Positions 1-64,000 of a stretch of DNA of 64,000 nt are shown one piece after another. The DNA is taken from assembly GCA_040223695.1 (NCBI GenBank), contig JAVKFU010000015.1, positions 106,534 through 170,533 of the forward strand. Direction: 5' to 3'. This DNA comes from Deltaproteobacteria bacterium (lineage in GTDB: Bacteria > Desulfobacterota_D > UBA1144 > Nemesobacterales > UBA2774). The notes under the pieces are model-generated. The model had not been told where the DNA came from, did no database searches, and saw only the letters and a program-made list of their open reading frames with translations. Numbering within the stretch: position 1 is the stretch's first letter; the number at the start of each line of letters is the position of its first letter. The position numbers and the translations under genes were made by a program.

Positions 1-1267
1 GGGTATAGAGCTCGCGCGTGAGCATTTGCCGGACATAGCCATAATAGACCTAAAGCTGCCCGATCTCGACGGTCTCAACGTCTTGCAGCACCTCTCCAGG
101 ATTGACCCTCCTCCTATATCGATAATAGTCACGGCCCATGGTTACGTTGAAGCCGCCGTTTCCGCAATGAGGCTGGGCGCGTACGATTTCGTCGAAAAAC
201 CCTTTCCGGTAGATAAAATAAAAATCATTATTCAAAACGCGCTCAGCTCAGCCAATCTCAGGAAAACCGTGGACGTATCGACTAGAAGGGAGCAAAAAAA
301 ATACGGCTTCGATTCGCTTGTAGGCGAAAGCGAAGTTATACGCGATTTAACGGCGCTCATTAGAAAGATCGCCGCCGGGGAGCCCAAGATGGTGCTTATT
401 ACGGGGGAGACCGGTACCGGTAAGGGCCTCGCGGCAAAAATACTTCATTACAACAGCAAGAGAGCTGATAAGCCTTTTCTGGAAATGAATTGTGCGGCGA
501 TTCCGGAAAATCTGCTGGAGAGTGAGCTTTTCGGTTATGAGGCCGGGGCGTTTACGGATGCGAAAAAATCCAGGTCCGGGATTTTTGAGGACGCGGACGA
601 AGGGACAATTCTGCTCGATGAAATCGGTGATATGAGTCTTAACCTCCAGGCAAAGCTAATTAAAGTGGTGGAGGAGAGAAACTTCAGAAGGCTGGGGGGT
701 AAAAAGGATATAAAGGTGGATTTACAGATAATCGCCGCCACGAATAAAGACTTAAAAGAGCAGGTAAAAAATGACTTGTTCAGACAGGACCTGTATCACA
801 GATTGAATGTAATTAATTTAGAGATGCCCGGCGTAAGCGCACGGAAGGAAGATATTCCCATTCTGACGGATTACTTCGTCAAATATTTCAACGATGATCT
901 TAACAAAAATATAACAATCATCCCCGAAGAAGTTCGAAAATCATTCCAGCTGTATGACTGGCCCGGCAACGTCCGGGAGCTGAGAAGCACTATAGAGAGG
1001 GCGATGATACTGAGCGAAGGCGAGGAGTTGAATCCAAACTACATACAGCTTGAGATCGAGAATGAAGACATAGAAGTCAGGACGGAAGGAAATAAAATGA
1101 AGCTTGAAATTTCCCTCGACGACTCCTCCCTCGACGATATAGAACAGAAGATAATCAGGCAGACGCTCGAACAATACGACTGGAATCAAACCAGGACGGC
1201 GAAAGCTTTGAAGATAAACAGGCAAAACCTCAGATACCGAATGAAAAAGATGGGGCTTCTAAGCTAA
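1..1267 (+). CDS. sigma-54-dependent response regulator (NtrC/Fis family), 5'-partial. The receiver domain continues upstream of the window.
   Basis: The frame is open from nt 2. It has a receiver motif (IIDLKLPDLDG), an AAA+ sigma-54 activator core (LITGETGTGKGLAAK, ESELFGYE, GAFTDA) and a C-terminal Fis-type HTH (QTRTAKALKINRQNLRYRMKKMG). Confidence 0.85.
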   Translation, partial: GIELAREHLPDIAIIDLKLPDLDGLNVLQHLSRIDPPPISIIVTAHGYVEAAVSAMRLGAYDFVEKPFPVDKIKIIIQNALSSANLRKTVDVSTRREQKKYGFDSLVGESEVIRDLTALIRKIAAGEPKMVLITGETGTGKGLAAKILHYNSKRADKPFLEMNCAAIPENLLESELFGYEAGAFTDAKKSRSGIFEDADEGTILLDEIGDMSLNLQAKLIKVVEERNFRRLGGKKDIKVDLQIIAATNKDLKEQVKNDLFRQDLYHRLNVINLEMPGVSARKEDIPILTDYFVKYFNDDLNKNITIIPEEVRKSFQLYDWPGNVRELRSTIERAMILSEGEELNPNYIQLEIENEDIEVRTEGNKMKLEISLDDSSLDDIEQKIIRQTLEQYDWNQTRTAKALKINRQNLRYRMKKMGLLS

Positions 1268-1299
1268 TCATAGACTATGCGGCCTCTTACGAAATGCCT

Positions 1300-2104
1300 C
1301 TATTTTTTGTCCGAGATAATTACAGCGGCCTCAGGCACAAGCAGTCTGAACGCCAGACTTTCCTGAAGATAAAGCTCTACTTTCGTTTTGCCGTGATCCG
1401 TATATCCGATGGAAATATCCCTGCCTATTACCAGTTCAAAGTCTCCTCCCCTCATGCTTATTACAAGCGCGCCCTTGATCGCAGGCGCCCAGACTATGGG
1501 GCCGTCTATGAGTCTTCTGATATGGTTTATAATTGGGTATCCGCCCTCGACAGTGCTTGCCAGTCCTTTATAGTGTCTGGGACTGAGCGCTATCGCGTAA
1601 GGTCCGGTAACGCCTGTTTCGCGAAGTACCTCCACGGCTTCCGTTATTGCTACGGGGTAAGAGCCGTACCCTGCCTTATTTACCACAGGATCATGCACGC
1701 TGCCTGAGCAAATGCCCTCGAATCCCGCACCCGAGCTTCCGAAGAATACTATACTATCCTCCGCGACGGCAATTTTCTGCGCTGCTTTACGAACCGGGTC
1801 GATCGGGGTCCTCAAGACCCCTGTTCACCGAGTCAAGCTCATCGATTGACAGCTCAAACGGCACTTTAAGCTCTACCATAGGTCTCACTATTCTTGTGTG
1901 CGCCTCCACCCCTGCGACCGGTCCTTCTTTTTCTTTCCTGTACCTGCCCAGATTTACCGCGGAGTAATCCCATCCCTCGGGCCCCCTGAAATCCACCAAT
2001 TTACGGGCCGCGAGATAACTCCTCAAGGTGTGTTGTGCTTCTTCCTCTATTTCCGACCATGCTTCTTCGGTGATGGGTGCCAGTTCTCTTTTGAGGTCGT
2101 TCAT
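1300..2104 (-). CDS. Family-1 encapsulin shell protein (linocin M18-like), interrupted by a frameshift near 1800-1820.
   Basis: ORFs 1787..2104 (N-terminal half, MNDLKRELAPITEEAWSEIEE..GPEGWDY..) and 1300..1815 (C-terminal half, ..GYPIINHIRRL..RGGDFELVIGRDISIGYTDH) together align collinearly with the HK97-fold encapsulin sequence recalled from Thermotoga. The frame switches at a GGGG/CCCC run (1805-1821). Confidence 0.8.
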
Positions 2105-2476
2105 GGTTTTTCTTCTCCTTTAAGACTCCCGATATTGAGGGACTCTCCCAAGGCTTTATCCCTATCGTTTCCCTCCGATTCCTCCTTGTCCGCTATGGGT
2201 CCCTCGGTAAAAAGATAATCCCTAAGCTGCTTGTCGAAACCCGGGTCTTTCCTCCTTAACCACTCAAGGGACATGGCGGCATGCTCTTTTTTGCTCTTCA
2301 CGGTTATGTTCGAGAATCTTTCTGAGCTCCTCATCCCCGGTTGCGTCAATGCGCTGCTGATACCAGTCGATCGCCTCCAGTTCCTCTATTAAAGAAACAA
2401 TACCCCTATGCAGCTCCAGCGTACGTTCACTCAGTTTTTCCAGGGGTTCATGAAAATTTGCGCTAGCTTCAGCCAT
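2101..2476 (-). CDS. Encapsulated ferritin-like protein (EncFtn) cargo with a C-terminal targeting peptide. It is frameshifted in a T6/A6 run at 2287-2292.
   Basis: ORFs 2264..2476 (..EAIDWYQQRIDATGDEELRKILEHNREE) and 2101..2349 (KEHAAMSLEWLRR..FTEGPI..SLNIGSLKGEEKP) become one EncFtn-like protein if one A is removed. The C-terminal GSLKG-type motif is typical of encapsulin cargo-loading peptides. The gene lies immediately upstream of the encapsulin gene with a 4-nt overlap. Confidence 0.75.
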
Positions 2477-2542
2477 TTGTTTCCTCCTGTAAAATATGCT
2501 TTGGATAGACCTGTGCTCACCAACTGTAATAAAAAATTAACC

Positions 2543-3436
2543 TCACGATTCTTCCCGCTCCCCTCGTTTGCTTCTCATCAACTTTATCGGAATAGGAAGC
2601 TTTTCATTGTAGATTTTGAGCTCCAGAATGTCTGCCGGAAGGGTTATCTTGTTTTCTAAAAGAGCCTTCTTGGCCTCGTCCATAACGTCATTCTTAATCT
2701 CGAGATCATCCTTCCTGTAATCAAAAGTATCGACCCAAAAGAATACGCGCATATTGATCGTGCTCGTGGCTAGATCTTCAACGTAGACTACAGGCGCCCT
2801 TTCTTCTCCCAATACCCCGTCAACTTTACTGATAGCTTCTATTATTACCTTCCTCGCGTTATCAACATCGTCCTCATAATCAATGCCGATCAAAAATTCG
2901 TATCTTAAAAATCCGTCCCTTGTGTAATTGATAAGAGGTGTCTTAACTACCATGGCATTGGGCACATATACATCCTTTCCATCAAATGTCTTTATGCGGG
3001 TGTTTCTGAGGTCAAGCGCTTTTACTATTCCGAAGGTATCCCCCGTCTCTACCTTGTCACCGATATTATAGGGCCTCGCGAACGCAAGTATAATCCCCGC
3101 CAGAAAATTCTCGCCGATATCCTTGAAGGCAAAGCCTATGATTAAAGCAGACACGCCCGCTCCGGCTATGAGACCTCCGGCAATGCCCCCGAGACCGAGC
3201 ACGAACATACCCAGGATAATTCCCGCTACTATGAGCGACCACTTGGACAGCCTTCCGAGAAATCTTGCCAGCAAAGGATCGTCGATACGAGACGAAGCCC
3301 CTTTTGTAATTAAACGGCTGATTTTAGCGCCGATTAAAACCATAATGATGAGGATAATCAGCGCGATCGCAATCTTGGGAACCAATACGAGGAAAGTTTC
3401 CCAATAGCCCTCGAGTATCTGAGCCATCTCATTCAA
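2543..3436 (-). CDS. Mechanosensitive ion channel protein, MscS family.
   Basis: N-terminal TM helices followed by an MscS beta-domain signature (FAFKDIGENFLAGIIL...GDKVETGDTFGIVKALDLRNTRIKTFDGKDVYVPN). Confidence 0.8.
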   Translation of the reverse strand: MNEMAQILEGYWETFLVLVPKIAIALIILIIMVLIGAKISRLITKGASSRIDDPLLARFLGRLSKWSLIVAGIILGMFVLGLGGIAGGLIAGAGVSALIIGFAFKDIGENFLAGIILAFARPYNIGDKVETGDTFGIVKALDLRNTRIKTFDGKDVYVPNAMVVKTPLINYTRDGFLRYEFLIGIDYEDDVDNARKVIIEAISKVDGVLGEERAPVVYVEDLATSTINMRVFFWVDTFDYRKDDLEIKNDVMDEAKKALLENKITLPADILELKIYNEKLPIPIKLMRSKRGEREES

Positions 3437-3510
3437 TTTTCATTGTCTCCCGATCAGTTGAACTGCTTTATAGAGTTATAAAAAAATGTACGAGTTTAAG
3501 CCGGCTGATC

Positions 3511-4455
3511 TCAAGCCGGTCTCTTCTCTCCGCCGGATGCAAATTCGGTGGCTTTATCTTCTTTATCATTCTCAGTTTCTGTGTTCTTTTTGCTGAAAAC
3601 CGTCTCCAGAGGCTCCTTGAATGTGAGTGTGCGATAAGGAAACGGAATCTCGATTCCGGCTTCGTCGAGCGCCCCTTTGACCGCGGCCACCACTTCGTCA
3701 CGGGACTTTCTGATCTCGAGCGGACTCGAACCGGTCCACCATGTAACTTCAAAATCTATGCTGCTCGCGCCGAAGGCCTGTGCGAATATCTGGACTTCCC
3801 TGCTGTTATCGACACTATCGAGGCCCTCGACAGCCTCCTTTATTACCGCCCTCGACTCATCGACATCCTCCCCGTAGGCAACTCCGCACATTACCGTAAT
3901 ACGCCTCAGATCAAGGTCCGTTCTGACCTGCACCGGGTTTTTAAACAACATTGCGTTCGGTATTACGATACGCTGACCGTCGACCCTTCTTATGTAGGTG
4001 TCACGAATGTTGATGTCTTCCACAAACCCTTCCATGCCCTCGCATTCTATGAAATCCCTCAATTGAAAAGGCTCTCGGAGCAGTATCAGTATTCCGGCGA
4101 GAAAGTTCTCGAATATATCCTTGAAAGCAAAACCTATCGCGATCGAACTCAAACCTATGACAGTCAGCAACTTAGCCGGCGTGAAATCGGGGAAAATGAT
4201 CACCGCAGCAACCATGACGCCAATAAGCCATATAAATATGTAGCTAAGTTTCCTGAATAATTCGGATAGTGAGTCGCGGAGCCTAATACGCCTGAAAAAA
4301 GAGTTCAGAACCCGGTCGACCAGGCGGTATATCAACCAGGTTATAAAAAGCACGATTAGCGCTATGAGAATTTTTGGAAGGTGGGCGAGAAAGCTTTCAC
4401 CCATCTTGGTCGCGCTTTCCAGAATGATATTTACAGGTTCCATAATGTTCTCCAT
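3511..4455 (-). CDS. Mechanosensitive ion channel protein, MscS family (tandem paralog).
   Basis: Same architecture and motifs as the neighbouring gene (FAFKDIFENFLAGILIL...IPNAMLFKNP). Confidence 0.8.
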   Translation of the reverse strand: MENIMEPVNIILESATKMGESFLAHLPKILIALIVLFITWLIYRLVDRVLNSFFRRIRLRDSLSELFRKLSYIFIWLIGVMVAAVIIFPDFTPAKLLTVIGLSSIAIGFAFKDIFENFLAGILILLREPFQLRDFIECEGMEGFVEDINIRDTYIRRVDGQRIVIPNAMLFKNPVQVRTDLDLRRITVMCGVAYGEDVDESRAVIKEAVEGLDSVDNSREVQIFAQAFGASSIDFEVTWWTGSSPLEIRKSRDEVVAAVKGALDEAGIEIPFPYRTLTFKEPLETVFSKKNTETENDKEDKATEFASGGEKRPA

Positions 4456-4527
4456 AATCCGCTTTTCCCGTTAACGAGTTTTTATAAGGACTCGACGACC
4501 ATCTAATGCCGTACTTATTCTATAATT

Positions 4528-6129
4528 CTACTTATTTATCAATTTTAGTAAATTCAACGAAGTATTCTTGAGCTTATCGGGATTCGGCATTTTTCCCAGC
4601 CTCAGCAGTTCTTCAATCGCCGCCATTTCCCGGTCCCTCTTATTTCCGCCTGCGGCCAGGACCTTGCCTTCGCTGACGAAGAAGGTAATAAAATCCTTAT
4701 TGGAGACGTTTCCCCAGGTTATGAGATAATCCCAGGATTCCGCGTGTCCGACGTAGCGGAAATTAAGCCCTGCCTGCGCGGTCCAGAAAAAAGGAACCAA
4801 GATCGAGGGTATTCCGTTTTCAAGCATGTTAACCGCGGCGTGTATGCCTTCCTGCTCGGCTGTCCGCCAGTGTTCTATTCTGACATGTTTTCCGGTTTCC
4901 ATGTCGGGATAGGAAGCTATATCCCCCGCCGCATATATATTTTTCGCCGCGCGGTAGGCTTCGTCCACTTTTATACCTCCGTCCGGATCAAGTTCGAGGC
5001 CTTGTATGAAATCCGTTACGGGCTCGACGCCTATTCCGACTATTACTAGCTCGGCCTCTACCTCATCCCCGTTGTCCAGGATCACTCTCTCAACCTTGCC
5101 GTTCCCTTTGAATTCCGAAACTTTGCGCTCAAGCTTAAAAGTTACGCCGTTATTTTCATGCTCGGTTTTGAACATACCGCCTATCTCCGCTCCGAAAACT
5201 TTTTCAAAAGGCACCGATTCCCTTCCGATTACCGTCACGCTGATACCCCGCTCCGTTAGATTGTGCGCGGTTTCCATGCCTATGAAACTCGCCCCGATGA
5301 CAGCGGCTCTGGAGATTTTCTCGGCAGAGTCAATTATCCTGTCCGCATCGCTGAAACTCCTCAGTGTAAATATGTTTTCCAACCCCGAGCCGGGAGCGTC
5401 CAGCTTCCTTGCACTGCCCCCTGTCGCAACTAGGACCTTATCGTATTCAAGCTCCGTGCCGTCATCGAGCCTGACTGTATTTGTAGAGCCGTCAAGCCTC
5501 ACGACTTTGCGACCAAGCACCGTTTCTATTCCGTATTCATCGTAGAAGTCCTCGGACCTGAGCGGCATCCATTCCTCTTTCGCTTCGCCGCTCAGATACT
5601 CTTTGCTCAAATTGGGGCGATCATAGGGAAGCTTGTTCTCACGTGAAATCATGATTATGCGTCCCTTGTAACCGTTTTCACGGAGGGCCTGAGCCGCCGC
5701 GTAGCCCGCTGCACCGGCTCCGATTATAATAAAAGTCCTTTTATCAATCGAGGGCTCCGCCTTTGACATCTCGGGTTTACGCCTGCCCTTGAATTCCTCC
5801 GGGAGCATTAAAACGAGATTATCGCCTTGTGTTTTCAGTTCGTAAGAGACAAGCGCGTCCAGTGCGGGGGGCTCCATTAAATCCCCGGTCTTCGCATTGA
5901 AACAGGCATGGTGCCACGGACATACAATCCTGCCGTCGCTCAAAATACCCTTTTCGAGAGGAGCTCCGTAGTGTGTACAGAACGCGCTTACGGCAAAGAA
6001 TTCACCGTCGATTCGGCTTATCAGCACCTTGTCGTCGGAGTCATCCAGGGCAACTGTTTTCATTTCATTATCTTTAAAATCTTCCAGTTTTCCAACAATT
6101 ACTTCTTTCATTTTCACGAAACCTCCCAC
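4528..6129 (-). CDS. Rieske [2Fe-2S] domain fused to an FAD/NAD(P)-binding pyridine nucleotide-disulfide oxidoreductase (ferredoxin-reductase/AIF-like).
   Basis: Rieske ligands CTHYGAPL...CPWHHACF at the N-terminus. Rossmann motifs IIGAGAAGYAAA and VIGASFIGMETA. A C-terminal reductase dimerisation region. Confidence 0.8.
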   Translation of the reverse strand: MGGFVKMKEVIVGKLEDFKDNEMKTVALDDSDDKVLISRIDGEFFAVSAFCTHYGAPLEKGILSDGRIVCPWHHACFNAKTGDLMEPPALDALVSYELKTQGDNLVLMLPEEFKGRRKPEMSKAEPSIDKRTFIIIGAGAAGYAAAQALRENGYKGRIIMISRENKLPYDRPNLSKEYLSGEAKEEWMPLRSEDFYDEYGIETVLGRKVVRLDGSTNTVRLDDGTELEYDKVLVATGGSARKLDAPGSGLENIFTLRSFSDADRIIDSAEKISRAAVIGASFIGMETAHNLTERGISVTVIGRESVPFEKVFGAEIGGMFKTEHENNGVTFKLERKVSEFKGNGKVERVILDNGDEVEAELVIVGIGVEPVTDFIQGLELDPDGGIKVDEAYRAAKNIYAAGDIASYPDMETGKHVRIEHWRTAEQEGIHAAVNMLENGIPSILVPFFWTAQAGLNFRYVGHAESWDYLITWGNVSNKDFITFFVSEGKVLAAGGNKRDREMAAIEELLRLGKMPNPDKLKNTSLNLLKLINK

Positions 6130-6819
6130 ACTACCCAGTATAAAGATGCAACTTCTAGATTTCTATGGAAATTTTAAAGTGGGTGCAGGAACTGGGTGCA
6201 GGAACATTGTATACATAAAATAAGCAATATGAATACCAGATGGCCGGGTACTGATAAAATGTAGTGATTTGAGCTGCTTAGATTAAATGCTGATAATTGG
6301 GATGTGCGGATAGAATTAAGAACTGTTTAATATTCAACAGCAGTATGTGAATAATAATTATCAGTATTTTGACGAGAGCATGCTAATTTTTGTAATCACA
6401 CAATTATTCCCAATCACGCGATAGGCTACGGGACTTCCCGGTGGGATCGGGGGGAGGGGGTTCGGGCGGCGGTTCCGGCTCAGGGTCGGGAGGCGGGGGC
6501 TCGGGCGGATCTTCCGGATTCGGCCTTTCGTAGAATTCAAAGTTTCTTTTTTTGAAATTCAAATCCATTCTCGTCATGAATTTCTAAATAAACTGTTCTC
6601 CGGTTCTGTATCATTACAATAATAACATAGTTAAACTCCATGTGTTAAAAAATGTCTCCACAGAGTTCCGCTTGATTACTGCGGGCAGCTTGTGAATAAT
6701 TTGAGTCCCTTTGAAAGGAATTTAGTTCATTACTTAAGATGCCATGACGATTATACACTTTGTATGTATAATTCAGCCTGAAAGCTAAGTTAACTATCAC
6801 GTAAACAACAGGATGAGAT

Positions 6820-7935
6820 ATGAGCGACAACGAAGTCGAGAACAACCAAAAACCGGAGCCGGATATTGGCAAGCTGGGTAAATTATTCAACGGCACTTTA
6901 AGCGTTCGGTCCCTTTCTATTTCAGGACTCTTTATACTGGCCGTTCTATATACTTTATACGTAGCGCGCGCGATTTTTATACCTATCTCCTTCGCGATTC
7001 TTTTAAGTCTTCTTCTCGCTCCTGCTGTGAACGCACTGAAAAAAATAAGGATTCCTGAAGAGCTGGGAGCCGCGGTTGTGCTGATTTTGCTCCTGGGAAT
7101 CCTGTCAGCGAGTGTTTACGTTTTTTATCAACCGGCTACGGAATGGCTGCAAAAAGCACCTCAGAGCTTCACGAAGGTAGAACAGAAACTACGCGTTATT
7201 AAAGAACCGGTGGAGAAGGTTAGTGAGGCAACAAAGAGCGTTGAGAAAATTACGGAGGTTGAAGCCGAGCCCCTGGGTTCGACCGTGGAGGTAAAAAGGG
7301 AGAGCCTGATGGATGTCCTCATCTCTCAAACCTGGGAATTTGCGTTCGGTGTCGCGACAATGATAATACTTCTTTACTTCCTGCTCGCGTCCGGCGATCT
7401 CTTCCTCAGGAAGGTTATAAACATCCTTCCGAAATTGAATGATAAAAAACGCGCGGTCGAGATAGCGCGTCATATCGAAAGCCATATTTCCAACTACCTC
7501 TATACAATTGTGACTATAAATATATTCCTGGGGGCGGCGGTGGGCGGGGCGCTGTATCTCCTTAAAATGCCTAACCCGTTCCTATGGGGCATTATGGCCG
7601 GACTACTAAACTTCGTCCTCTACCTCGGACCGACTGTGGGCATAATAATAGTGGCTATCGTGGCCTCCGCAACCTTCGATAATTTTTATCAGGTCTTACT
7701 TCCTCCTCTGGCTTATTTCATAATTAACGGGCTGGAGGGAAACTTTATAACCCCCATGATACTGGGCAGACGTCTTCTGCTAAATCCTGTCGTCATATTT
7801 CTGGCTCTGCTGTTCTGGGGGTGGATATGGGGCATACCGGGGGCGCTTATAGCCGTGCCGATTGTGGTAATAATTAAAATAATCTGTGACAACGTCGAGT
7901 CGCTCGCGGCGATTGGAGAGTTTCTGGGGAAATAA
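6820..7935 (+). CDS. AI-2E family transporter (PerM/UPF0118 permease).
   Basis: Polytopic membrane protein with the typical AI-2E C-terminal region (GLLNFVLYLGPTVG...PGALIAVPIVVIIK). Confidence 0.75.
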   Translation: MSDNEVENNQKPEPDIGKLGKLFNGTLSVRSLSISGLFILAVLYTLYVARAIFIPISFAILLSLLLAPAVNALKKIRIPEELGAAVVLILLLGILSASVYVFYQPATEWLQKAPQSFTKVEQKLRVIKEPVEKVSEATKSVEKITEVEAEPLGSTVEVKRESLMDVLISQTWEFAFGVATMIILLYFLLASGDLFLRKVINILPKLNDKKRAVEIARHIESHISNYLYTIVTINIFLGAAVGGALYLLKMPNPFLWGIMAGLLNFVLYLGPTVGIIIVAIVASATFDNFYQVLLPPLAYFIINGLEGNFITPMILGRRLLLNPVVIFLALLFWGWIWGIPGALIAVPIVVIIKIICDNVESLAAIGEFLGK

Positions 7936-8295
7936 CACTGGCTTACATATGAACTGAGTTCCGATAAAAATATTAATGCCGCTGATATGATCTCCAATGT
8001 CTTTATTGGGAATACATCCATTGACATACCCGCTGCTTTCAAACTAGGATTGCAAAACAGCGGCACTTTCTTTAGCTGACATTGATGTTTTTAATTTAAC
8101 CGCTCTATCGGGGCTCTTCATTTACTTCACCAAATGGGAAACAGCTCCCGTATCGGTGTCGGCGCCAATACCGTCAAAAGCCGCGCGTGCGCGCTAGGGA
8201 CAGGTTAAACACCTGCTCACACTATATGTGCGGCACTGTCATTAGAGTGTATATTCTGCACCATTCGCCCTGGACTGCAAGGCTTTCTTGAGCCG

Positions 8296-11200
8296 TCAAT
8301 TCATAAAACCGGCACAGAAAATCTCATTCACCCGGACTTTAAACTTCTCCAGTTTAAAGGGTTTAATTATGTATGGATTTCCCGCCTCATGCAGGAAATC
8401 TATGGTTTCGTCGCTAGGGTCGCCCGTTATGAATATAAACCGGCTTGAAAGTTCCGGATTTGTTTTTTTAACTTCATAAAACAGGTTGACCCCGTTTATT
8501 TCAGGCATTTTTATATCACAGACAATCAAGTCATATTTGCTTGAATTTATTTTCTTGAGCGCCTCCCTGCCGTTTGAAGCCACGTCTACAATACTTTCTC
8601 CCTCTTCCAGAACAGCTTTCACAAGTTCTGTTACGATCGCCTCGTCCTCTACTATCAATACTCTTTTTTTCTTTAATTCTTTTGAGAAACCGTGTTCAAT
8701 TTCGTCTTTGCCGATTTGGGGCTTCGTATCCGGCTTTATTATTGGCAAGGTAATAATAAACCTTGTGCCCTCTTTACGTTTATTTTGTATCTGAATATCC
8801 CCGCCGTGTTCTTTGATAATTCCATAGGCGACGGAAAGACCGAGTCCGGTTCCTTTCCCGGGCTCCTTGGTTGTGAAAAACGGATCAAAGATTTTTCCTT
8901 TTATTTTTTCCGGAATGCCGGGCCCGTCGTCCGTAAAAGAAATTTCTATAATGCTATCTTTCTTGATTCCGGTGCTGACTTCCAAACTACCCCGGTTTTG
9001 AGATTCAACAACTGCCTGCTCTGCGTTTAATATTACGTTGGTAAAAACCTGTTGAATCTGATTCGGGTCTACCATTGTTCTCGGCAGTGCGGCGTCCAGT
9101 TTCTTTGCAATTTTTATGTTGTCCAGTTTTAGCTGGTATTCTCTGAACTCAATCGATTTTTCCAGCAGGTCATTAATGTCTTCGTAGCTTCTGACCGGAG
9201 AATATTTTCTGGAAAATGAAAGGAGTTTTTCTATAACTTTATGAACTCTCTGGGCGGAGCTATGAATGATTTCTATGGAGTCTTTATTCTGCCGGTCAAT
9301 ATCGGGCTTCGTTAACAGCCTCTGCGAATAACCTATAATCGGGGTAAGCGGATTGTTAATTTCGTGAGCTATGCTTGAAATAAGCTGACCTAAGGACGCC
9401 AGCTTCTCTGACTGAATCAACTGCTCCTGTGTTTTTTTTATCTCATCAATCATCTTCGCTTTCGCGATTGCGATTGCAATCTGGTCTCCGAGTGCGGAAA
9501 GAAAAAGTACTTCTTTTTCGCTGAATTTTCGCTCCTTATAGCTGAGAAACCATATAACGCCTATTACATTATGTTTCAGGTATATGGGCATGCCCAGAAG
9601 ACTGTGATGCCCGAGTTTTTTTCCGCTGGGTCCAATGTCGGGATCTTTCTGGGCGTCTTCGATATTTATTATTTTCCCGCTGTTTATCACTTTCCATGTT
9701 ATTCCGACAGGGCAGGGTATTTTTGCCGCTTTTTTTAAATAATAATCCGGTACATTCCTGTATGCCTCCAGTACGGCTTCTTTCCTCTCTTCATCGAGCA
9801 GGTAGATCATCGCTATGTCAACGTTTTGCATTGAGATAATTGTATCAAGCGCGACTTTGTAGACTTCTTCCAGGTCCAGAAACCTGTGAACGGCTTCCAT
9901 CAGTTTATTGAGAAGAGTTAATTCTTCCTCTGCTTTCTTTCGCATTTTATAGGCTGAAAGAATTTCCCCCGCTATGCGTAATAGTCTGATTTCTTCTTCA
10001 AGCCAGACGCGGGACCTCTGTGCGTCGTTTAAGCTCATGTATCCCCAGAGCTCACCCTTGGCTGAAATTATTGGAACAGCTATAAGGGAGCGTATATTAT
10101 TGGATTTAAAAAGTTTTTTTTCTGCATCGGCTTCAATCGGAAGGGAGTCCGTATCTTCTATCGCTATATTCTCACCGGCTGTCAGTTTCTTCATCCACCA
10201 CGGGTAAAGCGCGCAATCGATATTTTGATTAATATGCTCCTCGGAATCCGTTCCGGAATCAGACCAGGAAAACGTTTTACCTGAGGAGATGCCGGATTCA
10301 GGAAATTGATAAACGTATCCGCTGTTGACAGCGAGCGTAGTACACAGAATGTTAAGAACCCTGTTTAATCCCACATCATCGGAGCTGACAAATATTTTTG
10401 AAATTTCGGCCAGCGCGTTTTCTATCGAGAGCTGGTACCTTATCTTCTTTTCTGATTCGACGCGCTCCGTGATGTCCCTTGTAATTATTACCCCCCGAAT
10501 CTCGCCGTTACCCGTGATGAACGGATTTCCCGTGCATTCAAGCCAGTTATATTGACCGTTTTTATCCCTGGCTCTGAAAGTAGCAGTTTCGGTTGTCATA
10601 TTTAAAACAGCCCTTCTGAAAGTCTCCAGAGCGTTGGGGAGGTCGTCGGGGTGGATAAACTCAAATGCGTTTTTGCCTGTAAGCTCTGACTGCTCGTATC
10701 CCGTGAGTTCCGTGCAAGGGGGATTGACGTACAGAATGTTTCCCAGAGAATCGACCTCGTATATGAGTTCATAGCTGTTCTCCACGATGGTTCTATACCT
10801 TTTCTCGCTTTCGATTACTGCGTTTTCCGCCTCTTTAATTCGTGTAATGTCCCTGAATACGAATACTGCGCCTTTAACTTTCTTACGTCCATCCATTATA
10901 GGCGCGCAGCTTGCCGACAGGAAAAGACGCGAACCGTCACGAGATATCAGAACCGTGTCATTCGGAAGTCCGACTTTCTTCCCCATATTCATCGCTTTGG
11001 TTGCCGGATTTTTGCACGGCTTATCGTTTCGTTTATTTACAAGGCAAAAGACTTCGCTGAGAGATTTTCCCGTGGCTTCATCACAGCTCCATCCTGTAAG
11101 CTGTCCGGCCCTGTTATTGAATAGAATTATTTTCTCCCGCTTGTCAACGATAATGACTCCGTCACCGATGCTCTGAAAGGTAACGGATTGCTCGTTTATC

Positions 11201-11304
11201 CGCCTTTCGAGCTCTTTATTATTTTTCTTCAAACGGGAAACCTGGCGGCGTAGGTCCCCGGTCTCGCTGATCAGCTGTGCTTTGGATATATCTTCATATG
11301 CCAT
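8296..11304 (-). CDS. Hybrid sensor histidine kinase with multiple PAS and GAF domains and a C-terminal receiver domain.
   Basis: PAS S-boxes, GAF regions, HisKA ([18 protein letters not shown]), HATPase_c (DDGPGIP...[18 protein letters not shown]) and a receiver domain ([10 protein letters not shown]...[15 protein letters not shown]). Confidence 0.85.
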
Positions 11305-11653
11305 TAATCTCGCTCCATTTCCAGGGCCGGGGGGGCAAATTTATTGTTTACTGTATTCCAATCTTGCCGGCAAGTTCCGAAATTATTGCTGAGGGCGTAT
11401 TTTTAATTGAATTTTAAAATGCAGCGTTAATTGTCTATTTACAATAATTAAGGCTACTTTCGGCGATTGTCAACAGATTTAAAACTGTGGAAGCAGTGAT
11501 ATAGTGATGAAAAAGAAGGCGCTTTATCGGGTTTTCTGCCCGATACTTCTGGCGCTATTTCTGAAACAGCTGCGAATTTATTAACGGCCTGTATTTATTA
11601 TGCTTTAACTACCGCTGTAAAATCCGATGTATAATTGATTTTAGAGATGCTTT

Positions 11654-12568
11654 ATGCGAGTGTGGCTCCGTATGCCCGACGAATCGATAAATAGATTGTT
11701 ACAAACTCTTAGAGAGAATACCCCTGCCGCAGGTAAGCCTATAGAGCAGCTGCGTGCGGATTTCGAAAGATTCTATTTGGGGTTTCAAACCGGGCAAAAT
11801 CCGCGAATAAAGGAATTCACGATAAACGATATACCTTCATTCTGGATCGAAGCCCCCGGTGCGGATGAAAAGCGGGTCATCCTCTTCTTTCACGGCGGCG
11901 GGTTTACAATCGGCTCCACCAGGGATCACGCTGACCTTTGCAGGCGATTGTCGGCTGCCTCCGAGGCCAGGGTGCTGAGTATAGACTATCGGCTGGCCCC
12001 TGAACATATTTTTCCCGCTGCTCTCGAAGACTGCGTTGCCTCTTACAACTGGCTCTTGAACGAAGGGTTCGAAGGATCACGGATTATACCGGTCGGTATT
12101 TCCGCCGGAGGGACACTCGTTCTATCCACCCTTCTTTCTCTCAGGGACGGCGGGATGGATTTACCCGCTGCCGCCTGCTGTATGTCTCCCGCGGTCGACA
12201 TGTTGTTTCAGGGCGATTCCGTAACCGGCAATATGGGAAAAGACTGGATCACCGCTGACAGACTGAATTCGGTAAGGAATGCCTATCTTGGCGGGCGGGA
12301 CCCGAAAGAGCCGCTCGTTTCCCCGCTTTACGCTGACCTGAGAGGGTTGCCGCCAATATTGATTCAGATCGGAAACCATGAGCTGCTCCTCGATGATAAC
12401 CTTAAATTCGCGCTGCAGGCGAGGAGACAGGGAGTCGATCTTACTTTTGAAATATGGAGCGGTATGATCCATTGCTGGCAGATTTTCGCGAGCGAGTTAA
12501 AAGACGGGCGTGATGCGATTGACAGCATTGGCAAATACATAAAGAGAAAATTCAGCAATCTGTCGTGA
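11654..12568 (+). CDS. Alpha/beta-hydrolase fold-3 esterase/lipase (HSL family).
   Basis: Oxyanion motif HGGGF, nucleophile elbow GISAGG and a C-terminal His region. Confidence 0.8.
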   Translation: MRVWLRMPDESINRLLQTLRENTPAAGKPIEQLRADFERFYLGFQTGQNPRIKEFTINDIPSFWIEAPGADEKRVILFFHGGGFTIGSTRDHADLCRRLSAASEARVLSIDYRLAPEHIFPAALEDCVASYNWLLNEGFEGSRIIPVGISAGGTLVLSTLLSLRDGGMDLPAAACCMSPAVDMLFQGDSVTGNMGKDWITADRLNSVRNAYLGGRDPKEPLVSPLYADLRGLPPILIQIGNHELLLDDNLKFALQARRQGVDLTFEIWSGMIHCWQIFASELKDGRDAIDSIGKYIKRKFSNLS

Positions 12569-12985
12569 AGCATAATTAATGAAGATGCCGAGTTCTATTT
12601 AATTCACTTGGTCATTAAAAAAGAATCCCTCCCGGCGAGGCTTTCCGTCAATCAGGGAATAGTAAGCACCGGCATGTGTTTTATCGTGAGGCGGATTATT
12701 CAGGCGTGTCGGCGAAAGCAAAGGGAGTTGTGAACTCGCGCTCTAGGGGTCCCGGGTTATATTCGTCAGTGAAACTTATACGGGCAATGCAGTTTCATTG
12801 AAAGCCGCGGTCTGGTTTTGGCGGGAAACCGGGATACAGAACAAAGGGATCCGGCCACGCACATAAGACCGGATTTCAGGCTTGATTTCTCCAGCAAATC
12901 TTTCTTTGGTCCGTTGATTAAATTATAATTAAGCGCTGTATTATTATGTTCGGACGATATAATTCCGGATTATAAATTACGTACA

Positions 12986-14308
12986 ATGTGCAAATTTCTA
13001 TCCGTCTTTCTTATACTTGCCCTATTCTCATGCGGGGCGAATTATACTCCCCGCGCGCCTGAAGAAGTTCCTTTCCTCAAAAGGGCGCAGACCCAAAGCA
13101 GGGGAGGGCTCACTGTAACCGCCGCCGTTTTGAGTCGGGAGGAGAGTGAGGAGGTCTTCGGTGTCGACCTTGCGGCCAAAGGTATACAGCCCGTGTGGCT
13201 TGAAATAGAGAACAACACTGATGCGCCGTTCGCGTTTATGCCCATCGCGCTCGACCTGGATTATTTCTCCCCGAACGAGGTTTCCTGGCTTAACCATTTC
13301 AAATTCAACCGGTCGTTAAATAGAAAAATGGACGAGCATTTCTCTGAACACAGCATAGAGGTCGAGTACATAATCCCGGGCGAAAAAGATAAGGGTTTTG
13401 TATATTCAAACCTGGATCCGGGCATAAAATACGTAAACGTAACACTGTATCAGCTTGACCGCATAGAGAGGTTCGTGTTCTTATTCGAAGTCCCGGGCAT
13501 ACAGCCCGACTATCAAAACGTCGATTTTGAAGAGCTTTACTCAAACGATGAGATAGTAAATATTGAAAACGAAAACGACCTCAGGGCGGTATTGGAGAAT
13601 ATTCCCTGCTGTACTGTAGATAAGAAGGGGGAGGGTGAAGGGCACCCGGTTAACATCATTCTTATCGGTGATCCCGATGATACGTTCTCTGGAATAATAC
13701 GCCGCGGGTGGGACGTTACCGAGGCCGATACCGATTCATTCGATATAGATCTCAGGAAAATGTTCTCGACCGCGCGTTACAGGACATTCCCTATGACTAG
13801 CCTCCATATGTACGGGCGAAGACAGGACATTAGCCTTCAGAAATCACGACACGCGGGACATACGCCCTACCGCCAGCGGAACCAGATGCGCCTCTGGCTG
13901 ACCCCGTTCAGGTACAGGGGAGATAGTGTCTGGATCGGTTCTGTGAGCAGGGACATAGGCTCCGATTTAAGGGTGAGGAAGTACTGGTTCGCGGCGCAGG
14001 AGATAGACCCCGATATCGACGAAACTAGGGATTATGTAGTAGAGGACCTCGTACTGTCTCAGCAAGTACACAAGCTTGGTTATGTGAAAGGCACAGGAGC
14101 TGCAAACTCCGAGAATCCCCGTACAGACCTTTTCGGCCACCCCTGGTGGTCAGACGGATACCGGGCCGTATTTCTATTCGGTAAGGATTCTATCACCCTG
14201 GGCGACATGGAATTTTTTCCCTGGGAAGATATTCATTCAGTTCCTTCCCTGGAGCTTGAATTCGGCAATCGGAATGAAAGAAATGACGACAGGGGGTTAG
14301 GGAATTAA
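12986..14308 (+). CDS. Lipoprotein of unknown function (paralog A of a tandem pair).
   Basis: Signal peptide with lipobox (LALFSCG). Shares blocks with the next gene: EVPFL.R..TQ..GxTVTAAVLS..ES.EVFGV.LA.KGIQPVW, PCC, IRRGWDVTE and R.RN..RLWL.P.RY.G..VWIGSVSRDIGS. Confidence 0.6.
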   Translation: MCKFLSVFLILALFSCGANYTPRAPEEVPFLKRAQTQSRGGLTVTAAVLSREESEEVFGVDLAAKGIQPVWLEIENNTDAPFAFMPIALDLDYFSPNEVSWLNHFKFNRSLNRKMDEHFSEHSIEVEYIIPGEKDKGFVYSNLDPGIKYVNVTLYQLDRIERFVFLFEVPGIQPDYQNVDFEELYSNDEIVNIENENDLRAVLENIPCCTVDKKGEGEGHPVNIILIGDPDDTFSGIIRRGWDVTEADTDSFDIDLRKMFSTARYRTFPMTSLHMYGRRQDISLQKSRHAGHTPYRQRNQMRLWLTPFRYRGDSVWIGSVSRDIGSDLRVRKYWFAAQEIDPDIDETRDYVVEDLVLSQQVHKLGYVKGTGAANSENPRTDLFGHPWWSDGYRAVFLFGKDSITLGDMEFFPWEDIHSVPSLELEFGNRNERNDDRGLGN

Positions 14309-14309
14309 G

Positions 14310-15719
14310 ATGACCGCTGTTCGCGGAGACACTCAGGTATTGAGGCTGTTCTTTATATTCTTGATCGGCTGTCTGCCTTTAATGAAAGTCGGTTGCGCCT
14401 CCTATTGCGCCACACAGAGCGAGGTGGAGAACGCTATGTTCAGCACGCCTCCGGCAAAGGGGTGTCGGGTCTATTCTCCCTCTCCCGACCCGTTGAGGGA
14501 AGTCCCTTTTCTCATGCGCAGCGAGACCCAGACCGAGGACGGCATAACCGTGACGGCGGCAGTGCTTAGTGACCCGGAGAGTCGGGAGGTTTTCGGCGTC
14601 AACCTTGCAAAGAAAGGAATCCAGCCGGTATGGATCAGAATCGAAAACGATACCGGGGCTCCCGTCACTCTTGTACATGTGGGAATAGACCCCGCTTATT
14701 TCTCCCCGAACGAAGCTGCTAACAGGAACTATATTTTTGCGAGTCCCGTTAACGATGAAATCAACGAATACTTCAACGAGCACGGAATCGGAAGAATGAT
14801 CCCGGCTGGCGGGGAATTATCGGGTTTCTTTTACACAAACTGGGACCCGGGCGTGAAATACCTGAACGTTAGCGTGTTCGGAGAGGACAGGGAGGAAAAC
14901 TTCCTCTTCTATTTAGAGATACCCGGGATAACGATAGACTTTCAGCGGGTGGATTGGGATTCCATTTACGGAGAGGAGGAGTTCGTGGACTACCAGAACG
15001 AAGACGACCTCCGCCGCGCGCTTGAGAGCGTGCCCTGCTGTTCGACGAGAAAAGACGGCACGGGAAAGAACGATCCGCTAAACTTTTTCGTCATTGGGGA
15101 GAGCGATCAAATATTGTCCGCTTTCATCCGGCGCGGATGGGATGTGACTGAGCCCATTACAGCGGGATCCGGGTGGAGGGCGTTCAAAGCCTTTTTCTCC
15201 GGGGCGAGATACCGTACTTCTCCAATGAGTAGCATATATGTATACAAAAGAGCTCAGGACGTAGGCTTTCAGAAAGCAAGATCCACAATACATGAGAGGA
15301 ATCATCTCCGGCTATGGCTTATGCCCGTAAGATACAAGGGCATGGATGTCTGGATCGGGTCTGTGAGCCGTGACATCGGCTCATACCTGACTATCAGGAC
15401 CCCATGGTTAACTGCGCACGCAATCGATCCGGATATTGATGAGGCAAGGGTGTACGTCGAGCAGGATCTTCTCTTCTCGGGGGCGGTCAGAAAATTCGGG
15501 TATGTTAAAGGGATAAAGCCCGCCACCCCGGAAAACCCCCACCGGAATTTTATGAAGCAGCCCTACTGGACCGACGGGTACAGGGCTGTGTTTATTATCC
15601 AGGAGGATCCCACGCACCTGAGTGAGCTCGAATTCTTCGACTGGGAATGGGCGGGTGAGAATTCTCGGGAAATGATCGAATACATTAAAAACCGAAACAA
15701 TAAAAAGACAGAAAACTGA
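14310..15719 (+). CDS. Lipoprotein of unknown function (paralog B of the tandem pair).
   Basis: Collinear similarity to 12986..14308, with hydrophobic N-terminus (LRLFFIFLIGC) that may be a signal peptide/lipobox. It starts 2 nt after the stop of paralog A. Confidence 0.6.
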   Translation: MTAVRGDTQVLRLFFIFLIGCLPLMKVGCASYCATQSEVENAMFSTPPAKGCRVYSPSPDPLREVPFLMRSETQTEDGITVTAAVLSDPESREVFGVNLAKKGIQPVWIRIENDTGAPVTLVHVGIDPAYFSPNEAANRNYIFASPVNDEINEYFNEHGIGRMIPAGGELSGFFYTNWDPGVKYLNVSVFGEDREENFLFYLEIPGITIDFQRVDWDSIYGEEEFVDYQNEDDLRRALESVPCCSTRKDGTGKNDPLNFFVIGESDQILSAFIRRGWDVTEPITAGSGWRAFKAFFSGARYRTSPMSSIYVYKRAQDVGFQKARSTIHERNHLRLWLMPVRYKGMDVWIGSVSRDIGSYLTIRTPWLTAHAIDPDIDEARVYVEQDLLFSGAVRKFGYVKGIKPATPENPHRNFMKQPYWTDGYRAVFIIQEDPTHLSELEFFDWEWAGENSREMIEYIKNRNNKKTEN

Positions 15720-16089
15720 ACATCTGGTTGAATCTCTTTCCCGGAAAAATGATACAGACCGCAAACTGAAGTTACACGGGAGGATGAATAAGCCGTGACA
15801 TTGCAACAAAAAATCTTTACCGTTCGCCTGCTTCTGCCCGCAGGGCTTATGTCTGATGTCCGAATTTAAGACAATTGTCGTCGAGAGCTGCGCGACCGGT
15901 GCGGGCTGATTACCGGCGCAAGCTGAATTTTTGAAATACGGTGAATGCATGAACCTGCTGCTCTAATGGCTGTATGATTTCACTGCATATTGTTTTACAC
16001 GCGTGGCGGTATTGAATTTCCTCTTACGGGGTAAAGAACTCGCCCTCCTGACTCAGTTGGTATGCTGCTTGCAAGTTATTTCATGATAA

Positions 16090-16671
16090 ATGACCGGATA
16101 CCCAAAAGAGCTTGTCCTGAAGGATAAAACCAGGGTTATCACCAGACCTGTAAGTAAGAATGATCTGGAGTTTCTGGTGAAATTTTTCTCGACGATTCCG
16201 AAGACGGACCTCCTCATATACAAGGACGATGTAACTAAATGGGAGGGCCTTCAGGATTGGTTTATCAGCTCGAACTACAAAAAGGTGCTGGAACTCGTAT
16301 GTACAAATAACGAGGATATTATCGCGAAAGGTACATTGCATACCGAGGGGATTTACTGGCCTCACGCCGCTGAGGTAAAGTTAATGGTTCATCCGAGTTA
16401 CAGGGGAAAGGGATTGGGCTCACAATTATTCAATTTGCTTCTCTACGAGGGTTTGAAGCACCGTTTCCAAAAAATTATAGTCAGATATGTTCCCGACAAC
16501 CTTAGTTTTACCCGTATTCTGGATCATTACGGGTTTAATCCTGAAACCGTGCTCAACTGTTATGTTGTAGATGAGATTACAAAGGAGAAGAAAGATCTTG
16601 TAATTGCGTCCTATGACCTTCAGAACTGGGAGAGGAGATTCGAGTTCTATACTTTCATCTACACGAAGTAA
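16090..16671 (+). CDS. GNAT family N-acetyltransferase.
   Basis: Acetyl-CoA binding motif (HPSYRGKGLGSQLF). Confidence 0.65.
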   Translation: MTGYPKELVLKDKTRVITRPVSKNDLEFLVKFFSTIPKTDLLIYKDDVTKWEGLQDWFISSNYKKVLELVCTNNEDIIAKGTLHTEGIYWPHAAEVKLMVHPSYRGKGLGSQLFNLLLYEGLKHRFQKIIVRYVPDNLSFTRILDHYGFNPETVLNCYVVDEITKEKKDLVIASYDLQNWERRFEFYTFIYTK

Positions 16672-16772
16672 AAGATATGCGATTCAACTAAATTGTAAGC
16701 AAAGTTATAAAGTGATATTCTGATAATTAATCTGAAAGAATTCAGGACGGTTACACTCGCCAAGGACTTGTT

Positions 16773-18689
16773 ATGAAGAAAAGAATTACCAAAAAAGATG
16801 AGCCTCCGGGCGCGATTGAGTCCCACCGGACGGCTGGGGACCCCGAAACAGAATTCCTTGAGAATCAATACAGCTTTATTGTTGAGTCCGTTCCGAGCGG
16901 CATAGTAATGACCGATAATAAGGGGAAGATTATTTTCGTTAATTCACTCGTAAACAGGATGTTCGGATATGAGGAAAGCGAGCTGGTCGGCAGAAACATT
17001 GATGAGCTCGTACCGGACAGATATAAGAAGGGGCATGCCGCGCATAGGAAATCGTTCTTGTCGGCGCCCGAGACAAGACCTATGGGCAAAGGGAGGGATC
17101 TTTTCGCCAGAAGAAAGAACGGAAGCGAATTTCCTGTGGAGATAGGCCTTAATCCTGTGAAAACCGAGAGAGGATTGGTGGTCGTGAGCACAATAGTGGA
17201 TATCACTGACCGAAGAGCCGCTGAAATAAAATTGAAGGAGGAGCAGGACAGGACGCAAAGGTACCTTGACGTGGCGGAGGTTATTTTTCTGGGGCTTGAC
17301 GGCAAGGGTATTGTAACGCTCATAAACAGGAAGGGCGCAGAGATTCTCGAGTGCTCCGAGGAAAAAATATTAGGAAAGAGCTGGTTTGATAAATTCATCC
17401 CTCGCGAGGAACGTAACGAAGTATTAGAGGTTCATAGGAGAGTGATGAGGGGAGAATCCATAAACATTGCGTTTCATGAAAACAAGATAATCTCCGAATC
17501 GGGGAAGAAAATCGACGTGCTGTGGCACAACACCGCAATAGAGGGTGAAAATGGCAGAGTTATCGGTACTTTGAGCTCCGGGGTCGATATTACGGACCGG
17601 AAATATACCGAAAGGCGGCTTCAGGAAAGGGAAGAGAGATTGCGCAGTATCATGGATAATACTACCGACGCGATTCTGGTATTTGACAACGACGGCCTTA
17701 TTGAAACGATAAACAAAGCGGCTCTGAAGCTATTTGCCATTAATGACGAAGATGAAATCAAAAATATCCATGAGATAATTACACCCGAGCACAGGGACAG
17801 CTTTGCAGAGAGGCTTGAGAGGTCCAGAAACGGGGCCGCGATTTCGGACTATGAAACGGAGATGATCAAGAAAGACGGCTCCAGGATTCCCGTGAGTATC
17901 AGTCTTGTTTACATGGATCTGGATCGAGGCAAGTATATCGAGACAATAAGAGATATTTCTGCCAGGATTTCTATGCGCAAAAAGATCATAGAGCTCGAGA
18001 AATCTCAAATAATCGGGAAGATGGCGGAAGGTTTCGCTCACCATATGGGTACTCCTCTCGCTTCGATGCTTCTCAGGGTTCAGATGCTGAAAGAAGACAT
18101 ACCGTCTCTCCCGGAATGTGAGAGTGTCGGGGAAAAACTGGACTCTATAGAGAGGCAGATTTTGTATGGTCAGAAGGTGATTCAAAGGCTTTTGAGGTTT
18201 GTCAGCCAGCCGGGCAGTGAGAAAAGCTCGGAAAAAGTCTCTTCGTTGCTCGGTGAGTCGATCGATATGGTGAGACCCCTTCTCAAAAAAAAGATGATAG
18301 AGGTCGAGCTTGATGTTGAAGAGGGCTTGAGCATTTATGTGGACTCAAATCTGATAAATCTTGTCTTTACCGATATTATCATAAACGCTGTGGACGCTAT
18401 GCCTGACGGGGGAGTCCTTACGGTTGCAGCAGCGAACGATTATGATAACGGGTTAGCGAATATCAGAATCAATGATACGGGTAAAGGTATTTCGAAAGAG
18501 ACGATTTCCTTTGTTTTCGAGCCTTTTTTTACAACCAAGCCTGCGGGAAAGGGGACAGGGCTCGGACTTACAGTTGCCAAAAGGATTGTAAATGATCACG
18601 GAGGGGAAGTGAGTATAAGAAGCATGGAGGGGAAGGGTACGACGGTTATAATAAAACTTCCTTTATCCGCGGAGGGATATTCGTCTTGA
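16773..18689 (+). CDS. PAS-domain sensor histidine kinase.
   Basis: Several PAS repeats, HisKA (EGFAHHMGTPLASM) and HATPase_c (NDTGKGIS...GTGLGLTVAKRIVNDHGG). Confidence 0.85.
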   Translation: MKKRITKKDEPPGAIESHRTAGDPETEFLENQYSFIVESVPSGIVMTDNKGKIIFVNSLVNRMFGYEESELVGRNIDELVPDRYKKGHAAHRKSFLSAPETRPMGKGRDLFARRKNGSEFPVEIGLNPVKTERGLVVVSTIVDITDRRAAEIKLKEEQDRTQRYLDVAEVIFLGLDGKGIVTLINRKGAEILECSEEKILGKSWFDKFIPREERNEVLEVHRRVMRGESINIAFHENKIISESGKKIDVLWHNTAIEGENGRVIGTLSSGVDITDRKYTERRLQEREERLRSIMDNTTDAILVFDNDGLIETINKAALKLFAINDEDEIKNIHEIITPEHRDSFAERLERSRNGAAISDYETEMIKKDGSRIPVSISLVYMDLDRGKYIETIRDISARISMRKKIIELEKSQIIGKMAEGFAHHMGTPLASMLLRVQMLKEDIPSLPECESVGEKLDSIERQILYGQKVIQRLLRFVSQPGSEKSSEKVSSLLGESIDMVRPLLKKKMIEVELDVEEGLSIYVDSNLINLVFTDIIINAVDAMPDGGVLTVAAANDYDNGLANIRINDTGKGISKETISFVFEPFFTTKPAGKGTGLGLTVAKRIVNDHGGEVSIRSMEGKGTTVIIKLPLSAEGYSS

Positions 18690-20041
18690 GCACTGAAAAA
18701 TTCAGGGTACTTGTAGTAGACGATGACAAGGAATTTGTCGAAGCGGTCAAGGAGCTTCTCAATCGTAATAATTACGATGTAATTACCGCCTATTCCGGGG
18801 CGGACGCGCTTGAAAAAGCCCGGGAAGTACCGGATATAAAGCTGGCGCTTCTCGATCTGGTAATGCCTCTTATGGACGGCTTTGCACTGCTTGAAAAGCT
18901 CAGAGACTTGATCCCGGAGTTAACCGTTATAATCGTTACGGGTCAGGGTACGGTTCAGGCGGCTGTCGATGCGATAAAACGCGGCGCTGCGGATTTCATT
19001 ACCAAGCCTTTTGATAAAGATGTACTTTTGAAAAAACTGGATGTTGTCAGAAAGGCTCAGGAGCTTGAGAGCAGAGTGGGGACATTGAAGGAGCTCCTAT
19101 CGGAAAAGTACGGATTCGATAACATCATAAGCAGCTCGAAGGTGATGAAAACCGTTTTTGAAAAGGCCTCGGCCGCAGCCCATAGCAACGCGCCTGTATT
19201 TATTGTGGGGGAGACGGGAACGGGGAAAGAATTATTAGCCAAGGCCATACATCTAAGAGGCGGGAGAGCCGCACATCCTTTTGTGGGGGTGAATTGCGGT
19301 GCTATACCGAAAGAGCTCCTTGAGTCGGAACTTTTCGGTTACCGGAAAGGGGCTTTTACCGGAGCGGTAAGGGATCACGAAGGGCTTTTCATTGCCGCCG
19401 ATAAAGGAACGATATTTCTCGATGAGATAGGTGAAATGCCCAAAGACCTTCAGGTGAGGATGTTGAGGGTGCTTGAAGAATACAAAGTCAGGCCCATAGG
19501 ACATACGAAGGAGATAGCGCTTGATGTGAGGGTTGTAGCGGCGAGCAATCATACAATAGATGAGCTGAAGAATAAATATTTGAGGGAGGATCTTTTTTTC
19601 AGGCTTGCCGTAATAGTCATCGAGCTGCCGCCGCTCCGGGAAAGGAAAGGTGATATACCCTTGTTAATCGATCACTTTATCGGAAGGTTTAATAACAAGT
19701 ATTCAAAGAGAATAAGGGGGCTCTCGGAGGGAGCTTTCAGTTCACTCTATAATTATCATTTCCCGGGGAACATAAGGGAGCTCGAGAATTTGATTGAAGG
19801 CATAATAGCTGTCACGTCCCTGAGCAAGAACACTATTACCGAAAAGGACCTGAAGGCGCATCTCCTCTGGCAGCAGTCCAAAACCCCGGAGCACCAGCTC
19901 CTCTCACTGGATAGGCTCGAAAAATTCGCGCTTGAGCAGGCCCTTCGGGAATCCAGGGGGAACAAGTCAAAGGCTGCGGAGCTCCTGGGCATATCAAGAG
20001 ATACTCTTTACAGAAAACTAAAGCTCTATAAAGTCGATTGA
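18686..20041 (+). CDS. sigma-54-dependent two-component response regulator (NtrC family).
   Basis: REC domain (VLVVDDD...DLVMPLMDG), AAA+ sigma-54 activator (GETGTGKELLAKAIH, ESELFGY, GAFTGA) and Fis HTH. The TTG start overlaps the upstream kinase stop (TTGA). Confidence 0.85.
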   Translation: MSTEKFRVLVVDDDKEFVEAVKELLNRNNYDVITAYSGADALEKAREVPDIKLALLDLVMPLMDGFALLEKLRDLIPELTVIIVTGQGTVQAAVDAIKRGAADFITKPFDKDVLLKKLDVVRKAQELESRVGTLKELLSEKYGFDNIISSSKVMKTVFEKASAAAHSNAPVFIVGETGTGKELLAKAIHLRGGRAAHPFVGVNCGAIPKELLESELFGYRKGAFTGAVRDHEGLFIAADKGTIFLDEIGEMPKDLQVRMLRVLEEYKVRPIGHTKEIALDVRVVAASNHTIDELKNKYLREDLFFRLAVIVIELPPLRERKGDIPLLIDHFIGRFNNKYSKRIRGLSEGAFSSLYNYHFPGNIRELENLIEGIIAVTSLSKNTITEKDLKAHLLWQQSKTPEHQLLSLDRLEKFALEQALRESRGNKSKAAELLGISRDTLYRKLKLYKVD

Positions 20042-20217
20042 TTTCAATGAAATACTTTTTCTGATTTTAAATCTTTCTCTTCTTTCCAAACCCCATAATG
20101 AATCCGATGTTAGAATTAGGCACTCTTTTGCCGGGCGTTCCCCCTTTTAAATTCTTCCTTTGCTAATTCTTAATTTACTCATTGCTGGCATAAGCAACTA
20201 TTTATTCAATTAGATTG

Positions 20218-20234
20218 TTAGCATTTGCATGCTA
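20218..20234 (+). promoter_or_regulatory. Palindrome TTAGCATTTGCATGCTA, a candidate enhancer (UAS) site for the adjacent sigma-54 activator.
   Basis: Inverted repeat AGCAT-N4-ATGCT about 80 bp upstream of the -24/-12 element. A second inverted repeat GTTAT-TGC-ATAAC lies at 20284..20296. Confidence 0.3.
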
Positions 20235-20303
20235 TTTTGTATCATTAACGTGCATCTGACGATTTAAAATATTATAACCTTCTGTTATTGCATAACTTTC
20301 TGA

Positions 20304-20318
20304 TGGCACCCGCTTTGC
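20304..20318 (+). promoter_or_regulatory. sigma-54 (RpoN) -24/-12 promoter.
   Basis: TGGCAC-ccgct-TTGC matches the TGGCAC-N5-TTGC consensus with correct GG/GC spacing. It is 52 nt upstream of the ATG at 20370 and is followed by a GAGGAGG RBS. Confidence 0.7.
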
Positions 20319-20369
20319 CTTTACTCTTCGCAAGGTGTTAGAAAATACAAGCAGAGGAGGTATTGAGAG

Positions 20370-21230
20370 ATGGTTAAAAGGACTGTTTTATTTTCATTCT
20401 TGATTGCCGTGCTAGGTTTTTGTATTTGCGGTGTGTATGCATATGATGCATCCGCACAGGGGCAGGAAAACATGAAGGCGGAAATACAACAGCTCAAGCA
20501 GATGATGGGTCAGATGCAGGGCAGAATGGGGGAGATGCAGAGCAGAATAGATGAGCTTGAGCAAAAGAACATCATGCTCGAGCAGCAAGCTCAGGAGAGA
20601 GCAGAGGCAGCGGTTATAGTTGAAGAAACGTCCGTGACCGAAAAGACCGCAGATGAGCCTTTCGGTGGTGAGTTTGCCGTTACGATAGGCGCTCAGACAG
20701 GTCCTTTTAAGACAGGCACGGGTTTTTATTTGTCAGCCGAGCTTGGAGTTCCTTTATATAAAAACCTGGGGCCGGGAAAATTACTCGGTATTATGAGCTT
20801 CGGATGGGCAAGAACGGATGATGACATAACATTCGAGCCCACCGTCAACGCGATCGCGCCCGGCACACTTCCTACCCAGACAAGTGTAAATCTGGATACG
20901 GCAACAATTCTTCTGGGGCTAAAGTATAAACTTGAGGCTCACAGGATAGTTCAGCCTTTTGTTTTGGGAGGGCCGAGCATGAATCTGTTCTTCAATGAGA
21001 GCGACCCGGGAAGCCAAGTGGGAGGCATTGCTCCTCAGCCCAATATACTCCAGAAAAGAGGATTTCCGTCAGGTCAGGGAAATGCCGAGCTGGGAATTAC
21101 ACTTGGCGGAGGCGTTGATTTTAATGTCACACACAAGATATTTGTAGGGGCGCAGGGGTTATTTAACTGGGTCGACAGAGACAACGGTGCTTTCGGAACC
21201 TATGGCGGAAGGTTAGGATTCAGGTTTTAG
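20370..21230 (+). CDS. Outer-membrane beta-barrel protein with an N-terminal coiled-coil segment.
   Basis: Signal peptide, a Q/M-rich coiled coil and alternating amphipathic strands that end in the typical OMP C-terminus ..GGRLGFRF. Confidence 0.6.
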   Translation: MVKRTVLFSFLIAVLGFCICGVYAYDASAQGQENMKAEIQQLKQMMGQMQGRMGEMQSRIDELEQKNIMLEQQAQERAEAAVIVEETSVTEKTADEPFGGEFAVTIGAQTGPFKTGTGFYLSAELGVPLYKNLGPGKLLGIMSFGWARTDDDITFEPTVNAIAPGTLPTQTSVNLDTATILLGLKYKLEAHRIVQPFVLGGPSMNLFFNESDPGSQVGGIAPQPNILQKRGFPSGQGNAELGITLGGGVDFNVTHKIFVGAQGLFNWVDRDNGAFGTYGGRLGFRF

Positions 21231-21250
21231 TTGACGCTTTGGGATATAAA

Positions 21251-21280
21251 GAGAGGGGTTAGCTTCCGGCTATCCCCTCT
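21251..21280 (+). terminator. Possible intrinsic terminator in the convergent gap.
   Basis: GAGAGGGG ... CCCCTCT stem (15-nt loop) followed by a T-rich stretch. Confidence 0.3.
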
Positions 21281-21568
21281 ATCCTCGGAAACATTTTTAA
21301 AGGCTCGGAACTGAGTGTTTCATTGAAAAAATAAGACATTATATCTCGGTTTAGGACTCGGCTCTAATTACGTTCCTTTAAAAGATCAAACGCGTGAAGG
21401 AATAGCGGGGGACTGAGCAGCGGATTTCATTTAGCATTCCCATGAAAACTTCTTATGACCATACAGGTTATACCTGGAGGAAATGAGAAATCAGCAGCTA
21501 ACTGGTAAACAATATTCTTTGAGGCAGAAGAGCTCAGGATGAATCATTAAAACACACTATGTGTGTGC

Positions 21569-22285
21569 CTATCTGGTCTGATGTGTATGATGAGCGTGTT
21601 TATCGCTCGTTGAAGGGATGAAGTGAATGGAGAAATTAACCAGCCCCACAAGAATTAAGATTATCCCCGCTACAACTGTCAGTCTCCTCGGCGCTCTCCG
21701 CATGCCCTTCTTGTATATAAAAGGGAATGCGGATAAGGCGGGTACTGTTCCGAGCCAGAATATGAAGAGTACCGCCGCTCCGTAGAGCGGGCTTTTTGTC
21801 GCTACCGACCCTATTACGAATATGTAGACCCAGCCGCAGGGGATGAATCCGTTTACAATTCCGAGTGTAAGGGACGCCGTTGGCTTGCTCTGCGTTAAGG
21901 ACCATTTTGCCGGGAGCCGGAGGAGTGAAGAGATGAACTTCGCCGGTATCAACTCAAGCGGCTTTCCCGTAATAAGCTTATAGCCTGTATAGATAAGGAA
22001 TGCCGATATTATTATTGCAGAAAATGTAGCTACAACGGGGTAGTTATTTGAGAGAAAAGCTTCCCCCAGGAGTCCCGCAAGTGCGCCGAGCGCCAGGTAG
22101 CTAAACAGCCGCCCTAGGTGATAGAGGCTCAGGTAGCCGAAATTATTGTTCACCGTAACGGCTATGGGCCCGCACATCGTAACACAGTGCGAGCTCCCGA
22201 GCAGGCTCGCTATAAAAACACCCAGCGGCACCGATAAAAAGGACCACTGCGCTATTAAATCATTAAATAAACCTGGGTCCGACAA
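21569..22285 (-). CDS. DsbD_2/UreH-like polytopic membrane protein. It is the last gene of the cco operon.
   Basis: About 6 TM helices with a conserved SSHCVTMCGPI motif characteristic of the cytochrome-biogenesis-like DsbD_2 family. The family assignment is from memory. Confidence 0.5.
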   Translation of the reverse strand: MSDPGLFNDLIAQWSFLSVPLGVFIASLLGSSHCVTMCGPIAVTVNNNFGYLSLYHLGRLFSYLALGALAGLLGEAFLSNNYPVVATFSAIIISAFLIYTGYKLITGKPLELIPAKFISSLLRLPAKWSLTQSKPTASLTLGIVNGFIPCGWVYIFVIGSVATKSPLYGAAVLFIFWLGTVPALSAFPFIYKKGMRRAPRRLTVVAGIILILVGLVNFSIHFIPSTSDKHAHHTHQTR

Positions 22286-23687
22286 GTTTTACGTCCTCGC
22301 CCGTTTTAATTGTATTGTCCTTAGGGTCAATGAAATTGAGTCTTATTGACCGTGTCCCCTGACTGCCCGTAACATCTTGAGGAAACTTTACGAAAAAGTG
22401 GACAGTAGCGTCCTTTCCCGCCTCAAGATTAATTATCTCGTTCTGCGAAACGATCTCGACGTTTTTTTTCTTCCATTCCTGAGGCAGCGTCATCTTGAGG
22501 CTTACATTGTCAAAAGTCTGATTTTTCATGTGCATTTTAAAGTGGTTTATTATTTGCTCGCCCTGCTCGTTTTTAATCACCTGAAAGGGAGAATCCTTGC
22601 CTCTTAGAACGGTGATGATTATATCCTCACGCTTCGATACGGAAAAAACGAGAGCCGCCATTACGGCGGCGAGCAGCACGGTATATATCGCTACTCTCGG
22701 TCTGAACCATTTCGTGGTCAATCTCTCGAGGCTGTTTCCCGTTGCGTATCTGATCAACCCCTTCGGCTTGTCGATCTTTTCCATTACCTCATCACAGGCG
22801 TCTATACAGGCGGTGCAGCCTATGCACTCGAGCTGAAGGCCGTTTCTTATGTCAATCCCCGTGGGACATACCGACACGCACTTATAACAATTTATACAGT
22901 CGCCCTCGGCCTCACCGTGCCCGGTTTTCCCCCTCCGGGGCTCGCCCCTGACCGGGTCGTATGAAACCGTAAGCGAATCGTCGTCCATGAGCACCGACTG
23001 GAACCTGCCGTACGGGCACATTATGATGCAGAACTGCTCCCTGAACCAGCCGAAGTCGAACAGAAAAACCGCTGTCAGAAAGGCCATTATGACAAAGATG
23101 GTCCAGTTCTGCTGCGGGTTGTGCCGGGTCATTTCCACAAGCCTGTCGGCGCCTACAAAATAGGCGAGAAAGCTGTGAGCGATAATCAGGCTCACTATAA
23201 GAAAGAGGGACCAGAGCACAGAGAGTTTAAAGAATTTTTTTATTCCCCAGGGCGCCCTTGCGAGGTTACGCTGCTGGATGTGGCTCCCGATAATCCAGTA
23301 CTCAAGCCTTCTGAATATACCGTCTATAAAAACAGTCTGAGGGCACGCCCATCCGCACCATACCCTTCCCCACACGGCGGTTATGAACGCAAGCCCTATT
23401 GTCAGAAACGCCAGTATAAAAAATATGAGAGGGGCGTCATGCGCGAAAAAAGTGAGACCGAATATAGAAAATTTTCTTTCTCCGATATTGAGGAGCAGGG
23501 CTTGATGTCCCCCGATTTTGATCCACGGAAGAAGGAGGAAAAAGATAACCAGAAAAATCTCGGTTACCGTTCTTGCTTGTCTCCAGAAACCCTTTACCCG
23601 CTCAGGGAATATAAAAACACGCTTGCCGGTCTCGTCCATTGTAGCCGGGCGTTCATCAGGCAGTTGTCTCTGATCCAGTACTTTCAT
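22263..23687 (-). CDS. ccoG: cbb3 oxidase accessory protein CcoG/FixG (membrane-bound 4Fe-4S ferredoxin).
   Basis: Motifs GRVWCGWACPQ and two ferredoxin CxxCxxCxxxCP motifs (CINCYKCVSVCP, CIGCTACIDAC). The start is chosen at the ATG that overlaps the ccoP stop (ATGA). The 39-aa Arg-rich extension in the ORF track is probably spurious. Confidence 0.8.
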   Translation of the reverse strand: MKVLDQRQLPDERPATMDETGKRVFIFPERVKGFWRQARTVTEIFLVIFFLLLPWIKIGGHQALLLNIGERKFSIFGLTFFAHDAPLIFFILAFLTIGLAFITAVWGRVWCGWACPQTVFIDGIFRRLEYWIIGSHIQQRNLARAPWGIKKFFKLSVLWSLFLIVSLIIAHSFLAYFVGADRLVEMTRHNPQQNWTIFVIMAFLTAVFLFDFGWFREQFCIIMCPYGRFQSVLMDDDSLTVSYDPVRGEPRRGKTGHGEAEGDCINCYKCVSVCPTGIDIRNGLQLECIGCTACIDACDEVMEKIDKPKGLIRYATGNSLERLTTKWFRPRVAIYTVLLAAVMAALVFSVSKREDIIITVLRGKDSPFQVIKNEQGEQIINHFKMHMKNQTFDNVSLKMTLPQEWKKKNVEIVSQNEIINLEAGKDATVHFFVKFPQDVTGSQGTRSIRLNFIDPKDNTIKTGEDVKLVGPRFI

Positions 23688-24253
23688 TTGCGCTCTATCT
23701 TCTCTCCCTGAGGAGCTTTCGCCCCGGGGGGATCGGTCCCCTGCAAACCATGTACGTAAACCGCGGTGCTCTCTATTACGTCCGCGGGTATGACGCCTTT
23801 CCACGGAGGCATACCCTTGTCGGGCACACCCTCGTTCACGACGGTAAGTATGGACGATATAGATCCGTCTCCGTGTATCCAGTACTCATCCGTCAGGTTA
23901 GGCCCGATAAGTCCCTGCCCCTTATCCCCGTGGCAGGGCATGCATTTGGCCATGAATTCCGCCTTCCCCTGCTCGGTAACTTCCCGGTTTGTAACCAGAG
24001 CGACCAGGTCCTCTTCGGTTTTTTCCCGGGCGGACCCGAGGGCCTCCTGCTGCTCCTCCCTTATAACACTCATCTCGCTCGCCAGCTCCTCGTCCAGCGT
24101 CGGTCCCCCCATAAACTGATAATAGACGAAATAGATAACCGCGAAAATTATGGTTATATAAAAGGTCGCAAGCCACCAGCCGGGGAGGGGATTATTAAGC
24201 TCTCTTATCCCGTCGTACTCATGATCTTTAATTAATTCGTCTTTTTCGGTCAT
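23684..24253 (-). CDS. ccoP: cbb3-type cytochrome c oxidase subunit CcoP/FixP, apparently mono-haem.
   Basis: CcoP N-terminus (DHEYDGIRELNNPLPGWW), one CMPCHG haem motif and a GMPPW Met-ligand region. It is only 189 aa. Confidence 0.75.
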   Translation of the reverse strand: MTEKDELIKDHEYDGIRELNNPLPGWWLATFYITIIFAVIYFVYYQFMGGPTLDEELASEMSVIREEQQEALGSAREKTEEDLVALVTNREVTEQGKAEFMAKCMPCHGDKGQGLIGPNLTDEYWIHGDGSISSILTVVNEGVPDKGMPPWKGVIPADVIESTAVYVHGLQGTDPPGAKAPQGEKIERK

Positions 24254-24393
24254 TGATTTTCCTCCTTTTTTGGCTCACCCTCATCTTCGAGGGGTAGCAT
24301 CTCCATTTCATGAATCTCCTCTTTCGGTCTCTTGAGAGCCCATATCACAAGAACGACAAATGCCGTTAAAAAGATAATCAGGGCTATTATCAC
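24250..24393 (-). CDS. ccoQ: Small CcoQ-like single-TM subunit. It is below the ORF-track size cut-off.
   Basis: A GTG-initiated 47-codon ORF (IIALIIFLTAFVVLVIWALKRPKEE...) lies between ccoNO and ccoP. Its stop overlaps the ccoP ATG (ATGA). Confidence 0.5.
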   Translation of the reverse strand: MIIALIIFLTAFVVLVIWALKRPKEEIHEMEMLPLEDEGEPKKEENQ

Positions 24394-24422
24394 TATTTCC
24401 GCATTCTGAAAATACGATAGAG

Positions 24423-26585
24423 CTACCTGTTTGATGTCGTTACCTCCTCGGTAGCGGTCTTTTTGCCGAGGCTCTGCAAATAAGCGATAAGCGCGACGAC
24501 CTCGGTGTCCTTTATCAAAGTAAGTGAGGGGTCCTGGCTGAGCAGCTCCTCGTATATTCGGGCAGCCTCCTTTTCCGCGTTTATGTCGGCGTCTGAAACC
24601 TCCCGGTCGTCGTAAGGCACACCCAGCATTTTCATCACGCTGAATTTCTTTCTCAGTATGTGATAATCGATTTTATTTGCCGCGAGCCACGGGTAAGAGG
24701 GCATGATGGAATTGGGCGTAATTTCCCTTGGGTTTATCATATGGCGGAGATGCCACATATCCGGATATTTACCTCCGACCCTGGCAATGTCCGGCCCCGT
24801 TCTTTTTGAGCCCCATTGAAAGGGCCTGTCATACATCGATTCCGCTATAGTGGAGCTTGGACCGTACCTGAGCACATCGAACGGGAGCTTCCTTATCATC
24901 TGCGAGTGGCACACGTAGCACCCCTCCCTGATGTAAATATCCCTTCCCGCGAGCTCAAGCGGCGTGTACGGCTCCGTTTTTTCAGCCGACGGGAGATACT
25001 TGTAGATCGAGAGAGTGGGTATTATTTCGATTACGGAACCCACCGCGATTGATATGAAAAGAAGCACGGTGAAAACGAGGCTAAGCGCCTCAAGTTTTCT
25101 GTGGCCGCTACCGACCGCCGTCGGGTCGGCTGAAAGCGGGGCGGCTTCAACTACGGTGACTTTTTTCTCCCTGGGCGCGTGTTTAATGGTTACCCATACG
25201 TTGTATATGAGCATGAGGAAGCCCGTGAGGAAAAGCGCGCCGCCTGCGAACCTGACCCAGTAAAGAGGCACTATTCTCATCACCGTTTCAACAAAGTCGG
25301 GATATACGAGCTGTCCGTTCTCGCCTATTGCCTGCCACATGAGCCCCTGAGTAATGCCGCTTGCCCACATCGAGATGTAGTACAGAAGAATTCCGAGAAA
25401 TCCTATCCAGAAATGCCAGTTCATGAGTCTCTGGCTCCGCATCTTCGTATTCCAGAGCTTCGGCACCAGGTAGTAGATTATTCCGAAGGTAAGGAACCCG
25501 TTCCATCCGAGTGTGCCGCCGTGCACATGGCCGATTATCCAGTCGGTATAGTGGGCGAGGGAGCTGACCGATTTTATCGACAGTAAAGGGCCTTCGAAGG
25601 TGGACATACCGTAAAAAGTCACTGCCACGGCCAGGAATTTAATAATCGGGTCCGTGCGGAGCTTGTGCCATGCTCCCCTGAGCGTGAGAAGGCCGTTAAT
25701 CATGCCGCCCCAGCTCGGCGCCCAGAGCATTACGCTGAAAATCATGCCGAGGGTCTGCGCCCAGTCGGGAAGCGCGGTATTCAAAAGATGGTGAGGCCCC
25801 GCCCATATGTATATGAAAACGAGGGACCAGAAATGGATGATTGAGAGCTTATAGCTGTAAATAGGCCTGTTGGCTGCTTTGGGCACGTAGTAGTACATCA
25901 GTCCCAGAAACGGCGTCGTGAGGAAAAAAGCGACGGCGTTATGGCCGTACCACCACTGAACGAGAGCGTCCTGTACTCCGGCGTACACAGGATAGCTTTT
26001 AAGAAACGCGACCGGTATTTCGATCGAGTTCACTATATGGAGCAAGGCCACCGTAATAATCGTGGCTATGTAAAACCATATCGCTACGTACAGATGCTTT
26101 ACTCTTCGTATGGCGATTGTTCCGAAAAAATTAGCGGCGAAGACTACCCAGACGACCGCGATTGCCACATCGAGCGGCCACTCAAGCTCAGCGTATTCCT
26201 TACTCATGGTGTAGCCTAAGGGCAGTGTAATCAGCGCGCCTACGATAATAAGCTGCCAGCCCCAGAAATGGAACTTGCTCAGAAAATCGGAGTAGTTACG
26301 TGTTTTAAGGAGCCTCTGCGTAGAGTGATATATGCCCGCGAAGATTATATTTCCGGCAAACGCGAAAATTGCAGCGTTTGTGTGGAGAGGCCTTATCCTC
26401 CCGAACGTAAGCCACGGGATCTCCAGATTTGCCGGCCAGAATGCCAGCTGGAGCGCTGCAAGAAGCCCGACCATAAACGCCGCCGCTCCCCAGAAAATTG
26501 TTGCATAGAGAAACATCTTTACGATTTCATCGTCGTAAACAACCTTCTCCAGAACTGTGGATTTAGGTCCGTTGTCCTGACTCAT
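24423..26585 (-). CDS. ccoNO: cbb3-type cytochrome c oxidase fused subunit I/II (CcoN-CcoO fusion).
   Basis: A 12-TM haem-copper oxidase domain with His ligands, followed by a CcoO-like mono-haem domain (EGCYVCHSQMIRKL...YPDMWHLRHMINPREI). Confidence 0.85.
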   Translation of the reverse strand: MSQDNGPKSTVLEKVVYDDEIVKMFLYATIFWGAAAFMVGLLAALQLAFWPANLEIPWLTFGRIRPLHTNAAIFAFAGNIIFAGIYHSTQRLLKTRNYSDFLSKFHFWGWQLIIVGALITLPLGYTMSKEYAELEWPLDVAIAVVWVVFAANFFGTIAIRRVKHLYVAIWFYIATIITVALLHIVNSIEIPVAFLKSYPVYAGVQDALVQWWYGHNAVAFFLTTPFLGLMYYYVPKAANRPIYSYKLSIIHFWSLVFIYIWAGPHHLLNTALPDWAQTLGMIFSVMLWAPSWGGMINGLLTLRGAWHKLRTDPIIKFLAVAVTFYGMSTFEGPLLSIKSVSSLAHYTDWIIGHVHGGTLGWNGFLTFGIIYYLVPKLWNTKMRSQRLMNWHFWIGFLGILLYYISMWASGITQGLMWQAIGENGQLVYPDFVETVMRIVPLYWVRFAGGALFLTGFLMLIYNVWVTIKHAPREKKVTVVEAAPLSADPTAVGSGHRKLEALSLVFTVLLFISIAVGSVIEIIPTLSIYKYLPSAEKTEPYTPLELAGRDIYIREGCYVCHSQMIRKLPFDVLRYGPSSTIAESMYDRPFQWGSKRTGPDIARVGGKYPDMWHLRHMINPREITPNSIMPSYPWLAANKIDYHILRKKFSVMKMLGVPYDDREVSDADINAEKEAARIYEELLSQDPSLTLIKDTEVVALIAYLQSLGKKTATEEVTTSNR

Positions 26586-26767
26586 TTATCCTTTTCCTCC
26601 TTCGAATCTTGATTTCTTGGTTCGGTCTCGTAATCATCTATTAACATTCTGTGACCGGGGGTCTTGAGGTCGTCCCACTGCCCCTTTCGTGCGGCCCATA
26701 TGAAGGCAAGCAGGAAAATTAACGCCATGGCTATAGAAATTCCAAGCGTCAAGAAAATTATATTCAC
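26582..26767 (-). CDS. ccoS: cbb3 oxidase maturation protein CcoS/FixS.
   Basis: A 61-aa single-TM protein (FLTLGISIAMALIFLLAFIWAARKGQWDDLKTP). Overlaps both neighbours by 4 nt. Confidence 0.75.
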   Translation of the reverse strand: MNIIFLTLGISIAMALIFLLAFIWAARKGQWDDLKTPGHRMLIDDYETEPRNQDSKEEKDK

Positions 26768-29217
26768 GTCTTCGCCACCTTTCTCTTGGTATCGAGAATC
26801 GTCTGTCCGTATAATGTAGAGCCGATCAGAAGCAGCGAGCTTAGCGGCATAAGGACCGCCGCCGCGAGAGGCGTTATAAAGCCCGTCAGCGCGAATCCCC
26901 CCGCAGCTACGTTATAAATTATTGAAAAAACCGTGTTTCTTCTTATGGTTTCGCCAGTCGCATTGCCGTGATCGATAAGGTCCAGAATTGTGAAAAGGTC
27001 GTTGTTGAGTATGTACGCGTCGGATACTTTGAGACTTTCCTCGACGCTCCCCTGTATTGCTACGCTCACGTCGGATGAGGACAGCGCGCCTGCGTCATTC
27101 AGTCCGTCCCCTATCATAAGGGAGTTCCGGTTTTCACTGATTATTCTCGATTTGCCCTCGGGTATTTCCTCCCAGTACGCCTGTGAGTATGGGATTTGAA
27201 GCTTATCGGCCACATGCTTCACATTATTCTCCTTGTCGCCGGAAAGTATGAAAACTTTATACCCCCTCACCACAAGCTCGTTTATTACGAACTTGGCGTC
27301 TTCTTTCAGCGTATCCCCCAGAACTATTTCCGAGACCGGTTTTCCGTCTTTATGGACCACTATTTTAGTAGTGATAATTTCGTTCAGATCGTTTTGGCCG
27401 ATTACACTATTCTCGGACGTTAACCGGTAATGGTGCCCGTCTGCCACGGCTTCAATCCCTTCGGAGTATATGTGTCTGAAATCTCTGACTTCGGGCAGCG
27501 GGTAGTTGTTGTCCTTGAGATGAGCTGTGAGGGTGCGGGCTATCGGATGGTTCGATTTCTTCTCTATTGCGAGGATTGCGGCATAGTCTTTCTCCGAAAG
27601 CTCCCCGGAGTTCCACTTGAGGATTTTGAATACCCCGTTTGTAAGCGTGCCGGTCTTGTCGAAGAAGATTTTTTCGACAGACGGGAGCTTCTCGAAGTTC
27701 CCGGCGTCTTTAATCAGAAATCCCTTGGCCATCCCCGATTTCAGCGACAGTCCGTAGGAAAGCGGCAGTGCGAATACAAAGGCGCAGGGACAGGATATAA
27801 GCGTAAAGGCGATTACCCTTTCTAGCGCCTCGGAAGTATTGTAAAGATATGATATAGTGAAGAACGTAGCCACCGCGGCGATTCCCACTATCAGTGTGAA
27901 GACCGTGGAGTATTTGTCGCTGTATGTCGAGAGGCCGATTTTACCCCTGTAATTGCTTTCGACCTGATCCAGTATCTTCCCGATTCTGGTGGATTTCCCG
28001 GTTTTGGCTACTTTAAGAACCGCTTCGTCAGACTCGAGTATCGAGCCTGCGAATACGCTGTCTTTCCTCCTGACTGTCTCGGGAATGTTCTCGCCCGTAA
28101 GCACGGACAGGTTTAGATCGGCGTTTCGGGATAAAAGCTCGCCGTCAGCCGGAACGCGCTCCCCTTTGTGGAGCTTTATCCTCTGCCCCGGCCTGAGATT
28201 CTCGACGGGCTGATAAAAGAACTGCCGAGCCTTATCATCCCATATAAGAACCCGATTGGATGAAAACAGGCTCCGGCTCACCGGTTCTTTTCGCACTACC
28301 CTGTCCTGTACCGTTTTAAGAAGATATCTGCTTCCGAGAAGGAGAAGCACGAATGCGGTTATCGAGTCAAAATATATCTGGTCGCTTCCGTTAAAGTAGT
28401 TGTAAGCGCTCAGTACGAAACCGATCACGATGACGAACACGATCGGTATATCGACCGTAGCGCGTTTCATTCTGAGTGAGCTCAGTACGCTCTTGTAAAA
28501 GGGATAAGCGCAGTATGTGACCACGGGCAGAGACAGAAGAAGGTTGAGCAGCATAAAGTTCTCCGCAAACACTCCCCCCGCGCCGGAATAGACCGCCGCC
28601 GAAAGGAGCATTATATTTCCTGCGCAAACTGCCGCTACAGATAGTCTTATGAGCGATTTTCTGTTTTCCCGCCGTTTTAATTCCCGCGCCTCCTCATCGA
28701 TCCTTACGGGATGAGCCCTGTAACCGAATTTCTTCGCTATTACGGGGAAGGATGAGAAATTCCGTTCGGGGGTGAAATTAACTGTTGCGGTATTATCGGA
28801 CATGTCGAGCGAGACGGATTCGATTTCAGGGGTGTAATCGGGGATTTTCTCTATCAGCCACAAACATGCCGCACACTCGATTCCCTCCACGTAGAAATTC
28901 ATGGAGAGGGGGCTTTCTGCCGCCGTGTATAATTCGATAAAACTTTTCTGATTCAGGTATTCATAGTTCTCGGTTGATTCCGTATCTATTGGCGCGCCCG
29001 TTTTTCCGATATCCTGGGCGTCTTTGATTTTGTAGTAATTATCCAGGCCGAGAGTGTGCAGAAGCTCATAGACGGACATACATCCCCTGCAGCAGAAATT
29101 CCCGGATTCGGAAACTACCGTGTTCGAGGAATCAAGCTCCTCCCCGCAATGCAGGCAGCGGGCGGATTCCGGTTTGCTTTTGTGAGCGCTGTCTCTGGAA
29201 ACTGTAGTGATTGCCAT
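26764..29217 (-). CDS. ccoI: Copper-translocating P1B-type ATPase CcoI/FixI.
   Basis: N-terminal Cys-rich and HMA-like region (ECAACLW), TM CPC motif (ISCPCAFVFALP), DKTGTLT phosphorylation site and a GDGLNDAGAL hinge. Confidence 0.85.
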   Translation of the reverse strand: MAITTVSRDSAHKSKPESARCLHCGEELDSSNTVVSESGNFCCRGCMSVYELLHTLGLDNYYKIKDAQDIGKTGAPIDTESTENYEYLNQKSFIELYTAAESPLSMNFYVEGIECAACLWLIEKIPDYTPEIESVSLDMSDNTATVNFTPERNFSSFPVIAKKFGYRAHPVRIDEEARELKRRENRKSLIRLSVAAVCAGNIMLLSAAVYSGAGGVFAENFMLLNLLLSLPVVTYCAYPFYKSVLSSLRMKRATVDIPIVFVIVIGFVLSAYNYFNGSDQIYFDSITAFVLLLLGSRYLLKTVQDRVVRKEPVSRSLFSSNRVLIWDDKARQFFYQPVENLRPGQRIKLHKGERVPADGELLSRNADLNLSVLTGENIPETVRRKDSVFAGSILESDEAVLKVAKTGKSTRIGKILDQVESNYRGKIGLSTYSDKYSTVFTLIVGIAAVATFFTISYLYNTSEALERVIAFTLISCPCAFVFALPLSYGLSLKSGMAKGFLIKDAGNFEKLPSVEKIFFDKTGTLTNGVFKILKWNSGELSEKDYAAILAIEKKSNHPIARTLTAHLKDNNYPLPEVRDFRHIYSEGIEAVADGHHYRLTSENSVIGQNDLNEIITTKIVVHKDGKPVSEIVLGDTLKEDAKFVINELVVRGYKVFILSGDKENNVKHVADKLQIPYSQAYWEEIPEGKSRIISENRNSLMIGDGLNDAGALSSSDVSVAIQGSVEESLKVSDAYILNNDLFTILDLIDHGNATGETIRRNTVFSIIYNVAAGGFALTGFITPLAAAVLMPLSSLLLIGSTLYGQTILDTKRKVAKT

Positions 29218-29315
29218 TGTATTGGTATTCTGCTCTTATCGCGAAAATTAGAGCAATAACAATGCCAATTCATACACGAATGATATTGGGATTTAAGCTA
29301 TAGGGCAGATGTCCG

Positions 29316-29335
29316 GTGTCAGATTATAAGACAGT
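29316..29335 (-). promoter_or_regulatory. Candidate promoter/operator of the cco operon. A palindrome embeds a TATAAT -10 box (minus strand CTGTCTTATAATCTGACAC).
   Basis: TGTC-N9-GACA inverted repeat about 100 nt upstream of ccoI. It is 16 of 18 identical to a second copy at 32695..32713. Confidence 0.45.
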
Positions 29336-29631
29336 AAATTTCTTTTGTGATTAAAGATATGACGGGATTATAAATAAAGTTGGTGCAGCCAAATATGCTG
29401 CGGCAAATCGGTTTCGGATAAATAAAGCCCTGTCAGTCAAACTCACTACTCATTAACTAAAAATCAGATAAAGAAACATGATAAAGAATAAACCTATAGA
29501 AATCAGGAACAAAAAAGATGCGAAATTTTGATTTGTTGAATCTTTCATGATGATCTCCTCTTGCTATTCAAATTCCATTATAAAACGATTCCGTGGTCAT
29601 AATCAACACTATTATTAAAATTGCCGAGTTG

Positions 29632-30114
29632 TCAATCGCTTAGCATCTTTTTCATTTTAAACCGCTCGAACCGAAGGCCTTTTCTTAAAGCCGTTTCGGT
29701 TTCGACGATTTCAAAACCCATTTTGAGAAAAAAGGGCTTTGATACCCTGCTGGCCTCGGTGCGAAGTATTATTATACCCGCCGATAGCGAGTGCGCTTCG
29801 AGTTCCCTGTAAATCGCAGTCGCAACCCCGGTTCGTGAATGGCCTTTCATTGTATAGAGTAAGGATATGTGGTCAACGGGGTTAAGGGCGCCGAATGCGA
29901 ACGGGCCGTCGGTGGCCTCGGCGACAAGCGTATATCCCGACTCGAGCAAATTCCCGAACTCCCCGGTCTCATCGGAAAAAGACGCCCAGACCCGGAGCCG
30001 CTCCGGGTCATAGTGTCCTTTGCCGAGCTCTAATACCGAGTCCCTGTAAACTTTGGCCAGTTTATCTATATCGGAGCCGGTGTATTGTCTTATCTTGATT
30101 TCGGAATGAGTCAT
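29632..30114 (-). CDS. GNAT family N-acetyltransferase.
   Basis: GNAT fold motifs. The start is set at the ATG that overlaps the stop of the upstream methyltransferase (ATGA). The ORF track begins 9 codons earlier. Confidence 0.6.
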   Translation of the reverse strand: MTHSEIKIRQYTGSDIDKLAKVYRDSVLELGKGHYDPERLRVWASFSDETGEFGNLLESGYTLVAEATDGPFAFGALNPVDHISLLYTMKGHSRTGVATAIYRELEAHSLSAGIIILRTEASRVSKPFFLKMGFEIVETETALRKGLRFERFKMKKMLSD

Positions 30115-30833
30115 TTTATGCCCGCAAACGCGGCAAAGCATGAGTTTTTATGGAGGACATCCATGACGCGGAATCCGGCCTTCTTCATCAAGTCGAGCTG
30201 ATAGGTTAGGCTTCTCGGTGTGTCCTCTTTGTCTATATATTCGAAGACTTTCTTGCTGTATTCAGGTCCGCCGACCCGTTCGAGATGCCCGGCGTACCCC
30301 TCCAGCATCGCGCCCTGGATTGCATCGTGTTCATGATGTACCAGGTCGCTAACGAAAAATGCGCCCCCGGGCTTTAGAAGACCGTATATTTTCTTGAAGG
30401 AGTTCTCCCAGTCTGCATCGTCTCTCAAGTGGTGCAGCACGGCCGCGGCAATTATAAGGTCGTAATTAGATTGGGGAAGCGCGATTTTCCTGAAATCCCC
30501 CTGGAAAATCCGGACCCGTCCCGCGTTTTCTTTCCCCAGGCGCTCCTTTGCCCGCTCCAGCATCGGCAGGCTGAGGTCCACCAGGTCGCAGTTTATGCCT
30601 CCTTTCAGTCTCAGAATCGCGATAGCATTGTTTCCCGCGCCAGAGCCTATATCGAGAAGCTCCCGTGCGTCGGGTTTTATCCCGACTGCGAGAGTGGATA
30701 TAAGCTCCATCATGAGAGGGGCGTCGATTACCGCTTCCTGGCCCGTATCCAGATTGGAGAAACGCTCGACGTCTGCGTCGAAACGCTCTTTTATCTCATC
30801 GACAGTGGATTTTTTATGCGGAGGCGTTTTCAT
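30111..30833 (-). CDS. Class I SAM-dependent methyltransferase.
   Basis: Motif I LDIGSGAGNNAI, a post-I acidic residue (CDLVDLS) and motif II. Confidence 0.7.
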   Translation of the reverse strand: MKTPPHKKSTVDEIKERFDADVERFSNLDTGQEAVIDAPLMMELISTLAVGIKPDARELLDIGSGAGNNAIAILRLKGGINCDLVDLSLPMLERAKERLGKENAGRVRIFQGDFRKIALPQSNYDLIIAAAVLHHLRDDADWENSFKKIYGLLKPGGAFFVSDLVHHEHDAIQGAMLEGYAGHLERVGGPEYSKKVFEYIDKEDTPRSLTYQLDLMKKAGFRVMDVLHKNSCFAAFAGIK

Positions 30834-31323
30834 TTCCTATTATATTACCCCCGGACAGTTTTAGCGCCATCGGGATGTGCAATACCCCGTGAATCGTTTT
30901 CGGTCCGGACGTTTGAACGAACCCCAGGCTCTCATAAAACGGCACGGCGAATGTCGAGGAGTTTACGGTTATCTTTTCCGGGGTTCCGCTGCCTGATCCT
31001 ATCCTTTCAAGCGCGGTTCCGACAAGCTCCTTCGCTATTCCTCTACGGTGAAATTCCTTATCCACGAACAGCATGGATATATGTCTTCTTCCCCTAATCT
31101 CTATAATCCCGGCTATAGCGCCGTCAGTCTCTGCTACTATAGTAATATGATTGCCCAGGGAGCGTTTAGCGAGCTCGCGCGGATTTGCGTATCTGAAGAA
31201 CTCCTCTATTCCGTCTTCTGAAAATTCGGGCGCGATGAACTCGTTAAAGGAACGGGCCACGAGGTTGCAAACCTCCGCCTCCTCGCCCGGTCTCAAGGGT
31301 CTGTAAATTGTGGACTTTGCCAT
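30814..31323 (-). CDS. GNAT family N-acetyltransferase.
   Basis: GNAT motif A (HRRGIAKELVGTAL). Confidence 0.65.
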   Translation of the reverse strand: MAKSTIYRPLRPGEEAEVCNLVARSFNEFIAPEFSEDGIEEFFRYANPRELAKRSLGNHITIVAETDGAIAGIIEIRGRRHISMLFVDKEFHRRGIAKELVGTALERIGSGSGTPEKITVNSSTFAVPFYESLGFVQTSGPKTIHGVLHIPMALKLSGGNIIGNENASA

Positions 31324-31415
31324 TTGCTACCGGAATTACGCTTCAAAAATCTTTATATAAATTAATATTGCTAAACTTTCCTTGATATGCAAAGACCGAT
31401 TGACTGCCGAAAGAA

Positions 31416-31976
31416 TCAGCCGGAGCTTTTAGGCAGCATCCAGGCTATAAGCGTGAAGACTACTGCGATTACGAGAGCGGTTGCAACGCCCGGAATACTA
31501 TCAACTATTACGGGATAGTCAGGGTTGGGAGTGAAAGCGATAGTGGAATCACCGGCGAGTATCCATTTGAAAATCCCCGTGCTCGATACCCTCCCGTGAA
31601 CAAGTATGTACATAAATGCCCCGCCGAGTCCTCCAATCACAAAAAATCCGGCGTCTTTTCTCCCCTCCCCGAGGGCGGCTACACCGGTTCCCGGACAGTA
31701 GCCTCCTACCGCCCATCCGAGTCCCATTATAAGACCCCCCGCGACTACGCCCCAGTGGGTTATCTCGACGGACAGGTGCGAAGGGTCTATGATCCCGAGC
31801 GTCACGCCGAGGAAGAGAAGCACACTCGCTACGGCTATACCGAACAGGGTCGTCTTCATGAGGTGAAAGTCTGTCAGCCTGAGCATATCTATAATCCTCT
31901 GCGGATTCGATGCTCCGACTCTGTGAAGTACGAAGCCGAAGAGCGTGCCTAGTATTACCGCGTACAATAAGTTCAT
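31416..31976 (-). CDS. YeeE/YedE family sulfur-compound transporter half-protein.
   Basis: Polytopic protein with the signature GGYCPGTG loop (DUF395). Confidence 0.65.
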   Translation of the reverse strand: MNLLYAVILGTLFGFVLHRVGASNPQRIIDMLRLTDFHLMKTTLFGIAVASVLLFLGVTLGIIDPSHLSVEITHWGVVAGGLIMGLGWAVGGYCPGTGVAALGEGRKDAGFFVIGGLGGAFMYILVHGRVSSTGIFKWILAGDSTIAFTPNPDYPVIVDSIPGVATALVIAVVFTLIAWMLPKSSG

Positions 31977-31989
31977 CTTGTCCCCTCGG

Positions 31990-32556
31990 TTATTTTCTTC
32001 CGTAAATCAGAATTGCCGCGGGAATCGCGACGGCAAAAGCCGCCATAGCGAAAAGGTATCCGCTTACGGAGGTCTGCATAATGCCGCTCACCATATGCCC
32101 GCTCGTGCTACCCCCTGCGAGCCTTGCTCCGAACAGCACGAGGCCGCCGCCCGTGAGAGCCGCCAGGTACCTCACTGCGGGGGAGTCCCCGAATCTGTTC
32201 CGCCACACCTCGGGGGCTGTTTTATCGCTCCGGGTTGCTTTGGGGCCTTTCGTAATGGAGGAGAGAAAAGCGCCTACAATAATGAACACTACGAATACGA
32301 AGCTATAGTTGAAGGGTTTCGCTATACTCTTGGCGTATTTCCCCCCGCTCTTGTTCAGGTATGAAATGGTGCTCGAATAGCCGGATTCTCTTCCGGGGTC
32401 TTCTTTGATGAGTTGCGGCGTACGTTTGCTCCATATGATTCCGTCAAGTATCACGAACTGGGTAGATACTCCTATCGGCTCTACCGCCCACACCGCCAGC
32501 ACGAATACGATACCCAGCGCAAGCCCGCCCCAAAACCAGTTTAGCTGTCCCGTCAT
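31990..32556 (-). CDS. YeeE/YedE family sulfur-compound transporter half-protein (partner of the downstream gene).
   Basis: Polytopic protein. The signature loop is GGSTSGHMVSG, a Ser-for-Cys variant of GGCTSGHG. Confidence 0.6.
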   Translation of the reverse strand: MTGQLNWFWGGLALGIVFVLAVWAVEPIGVSTQFVILDGIIWSKRTPQLIKEDPGRESGYSSTISYLNKSGGKYAKSIAKPFNYSFVFVVFIIVGAFLSSITKGPKATRSDKTAPEVWRNRFGDSPAVRYLAALTGGGLVLFGARLAGGSTSGHMVSGIMQTSVSGYLFAMAAFAVAIPAAILIYGRK

Positions 32557-32694
32557 TTCTCCGACCTCCGGTGAAATAATACCTTAGTATGTAAGTAGGT
32601 ACTTACACATACTGCGCAGAAGTTAATTATACAGTAATTAGGTATAGCTAGGGTGATTAAATGTATTTAACGAAGCGTATACGTTTCTGCTGAC

Positions 32695-32713
32695 TGTCAG
32701 ATTATAGGACGGG
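32695..32713 (-). promoter_or_regulatory. Second copy of the TGTCAGATTATARGACNG promoter/operator palindrome, upstream of the YeeE/YedE operon.
   Basis: CTGTCAGATTATAGGACGG. The minus strand reads CCGTCCTATAATCTGACAG with a TATAAT -10 box, 137 nt upstream of the start at 32556. Confidence 0.45.
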
Positions 32714-32804
32714 AATAATTACCTGACTGGCCGTTCTTCCCGCCTCTATAGAATTTTTCGTTCTCATACTCGACGGACTTAAGCTTAGGTGTAATTTCTA
32801 CTCT

Positions 32805-33182
32805 TCACCCCCGTACCCACTCCATCGCCTCTTCCTTCTCCTCGAAAGAGAAGTGTCTGACCTCTATGTGGGGGAAGAGCCGGGAGGCGAATTTTACCCA
32901 GGTTTCTATCCAGCCCTTGTCGGAGACAACGGCCTCTTTCTCGAAGTCCCTCCAGTGCCTGAGATTAAAGTGTATGTCTTTCATGAGCGTGTTTACGGAC
33001 ATGCCGCCTACCTTTTCTACCTCCGCATATACGCGGAGCTTCTCGTGATTCTTCAGCTTTTCCTCGATCATGCCGAGAGCCTCGTCGAATTCCTCATCCT
33101 CGATACGGCCCTTCAGCCGGAACCCTATTATGTTCCCTTCCTCGAACGGAATAATTTCAAGCATGGTACCTCCCTGGTTCAC
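32805..33182 (-). CDS. SpoIIAA-like/STAS-fold protein (DUF3478-like).
   Basis: Small alpha/beta protein (EIIPFEEGNIIGFRLKGRIEDEEFDEA...). This is a fold-level call only. Confidence 0.4.
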   Translation of the reverse strand: MNQGGTMLEIIPFEEGNIIGFRLKGRIEDEEFDEALGMIEEKLKNHEKLRVYAEVEKVGGMSVNTLMKDIHFNLRHWRDFEKEAVVSDKGWIETWVKFASRLFPHIEVRHFSFEEKEEAMEWVRG

Positions 33183-33198
33183 ATAACCGCTTCAAGCT

Positions 33199-33999
33199 TT
33201 AAGGAGTCGCCGATTTGCCGAGCTGGTTTTCGATGCAGTAGAGTGTCATGCGGTAGTCGTATGTATTCCCCTTCTTCCATACATTGCTGCAGCCCTGCAT
33301 CACATTTCTCTCTTTAGTGCCCGGCGGGTACATCTCAACCATCCTGTTTAGCCTGCCCATGGCTTCAGTCTGGTTCTTTGTGCAGTAGTCCTGCATCCTC
33401 TGGTCCCCAGGCCAGCTGCTTGCGCACATCTGCTGAATTTTGTTGTTCACGGTGGCAGCAGTTTGCTTGGATGTCGGCGCGGCTGCGGGTGCGGACGCGG
33501 GCCGGGAAATTAATTCATTTACCTTGCGGATTTTAGCGTCCGCCGATACGAGTTTTAGCCGTGCATTTTCCGACGTCTCGGCTTTTGTCCTATTCTCGGT
33601 CGCGGTGCATGCCCCAGCGTAGAGCTTGAGCCCTGTGGAGTAGTCGCCTATCGCCTCAAGCGCGGTCGATTGAACGGGCATCATTCTCGGCGGGGGCGCT
33701 ATCGAGCTTAGGCGCAGTCTGAGGGATTCCACTATTCCCTGATAGTATCCGAACTCGTAGGAGCACTTGTCGGTAGCCTCGGACTGAAGACCCACAGCGG
33801 TATTGGTTACGGTCTTTCCTACCTCCGACAGTTCGTAGAGAATCGGCGTAATCCCTTTCAGATATATTTTCTCTTTGTTTGTATAAGTATCGGCGCTTGC
33901 TTCTTCGGCAGAGAGAGAGCAGAATACGGTCGCCGTTATTAAAAATACAGACAGTAAAGATACGAGTACCCTTTTGTTAACAACCGTTAAAATATTCAT
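33199..33999 (-). CDS. Secreted protein of unknown function, paralog of 43011..44468.
   Basis: Signal peptide. The N-terminal block (EKIYLKGITPILYE...APPPRM...GDYSTGLKLYAGAC) and the Cys-rich C-terminal block (CASSWPGD..C....GNTYDYRMTLYC) are both shared with the distant paralog. Confidence 0.6.
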   Translation of the reverse strand: MNILTVVNKRVLVSLLSVFLITATVFCSLSAEEASADTYTNKEKIYLKGITPILYELSEVGKTVTNTAVGLQSEATDKCSYEFGYYQGIVESLRLRLSSIAPPPRMMPVQSTALEAIGDYSTGLKLYAGACTATENRTKAETSENARLKLVSADAKIRKVNELISRPASAPAAAPTSKQTAATVNNKIQQMCASSWPGDQRMQDYCTKNQTEAMGRLNRMVEMYPPGTKERNVMQGCSNVWKKGNTYDYRMTLYCIENQLGKSATP

Positions 34000-34384
34000 G
34001 GTGTATCTATCCTCCTTGTGGTTTTACGACTGCTCGACCGGACACCGGTCTTGATACGAGTATAAAATAAATTACATGATAAAGGGATAAGTTTTAAATA
34101 AATATTTCCTTTAAGCTCTTTTGCTTGAGCACGTATTCTGTAATATATTCACAACCTGTATTGACTGAATTCCAAATCCGGACGCCGTGATTCGCCTAGC
34201 TGATCTGACCCGCAAATTCCGGTTCCAATGTGTTTATTGAGTGTTTTAGGGTTATTATTATAAATATAAGGTCTAAATCTGCTTATAAAAGAAAAAGCCC
34301 GATCCCCATGTAAGTAATAAACATATCCGCTTGGAATCACCTCACTGTTTCGGCATTATGGGTCGGGAAGGGAGGGATTAAGAG

Positions 34385-35671
34385 ATGATAGCCGAGATTG
34401 AAAATCCGTCGAGAATAACTTCAGCCGAAATAGTTGTGGGTATTCCTTCGTACAATGAAGCGGATTCCATATATTTTCCCGTTGAGCAGGCCAGCAAGGG
34501 GCTCATGATTCACTACCCTCACAAGTCGTCGGTCATCGTGAATGTGGACAACTGCTCTCCCGACGGAACCAAAGACGCGTTCTTCAGCACGCCGACAAAA
34601 GTACCGAAAATTTATGCCTCCACTAAGGAGGGAGAAAAAGGTAAAGGCAGGAACGTTCATAATCTTCTTGAGATTTCAGCGGGTCTTGGCGCAAAGGCGG
34701 TAATACTCCTGGATGCAGACCTCAGGAGCCTCACGCCGCGCTGGATCAGATATTTTCTCGAGCCTCTGGAGGACGGCTATGACTTCGTGGTGCCTATATA
34801 CATGAGGCATAAGTACGACGGAACCATTACGAATAACATAGCTTATCCGCTTTTACGCACACTCTTCGGTTTACGCATCAGACAGCCCATAGCGGGTGAT
34901 TTCGCTATTTCAGGCAGGCTTGCGAACGCGTTCATGCTTGAGCCTACCTGGGACGAGTACGTTTGTAATTTCGGAATAGACATATGGATGACCATTGTAG
35001 CCATCAGCCGTAATTTCAAGGTCTGCCAGGCCTTTCTCGGCTCTTCAAAGACTCACCGTCCCAAGGATCCTGCGAGCGACCTAGGTCCTATGTTCTCACA
35101 GGTTGTGGGTTCTATATTCAATACGATCAAGACATTCGAGTATGTGTGGAAGAATATCGAAGAATCCCGGCCCAGCGTTATATACGGATTCGGTCTGGGG
35201 CAGTCGGGCGTAAAAGAAGAGGTGAAGGTCAGCACCAATCTGCTGCATAAATCATTTATAAACGGATTTGAGGACTACGGCGATATATGGCAGCAAGTGC
35301 TCATGCCCTCCAATATTCAGGTGCTTGACAGGCTGAGCCATTCAAGCCCCGATCAGCTTCATTACGAGGCTGACGAATGGGTAAAGGTTTTGTTTGATTT
35401 TGCGCTCGCCTCGATTTTCAACAAGGATATTGACAAGAACAAGCTGTTAGAGGCGCTTATCCCTCTTTATTATTCCTGCACTCTTTCGTTCGTGAACAAG
35501 GTCTCCTCGATGGACGACGCCGAAACCGAATTATATCTTGAGGATAGAGCCCGCAGGTTCGAGGAATCCAAGTACTATCTGATTGAGAGATGGAACCAGC
35601 TCACCAGGCACAACGGCAACAGGAGGCTCTATCAGATGCTCACCGGGAACAGGAACATAGTCGATGAGTGA
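34385..35671 (+). CDS. GT-A fold glycosyltransferase (family 2/81-like, possibly glucosyl/mannosyl-glycerate type).
   Basis: VVGIPSYNEADSI nucleotide-binding start and a DxD-like motif (LLDADLRSL). Confidence 0.5.
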   Translation: MIAEIENPSRITSAEIVVGIPSYNEADSIYFPVEQASKGLMIHYPHKSSVIVNVDNCSPDGTKDAFFSTPTKVPKIYASTKEGEKGKGRNVHNLLEISAGLGAKAVILLDADLRSLTPRWIRYFLEPLEDGYDFVVPIYMRHKYDGTITNNIAYPLLRTLFGLRIRQPIAGDFAISGRLANAFMLEPTWDEYVCNFGIDIWMTIVAISRNFKVCQAFLGSSKTHRPKDPASDLGPMFSQVVGSIFNTIKTFEYVWKNIEESRPSVIYGFGLGQSGVKEEVKVSTNLLHKSFINGFEDYGDIWQQVLMPSNIQVLDRLSHSSPDQLHYEADEWVKVLFDFALASIFNKDIDKNKLLEALIPLYYSCTLSFVNKVSSMDDAETELYLEDRARRFEESKYYLIERWNQLTRHNGNRRLYQMLTGNRNIVDE

Positions 35672-35962
35672 GTCGTTTTAGTGTTCCGGTGCTATTGTTA
35701 GCGCGTATATGAAGCACATAGTACAAGCAGGTGCTTTTCTGATCAATATCCGGAAAAATTTCCCTGTTAAAAAACCCTGCATTGTTGATTTATTCACAGA
35801 TGCTGCTGTTCGATTTCTTACAATTACATATAGTCCGAACATCTGGCTTTTTGTCTAATCCGCTGTCAAAACTCGCTTTATCCTTCTTCAATAATATGGC
35901 ACGCCTATTGCACTAACAATATAATAAGGAGCTTTTAAATTTACACATAGGAGGTAGTAATT

Positions 35963-36610
35963 ATGAAGAAGTTCATGACTTTAGCTGCGGTCGTCGTGAC
36001 GGCAGGAGCTTTGGGGCTCGGTGTTACGGGTTACGCAGATGATAACAAAACACAGTACGAGCAGCAGGACCAGCCTTATCACGATACACACCCTCACAAG
36101 AGCGATCAGATAATACAGCAGAAGAATAGACCGCATAATAGTGGTGATTCTATGCTGGATCAGCGGAATGAATCCGGGACCGACAGGGGGAATTATCAGA
36201 GCCGCCAGATGAGCCCTGATAACCGGAACTCATCCGGCAACGTCCAGGGAACAGTGACTCTGGTAGGCAATCGAGTAATAAATATTAGCGAGCCTAACGG
36301 AATGAAGCATCAGGTCAGGGTAAGCGAATCCCAGGAGAAAGCCATAACGACCGGATACAATATCAGTGCGGATATCAGGAACGGCAAGCTCGTTTCCTTC
36401 CAGGAGATGGGTGTTGCGCCTGATGTTAAGAATGTAGTTTATCAGTCTGAAAACTTGCCGGATATAAATGTACTGGAAAACCGGGGTACCGCGATACCTG
36501 GAGATGAGCCAATGATGAACCGGCAGCAGCCCGGAATGAATCAGGGTCAGCAGCCTGGCCAGGATATGCCTCGGGATCAGCATCAGGACCATATGATGGA
36601 TCAATATTAG
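35963..36610 (+). CDS. Secreted Gln/Asn/His-rich low-complexity protein of unknown function.
   Basis: Strong RBS (AGGAGG) and a Sec signal peptide (MKKFMTLAAVVVTAGALGLGVTGYA). The C-terminal Q/H/M-rich tail suggests possible metal binding. Confidence 0.5.
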   Translation: MKKFMTLAAVVVTAGALGLGVTGYADDNKTQYEQQDQPYHDTHPHKSDQIIQQKNRPHNSGDSMLDQRNESGTDRGNYQSRQMSPDNRNSSGNVQGTVTLVGNRVINISEPNGMKHQVRVSESQEKAITTGYNISADIRNGKLVSFQEMGVAPDVKNVVYQSENLPDINVLENRGTAIPGDEPMMNRQQPGMNQGQQPGQDMPRDQHQDHMMDQY

Positions 36611-36943
36611 TTGAAAATAAGAGAAATGAAAGTCTATGGCCGCCGAGCTCTTATCAGCCTGACCTGCTTCGTTAATCTATTCACGAAGCGGGCCTTTTAT
36701 ATACCCGTATGTCCTCCACAGGCGTGCGGGTTTTTTATTTTAGTAAAGCCGCATAAGATGCAAAGAATCTAACTGAATGGCTCTCGGAGGTTAGAATAAA
36801 GCGGGATTTGAAATTGCTATCTTTTGGTATATATTGATCTTGCCCCGCGGAATAATGGTTTCCTTCATTTACTGTACTCAGGTCTAGTTGCTCTTATTCA
36901 TTTCCGGTTTTCCGTTCGGGGTTTCCGTACTTTAAGGTTAATT

Positions 36944-37408
36944 ATGAAATATCTCGTTATCGCGGGCTTATTCTTTACATTGCTGACATCGTGCGTTGAA
37001 GTGGGTGATTCGGGCTCAAACCCTATACAGGGCGAGGTCGTAGTGAGAAGGGGGCTTACCGACTCTGAAATTGAAGTCTGGATAGAGCAGGCCGAGTGTA
37101 TGGAGTCCGAGAGCAAATCGAGAGCCGATATTGAGGACCTCGACGCGATCGAAGTACCCTTTGTCGATGAAATTACCATAAGAAAGGAACTTTCCTGCGG
37201 CGGGATTCCACCCGATAACCTTGTGGCCTGTCAGACGCAGAAGGAGATAGCGTTTCTTAACGGTCTGGATCAGGATACATTCCTGAGAGCGCTCAGGCAT
37301 GAGGAAATACATTTCATACTGTTTTTTTTGACCGGAAATAACGACAGAAATCACCGGAGTATATGGTTCGATCTCGAAGAAAGCCCCTGTCCCGAAACCG
37401 GTCTCTGA
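36944..37408 (+). CDS. Small lipoprotein with an HExxH motif (putative zinc-peptidase-like).
   Basis: The internal start MKYLVIAGLFFTLLTSC gives a lipoprotein signal. It has HEEIH near the C-terminus. The upstream 40 codons in the ORF track are probably not translated. Confidence 0.4.
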   Translation: MKYLVIAGLFFTLLTSCVEVGDSGSNPIQGEVVVRRGLTDSEIEVWIEQAECMESESKSRADIEDLDAIEVPFVDEITIRKELSCGGIPPDNLVACQTQKEIAFLNGLDQDTFLRALRHEEIHFILFFLTGNNDRNHRSIWFDLEESPCPETGL

Positions 37409-37481
37409 GAAGTATAATTATCTTACTCCCCTTAGATTTTAATAGGATCCGTCATACAGGGCGTTCCTGAGAGCTTCAATA

Positions 37482-38435
37482 TCAATCGTCAAGTTTTACG
37501 GGAGAGACAAACCCCTCGGGTTTAACCGTCAATACCGAGCAGTTCACCTGGTTCAGAACCGATTCCGCCGTGTTTCCAATTATTATCCCTGGAAGCCCCG
37601 TGCGGCAGAGAGTGCCCATTACGATGAGATCAATTTTCTCTTTCTTTGCGACTTTAGGAATTAGTAGAGACGGGTCCCCTTTGAGCAGGTGCACCCTGTA
37701 TTGTGTTTTTCCCATCCTTTTCCTGCTGAGGAGTTTATCAAGAGATTCCTGATGAAAACCTTTTTCAACCTTTATCAGTCTTTTCATCTCCGCCTCTGTC
37801 TTTCTGAAGCGCGGTCCGCGCAGAATGTTTTCCCCGAAGACGCTCCAGGCGTGAACAATGTGGAGCTCGCTGTCGTCGAGTTTTGATAATGAAAGGGCCA
37901 AATCCATTATAAGATCATTCAATCTGTCGGTTTTTTCGTCAAAGGGGTCTGGGTCAACCGCCGCCAGAATACGCGAATACTTATCCGCTTTGGAAGGTTT
38001 GACAATCCAGACCGGGGATGGACACTTGCGCATCAGGCTGATGTCGATACCTCCGAAGAACATTTTCCTTGTTCCGTCTTTTCCTTCTGCGGTTTTCATA
38101 ACGAGGTCGTGTTTGTTTCTGAGCACTTCCTTAATTATCTCGATATGGGGCTTTCCCGTTAATATTTTTACTTCGGCTTTAACCCGTATTCTTTTTTCAG
38201 TGCTTTTAATCAGATCTCTGATCTCCGAGGCTTTCTCTTCACAGGCTATCTTCTCGAATTCCTTAATCGGAACCTTGTCGATGTAATCCTCTGTCTTGGA
38301 GGGAATTTCCTCGAGTACGTATACTACGGTTAATCCGGCCTTGTTCTGTTTAGCCAGGGTGAAAGCCCGCTCAAGCGCTTCGCCGGCGCTGTCCCTTCCG
38401 TCATACGCTAAAAGTATTTTCCTGAATCTTTTCAT
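37482..38435 (-). CDS. Universal stress protein, tandem UspA domains (UspE-like).
   Basis: Two Usp repeats (ILLAYDGRDSAGEAL..., ILAAVDPDPFDEKTD...) with the ATP-binding G-x2-G-x9-G(S/T) motif region. Confidence 0.75.
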   Translation of the reverse strand: MKRFRKILLAYDGRDSAGEALERAFTLAKQNKAGLTVVYVLEEIPSKTEDYIDKVPIKEFEKIACEEKASEIRDLIKSTEKRIRVKAEVKILTGKPHIEIIKEVLRNKHDLVMKTAEGKDGTRKMFFGGIDISLMRKCPSPVWIVKPSKADKYSRILAAVDPDPFDEKTDRLNDLIMDLALSLSKLDDSELHIVHAWSVFGENILRGPRFRKTEAEMKRLIKVEKGFHQESLDKLLSRKRMGKTQYRVHLLKGDPSLLIPKVAKKEKIDLIVMGTLCRTGLPGIIIGNTAESVLNQVNCSVLTVKPEGFVSPVKLDD

Positions 38436-38656
38436 TGACTCTTCCGCCGCTTGTCAGAATTTTCTGATTGAATTTACTTGTTTGTCCGATTTTATCAAAT
38501 CGCGTATATGGTAAAGAGTTTACCTTTTCCGCAATTGCCTGATTGTTCATTCGAGAATCCCGTGCATGTTTCTTGACTCGCACCGCTCTTAGTGTAGCTT
38601 ATCATGAGATTTTTCTTGCCGGTACAATATCTAAGCTAAATGTATATATTAAAACT

Positions 38657-39757
38657 ATGGGACTGAAATGCGGAATAATAGGGCTTCCCAATGTGGGAAA
38701 GTCAACCCTTTTTAACGCGCTAACCAACGCGGGAGCGGAAGTCGGTAATTTCCCCTTTTGCACGATTGAGGATAACGTCGGGATAATTCCGGTAGCCGAC
38801 GACAGGCTTCACAGGATAGCGGAGCTGGTAAAGCCTCAGAAAATCACGCCGACCTACCTCGAAGTCGTCGATATAGCGGGGCTTGTAAAGGGGGCGTCCG
38901 AGGGGAAGGGCAGGGGGAACGCCTTTCTCGCGAGCATAAGGGAAGTTGATCTGATCCTTCACACTGTGCGCTGCTTTGAGGACGATAACGTAATGCACGT
39001 TGAGGGCTCTACGGATGCTCTCCGCGACATCCATATAATAGAGGACGAGCTTCTGCTCAAGGATTTAGAGACCGTTGAGAGGCGCGAGGAAAGGCTTCAG
39101 TCCCAGGCTAAGAGCGGGGATGTAAAAACAAAGGAAACGCTTGAGGTGGTAAAACGCCTGAGGGAATTTGTGGAGGAGGGCAACAAGGTCAGGAACTTCC
39201 CTTCGGACGGAGAAACCGGAAGGATTATAAAAGAGATGTATCTTCTGACCGGAATTCCCGTTCTCTATGTTTGCAACGTAGGCGAGGACGATATCCCTGA
39301 CGCCGCGGGCAACGAGGAAGTACGGAAAGTAAGGGATTATGCAGAAAAGAACGAATCGGATGTAATCGTCCTATCCGCTAAAATAGAGTCTGAAATTGCC
39401 GAGCTCCCGTACGAAGAGAAAAAAATGTTTCTAAGCGAGCTCGGGCTCGAGACCTCGGGACTCGACAGGCTGATAAAGGTAGCTTATGATAAACTCGGAC
39501 TAATAACCTTTTTTACCCAGGGGTCAAAGGAAGTCAGGGCGTGGACGCTCAGAAAGAACGTCAAGGCTCCTCAGGCGGCGGGCGCTATCCACTCCGACTT
39601 CGAGAGGGGGTTTATAAGGGCCGAAACGGCGTCGTATGACGACTTCGTTTCAGCGGGCTCCGAAGCCGCCCTCAAGGAGGCGGGCAAAATGAGGTCCGAA
39701 GGAAAAGAATACGTTGTAAAAGACGGGGACATACTGCTTTTCAGATTCAATGTATAA
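38657..39757 (+). CDS. ychF: Ribosome-binding ATPase YchF (Obg-family GTPase).
   Basis: G1 motif GLKCGIIGLPNVGKSTLFNALT, G-domain motifs and a C-terminal TGS domain (DFERGFIRAE..VKDGDILLFRFNV). The start is taken at the internal ATG with MGLKCG. Confidence 0.85.
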   Translation: MGLKCGIIGLPNVGKSTLFNALTNAGAEVGNFPFCTIEDNVGIIPVADDRLHRIAELVKPQKITPTYLEVVDIAGLVKGASEGKGRGNAFLASIREVDLILHTVRCFEDDNVMHVEGSTDALRDIHIIEDELLLKDLETVERREERLQSQAKSGDVKTKETLEVVKRLREFVEEGNKVRNFPSDGETGRIIKEMYLLTGIPVLYVCNVGEDDIPDAAGNEEVRKVRDYAEKNESDVIVLSAKIESEIAELPYEEKKMFLSELGLETSGLDRLIKVAYDKLGLITFFTQGSKEVRAWTLRKNVKAPQAAGAIHSDFERGFIRAETASYDDFVSAGSEAALKEAGKMRSEGKEYVVKDGDILLFRFNV

Positions 39758-40853
39758 AGAGATTGTAAGGCCCATTCTGAATAAGCTCGATTCCGAGACT
39801 TTTCACGACCTGGCGCGTGAGTCTCTCCACTTTGCCGAAATCTCCCCGATAACCCTAAAACTGGTTGAATTTTTTGCGCACACGCACAAGAGGTTCGCCG
39901 ACCCCAGGCTCAATGTTAATTTGGGCGGCGTCAGGTTCGAGAATCCGCTCATCGTAGGTGCGGGGTGGGATAAGGCCGGACGCGCGGTGCTGGCGCTGTG
40001 GCGCCTCGGCTTTGCGAGCGTGGAGGTAGGCTCCGTTCTCGAGTACAGGCAGCCCGGAAACCCGAAGCCGCGTCTTTTTATGGTCTCTGACGGCGTGGCT
40101 ATCAACTGGCTTGCGTTCAACAGTCCCGGCATGGATCTGGTGGCGAAGAATCTCGACCGCTACAAGGGGTCAGGCGTCCCGATAGGGATAAGCATAGGGC
40201 TCAACAGGGACGCGGACCAGGAATACGCCCCCGAGGCTTACGCCGCTGTGGCGAAGAGAATGTACGAATACGCGGATTATTACGCTATTAATATTAGCTC
40301 GCCCAATACGCCCGGGCTCAGGAATCTCCAGGCCAGGGAGAGCGGAAACGATATAATTCAGGCTGTGAACGAGTCTATGGACGGGGAAGGGGGGAGAAAG
40401 CCATTGTTCGTTAAAATCGCCCCCGAGCTCTCGTTTAAGGAAATCGACGACATCATAGAGATTGCGCTCGACCATTCGATTACCGGCATTATCGCCTCCA
40501 ATACCGCCAATGTTCCCGAGCTTAAGGCTAGGTACGGCGAGAGATGGAGGAATCAGATAGGCGGACTCAGCGGAGACGACGAAGAGTACAGGAGGATGAC
40601 TACCCGGCAAGTTGCGCACATATACAGGCAGGCGGGGGATAAGCTCGATATTATAGGCGTGGGGGGGATAAAGGACGCCGGGACCGCGCTTGAGAAAATC
40701 AGGGCGGGCGCGAAGGCGCTTCAGCTTGTCACGGCTATTCGCGGGGAAGGGCCGGGTGTGGCAGGTAAGATAAACATGGGGATTGCGGACTATATGTCCC
40801 GGCACGGAATCAAGTCAATAGACGAGATCGTCGGCATTGACGCTGGTAAATAA
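39750..40853 (+). CDS. pyrD: Dihydroorotate dehydrogenase (quinone), class 2.
   Basis: N-terminal membrane-association helix, GVRFENPLIVGAGWDKAG, NPKPRLF and FMN/orotate binding blocks. Confidence 0.8.
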   Translation: MYKEIVRPILNKLDSETFHDLARESLHFAEISPITLKLVEFFAHTHKRFADPRLNVNLGGVRFENPLIVGAGWDKAGRAVLALWRLGFASVEVGSVLEYRQPGNPKPRLFMVSDGVAINWLAFNSPGMDLVAKNLDRYKGSGVPIGISIGLNRDADQEYAPEAYAAVAKRMYEYADYYAINISSPNTPGLRNLQARESGNDIIQAVNESMDGEGGRKPLFVKIAPELSFKEIDDIIEIALDHSITGIIASNTANVPELKARYGERWRNQIGGLSGDDEEYRRMTTRQVAHIYRQAGDKLDIIGVGGIKDAGTALEKIRAGAKALQLVTAIRGEGPGVAGKINMGIADYMSRHGIKSIDEIVGIDAGK

Positions 40854-40931
40854 ACTTCCCGAAGTTTTGTAGTACTACTCGCTCGGATAAAGTAGAGCTC
40901 GCTTTAGCTTATTTTACTTGCCGGTTAAAAG

Positions 40932-42110
40932 TTACGTTCTGTACTGAGCGTTTATTTTCAGATACTCAAACGTAATATCGCTCGTGATTACAAAGGAGCT
41001 TGCCCTGCCTGATTTGAGGTCGAGCGTAATCGTAAATTCTGGCTTCTTCATAACCCGCTCAGCCTTTTTCTCGTCCATCACATCCCTCGAGTTGCTGAGA
41101 ACCTTCAGGTCCCCGAAATATAGGTCGATTTTATCGGGATTGAAGCTAACCCCAGCTCTGCCCGCAGCGGCTACAATCCTCCCCCAGTTGGGGTCTTCGC
41201 CGTAAAAAGCGCTTTTCACGAGAAGTGAGGTTCCAAGAGTGCGCGCCATGCTCTCTGCGTCTTTTTCGTTATTTGCGCCTTTGACCACAATCTTAACCGT
41301 CTTCGTAGCCCCTTCTCCGTCTTTGACTATCATCCTCGCGACCTCGGTCGATGCTTCGGTGACGGCCTGCTCGAACTTCCTGTATTCCGCCCCGCTTTCA
41401 TTTACAGCCCGGTTTCCGAGCTTGCCGCTTGATAGCATCAGAACCGTGTCGTTAGTCGACGTGTCGCCGTCCACAATTATTTTATTGAAGGAGTTCCGGA
41501 CGGCATTCCTGAGAGCCTTTGACAATGCCCTCTTCCCGACATTTATATCCGTAAGCACATACGCCAGCATGGTCGCCATATTGGGCATAATCATCCCCGC
41601 GCCCTTGCCTATTACTGCGATAGTTCCGGTTTTGCCGCCGACTTTCAGCTTTATTGATGCGTATTTTGGAAACGCGTCTGTTGTCATTATCGCTTCTGCC
41701 GTATCCACGAATCCGTCTTCCCTGAGCTCGGAGACTAGCCCGGGCAGGGCCTTCTTTATCTTGTCTGTAGGGAGGGGGCCTCCTATAAGCCCTGTGGACG
41801 AGGGTATGACCAGGTTCTCGTCTATTCCCAGTTTTTCTGCTACGTAACGCGAGGTTGCAATCGCGTCCCTCATTCCCCTTTTTCCGGTAAACGCGTTTGC
41901 CACTCCGCTGTTTACGAGTACCGCCTGACAGTATCCGCTTTTGATGCGTTCCATTCCGAGGACCACAGGGGGCGCCTTGACTATGTTCAGAGTAAAGACT
42001 CCCGCCGCCTTCGCGGGGGTTTCCGAGAATATCAAAGCGAGGTCTTTCCTGCCGTTCTTTTTAATACCTGAAGAAACCCCGCTTCCCAGAAATCCGGGAA
42101 CTTTTGTCAT
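40932..42110 (-). CDS. argJ: Bifunctional glutamate N-acetyltransferase/amino-acid N-acetyltransferase ArgJ.
   Basis: ArgJ family blocks (FLGSGVSSGIKKNGRKDLALIFS and the ATMLAYVLTD autoprocessing site). The start is at the ATG overlapping the recO stop. The upstream 62 codons in the ORF track are spurious. Confidence 0.85.
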   Translation of the reverse strand: MTKVPGFLGSGVSSGIKKNGRKDLALIFSETPAKAAGVFTLNIVKAPPVVLGMERIKSGYCQAVLVNSGVANAFTGKRGMRDAIATSRYVAEKLGIDENLVIPSSTGLIGGPLPTDKIKKALPGLVSELREDGFVDTAEAIMTTDAFPKYASIKLKVGGKTGTIAVIGKGAGMIMPNMATMLAYVLTDINVGKRALSKALRNAVRNSFNKIIVDGDTSTNDTVLMLSSGKLGNRAVNESGAEYRKFEQAVTEASTEVARMIVKDGEGATKTVKIVVKGANNEKDAESMARTLGTSLLVKSAFYGEDPNWGRIVAAAGRAGVSFNPDKIDLYFGDLKVLSNSRDVMDEKKAERVMKKPEFTITLDLKSGRASSFVITSDITFEYLKINAQYRT

Positions 42111-42814
42111 ATTGTTAACTCCTCTATGAATTTTGATGATTTCAATTCCTTTTCCGTATGGAATTCTGTGAATTTTGTAAACAGCTTTATGTACTTTAGG
42201 ACTTTTGCGAGGTGTATTTCCATAGTCGCTCTGTCGCTCAGGAATTCCCTTGATACACGGAATCCGTTTTGCGCTCCGCCTGTGCAGTCCCCGCATATTA
42301 CGCCGCCCTTACTCAGGCTAAACAGGGCATCCCCCTCTATCTGTTTTCCGCATTCTGCGCATATTCCGAGGTTGGGTTCGTATCCCGATATTGTAAGCGC
42401 TTTCAGCTGGAATGAAAGAACGGCCGGGAGAATACTTTTTCCGGAGTCGAGTTCGCTCAGGGTTTCAACCAGAAGCTCGAACAGCTCTTCCGCGGGAGAC
42501 TCGTCGGGCAGCAGGCTGTCGACCGTCTCGAGTATAAAACTGCCCCAGAGAAAGAGTTCTATATTCTCCATGAGATGATGGAATACCCTTACTGTCTCTG
42601 CATCTTCTACGAATCGCATATCCCTCGATTTGTCCCTGAATCTGACCCGAAAGCACACGAAAGGTTCAAGCCTTCCGCCGAAGCGCTTTTTACTCCTTTT
42701 CGCGTTTTTTGCAAAACCCCTGATTTTCCCGAAATCCCGAGTGAAGAGGGTGATTATATAGTCTGCGTCACCGTGGAGGGTTTTACGGATCAAGAAAGCC
42801 TCTGTGCTGTTCAT
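42107..42814 (-). CDS. recO: DNA repair protein RecO.
   Basis: N-terminal OB-fold block (EAFLIRKTLHGDADYIITLFTRDFGKIRGFAKN) and a C4 zinc finger (CAECGKQ...CGDC). Confidence 0.8.
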   Translation of the reverse strand: MNSTEAFLIRKTLHGDADYIITLFTRDFGKIRGFAKNAKRSKKRFGGRLEPFVCFRVRFRDKSRDMRFVEDAETVRVFHHLMENIELFLWGSFILETVDSLLPDESPAEELFELLVETLSELDSGKSILPAVLSFQLKALTISGYEPNLGICAECGKQIEGDALFSLSKGGVICGDCTGGAQNGFRVSREFLSDRATMEIHLAKVLKYIKLFTKFTEFHTEKELKSSKFIEELTI

Positions 42815-43010
42815 GATGCGGATATTATTACTAAAAAAGCGGTCTTTAGCGAATTATTGGAACCGGGAATTCCATTGCTCTTTCATATATAAGGCTGTAT
42901 TTATCAGGACTCGACGGATATTTTTACTAGGGGAATGGAACTGCGTATTTTATAATACTATTTTATGATTTGAATTTCTCGCGGATTATGAGGGTGATGG
43001 AATCTGAATT

Positions 43011-44468
43011 ATGGGGGTGTTTTATATGTTGAAGCCAAGTTTTACTGCCTGCAAAAGGCTCGTTTTATTACTCGTATCCGCTGGTATCCTGACGTTTATT
43101 CCGTTCGGACCGGAGTTGATCCGGGAGTCGCGAGCCGCGGATAATTACAGCGCCGCCGAAAAGGTATATTTGAAAAACATTACGCCCGGCCTGTACGAGT
43201 TCTCACAAATAGCAGCCCTGGTGAGCGAATCGATTCTCACGCTTCAGTCGTCTCCCGCCGAAGAGTGCGAGGGGCAATTTGCGTATTACGGAGGATTGGT
43301 CAGTTCGCTCAAAAAACAGCTGGGCACTGTGAGCGCGCCGCCGAGAATGGAATCAGTACACCGGGACTCTCTACAATCCCTTGCCGATTACGAGACGGGG
43401 CTCATACTTTACGGGGAGGCCTGTGTCGAGGAAGATTACGGAATGAAAGAGGGCCTGGTGAGCCGCGGAGGGGATTATATAAACGATTCTGTGGGAAGAA
43501 TTGGCAGGGTCTATGCTGAAATCGACAATTTGAAAACCGCTCAAGTGCCACGAAGTCAGGATCAAGCTGTGGTGGAAGACGGGGCTGATTTTGAAGAGAC
43601 CCTAAGTGCCGGGACCGGGACCGGTGTTTCGGAGAAGGATGAGACAGCCGCTTATATAAAAACAAGGGAAGAGGTAATAGACGAGATTTCCCGGCGAGTG
43701 GAGACGGAAAAGGATACATCTACTGCCGCCGAACCGGTATCTTCTGGGCATGAACGTACTGTTCCTGAAACTACCGCGTCCGAGTACTCACGGTCGAAAA
43801 CTGCGACGCCTGAAGCTGCCGTTCCGCCTGTCAAGCCTCGGGAGACCGGTGCGCGGGAGGTAGCTCCGCCTGCCCCTGAGCCTGTTGTGGATGACGCGGA
43901 TGAAAAAACCGGAAGCAAGGTCGAGAGTGAGGACTTGGCACAGAAAGAGGACATGGAGTCCAATCGGAAAGAAAATATGGCCGGAGAGGAAAAGACGAAT
44001 GACGAAACGGAGAGAATAGAAAAGATTGAAAAGATGAATCAGGCAATAATGCAGAGGGGGACGGAAAGCCAGGAAATACCGGAAGGAAGAGTTAAGGAGC
44101 GCGAAGCTCCCGCTTCAGGCGTGAATAGATCTGCCGCCCCCGAGATTGCCGCCGCCGGGCCCGAGACTCTGGAGCGTGGACAATCCGGAACACCTGCTCC
44201 TCCCGATGAAATAAAATCGTGGTGCGCGTCGAAAGTGTATTCTGAGGAAGAAATGGCGAATTGTATCAGGCGCCGTACGGAGGCTAAGGAGAATGTCGAA
44301 CGTATGGTTAAAGCTTCCCCTGACGGAACCGAGAGAAGGAAAATCCTTGAAAAGTGTAAGTCCGACTGGAAGGAGGGGGATACTTACAACTATGATATGG
44401 TCCTGTCATGCGTGCAATTCTTCTGTGCCCGGAAGGGAATAGATAGTTGTGAGCAAATGGCGAGATAA
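43011..44468 (+). CDS. Secreted protein of unknown function, long paralog of 33199..33999 with an expanded E/K/A/P-rich linker.
   Basis: Shares the N-terminal block (EKVYLKNITPGLYE...APPRM...ADYETGLILYGEAC) and the C-terminal Cys block (WCASKVYSEEEMANC....GDTYNYDMVLSC) with 33199..33999. A Sec-type signal is present. Confidence 0.6.
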   Translation: MGVFYMLKPSFTACKRLVLLLVSAGILTFIPFGPELIRESRAADNYSAAEKVYLKNITPGLYEFSQIAALVSESILTLQSSPAEECEGQFAYYGGLVSSLKKQLGTVSAPPRMESVHRDSLQSLADYETGLILYGEACVEEDYGMKEGLVSRGGDYINDSVGRIGRVYAEIDNLKTAQVPRSQDQAVVEDGADFEETLSAGTGTGVSEKDETAAYIKTREEVIDEISRRVETEKDTSTAAEPVSSGHERTVPETTASEYSRSKTATPEAAVPPVKPRETGAREVAPPAPEPVVDDADEKTGSKVESEDLAQKEDMESNRKENMAGEEKTNDETERIEKIEKMNQAIMQRGTESQEIPEGRVKEREAPASGVNRSAAPEIAAAGPETLERGQSGTPAPPDEIKSWCASKVYSEEEMANCIRRRTEAKENVERMVKASPDGTERRKILEKCKSDWKEGDTYNYDMVLSCVQFFCARKGIDSCEQMAR

Positions 44469-44488
44469 GTTCTCCGTTTATAAGAGGG

Positions 44489-44974
44489 TCAATCGGTTCC
44501 GACGGCGTGCTCAAGACAGCTCCGCAGCATGACCATTTGATCGTACGCCAGTTTCTGACCGGCAAGAGCAAGACCGTAAGCCGCCGCTAACAAGACTACC
44601 GAAGCCGGAACGAGCCAGAATCCGTATGCGTTCATGCCTAGATACCACTGGCAGAGTCCGAGGATGAGGCCAGCTAATCCTAAAAGGACCGCGAGGCCGT
44701 AAAAAGCGGCGAACATCGTCCATACCACCGGGCGCGGCCCGAGCACGCATCTGATGACTGTATCACCGTCTTCCTCCTCAAATTCGAGACCCAGTTCAGG
44801 GGACCAGAAGTGCAGGTCCTCTTTCCTTACGCCGATAACAACAACGGGTTTGACGAACTTTCCCCTGCATTCGGAGTCCGGCTCTTGCAGTTCATTCTTT
44901 AGCCTTCTTATTGCCTCTTGTTTCCCGTACGGAACCGACAACGTAAATCTGGGACGGATTTCGACTTTATTCAT
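44489..44974 (-). CDS. Hypothetical membrane protein (soluble N-domain plus 2 TM helices).
   Basis: ORF with a hydrophobic C-terminal half. No recognisable family. Confidence 0.35.
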   Translation of the reverse strand: MNKVEIRPRFTLSVPYGKQEAIRRLKNELQEPDSECRGKFVKPVVVIGVRKEDLHFWSPELGLEFEEEDGDTVIRCVLGPRPVVWTMFAAFYGLAVLLGLAGLILGLCQWYLGMNAYGFWLVPASVVLLAAAYGLALAGQKLAYDQMVMLRSCLEHAVGTD

Positions 44975-45058
44975 TTATAAGGATGTAAAAATATGTAATG
45001 AAACTATATTAGTATAATAAGCTTAAGAGAGTCAACAGATTTACGGTCACAGGGAAAA

Positions 45059-46411
45059 TCAAAAAATCAGCATCGCGATAAAGAGGTAGAACACCGAGCC
45101 GAATATATCGTTGAACATCGTGAGGAACGGGCCTGACGCGGCCGCGGGATCGAATTTAAGTTTGTGCAGGGTTAAGGGCGCCGCGACTCCGATAAAAGAA
45201 GTCGCTATCGTGGCCGAGACCATAGCGATAAAAACGGCGCCGGCGATTTTTATAACCTCGGGCTGACCGTAACTGATGAGCGCTCCTATTATGGCCGCAA
45301 TTATCCCGCAGATTATTCCCAAAGCCAGTCCGACTTTAACCTCCGACAATACAATTTTGATTATCTGCTTGAAGTTTATGGTTCCCATCCCGAGGCTTCT
45401 TATGACTATAGTAGTTGTCTGAAGCCCCACGTTCCCGCCGGTAGCCATTATAGCGGGCATGAAAGCCGCCAGAATCGCCACTTTCTGGAGAGTCGGCTCG
45501 AATGCGTAGACGATGATGAAAGCTATGAATAGCTCTCCCACGAGTGTCAGCAGGAGCCATGGAGTTCTCAGTTTTATCCGGGTTCTCGTGGGTGTGTATA
45601 CGGGGTGGAGCGTTTCTCCTACCCCAGCCATCTGCAGCATATCCTCTGACGCCTCCTCGGTCAGCACGTCCAGAATGTCGTCGGCTGTAATCCTTCCCAG
45701 CAGTATTCCCTTGTTGTCGATAACAGGCACCGAGAGTATGTCGTATTTCTGGAATATATCCGCAACTTCCTCCTGGTCCATATAGGGCGGGACCGTAACT
45801 TCAACGGGTTCCATAATATTGATCACCCCGGAGTTCGGAGTAGCCAGTACCAGCTTGCTGAGGGATATCTGTCCGAGCAGCCTGTCGTTATCATCGGTAA
45901 CGAATATAAGATGGAAGTCCTCGACCTCATCCGCGATTAACCTTATCCAGTTGATTGTGTCTGTAACGGTGAATTTTTCATTGACCTTCACAAGCTCGGT
46001 CTGCATAATGCCGCCGGCCGAGTCGTCCGGGTACTTGAGCAGCGGCTCTACTTCCTTCAGCTCCTCGGGGTCCATTCTGGAAAGAACGCTGCTCGCTGTT
46101 TGTTCGGGGAGTTCTCCAAGCAGGTCCGCGGCGTCGTCGGAATCCATCTCCTCGACTATGTCGGCGATCTTGTCCGCGTCCAGTTCCCCCAGGATTTCCT
46201 CTCTTTGCTCGGGTTCCAGCTCGAGAATTACTTCCGAAGCCGTATCGTTATCAAGGGCCCCCAGTATTTTTTGATAATCTTCGGGCTCCAGTGACTGTAG
46301 GATTCCCGCTATTTCGGACGGATGAACGGTGGACAACGTGGCCCTTATATCCTCAAATCTGCCCTCGTTAAGGTCGTTAAAAATTCTTTCGGCAAGCTTG
46401 GGATCGGGCAT
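45059..46411 (-). CDS. mgtE: Magnesium transporter MgtE.
   Basis: MgtE_N acidic domain, tandem CBS domains and a C-terminal 5-TM MgtE channel domain. Confidence 0.85.
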   Translation of the reverse strand: MPDPKLAERIFNDLNEGRFEDIRATLSTVHPSEIAGILQSLEPEDYQKILGALDNDTASEVILELEPEQREEILGELDADKIADIVEEMDSDDAADLLGELPEQTASSVLSRMDPEELKEVEPLLKYPDDSAGGIMQTELVKVNEKFTVTDTINWIRLIADEVEDFHLIFVTDDNDRLLGQISLSKLVLATPNSGVINIMEPVEVTVPPYMDQEEVADIFQKYDILSVPVIDNKGILLGRITADDILDVLTEEASEDMLQMAGVGETLHPVYTPTRTRIKLRTPWLLLTLVGELFIAFIIVYAFEPTLQKVAILAAFMPAIMATGGNVGLQTTTIVIRSLGMGTINFKQIIKIVLSEVKVGLALGIICGIIAAIIGALISYGQPEVIKIAGAVFIAMVSATIATSFIGVAAPLTLHKLKFDPAAASGPFLTMFNDIFGSVFYLFIAMLIF

Positions 46412-46512
46412 AACCTTTTCACTCCGGGAGGATTATTCGGGTTATTGTATAGAAGAGGAATTAAAAGTAAAGTACACTGAAATCCCAGTTCTGAAAATTC
46501 GTAAGGCAACGA

Positions 46513-47355
46513 ATGGAAAAACTTAAAGACTTCGGAAATTTTATAAAATTCGAGCACACCCTTTTTTCTCTCCCCCTTATTTTTGCCGGAGCATTTCTGG
46601 CGTGGGGCGGGCTGCCCGGCGTGAGACTCCTCGTGTTAATTATATTCGCGGGAACGGGGGCGCGTACCGCGGCGCTTGCGGTAAACAGGATTATCGACAG
46701 AAAAATAGACGCCCTCAATCCCAGGACAAAGGACAGGGAATTGCCGGCTGGAAAGATAAGCCTGTTAAATGCCTACGCCATAACCCTGGCCGGTCTTATC
46801 GTTTATTTTCTCTCCGCCTATTTGATTTGCGACTTCGTTTTATTCCTTTCCCCCATTCCACTGCTCGTATTCATTCTTTACCCTCTGATGAAGCGCTTTA
46901 CGCCGCTCTGTCATTTCGGGGTGGGTCTCGGCCTTGCGCTCGCTCCCCTTGGTGGATGGGTAGCGGTAACATGCTCGTTTAAAAGCATATTTCCCGGTAT
47001 TGTGCTGTCGGTTTTCACATTCTTCTGGGTTTCGGGATTCGACATTATTTACGCGACACTCGATGAGGAGTTCGATAAAGGTAAGGGCATCAGCTCAATA
47101 GTTTCCGCGTACGGAAGGGACACGGGTCTCTTTATTTCGGGAATTCTCCATCAGGCCGCCTTCTTTTCGATCGCGTTTTTGTATTTCTACATGTTTAAAA
47201 CCATTTTCGCGGCGGTATTCCTTGCTCTGATAGGACTACTGCTCTTCCTGGAGCATAAAAAATCGGAGGATGTAGACCTGGCGTTTTTTAAAATCAACAT
47301 ACTGGTAGGGTTCGCCGTCTTCCTTTTTGTGCTCTCTGGGCTATACTTACCCTAG
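46513..47355 (+). CDS. UbiA-family aromatic prenyltransferase (MqnP-like, 1,4-dihydroxy-6-naphthoate polyprenyltransferase candidate).
   Basis: UbiA superfamily motifs (NRIIDRKIDALNPRTKDRELPAG, second Asp-rich motif YATLDEEFD). Clustered with ubiX/ubiD-like genes and a radical SAM gene. Confidence 0.7.
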   Translation: MEKLKDFGNFIKFEHTLFSLPLIFAGAFLAWGGLPGVRLLVLIIFAGTGARTAALAVNRIIDRKIDALNPRTKDRELPAGKISLLNAYAITLAGLIVYFLSAYLICDFVLFLSPIPLLVFILYPLMKRFTPLCHFGVGLGLALAPLGGWVAVTCSFKSIFPGIVLSVFTFFWVSGFDIIYATLDEEFDKGKGISSIVSAYGRDTGLFISGILHQAAFFSIAFLYFYMFKTIFAAVFLALIGLLLFLEHKKSEDVDLAFFKINILVGFAVFLFVLSGLYLP

Positions 47356-47357
47356 TA

Positions 47358-47909
47358 ATGCGCACTATAGTGGGATTTACCGGTGCTTCGGGCGTCGCTT
47401 ACGGTGTTGATTTCCTCAGAAGATGCCCTGAAGACAAATATCTGATAGCGAGCAAATGGGGAAAAAGGGTGCTCTACGAAGAACTCGGGCTCAAGACCGA
47501 GGAGCTCCGTCCCTGGGTGAACGATATATACAGCGATTCCGACCTGGGGGCGCCGTTTTCTTCGGGCAGCAATCATTTCGATTCCCTCGTGATTATACCG
47601 TGCTCCGTCTCCACGCTTGCCAAGATAGCAAACGGCATCGCAGATACCTTGATTACCAGGATAGCCCAGGTGGCTCTCAAAGAAAGGAGGAGGCTCGTGA
47701 TCGCCCTCAGGGAAACCCCTCTCAGCTCCATAGCGCTTGAGAACGCGCTCAAGCTTTCGAGGGAAGGGGCTGTGATTATGCCGATCAGTCCTCCCCATTA
47801 CATGAACGCCGAAAGCGTTGAGGGCCTGATAGAGGGCTATGTCGACAAGGTGCTTAATATTATCGGTGTCGAAACCGGAAACGGCTGGAAGCACGAGGAG
47901 CTTGAATAG
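47358..47909 (+). CDS. UbiX-family flavin prenyltransferase (MqnL-like).
   Basis: MRTIVGFTGASGVAYGVDFL flavoprotein start and conserved PCS.TLAKIANG block. Confidence 0.8.
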   Translation: MRTIVGFTGASGVAYGVDFLRRCPEDKYLIASKWGKRVLYEELGLKTEELRPWVNDIYSDSDLGAPFSSGSNHFDSLVIIPCSVSTLAKIANGIADTLITRIAQVALKERRRLVIALRETPLSSIALENALKLSREGAVIMPISPPHYMNAESVEGLIEGYVDKVLNIIGVETGNGWKHEELE

Positions 47910-47920
47910 CAAGAATTGAG

Positions 47921-48148
47921 GTGCTAAATATGAGAGAGCTACTTTCAGAAGCATTAAAGAAAATAGAAAAATTACCGCCTGACCTCCAGGATGAAATAGC
48001 AAAGCAGATAATGGATGACATCGAAAACGAGCGCAGGTGGAATGAAGCATTGGCCAGACCGCACCCGAAAATTGATAAGCCGGCGAAAAAGGCCTTGGAA
48101 GAATCTGAAGCCGGTAAAACCAAAAAATCGGGATTCGACGAATTGTGA
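47921..48148 (+). CDS. Putative type II antitoxin (addiction-module component).
   Basis: 75-aa acidic/helical protein (LSEALKKIEKLPPDLQDEIAKQIMDDIEN) with its own RBS. Immediately followed by a RelE/ParE-like toxin ORF. Confidence 0.5.
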   Translation: MLNMRELLSEALKKIEKLPPDLQDEIAKQIMDDIENERRWNEALARPHPKIDKPAKKALEESEAGKTKKSGFDEL

Positions 48149-48385
48149 AATCGGAGTTGACAGAAGATTTCATTAGATGTTTCAGGAATCTTCCCGAGAG
48201 AGTTAAACAGACAGCGCGAAAGAATTATAAGGTATGGAAAGATAATCCATACCATCCGGGTCTTGACAATCAGAGTAGGAATCGGATAGCGGGCTATGGG
48301 TGTTTTGAAGGTTGAAGAAAATACTGTGGTGTGGTTCTGGATAGGTTCTCACAGTCAATATGATAAGTTATTAAAGTCGCTGTAA
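48147..48385 (+). pseudogene. RelE/ParE-family toxin, frameshifted at a GGG run (48295-48297).
   Basis: GTG start overlapping the antitoxin stop. N-part ..RIAGYG then stop. Removing one G restores ..RIAGYGVLKVEENTVVWFWIGSHSQYDKLLKSL, the characteristic ParE/RelE-like C-terminus. Confidence 0.55.
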
Positions 48386-48443
48386 TTCTAAAACAACTGG
48401 ACCTTCGTCTTTATTTGAATCTCGAAAAGGTAAATGATTTAAT

Positions 48444-50219
48444 ATGTCCAAAAAGCAGTTCTACGATCTTCGGGAGTACATAAATTACCTTGAAGCCATA
48501 GGCGACCTCGTGCGCGTTAAGACCGAAGTGGACCCGATACTGGAGATAACCGAGATATCCTCGCGCGTCATTAAGGAGCGGGGCCCGGCCCTTATTTTCG
48601 AGAACGTTAAGGGCGCCGCGTATCCGCTTGCGATTAACCTCTTCGGCACTGAGGAGAGAGTCGAGCTCGCTCTCGGCAGAAAGCCGAGGGAAGTCGGCGA
48701 GGAGCTGGTCGAGCTCTTTCACAAGGTAAACCCGCCGTCCCTCAAATCATTTTTTTCTGTGCTTCCGAAGGCGTACGACCTTCTGTCCATGAGGACCAAA
48801 AAAGTAAAGCACGGAATCTCGCAGCAGATAGAGGAACGCCCGAATCTCGACAAGCTGCCAGTTATAAAATGCTGGCCGCTCGACGGCGGAAGATTTATCA
48901 CACTGGGGCTGGTTCTGACTCAGGATCCCGTGACGAACAGGAGAAACCTCGGGATTTACAGGCTTCAGATATACGATGAGAAAACCACCGGGATGCACTG
49001 GCATCCACACAAGGGCGGGGCCGCTCATTACCACGAAGCCGGAAAGACTGGCAAGGACCTCGAAGCCGCCGTTGTGCTGGGCGGCGACCCCAAGATGATA
49101 TTCACCGCAATTGCGCCCCTTCCCGAAGGCATGGACGAGCTCGCATTCGCGAGCTACCTGAGGGGTAAGCCGATACCTATGGTAAAGGCGAAGAGCCTAT
49201 CGCTTACGGTTCCGGCAAACGCCGAGTTCATTATCGAGGGCGTAGTGCCCCAGAACGAGCTCAGGGAGGAAGGCCCCTTCGGCGACCATTTCGGGCATTA
49301 TTCGATGGAGGCGGATTTCCCCGTATTTCACCTTAACGAAATAACACACAGGATTAATCCGATCTACCCCGCGACCGTAGTGGGCAAGCCGCCCAAGGAA
49401 GACGTCTTTTTGGGCATGGCTGCGGGGGATATGTTCTCTCCGCTCACAAGAATTATCCACCCGGAGGTCAGGGACATGTGGGCCTATCCGGAGGCGGGAT
49501 TTCACAACCTGCTCGTCGTTAGCGTGGACGAGCGTTACCCGAAGAACGGCATCAAGGCCATGCTTGCCCTGTGGGGCACGGGACAGCTCCTCCTGACCAA
49601 GGTAATGATTACGGTTTCAAGCGACGTCAACCCCAGGGACTGGGACGCCGTTCTTACCGAAATAGGAGAGAACTTCGACCCTGACGAGGATTTTCTGATG
49701 ATTCCCTGGGCCCCGCTCGATACGCTCGATTTTACGAGCGGCAAGCTCAATGTGGGAAGCAAGATGGGTATTAACGCTGTCAGAGAACAGGGCGCAGGAA
49801 GAAAGAAGAGGCAGGTTCCGGCGACGCTCCCCGATCCGAGGGAAAAGCATAAGGAGATTATCGACTGGAGGCTCCTTAAGGGCGGAATCCTCGCAATCAA
49901 GCTCGAGCAGGACCCCAAAGGTATGATAAACAAGATATTCAAAACCCCCGGGTATGAAGATGTCCGAATCATAGCAACCGTGAGCCCCGATATAGACATT
50001 CACGACAACACGGAGCTAATATGGGGTATATTTACCAGGTTCGACCCCTATCTGGACGTTATATTCGAGCGCACGGAGCTCAGAGGCTCCGCCGTCGTGT
50101 ACGGAGGCAGGATGGGGATAGATGCAACGATGAAAAACTGGTATCCTAAGGTAATTGAAATGTCTGAAGACGTAAAGGAGACGGTAACCGAAAGATGGAA
50201 CGAATACTGGAAGACGTAG
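48444..50219 (+). CDS. UbiD-family (prenylated-FMN-dependent) decarboxylase, MqnM-like.
   Basis: UbiD blocks (IFENVKGAAYPLAINLFGTEERV, CWPLDGGRFITLG, HKGGAAHYHE). Confidence 0.8.
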   Translation: MSKKQFYDLREYINYLEAIGDLVRVKTEVDPILEITEISSRVIKERGPALIFENVKGAAYPLAINLFGTEERVELALGRKPREVGEELVELFHKVNPPSLKSFFSVLPKAYDLLSMRTKKVKHGISQQIEERPNLDKLPVIKCWPLDGGRFITLGLVLTQDPVTNRRNLGIYRLQIYDEKTTGMHWHPHKGGAAHYHEAGKTGKDLEAAVVLGGDPKMIFTAIAPLPEGMDELAFASYLRGKPIPMVKAKSLSLTVPANAEFIIEGVVPQNELREEGPFGDHFGHYSMEADFPVFHLNEITHRINPIYPATVVGKPPKEDVFLGMAAGDMFSPLTRIIHPEVRDMWAYPEAGFHNLLVVSVDERYPKNGIKAMLALWGTGQLLLTKVMITVSSDVNPRDWDAVLTEIGENFDPDEDFLMIPWAPLDTLDFTSGKLNVGSKMGINAVREQGAGRKKRQVPATLPDPREKHKEIIDWRLLKGGILAIKLEQDPKGMINKIFKTPGYEDVRIIATVSPDIDIHDNTELIWGIFTRFDPYLDVIFERTELRGSAVVYGGRMGIDATMKNWYPKVIEMSEDVKETVTERWNEYWKT

Positions 50220-51304
50220 AAAGACTCTGTTTCGATAAAGAGCTCTTCCCGATAATAGACAAGGTGGAAAAAGGGCAGCGGCTCACGTTTGAGGACGGAA
50301 TGACCGTTATGAGTACGGCCGATATAAACGCGGTCGGCATGCTGGCCGATTACGTGAAGCGCAAGAAAGACGGGGACAGGGTCTATTTCGTCGTCAACAG
50401 GCACGTCAATCCTACGAATATTTGCGCCATATCGTGCAGGTTCTGCGCCTTCGGAACTACAAAAAAGTCCGCCAATGCCTACGAGCTCTCTCACGAGCAG
50501 ATATTGTCCGTCCTCAGCGATGAGATCAGGGAAGTCCATATAGTCGGGGGACTCCATCCCGATTGGAAGTTCGAGGATTATCTGGACATCATAAAGCTGG
50601 TCAAGGACAACTTTCCCCGGACCCACGTCAAGGCCTTTACCGCCGTTGAGATTGACTGGTTTACGGAGATAAGCGGCCAGAGCCTGGAAGGGGTGCTTGA
50701 GACGCTCAGGGATGCAGGCGTGGACGCGCTCACAGGGGGAGGGGCTGAGATTCTTCATCCGGATGTTAGGAAGAAGATATGCGCCCCCAAGACCGTAGCC
50801 ACGAGGTGGGAGGAGATTCACAGGCTCGCCCACAGCATGGGCATTCCCACAAACGCAACCATACTCTACGGACATATCGAAGAGCCTTTCCACGTTGTCG
50901 ATCATTTCGAGAGACTCAGGAACGTCGAGGACGAATCCCCGGGCTTCTTCGCCTTTATTCCTGTGCTGTTCCAGCCGGAAAATACCGGGCTCAAGAAGCA
51001 GGTGAAGTTCTTCCCCGCCTCCTATGACCTTAAGGTACACGCGCTGGCCAGGCTTTATCTCGACAACTTCCCTCATATCAAGTCCTACTGGATTACGCTC
51101 GGCGAGAAGATGGCCCAGGTTGCGCTCCACTACGGATGCAGCGACGCCGACGGCACTATAATGCGGGAGAAGATAATCCACGACGCGGGCGCTCCGTCAG
51201 AGCTAGGGCACACCCGCGATTTCATGGTCAACATGATAAAGAGCGCGGGCTTCATCCCTGTAGAGAGAGACGCCCTCTACAACGAAATCAGGGTTTATAA
51301 CTAG
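50195..51304 (+). CDS. Radical SAM enzyme of the MqnC/MqnE (futalosine pathway) family.
   Basis: CxxxCxxC cluster motif (CAISCRFC) and the CofH/MqnC-like fold. Gene context with mqnP/L/M-like genes. Confidence 0.65.
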   Translation: MERILEDVERLCFDKELFPIIDKVEKGQRLTFEDGMTVMSTADINAVGMLADYVKRKKDGDRVYFVVNRHVNPTNICAISCRFCAFGTTKKSANAYELSHEQILSVLSDEIREVHIVGGLHPDWKFEDYLDIIKLVKDNFPRTHVKAFTAVEIDWFTEISGQSLEGVLETLRDAGVDALTGGGAEILHPDVRKKICAPKTVATRWEEIHRLAHSMGIPTNATILYGHIEEPFHVVDHFERLRNVEDESPGFFAFIPVLFQPENTGLKKQVKFFPASYDLKVHALARLYLDNFPHIKSYWITLGEKMAQVALHYGCSDADGTIMREKIIHDAGAPSELGHTRDFMVNMIKSAGFIPVERDALYNEIRVYN

Positions 51305-51329
51305 AAATGTAGAACCACCTTTAATCCTT

Positions 51330-52380
51330 AACGTGGTTGGGGATTACCTCTTTTTCCATCGTTTCAGCCAGCGTTACTTTGTCATTACGAGCCGCAAAGC
51401 GGCTCTACAATCCATTTTAGCTAGTCGTCATCCTGAATACATTTCAGGATCTCATCCTTGCCTTTTCTTTATCATTCCTCAATGTTTTTTTATTTTTCGA
51501 CATCACAGAATTGGCGTTTAGAAAATGGTTTATTGAGACGTAAAAATCTTTTTGGGACGATTTAGAGCTAGCGAGGAATCGGACGCCCTTTCCTATTAAG
51601 CAACAATGTAATTAGTCTCGCTTCACTAAACTACAATTCTAATCGCGGTTGGATTAAAAGATTTTAGCCTTAATAAAGCATTTTTAGCCATATTCCGTGC
51701 AGTCGGTGATTTTTGTTTCTTTTCATCAAGGAAAAGAAAATTTAATGTTTTATCTTTTCCTTGTCATTCCCGAGCGCCTTTATCGGGAATCCACTTCTTT
51801 CATTTTCAGGGGGCGTCCTCATGCACGCTCACCCTGAGCCTGTCGAAGGGCGCAATCCGTTAATCCGTCATTGCGAGCCGCAAAGCGGCTCGGCAATCTC
51901 AATTGTGTCATTCTGAATTTATTTCAGAATCTCATCTTTTCAACCCCCTCATCCTGAGCGCACATGAAGTGTGCAGTCGAAAGATGCCATTTCGAGCCAT
52001 TCGATCTACTCAGCATAAACTCCGCGAAAAATCTTCCTTTGTTTTTTACTTCCTTCCCCATATAGAGGGGAACGATTTCGAGCGTGCAAGGAATCGGACG
52101 CCACTGCCTAATAGGCACTTATGCTCTTTAACTCCCGACTCAATGTTCCCTACCTCAAAGCGGGTCAGGATGGGGGTGATCATGCCTCATTCCTCCTGAG
52201 TCCAATCGAAGGGTGTCCCTTTTCCATACTCCTCAGTCAACCCTACATAGTCATTACGAACCGCAAAGCGGCGCAGCAATCTCATCTTTTTAATCCCTTC
52301 ATCCTGAGCCCGGTCGAATTCTGGTTTAAGAGCAAATCAGAAGCAAGGGATGAGGAAGTTTATACCTGTTAATTTATAGT
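51330..52380. repeat. Intergenic array of composite hairpin-repeat units (REP/MITE-like), about 1 kb.
   Basis: Repeated modules: A = GTCATT(A/G)CGAGCCGCAAAGCGGCTC..GCAATCTC (51381, 51867, 52250). B = GTCAT(C/T)CTGAA-loop-TTCAG(G/A)ATCTCATC (51426, 51904). C = CTCATCCTGAGC..GTCGAA (51822, 51946, 52170, 52300). D = AGGAATCGGACGCC..CCTAAT (51571, 52088). Stems carry compensatory substitutions. Confidence 0.8.
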
Positions 52381-52382
52381 TT

Positions 52383-53327
52383 TTATTCTAGCGGCGTGTC
52401 ATCCATGTTCGCCCATTCAGCCATCGAACCGTCGTAAACTCTTGCGGGCGTATAACCCATCAGCTCAAGGGCAAAGGCCACGAATGTAGCGCGCACGGCG
52501 GCCTGGCAGTGGGTTACAATGTTTCTATTTCCGTCTACATCCGCCTTGCTAAGTATGGATTTTATTTCGTCCGCTGACCTGAATTTTCTTACCCCTTCGC
52601 TGTCATTTGAGTTCTCAAGGAAAAGATTCCACTCTAAATGGCTGGCTCCGGGAATATGTCCCACCCTTTTATTGCCGTGAGCAGCGCGCCCGAAATATTC
52701 ATCCTCGGAACGAACATCCAGTATTTGAACTTCCTGGTCCTTGTATTGTTTTATCAATTGGTCCTGCGTGATCATCCTGTCAGGACGTGGTGTCAGACTA
52801 ACCGGGTCTTCCACTTCGCCGGGCTTGGAGTTAATGAAGCTGATCGGTAAACCGGATGATACCCAATTCTGCCACCCGCCGTCCAGAATTTTCGCGTTCT
52901 GAAATCCGTAGTATCTGAGGACCCACCATAGACGGGATGCAAAGATTGAACCCCATTCGTCGTAAAGAACTACGGTCGAATTCGCACCGATTCCAAGCTC
53001 GGCAAGCAGTTTCTCAAATTCGCTCTCATTCGCGACAAACAGGCTTTGATTCCCATCCTGATCTATGCTTTTGACATACGCGTGTCCGGGACGGCAAACC
53101 GCGCCGGGTATGTGTGCTCGTGTGTAAGAGTAATATTCCCACGGGCAGTCAACTATAACCACGTCGGGCTCATCCCCATGCTCCGCGAGCCATTGAGTGC
53201 TTACCAGTATTTCCGGATTCGGATAGTTCATTATCTTTTCTTCCAATGTTTCTCCCGGGACAAAGCTGCTGCCCGGCCTGGATACATTTCCAATTTTCAT
53301 TCTATCAATATTGCGGATCGAATGCAA
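52383..53327 (-). CDS. Two-domain rhodanese sulfurtransferase (thiosulfate/3-mercaptopyruvate sulfurtransferase).
   Basis: Tandem rhodanese domains and a catalytic Cys loop (HCQAAVRA). The true start is probably the internal MNYPNPEIL at about 53231. Confidence 0.75.
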   Translation of the reverse strand: MHSIRNIDRMKIGNVSRPGSSFVPGETLEEKIMNYPNPEILVSTQWLAEHGDEPDVVIVDCPWEYYSYTRAHIPGAVCRPGHAYVKSIDQDGNQSLFVANESEFEKLLAELGIGANSTVVLYDEWGSIFASRLWWVLRYYGFQNAKILDGGWQNWVSSGLPISFINSKPGEVEDPVSLTPRPDRMITQDQLIKQYKDQEVQILDVRSEDEYFGRAAHGNKRVGHIPGASHLEWNLFLENSNDSEGVRKFRSADEIKSILSKADVDGNRNIVTHCQAAVRATFVAFALELMGYTPARVYDGSMAEWANMDDTPLE

Positions 53328-53424
53328 TCTGGTAACTGTGCCGGGAGAAGCGGCACCTTTAAAACAAACAAAGCCCCTACGGCAATCCCATCTTTTTTTC
53401 TCCTACTCCGATATGCCCAACATT

Positions 53425-53510
53425 GTCATTGCGAGGTTGCGAAGCAACCGCGGCAATCTCATCCTTTCAACCCCCTCATCCTAGTAGTGAGCCTGTCGAA
53501 CTATCGATGG
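53425..53510. repeat. Solo copy of repeat modules A and C.
   Basis: GTCATTGCGAGGTTGCGAAGCAACCGCGGCAATCTCATCCTTTCAACCCCCTCATCCT..GCCTGTCGAAC. The A-hairpin stem is replaced by GGTTGC/GCAACC, so structure is conserved rather than sequence. Confidence 0.75.
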
Positions 53511-53604
53511 ATGTCATTCCCCTTCCTTCGTAAAAATAAAAATTCCACTTGCAAATACGAGTATTTTAATTAATCCTTTTGTCATAACAGGGGGACACTA
53601 AAAC

Positions 53605-53931
53605 ATGAAAAACAAGATCAGACTACTTTCTTTCCTTGCGGTATTCGTTCTGCTGGTTTCAGGCGGAATATTCTTTGCGACAAATCAACCGGCCGAGTCT
53701 CAGCAGCCCGAAGTGTTAAGTTTTACAGGCATGGACCTCGAGCAGGATATGAATTTCCTCACCGGATTCACATCCGGCCCTGATATTGTCGTAGCCAAGA
53801 AGAGTTGCGGCGACGAAACCTGCTCCGCCAATCAGTGCTGCTGCCTGAACATAGACACAGGGGCTCAGTGCTGCAGGCCGAAAGTCGAGGACAACTGCAT
53901 CGAGTCGTGTAAGAAAAGCGAGCCGTGTTAG
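53605..53931 (+). CDS. Secreted cysteine-rich mini-protein.
   Basis: Sec signal peptide, then a C-terminal 45-aa domain with 10 Cys (SCGDETCSANQCCCLNIDTGAQCCRPKVEDNCIESCKKSEPC). Confidence 0.5.
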   Translation: MKNKIRLLSFLAVFVLLVSGGIFFATNQPAESQQPEVLSFTGMDLEQDMNFLTGFTSGPDIVVAKKSCGDETCSANQCCCLNIDTGAQCCRPKVEDNCIESCKKSEPC

Positions 53932-54095
53932 AGCGTGTAAATTTGTAATCACTGTAATATTAATACTTTGACCAACTATTATTAATTTATCCTATCCACT
54001 ATAGTATTGACTATCTGATTGTAATTCATATACAATCGAAATAAGAATTACTATATTTTTATCTTATTGTTATATCATGTGAGTAAGAGTCACAG

Positions 54096-55763
54096 ATGAT
54101 TAAAAGTATTCGGCTAAAATTCGGTAGGGCTCTAGGTCTGCCAGCAGAAGTTATTAGTACGACACCGGTAACCGTGTTTGTAGGCCCTAATAATTCGGGG
54201 AAAAGTAAAGTCTTAGATGAGATAAATCAATTTTGTCGCAATGGGCAAAAAAATAATTTAAATTTGATACTTGACCAAATTGAATTTGAGTCTTTCTCCG
54301 AACAAGTTGCTGAAATTAAAATAAAAAATAATTTGCTCACACCTAAACTTGGTGAATCTGTTTATTCCGATCATATAATAATTGGAAAGAAAGGTGTACG
54401 AAATCAGGTAAACAAGAAACAATTACTTGAAGCGTTCGCAAACCCAAATGCTAGGTCCCAACAATTTTGTCCTTGGTATTTAGCTTTTAATACTCTTATT
54501 CTAGATGGGAAAAATAGAATTAATCTCATAAATGAACAAGAAGCTGGTGATTTACAACATCCCCAAACCAGTTTTCAGGTTTTATTTTCGGATGATTCAA
54601 AGAGACAAGAAGTCAGAAGGATTATATTCGATGCTTTTGGCTATTATTTTGTAATTGATCCTACAAAGTTAGGACGTTTTAGGCTGAGGCTGGCATACTA
54701 TTATCCACAAGACATAAGGCAAGAGCGAGGTATTGATGAAGAAGCTGTGTCCTACCATTCAAAGGCCATGCCTATAGACGCGACGAGTGATGGGGTCAAA
54801 GCATTTACTGGTATTATAACTGAGATAATTGCTGGTGATCCGGTTGTATTATTGATTGACGAGCCAGAAGCATTTTTACATCCTGCCCTATCTTTCAAAT
54901 TAGGAAAAGAAATCGCTCGAGCTAGTTCTAAGTCTGAAAAAAGACTTTTCATTTCAACACATAGTACTAATTTTGTCATGGGATGTATTCAATCAGGCGC
55001 ACCAGTGACTATTGTAAGATTAACTTACCGTAACAGTTCTGCTACTGCTAGAATACTGCCACAAGATGATATTTTGAGGTTGATGAGGAATCCATTGTTA
55101 AGATCAACAGGGGTTTTGGCAGGACTTTTTTATGAATTTATAGTTGTTACTGAGTCCGATTCAGACCGTGCCTTTTATCAAGAAATTAATGAACGTTTAA
55201 TTTTGAATGATCCTGATAGAGGGATACCAAATTGTTTATTTTTAAATGCACAGAATAAACAAACAATACACACAATTATACGCCCTTTGCGAGAGCTGGG
55301 TATACCTGCCGCCGGAATTATAGATATAGATATAATAAAAGATGGTGGATCTGTCTGGACGAATTTTCTAAAGTCCGGTTTTGCGCCAGAGCTTGAACAT
55401 GCTTCACTTGCCTCACTACGAAGTTCAGTAAAGAAAAAATTTGAAGAAACTGGAAAAGATATGAAACGTGATGGTGGAGTTTCTGTTCTAAGTCCAACTG
55501 ACAAGGAAGCAGCCAATAATCTGTTTGACAAATTAGCTGATTATGGTCTCTTTGTTGTACGCAAGGGGGAATTGGAATCATGGCTGCCTGGGCTCCAAGG
55601 TGTGGGCCATGGTTCTGACTGGCTTATAGATATATTTGAAAAAATGGGTGAAGATCCCAGCTTGCCTAATTATATGAAGCCCAGTACCAATGACGTATGG
55701 GAATTTGTTGGGCAAATTAAGCACTGGTTGACAAATGCAAATAGAAAAGGAATTCCGTCGTAG
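54096..55763 (+). CDS. OLD-family ATP-dependent nuclease (ABC-type ATPase plus Toprim), class 1-like stand-alone.
   Basis: Walker A GPNNSGKS. Walker B/H-loop LLIDEPEAFLHP. C-terminal Toprim-like acidic motifs (FIVVTESDSDRAF, GIIDIDII). The gene is about 36% GC, against about 50% in neighbours, with AT-rich flanks. Confidence 0.6.
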   Translation: MIKSIRLKFGRALGLPAEVISTTPVTVFVGPNNSGKSKVLDEINQFCRNGQKNNLNLILDQIEFESFSEQVAEIKIKNNLLTPKLGESVYSDHIIIGKKGVRNQVNKKQLLEAFANPNARSQQFCPWYLAFNTLILDGKNRINLINEQEAGDLQHPQTSFQVLFSDDSKRQEVRRIIFDAFGYYFVIDPTKLGRFRLRLAYYYPQDIRQERGIDEEAVSYHSKAMPIDATSDGVKAFTGIITEIIAGDPVVLLIDEPEAFLHPALSFKLGKEIARASSKSEKRLFISTHSTNFVMGCIQSGAPVTIVRLTYRNSSATARILPQDDILRLMRNPLLRSTGVLAGLFYEFIVVTESDSDRAFYQEINERLILNDPDRGIPNCLFLNAQNKQTIHTIIRPLRELGIPAAGIIDIDIIKDGGSVWTNFLKSGFAPELEHASLASLRSSVKKKFEETGKDMKRDGGVSVLSPTDKEAANNLFDKLADYGLFVVRKGELESWLPGLQGVGHGSDWLIDIFEKMGEDPSLPNYMKPSTNDVWEFVGQIKHWLTNANRKGIPS

Positions 55764-55870
55764 TATTATATTCTTTTATTAAGTGTGGGTTTCAAAATTC
55801 TCAAAATCTCCAATTACCCCTTGAAATCCGGCAATTAACCCTTATATTATCCCTGATTAACAATTAAGGC

Positions 55871-56167
55871 ATGGGGTGCAAAATGTTAAATACGGACAAT
55901 TTAGCCCATACGGGCACTAAGTTCTCACGCAGCATATATATCGGGAAGATCAAGAAAACAACCTTGAGCAAGCCCGTCGATGCCCTTAATGTCGGAGAGC
56001 AGGAGCAGTATTCATGCCTCTCCGAGCAGATGAAGTGGGGCAAGGAGCACGGATACAACCTGGTTCTTACCCGTGACAGTAGCGAGATAGACTGCTGGAT
56101 GATAAGAGATTCGTCAATGGACGATCTAAACCCGCTCTTCAAGAAAACGATACTCCAAGTTTTCTGA
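55871..56167 (+). CDS. Hypothetical 98-aa protein downstream of the OLD nuclease.
   Basis: ORF with no recognisable domain. Confidence 0.35.
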   Translation: MGCKMLNTDNLAHTGTKFSRSIYIGKIKKTTLSKPVDALNVGEQEQYSCLSEQMKWGKEHGYNLVLTRDSSEIDCWMIRDSSMDDLNPLFKKTILQVF

Positions 56168-56376
56168 CACTCTAAATAAGCACAGCTAAAAATCACGACA
56201 ACCCTAAAACATAAAAACCTGTAGGTATCCGGGCGGTATATTATTATTCGGAGGCCCTGTGCTGTTTAAACTGACCCAAACCCGATTTTACTTTATCCGG
56301 GCTTTTTGCTATTCTAAAATTGCGAATAAATGTTAATCTTTTTAATAAGTTGTTTTAATTATTCCCGGAGTAATGT

Positions 56377-56703
56377 ATGAAAGAGTATGAAGTGATAATA
56401 GAAAAGCTTAAATCTAGACAGGCGGAGCTCCAGGACAGACTGAATAAAGTCGCGGAGTCGCTCAGGAAAACCCACGCGAAGGATTGGGAAGAGCAGGCAA
56501 TCGAGCGTGAAAACGAGGAAGTGGTCGAAGCGCTCGATGAGAGCATCCGCACCGAATTAAGCCAGATAACAGTCGCACTCGACAGAGTGGAAAAGGACGA
56601 ATACGGCATATGTTCAATTTGTGACGATCCTATCCCCACGGGTCGCCTGGAGGCATTGCCTTACACGGACCGCTGCGTAAGCTGCGCAAGCGAAATGGAG
56701 TAA
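56377..56703 (+). CDS. DksA/TraR-family C4 zinc-finger protein.
   Basis: N-terminal coiled coil and a C-terminal CxxC-N17-CxxC (CSICDD...CVSCAS). RBS GGAG. Confidence 0.65.
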   Translation: MKEYEVIIEKLKSRQAELQDRLNKVAESLRKTHAKDWEEQAIERENEEVVEALDESIRTELSQITVALDRVEKDEYGICSICDDPIPTGRLEALPYTDRCVSCASEME

Positions 56704-57079
56704 TTATTCCACCCCCGCTTTACGGATTTCCCCGCAAACCTGTGTTAGATAATATGACGTTATAGAGGGAGCCTGTTACTCACCCGTCCGGATCTATTGC
56801 ATAAAAATATTCAGGCACCGCTGAATCAAAGACCCGTCCGGAGCTTGGGTTTCATATGGTTCGAACCTGTATCGACGGGCTCCGCTTAAGACTAACCATA
56901 TTAATGTTTCATCCCCATGGTTATTCAATGTGACGGGTACTAACATTTCTTCTTCATTTTATAGATTACTGGCACTATAATCACGGTAAATTTTATCGGC
57001 GACTAAGAGGTATCACTTAAAACCGGCCCTGATTGGAATTGCTGTGATTAATAGATTATATTAGGTTCGATAAAAACGA

Positions 57080-57126
57080 CCCGCTCATCCTGAGCGCACA
57101 CGGAGTGTGCAGTCGAAGGATGCCAC
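57080..57126. repeat. Solo copy of repeat module C, overlapping the 5' end of the transketolase ORF.
   Basis: CTCATCCTGAGCGCACACGGAGTGTGCAGTCGAAGGATGCC. The inner hairpin GCACAC-GGA-GTGTGC compares with GCACA-TGAAG-TGTGC at 51955. Confidence 0.7.
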
Positions 57127-57149
57127 TTATTTTAAGGAGCGAAAATTCC

Positions 57150-58016
57150 GTGGGAGTGACGGACGAACAGGTAGCCTATCTCGAAGATAAAGCGAATCTT
57201 ATAAGGGAAGATATTATTAAAATGCTTGAGGAAGCGGGCTCAGGGCATTCCGCCGGTTCTCTCGGCACCGCCGACATATTTGCCACGCTCTATTTTCATG
57301 TGATGAAGCATGACCCGAAAAATCCCGATTGGGAGGAGCGGGACAGGTTTGTTCTGAGTAACGCTCATATATGTCCCGTGCTCTACGCGACGCTGGCGGA
57401 ATCGGGCTACTTCCCTGTAGAGGAGCTGATGACTCTCAGAAAACTGGGATCGAGGCTCCAGGGCCATCCGCACCGCGGGACGGTTCCCGGACTCGAAGCT
57501 TCGGGCGGCCCGCTCGGACAGGGCATTTCCATCGCGGTAGGAATGGCGGTTGCCGGAAAAATGGACGGTAGCATGTCCGGGGTTTACTGCATGGTGGGGG
57601 ACGGGGAGATGGACGAAGGGCAGGTATGGGAAGCGATAATGTTTGCCGGGAAGAACAGGCTTCATAATTTCACTCTTATAATTGACAGGAACAACATTCA
57701 GATTGACGGCTTCACCGAGGACGTCATGCCGCTTGAGCCCTTAAAGGACAAGCTCGCGTCATTCGGATTTCACGTGATAGAGGTCGGGGGGCACGACATG
57801 AGAACGCTCATTGAGGCGTTTGAGGAGGCGCGGGCGGTATATGAGAAGCCCGTTGTCGTATTGGCGCACACCATACCGGGGAAGGGTGTCGATTTCATGG
57901 AGTTCAAGCCTGAGTGGCACGGTAAGCCGCCTAATAAAGAGGAGGCTGAAAAAGCGCTTGATGAGCTTGACGAGCTGAGATCTCTCGGCGGAAAGATAAC
58001 CTGCGAACATGAGTAA
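57150..58016 (+). CDS. Transketolase, N-terminal (thiamine-diphosphate-binding) subunit of a split enzyme.
   Basis: TPP-binding blocks (GSGHSAGSLGTADIFATLYF, GDGEMDEGQVWEA). GTG start after an AAGGAG RBS. The ATG at 57105 lies inside a repeat element. Confidence 0.75.
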   Translation: MGVTDEQVAYLEDKANLIREDIIKMLEEAGSGHSAGSLGTADIFATLYFHVMKHDPKNPDWEERDRFVLSNAHICPVLYATLAESGYFPVEELMTLRKLGSRLQGHPHRGTVPGLEASGGPLGQGISIAVGMAVAGKMDGSMSGVYCMVGDGEMDEGQVWEAIMFAGKNRLHNFTLIIDRNNIQIDGFTEDVMPLEPLKDKLASFGFHVIEVGGHDMRTLIEAFEEARAVYEKPVVVLAHTIPGKGVDFMEFKPEWHGKPPNKEEAEKALDELDELRSLGGKITCEHE

Positions 58017-59001
58017 TAAACTGAACGATAAAATGCATCTGGCGGCGAATATATTCAACGGACCCGATCAGGTTCCGCAGAGAAACGGCTACGGCGAGGG
58101 GGTCGTGGAAGCCGGCAGGGCGAATGAAAACGTGGTCGTTTTGTGCTGCGACCTTACGGAGTCCACGAGATCGGCCGAGTTCAGGGAAACATTTCCCGGC
58201 AGGTTCGTGGAGATAGGCATAGCCGAGCAGAATATGGCCGGTATAGCCGCCGGAATGGCCTTCTCGGGAAAGATACCGTATATATCATCCTACGCTACGT
58301 TCAGTCCCGGCAGAAACTGGGATCAGATACGTGTCAGCGTCTGCTACAGCATGGCCAACGTCAAGATTATGGGCGCTCACGCCGGTATATCCGTAGGTCC
58401 CGACGGGGCTACGCATCAGGCCATGGAAGACATCGCTATAACGAGATGCCTTCCGAATATGACTGTCATAGTTCCGTGCGATTACCCGGAGGCGAAGAAA
58501 GCAGCGGTATCGATTGCGGAAATGAACGGCCCCGTTTATATGCGTTTTGGAAGGGAAAAGGTTCCGGTTATCACCACCGAAAAAACGCCTTTTCAAATCG
58601 GGCGCGCTGAAACCTACAAGAGGGGAGGGGACGTTACTGTCGTCGCCTGCGGCTCACTCGTGTACGAGGCATTGCTCGCTTCGGATGAGCTTTCCGGGGA
58701 AGGAATAGACGTGAGAGTGATTAATTGCCACACGATTAAACCTATCGACAGTGATACGATTATAAAAGCCGCGGAGGAAACGGGCGCTTTGGTGACCGCC
58801 GAGGAGCATCAGGTTCACGGGGGGCTTGGAAGCGCCGTGGCCGAGGTGGTCTCTCAAAACTGCCCTGTGCCGATTGAATATGTGGCGATGATGGACAGGT
58901 TCGGGGAGTCGGGAGAGCCGGATGAGCTTATGAAGAAGTTCGGCCTTAGCGCGCCCGGCATCGTTTCCGCGGTTAAACGGATCCTCAAGCGGAAGGAATA
59001 A
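58009..59001 (+). CDS. Transketolase, C-terminal (pyrimidine-binding plus C-terminal domain) subunit.
   Basis: Blocks FVEIGIAEQNMAGIAAGMA and the C-terminal domain. Overlaps the N-subunit gene by 8 nt. Confidence 0.8.
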   Translation: MSNKLNDKMHLAANIFNGPDQVPQRNGYGEGVVEAGRANENVVVLCCDLTESTRSAEFRETFPGRFVEIGIAEQNMAGIAAGMAFSGKIPYISSYATFSPGRNWDQIRVSVCYSMANVKIMGAHAGISVGPDGATHQAMEDIAITRCLPNMTVIVPCDYPEAKKAAVSIAEMNGPVYMRFGREKVPVITTEKTPFQIGRAETYKRGGDVTVVACGSLVYEALLASDELSGEGIDVRVINCHTIKPIDSDTIIKAAEETGALVTAEEHQVHGGLGSAVAEVVSQNCPVPIEYVAMMDRFGESGEPDELMKKFGLSAPGIVSAVKRILKRKE

Positions 59002-59274
59002 CTATTTACATAAGTTTAATCCCGTTTCTGATTAAACATCCCGCCTCTAAAGCTTCCTTAATATATTACTTGCCTTAAATGAGTTCTTCACGACAACCGG
59101 AACGAACTTATTGAAATTTTAAACAGAGGTAATTTATTCTGGTGGATTTCCTTGCTGAATTCGACATTCTTCGGATGACGTTCGATTTCCTGGTCCGTCG
59201 AGCCGGTTATGCCGACGGGTTTCTTTCGTTTACGCATGTTCATAGGGGTTAAACTTACGGAGCCCGGCCGGAAT

Positions 59275-59829
59275 TTATTCAGGCGGGCTTATCTTATACC
59301 ATATGTTTTTCTGATACCCCACCGGGTCGGCATCGATAATCTTCTTGACGATTTCGGGCTTTGACCCTTTACATTTCCATTCATATACAGTTGAGCGGCC
59401 GGAGGCGTAAGCGGGGATGAATTCTGCGTTTGGATTGTCTTTACAGTAGTCGGTCATTCCCTTATTGGGGTTTTTGCTCGTGTCGGCCTTTTCTGTACAG
59501 GGCAGGTTTGCCCCCACGTTGCACGCGTAAACCCTGCCGTCCATGCAGCGCCAGTATGTGCCCCTCTTAAACACGTCCGTAGGGGCTGATTCCGGCGAGC
59601 CGAATTCTTTTTTCAACCCTTCCGCGATTGACTCAGGAACAGCGGGTCCCTTATATTCCGGGCCGGGTGAATCGACGGTTCCGGCAGCCTCGCAGTACGC
59701 AAAGGGGTCGTCGTATGTCTTCCCGCTCATGTCCGCTTTTTCCTCTGAGCTGCAGGATAAGATTGTTACAGCGATTAAAACCGGAAAGATAAGTATAAAT
59801 TGATTCAATCTGGATTTCATTTTTCTCAC
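59275..59829 (-). CDS. Lipoprotein of unknown function.
   Basis: Signal peptide with lipobox (ILSCS). Cys-containing soluble domain. No recognised family. Confidence 0.45.
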   Translation of the reverse strand: MRKMKSRLNQFILIFPVLIAVTILSCSSEEKADMSGKTYDDPFAYCEAAGTVDSPGPEYKGPAVPESIAEGLKKEFGSPESAPTDVFKRGTYWRCMDGRVYACNVGANLPCTEKADTSKNPNKGMTDYCKDNPNAEFIPAYASGRSTVYEWKCKGSKPEIVKKIIDADPVGYQKNIWYKISPPE

Positions 59830-60043
59830 CTTCTGGTTCAGTTTTAACGGATATTTTACCCTGCTTAAATCATCTCAATTCAATTATAAAGGATAAAGTA
59901 AATATTTCTAATCCCAATTTTTAAATATAGACCTCTCTATCTGATCGAATCATGGTCAGCATACCTCAATACAAAAAAGAAAGTTTGTCGCAGAAGATGC
60001 TTCAAGTATCATATTTTAATAAAATTATACTGATGGTACTACC

Positions 60044-60997
60044 GTGATACAATCATTACCGCTCAGCTGGTCACGAAACGATATTGATCGCCCCGGATTT
60101 GAGTCCGTCTATCTCCCACTGTCCGGGACAGTGTGGGCACACTCGGCGGAAATCCCTCTGGATTATAGTTTTGAACGGGTATTTACCGATTTATGCGCAG
60201 GCTTCGGGGGAAAAATATTAATCAGAGGGTGTAGCGGCGAAATTGCCGGGTTCCTTGCACGGAATGGGTTCGGGATCATAAGGACCGGAGCCGAGGCCGT
60301 AATAGATTTAAAGGACCTGGATAGAGAGCGGCCTTCTGTAAAAGAGCTGGCAAGAAGGGGGATCAGATGGGGAGAGGTGGAGGAAATTCCCTTTACGGGA
60401 TTAAACTCCGAAAGGGTATCCGGGTTTACCGCGCTCACTGCGCACGGCGGCAAGCCGAATTTGAAATATCTTTTCCGGGCAGGATTCGATCGCGCCACGA
60501 GGTGTTTTGTATTCAGGGCCGCCGATGAAGAATGGCTGGGTGTAGTTACCGTTTCAACCGTCGCGGAATCTTGTGCCCACACTGAGATGATTCTAAGGCA
60601 TAAAAAAGCCCCTGTGGGAGTTATGGAGGCCCTCTTCACCGGGGTAATGAATATTCTAAGAGAGGACGGCTACGAGGAGTTCAGCCTGGGCGAGGTGCCG
60701 TTTATAACCCCTCGAGCGCTCGGTTCTCATATTGGGTCTTCCAGCGATTCCCTTAAACAAAAAATGCTGTTTAGAGCGGGACGAGCTCTCAAATTCGCGT
60801 TTGATTACAAAGGTCTCTTTCGGTTCAAAAATAAATTTAATCCCGAATGGAGGCCCGTTTACGTCTGCGCGAACCCCGAGCTTTCCCTTTTAGCTCTGGC
60901 TGATCTGTTCATTGTAAGCCGCTACCTCGAGCTGTCACGCTCTGAATTGATATCTAACATCAAAGGCTATAACCCTTTATCCTCGACGTTTGGCTGA
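60044..60997 (+). CDS. Stand-alone DUF2156 protein (aminoacyl-phosphatidylglycerol synthase / MprF C-terminal catalytic-domain-like).
   Basis: C-terminal signature GLFRFKNKFNPEWRPVY typical of the lysyl-PG synthase catalytic domain. No flippase TM domain is present. Confidence 0.55.
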   Translation: MIQSLPLSWSRNDIDRPGFESVYLPLSGTVWAHSAEIPLDYSFERVFTDLCAGFGGKILIRGCSGEIAGFLARNGFGIIRTGAEAVIDLKDLDRERPSVKELARRGIRWGEVEEIPFTGLNSERVSGFTALTAHGGKPNLKYLFRAGFDRATRCFVFRAADEEWLGVVTVSTVAESCAHTEMILRHKKAPVGVMEALFTGVMNILREDGYEEFSLGEVPFITPRALGSHIGSSSDSLKQKMLFRAGRALKFAFDYKGLFRFKNKFNPEWRPVYVCANPELSLLALADLFIVSRYLELSRSELISNIKGYNPLSSTFG

Positions 60998-61162
60998 TCC
61001 GCATATATTTTGAATCACATAATTAAAACAGCTATATAATTAATATATTCTCGTAAAACATCTGTATTAATTATTCTAGCTTGACAGATTAATAGTTGAT
61101 ACATCTTTATGGTTTTCAGGGTGGCGGAAGTTATTTTTTATAACTGCATTATTGGAGGATGA

Positions 61163-64000
61163 ATGAGACTAACCGCTAAAGCTCTATTATCTCTATTGGT
61201 TTTTCTTGTTGCTTTTGGTTCTTGCGATACCGATAATAATAAAATTAATAACGGGCCTCTGCCTGCCGATCCGAACGAGTGGGTGTGTGTAGACTCGCTT
61301 GCGGGCGCGACCCTGGAGCAAATTGATCAGTTTTGCCAGAGCTTTTCTAATGCCGGAGACCCTGTCCCCGGATTTTTACAAAACCCTCCGCCCCTGTCTG
61401 AGCTGGATCTTAAGAATATATACGATGCCGAGCTTCAGGCCTTTGCCAGAGACAGGGTCTATGCAGCAGAGCTCGGTTGGGTAAGCGATATGAATTGGCG
61501 TATGACGGGCCCCTATGTCGGCGAAATAGGGAGCGGAGAGAGTTTCGGTGTACATCCCGCCGTAAGAATTTATTACTCTCCCGAGGTTATTGACTGGCTT
61601 TGTAATGACGGCGCGGGAGAGATTCCCGACGGCGCTATGATTGTAAAGGAGATGCATTCGATTAACGAGGAGCTCGATATAGCCCTCGATAGCGAGGGCT
61701 GTATGGTTATTAACGCCGATGTTGAGCCCGACTCATGGACGATAATGGTCAAGGAGAGCGGTGAGTCGCACGACGGATGGTACTGGGCCGGCTATTCGGT
61801 CGTCCAGGACCCTGTTACCTTCGCCTGGGAAATAGGGAACCCTCCAATTTTTGATGCGACTGCGGTAACGGGGGAGGAGTTTTTTGGCGGGGAAATAATA
61901 CCTTCTTCACCCAACCCCCTCTGGTATCCGACCGGTTATGTATTCTCCAGCACAAACAAGATTCCCGATGTCATATTCCCTTACAGTGAGTACGGAAACT
62001 ACTGCGTCAATTGTCATGCCTCCGCTGTAAGCGAGTTAACGTTTTCCTCTCTGGATAATGTTTTAACTCCGGGAATAGAGTACAAGCTCTTTACATCCGA
62101 TGAGCCCGGCAAAACATTTCCCGACGAATTGTTCGATGGGCTTGTTCACACTCCCGGTATCATAGCTCTGATTACTCAGGATTCGGCTTCGATAGCGGGC
62201 CTGACGGCAACTCGCGGGAACGGCGAAGTAGAAGGTTATGATTCTCCGTTTTCCGACCCTCTTCCGGAGCCTACGTCTCGGTTCTTGGAGTTTTATAATC
62301 AACTGGATGAAGTGAGTTTCCCAGAGGCCTGGATGCTCCGTCTGCCCGCTCAGACCTACGATCACGTAGTCTCGGCATCTACAGGTCCCGACCAGTTTAT
62401 TACGTCGGACCAGTGTATCGGTTGTCACGACGCTACTTACTCAAACGCGTCCTTTCCGAATATGATTCTGGAGAGAGACGTGAACGGCACGACTGAATTA
62501 ATCAATCTTTCTCCTTACGGAGAATGGAGCGCGTCGCCCATGGGCCTGGCCGGACGTGATCCCATCTTCTTTTCCCAGCTCCAGAGCGAGACAAACAACC
62601 TGCCTGAACTCACCACTTGCATCGAGAATACCTGCCTTCACTGTCACGGCGTGATGGGGCAGCGGCAGCTGGCTATAGATACTCCCGGTCAGGATACGGA
62701 GGGTTGCGAGGAATTATTCGCTATAGCCCCTCCTCCCGGAGTTCCGTTCGGGAAGCCCTTCAGCCTCGACATGGTGACCCAGTGGCCGGACTCTCCGAGC
62801 AATAAAGACCAGAAATACGGAGCGCTCGCCAGGGACGGAATTTCCTGCACCGTGTGTCACCATATTTCGGATGTCGATCTCGGACAGGAAGAGACTTTCA
62901 CCGGGAATTTTGTAACCGGGCCTCCTGATGAGATATACGGCCCTTATGAGGATTCGACCATAGTTCCCAAGCCGATGGAGAACGCTATCGGTATTACACC
63001 TAGGTTTGCCGATTACTTCGTAAGCGGGGACGCGTTCAGCTCCGATACCTGCGGGAGTTGTCATAACATCCTCCTTCCGATCATAACGAACGAGGGCGAG
63101 ATAATAGGCGCCAGCTACGAGCAGACGACACACCTTGAATGGGTTAACAGCGATTTTGCCCCGGGCGGCTCTGATTTCAAATCTTGCGCTGACTGCCATA
63201 TGCCGACGCATTACATGGGTGAAGACCTTTCATTTAAAATTGCTAATATAGAATCAAGCGATTTTGCTCCCACGACGAACCGTCTCCCCGATGCCGATAT
63301 TACTTTAACGGAGCGTGATACGTTCGCCCGCCACTCGCTACACGGTCTTAATATTTTCATCAATCAGATGTTTCAGCAGTTCCCCGTGATACTGGGCGCG
63401 CGGCAGATCGACTATATGACGGGAACCGCGACGGTCCCTTCACTGATTACCGGGCAAAAGTCCATGATAGAAATGGCTCAAAACGAGACAGCCGCCATAA
63501 AGGTACAGGAGCTGGAGATAACCCCGGAGGGTGAGTTGCGTGCCGTTGTTGAAGTCGTTAACCTCGTAGGACACTACCTTCCGTCCGGAGTAGGGTTCAG
63601 GCGGATATTCATTGAGTTCCTTGTCAGAGACATAGACGGCAATGTGCTATGGGCTTCCGGGCGTACGAATGAGCTGGGCGCAATTCTGGACGGCACCACC
63701 GACGAAGTTCTTCCCAGTGAGGAGCCGGTTAAATTCCCGGACGCGCCGTTTCAGCCCCATTACCAGGTCATAACGCAGCAGGACCAGGTCCAGATATATC
63801 AGGAGCTTATTAAAGATTCCGCCGGTAACCTGACTACAAGTTTTTTAAGGCGCGTCGAGGACGTAAAGGATAACCGCATTAGACCGAAAGGTTATAATCC
63901 CGAACTTTTCATAACCTTCTTTGACTCGCCGTTTATTAACGCGCTTGCCGAAACACACGGCCAGGCCGCGTCCGACCCCTATTACACCGACCCAGAGCTT
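61163..64000 (+). CDS. Large multihaem c-type cytochrome lipoprotein, 3'-partial (runs off the window). Absent from the supplied ORF track.
   Basis: GGAGG RBS, ATG at 61163 and a lipobox (VAFGSC). The frame is open for 946 codons to the window end. It has six CxxCH motifs (CVNCH, CIGCH, CLHCH, CTVCH, CGSCH, CADCH). Confidence 0.7.
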   Translation, partial: MRLTAKALLSLLVFLVAFGSCDTDNNKINNGPLPADPNEWVCVDSLAGATLEQIDQFCQSFSNAGDPVPGFLQNPPPLSELDLKNIYDAELQAFARDRVYAAELGWVSDMNWRMTGPYVGEIGSGESFGVHPAVRIYYSPEVIDWLCNDGAGEIPDGAMIVKEMHSINEELDIALDSEGCMVINADVEPDSWTIMVKESGESHDGWYWAGYSVVQDPVTFAWEIGNPPIFDATAVTGEEFFGGEIIPSSPNPLWYPTGYVFSSTNKIPDVIFPYSEYGNYCVNCHASAVSELTFSSLDNVLTPGIEYKLFTSDEPGKTFPDELFDGLVHTPGIIALITQDSASIAGLTATRGNGEVEGYDSPFSDPLPEPTSRFLEFYNQLDEVSFPEAWMLRLPAQTYDHVVSASTGPDQFITSDQCIGCHDATYSNASFPNMILERDVNGTTELINLSPYGEWSASPMGLAGRDPIFFSQLQSETNNLPELTTCIENTCLHCHGVMGQRQLAIDTPGQDTEGCEELFAIAPPPGVPFGKPFSLDMVTQWPDSPSNKDQKYGALARDGISCTVCHHISDVDLGQEETFTGNFVTGPPDEIYGPYEDSTIVPKPMENAIGITPRFADYFVSGDAFSSDTCGSCHNILLPIITNEGEIIGASYEQTTHLEWVNSDFAPGGSDFKSCADCHMPTHYMGEDLSFKIANIESSDFAPTTNRLPDADITLTERDTFARHSLHGLNIFINQMFQQFPVILGARQIDYMTGTATVPSLITGQKSMIEMAQNETAAIKVQELEITPEGELRAVVEVVNLVGHYLPSGVGFRRIFIEFLVRDIDGNVLWASGRTNELGAILDGTTDEVLPSEEPVKFPDAPFQPHYQVITQQDQVQIYQELIKDSAGNLTTSFLRRVEDVKDNRIRPKGYNPELFITFFDSPFINALAETHGQAASDPYYTDPEL

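Follow-up and report, generated by a model that had tools for sequence, protein, structure and literature searches.

At the end of the 64,000-nt stretch of DNA analysed here (the window), a plus-strand reading frame rich in CxxCH haem-binding motifs begins at position 61163 and is still open at the last position, 64000. We asked whether this frame is a gene, what protein it encodes, and whether that protein serves as an electron conduit or as an enzyme. The question touches on cytochrome P460, whose haem domain is used by nitrifiers for hydroxylamine oxidation. The only other P460 cofactor is found in hydroxylamine oxidoreductase (HAO), the central nitrification enzyme, and to our knowledge there is no established natural electron acceptor for cytochrome P460s.

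The open frame is a gene with a complete product

Translation of positions 61163-64000 (+) gave 946 codons without a stop, for which the chance expectation is about (61/64)^946, or roughly e^-45. The frame is a real gene. The original prediction had noted its run past the end of the window and had called for the downstream sequence, which we found in Logan contig L001. This contig matched the window with 100% identity over 10,570 nt, and in it the stop codon lies 294 nt past position 64000. The full-length protein (P0001) is 1043 aa long, with codons 1-946 of 1043 inside the window (61163-64000, +), and has no seventh motif, there being no CxxCH in its last 97 residues. A Shine-Dalgarno-like GGAGGA (61154-61159, +) was read directly in the sequence, 3 nt upstream of the ATG at 61163, and a 165-nt AT-rich spacer lies upstream of the same ATG; promoter and terminator scans returned nothing informative.

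No other frame within the window carried multiple CxxCH motifs. Three minus-strand ORFs that overlap the gene (61376-61657, 62063-62428 and 62714-63211) are present and had no Pfam match; because they also lie opposite a gene whose protein is conserved across phyla, they are artefacts, as had been thought probable. A pseudogene or frameshift was also considered and was rejected, since the frame is unbroken and an independent assembly shows the same sequence.

A predicted lipoprotein with six invariant haem motifs

The first 21 residues form a signal peptide (MRLTAKALLSLLVFLVAFGSC; 61163-61225, +), the C-terminus of which reads LVAFGS-C21 and matches the lipobox pattern (FGSC), with Cys21 as the predicted lipidation site and Asp at +2. 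Of 78 close homologues, 48 match the lipobox pattern; most of the remaining ones have seemingly ordinary signal peptides, and a few of the 78 are N-terminally truncated. The signal peptide is followed by a flexible tether (residues 22-33; 61226-61261, +; pLDDT below 50 for residues 19-30) and by an N-terminal helical subdomain (residues 34-105; 61262-61477, +) with a conserved LPxDPxxWVC motif and a Cys42/Cys58 pair, for which no Pfam match was obtained.

Exactly six CxxCH motifs are present, at residues 281, 418, 491, 562, 630 and 675 (starting at nt 62003, 62414, 62633, 62846, 63050 and 63185, +). Together with the lipobox, they bear out the original description of a lipoprotein-type multihaem c-type cytochrome with six such motifs. 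That description would have failed had the motifs fallen at non-conserved positions among homologues, and this was not so: none of the six varied among 78 close or 74 distant homologues, and of 119 long cluster representatives all but one carried exactly six (118 of 119).

The anticipated spacing of 100-150 residues did not hold, since the gaps are 137, 73, 71, 68 and 45 residues and haems 2-6 are packed within 260 residues. Large non-haem domains had also been expected between the haems; haems 2-6 proved compact, and the non-haem domains lie C-terminally. Beta-propeller or substrate-binding inserts between haems were rejected, these regions being occupied instead by a P460 fold, a linker and a compact pentahaem domain. 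The distinction from dense Mtr/Omc decahaem proteins stood. An Mtr/Omc-type conduit was rejected with six haems rather than ten, and the MtrC/MtrF and OmcA/MtrC models scored below their cut-offs (PF22113, 22.5 bits vs 30; TIGR03507, 8.2 vs 209).

Haem 1 belongs to a P460-fold domain

The first motif (CVNCH, residues 281-285; 62003-62017, +) provides the haem of a cytochrome P460-fold domain at residues ~106-300 (61478-62062, +). When the excised domain (aa 91-306) was searched alone, PF16694 was the sole family match, with 27.9 bits (gathering score 27; E 3.3e-6), and PF16694 matches were obtained in 53 of 72 homologues at E<=0.01 (best E 2.9e-12). The full-length protein scored 19.3 bits, below the cut-off. 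With hhalign, a 32-sequence P460 profile gave 91% probability (E 1e-6) and the single sequence of N. europaea P460 (NeP460), verified against 2JE2, gave 2.9%, the match being clear only with the P460 family profile. An N-terminal-domain profile found P460 among PDB sequences at E 1.3-2 over the CxxCH only, Foldseek placed P460 weakly (E ~0.17), and an AF2 model of the domain alone was of low quality (pLDDT 57) and served only as a weak check. The domain has the characteristic beta-sheet fold of P460/c'-beta proteins, with the CxxCH near its C-terminus. Members of that group are small (135-196 residues in those with solved structures), single-haem and soluble, and the present protein, with 1043 residues and six haems, departs from them in this respect.

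Cytochrome P460 is defined by a Lys-haem cross-link, and polar pockets mark the catalytic type (PMC11928373). Lys162 (61646-61648, +) aligned with Lys70 of NeP460, the haem cross-linking Lys, in three independent alignments (hmmsearch, hhalign with the single sequence and hhalign with the family profile), so the residue that separates P460 proper from c'-beta is in place. It was invariant in 78/78 and 74/74 homologues. Among 118 representatives, 112 had it and six had Ala instead; these six were counted against the reading that we propose below.

All solved P460/c'-beta members have Phe or Arg as the distal cap (PMC11928373), whereas this family has His131 (61553-61555, +), which lies in the distal-cap loop, aligns with the cap Phe of NeP460 and is invariant in 74/74 homologues and found in 114 of 118 cluster representatives. 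An Arg/Lys stands close to the Arg44 position, and K162, H131, D204 and W206 vary little or not at all over 36-100% identity. In the profile alignment, the distal carboxylate of NH2OH-oxidising P460s (Glu96 in NeP460, Asp102 in McP460) falls on T193. Across homologues and representatives this column was never D or E; it was T, A, V or S. NsP460, a natural P460 without the carboxylate, does not oxidise NH2OH (PMC11928373). We counted the absence of a Glu96/Asp102-type carboxylate against NH2OH oxidation.

A pentahaem core and an Ig-like domain follow

An interdomain linker (residues 301-395; 62063-62347, +), without a Pfam match and partly of lower confidence (10-residue pLDDT block means of 53-74 for residues 311-360), leads to a pentahaem core at residues ~396-776 (62348-63490, +) with the fold of Thermochromatium tepidum c552. 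The core holds CxxCH motifs 2-6 (62414-62428, 62633-62647, 62846-62860, 63050-63064 and 63185-63199, +). It is followed by an Ig-like beta-sandwich (residues ~777-905; 63491-63877, +), recognised by a profile match and modelled beta strands; in this region the family profile matched residues 291-337 of 5ze8 at E 3.4e-5. A five-haem helical domain and then an Ig-like beta-sandwich is the arrangement that characterises PHC cytochromes. The sandwich contains an invariant loop, G803-H804-x-x-P807-S-G, with His804 (nt 63572-63574) present in 119/119 sequences. The structure model ends in a C-terminal alpha/beta domain (residues 906-1043; 63878-64000, +, where it is cut by the window end), which matched no Pfam or NCBIfam family.

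E659, S663, H804, R813 and R814 are invariant residues around the core. M434, M605 and M680 are strictly conserved alongside His724 and His804, which suggests that part of the chain is His/Met-ligated. Across the broad family, no Cys outside the CxxCH motifs was found at a 93% conservation threshold. Full-length searches of Pfam, NCBIfam and PDB sequences gave sub-threshold haem-motif matches only.

The family is large, unnamed and without conserved partners

The family comprises 789 clusters at 50% identity, from more than 570 species in many phyla, and its hosts include Acidobacteriota, Binatia, Xanthomonadales, Marinicella, Bacteroidota and Chloroflexota. Its members are annotated as "hypothetical", the architecture being widespread yet unnamed, and no description of a P460-multihaem fusion was found in full-text literature searches or in a 2025 P460 review. 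Because the excised domain passes the PF16694 cut-off and the full-length protein fails it, marker surveys with PF16694 probably miss most of the family. It occurs mainly in aerobes, including the cultured aerobic heterotrophs Marinicella litoralis (WP_218961653.1), M. marina and Tahibacter soli (WP_263544954.1).

Neighbourhood clustering of 80 loci revealed no partner conserved beyond close relatives, and neither a porin nor another cytochrome was a conserved neighbour in 75 loci. The neighbours that recurred most often were generic ABC ATPases, together with a membrane protein of the cNMP-binding type that was confined to Pyrinomonadaceae. As originally reported, a DUF2156/LPG_synthase_C gene (60044-60997; E 2e-22) and a lipobox protein gene (59275-59829, minus strand) lie upstream; they are syntenic in the closest relatives only and are not conserved partners. 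Gene context was uninformative on substrate. The window also holds a cbb3 oxidase cluster (22263-29217), which we counted in favour of the reading proposed below.

A proposed redox enzyme and its alternatives

With moderate confidence, we propose that the P460-type haem 1 and the five-haem chain form a stand-alone, periplasmic, lipid-tethered redox enzyme, representing a large unnamed family. Haem 1 would be an open, ligand-binding and probably Lys-cross-linked catalytic haem in a polar pocket. The reactant at this site would be a small molecule, hydroxylamine or NO being the most plausible and peroxide and O2 the alternatives; NH2OH/NO is our leading guess for the substrate. Electrons would pass between haem 1 and the five-haem chain, and the chain would exchange them with ordinary soluble periplasmic carriers that lead to the respiratory chain. 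Such a protein would be a one-polypeptide analogue of HAO built from unrelated parts. The density of one haem per ~174 residues (6 in 1043), the lack of conserved neighbours and the cultured aerobic heterotroph hosts argue for an enzyme and not a conduit. Contrary to this reading, His131 might act as an iron ligand, making haem 1 a six-coordinate electron-transfer haem, and E659, S663, H804, R813 and R814 could form a second or alternative active site.

A narrower version of the proposal, which we advance tentatively and regard as rather improbable, is an independently evolved, single-polypeptide counterpart of HAO. In it, NH2OH (or NO) would be oxidised at a Lys-cross-linked P460 haem, where a distal His would replace the Glu as proton relay, and the electrons would travel via five c-haems to the aerobic respiratory chain.

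We consider it unlikely that catalysis takes place in the pentahaem core, at haem 3 (C491, equivalent to haem 2 of MccSep/ExtKL), which would face the His804 loop. The substrate would then be sulfur or another inorganic compound, and the P460-like haem would be only an electron entry or exit point or a gas-sensing accessory. The MccSep/ExtKL polysulfide reductase of Geobacter sulfurreducens has such a PHC architecture, with a five-haem cap and an Ig-like stem that contributes an active-site residue (PMC13510729). In the present family, the Ig-like loop has the invariant H804 and not Sec, and there is no non-CxxCH Cys at the 93% threshold, so that it seems to lack both the His/Cys haem of MccSep and the Sec/Cys chemistry. 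The ExtKL NCBIfam score of 21 against a cut-off of 250 also speaks against this alternative, and core catalysis leaves the ~95% cluster conservation of the P460 cross-link Lys and cap His unexplained.

Alternatively, haem 1 may work reductively, as a periplasmic peroxidase, O2 reductase or NO reductase that receives cytochrome c electrons via the five-haem chain and detoxifies H2O2, O2 or NO. We consider this quite unlikely. The distal H131, paired with an Arg/Lys (R135), is reminiscent of a peroxidase pocket, peroxidase-like activity has been reported for the Arg-capped c'-beta of N. europaea (PMC11928373), and the P460 cross-link is itself made by peroxide chemistry (PMC11928373). The mainly aerobic family, the orphan gene and the missing carboxylate required for NH2OH oxidation point the same way. 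However, the potentials of cross-linked P460 haems are very low, -300 to -430 mV (PMC11928373), and suit substrate oxidation, and six haems exceed the need of known bacterial peroxidases.

A role in electron transport without catalysis, as a carrier or conduit in, for instance, an extracellular electron-transfer path or nanowire-like polymer, would accord with a multihaem lipoprotein and with the likening of PHC-fold cytochromes to archaeal cytochrome nanowires and Geobacter ExtKL (PMC11976967), but is very unlikely given the low haem density, the lack of any porin, cytochrome or other partner gene conserved alongside in 75 loci, the many relatives with a seemingly plain signal peptide and no lipobox, the occurrence in aerobic heterotrophs and the conserved ligand-pocket residues of the P460 domain.

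Implications

A P460-type domain with the cross-link Lys, wired to five haems, would be a third deployment of P460 chemistry, in a hexahaem family present in hundreds of non-nitrifier species. Turnover of NH2OH or NO by the proposed enzyme, if true, would be relevant to heterotrophic nitrification and to the unexplained sources of N2O in soils, oceans and wastewater. If the protein is indeed a counterpart of HAO, it would represent an unrecognised route of NH2OH/NO turnover and N2O in non-nitrifying soil and marine bacteria, and would provide P460 chemistry with the physiological electron outlet that is so far missing. Should the substrate be another one (peroxide, O2 or a sulfur species), a "hypothetical" family would still gain a function. 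Since cultured hosts exist, the question is directly testable.

Comparison with known systems

Cytochromes P460 (2JE2/2JE3 from N. europaea, 6AMG from Nitrosomonas sp. AL212 and 6HIU from M. capsulatus; PF16694) are soluble single-haem proteins of 135-200 residues, described as structurally homologous homodimers, whereas the P460 fold is here one domain of a 1043-residue hexahaem lipoprotein. Relative to them, it has His for the cap Phe/Arg, Thr/Ala for Glu96/Asp102 and, in long forms, an insertion of ~55 residues between the sheet and the CxxCH. Cytochromes c'-beta (7EAD/8BRK from T. thermophilus, 7S5O from N. europaea and 6HIH from M. capsulatus) have Phe or Met in place of the Lys and no cross-link; only 6 of the 118 clusters, with Ala at the Lys position, look c'-beta-like.

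The identity to T. tepidum c552 (5ZE8, PHC fold) is just 12-21%, and c552, unlike the hexahaem family, has neither a P460 domain nor the extra C-terminal domain. MccSep/ExtKL gave a weak NCBIfam match over residues 538-687 (NF040886, 21 bits vs 250). MccSep has a catalytic Sec in its Ig-like loop and a Cys haem ligand, neither of which appears to be present here, the equivalence of the two loops being inferred and not aligned. An MccSep-type selenoenzyme was rejected on the NF040886 score and the invariant His in the Ig-like loop. MccSep/ExtKL occurs in sulfur-reducing Desulfobacterota and Nitrospirota, while the hexahaem family is found mostly in aerobes.

In the large PHC cytochromes of cable bacteria (lPHCtX), a PHC core is fused to a separate small-ligand haem domain, as here (PMC11976967). 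The fused domain is a truncated haemoglobin and not a P460, and the lineage and domain order differ (PMC11976967). We counted this precedent for a PHC core with a small-ligand haem domain in favour of our main reading.

HAO is not homologous to the present protein, having eight haems, an inter-subunit Tyr cross-link and a trimeric structure, and searches of Pfam and NCBIfam with the full-length protein matched no HAO-type family. The likeness is functional only: in both, a single enzyme would connect a P460-type catalytic haem to a c-haem chain.

Completion of the hexahaem cytochrome gene

Translation of the window confirmed that the frame at 61163-64000 (+) runs to the window end without a stop, giving 946 codons, as originally predicted. 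An exact-sequence look-up led to the Logan contig L001, which matches the window without a difference over 10,570 nt, and on this contig the ORF was completed, with a stop codon 294 nt past the window end. The full-length product, P0001, has 1043 aa and is entered at NCBI as 'hypothetical protein RIG61_04960' of a Deltaproteobacteria MAG. GGAGGA and an AT-rich spacer of 165 nt lie upstream of its ATG. The expected lipobox was present, the signal peptide ending FGS-C21 with Asp at +2, and is followed by a disordered tether.

All six predicted CxxCH motifs were found in this frame, at residues 281, 418, 491, 562, 630 and 675; the part beyond the window adds none, and other window frames hold at most one each. 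The proposed density of one haem per 100-150 residues holds as an average and fails as a layout, the actual gaps being 137, 73, 71, 68 and 45 residues. The three listed antisense ORFs were found and were likewise judged artefacts, because they match no family and are antisense to a coding frame that is strongly conserved. The upstream neighbours, a DUF2156/LPG_synthase_C gene and a lipobox protein transcribed divergently, were also recovered.

Distribution and genomic context of the family

A word-indexed search returned 1965 significant relatives of P0001, all of about 880-1090 aa and labelled hypothetical in every source naming them. With clusters drawn at 50% identity, exhaustive profile search gave 789 at E<=1e-30 and 1945 at E<=1e-10, and scanning a single genome for each species placed the family in at least 573 species. 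The mostly aerobic hosts include Thermodesulfobacteriota, Binatia, Acidobacteriota (many Pyrinomonadaceae, Thermoanaerobaculia), Bacteroidota, Chloroflexota, Deinococcota, Gemmatimonadota, Planctomycetota, Poribacteria and, among gammaproteobacteria, Marinicella, Tahibacter, Aquimonas, Wenzhouxiangellaceae and Haliea. Members from cultured strains, each named 'hypothetical protein', occur in Marinicella litoralis (WP_218961653.1), M. marina (WP_267174850.1) and Tahibacter soli (WP_263544954.1). The interest of the family lies in its size, its spread outside nitrifiers and its testability in these strains.

None of the six CxxCH motifs varied among the 78 close or the 74 distant homologues, and of 119 long cluster representatives 118 carry exactly six. 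A lipobox is present in about 60% of close relatives; the remainder mostly have apparent ordinary signal peptides.

Clustering of ORFs around 75 loci revealed no neighbour genes conserved beyond the closest relatives; the hexahaem gene is an orphan. It is tandemly duplicated now and then, for example on the Thermodesulfobacteriota MAG contig L003 (8001-11078 and 11168-14179), and OZ244991.1 also carries two copies, P0011 and P0063. In the Pyrinomonadaceae loci (L039-L062), and in this lineage only, a membrane protein of about 220 aa often adjoins the cytochrome gene (e.g. L039, 10742-11410); judging from its sequence, its C-terminal domain looks like a cyclic-nucleotide-binding type. In the window, the divergently transcribed lipobox protein (59275-59829, -) is a Cys-rich protein of 184 aa with lipobox ILSC and no Pfam match, and a homologue in L003 (7262-7804) lies directly upstream of the cytochrome gene.

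The window also holds a cbb3-type oxidase cluster (22263-29217, -). Its genes encode a ferredoxin resembling CcoG (22263-23804), a short FixP/CcoP (23684-24253), a CcoN (COX1)-CcoO (FixO) fusion in one 720-aa ORF (24423-26585) and a P-type ATPase of the CcoI type (26764-29217). A transketolase is split into two overlapping genes, the N-terminal TPP-binding half (57105-58016, +) and the pyrimidine-binding/C-terminal half (58009-59001, +). Small unannotated ORFs, together with a zinc-finger gene of the DksA/TraR type (56377-56703), flank the gene for a 555-aa AAA_15/AAA_21 ATPase (54096-55763, +). Large sensor histidine kinases with PAS/GAF domains are encoded at 8296-11304 (-) and 16773-18689 (+), the former being a hybrid with a receiver domain.

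Domain architecture

AlphaFold2, given a 78-sequence alignment, produced a confident model of P0001 (pLDDT 89, pTM 0.91). Haems 2-6 occupy the pentahaem part of a PHC module (residues ~396-776), followed by its Ig-like sandwich (~777-905) and an additional C-terminal domain (906-1043) for which no match was found. Geobacter ExtKL, now characterised as MccSep, a selenoenzyme polysulfide reductase (PMC13510729), shares this PHC fold, in which an Ig-like stem bears a helical cap with five haems (PMC11976967, PMC13510729).

In a Pfam scan, full-length P0001 scored 19.3 bits against the cytochrome P460 family PF16694, under the cut-off, while excised residues 91-306 (window 61433-62080) scored 27.9 bits (cut-off 27, E 3.3e-6), with PF16694 as their sole family match. 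Homologous segments matched it in 53 of 72 cases (best E 2.9e-12). Residues ~106-300 are therefore treated as a P460-fold domain carrying haem 1. With scores sub-threshold at full length and above threshold only on excision, most of the family will escape annotation pipelines and N-cycle surveys that rely on PF16694. P0001 is a secreted six-haem protein, of a family usually predicted to be lipid-anchored, in which a P460-fold domain bearing the cross-link Lys is joined to a PHC core.

The haem-1 pocket

We compared the haem-1 domain with N. europaea cytochrome P460 (NeP460), the sequence of the latter checked against 2JE2. Three alignments placed K162 (DGAMIVK162E) on Lys70 (DGTVTVK70E), whose cross-link to haem is the defining trait of P460 (PMC11928373). 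K162 did not vary in either the 78- or the 74-sequence alignment, and 112 of 118 cluster representatives have it. The other six carry Ala in this column, so they form a c'-beta-like minority, paralleling the P460 to c'-beta switch of stand-alone proteins. These are P0131, P0243, P0253, P0258, P0265 and P0267 (e.g. 'MIVALEY'), and all keep His131.

By motif comparison, R135 in (R/K)IYYSPE stands no more than one residue away from where R44TVYVDPE has Arg44, the alignment being offset by one; Arg44 is tied to haem ruffling and cross-link formation (PMC11928373). Arg or Lys occupies the R135 column in 69 of 74 sequences. Invariant His131 aligned with the loop Phe of NeP460, the distal capping residue. 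The predicted His cap is new, because all solved members carry Phe or Arg there (PMC11928373). The column aligned with the proton-relay carboxylate, Glu96, holds Thr, Ala, Val or Ser, with no acidic residue in any sequence. A natural P460 without this carboxylate does not oxidise NH2OH (PMC11928373).

Core haems and proposed function

We infer that haem 1 would be the ligand-binding catalytic haem, which the five-haem chain would link to soluble periplasmic carriers. Our most specific guess, drawn from P460 and, as a functional analogue, hydroxylamine oxidoreductase, is that NH2OH or NO would be oxidised there, and His131, perhaps with D204, may stand in for the missing carboxylate.

An active site placed instead in the pentahaem core, in MccSep fashion, is unlikely. 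A second functional pocket may exist in the core, given the E659/W660/S663 motif, the RR813-814 pair and the H804-bearing loop of the Ig-like domain, which is invariant. MccSep-type His/Cys-Sec chemistry appears absent, because no cysteine outside CxxCH reached the 93% conservation threshold in the broad-family alignment. Among 119 representatives, the candidate distal ligands H724, H804, M605 and M680 are strictly conserved, and M434 (112/119) and H866 (98/119) slightly less so, which suggests by inference a mix of bis-His and His/Met core haems.

We regard a reductive peroxidase, oxidase or NO reductase at the same haem-1 site as quite improbable. That the protein is an electron carrier only is hardly to be expected.

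Comparison with known systems

The P460 and PHC modules are each already known; their fusion is undescribed in the 2025 P460 review (PMC11928373), in full-text literature searches and in all source annotations. In cable bacteria, PHC cores are fused to truncated haemoglobins (PMC11976967), supporting the general pattern of a PHC wire coupled to a haem domain for small ligands. The hexahaem protein resembles P460 in its fold, CxxCH, Lys and Arg-like residue, and differs from it in the cap residue and at the carboxylate position.
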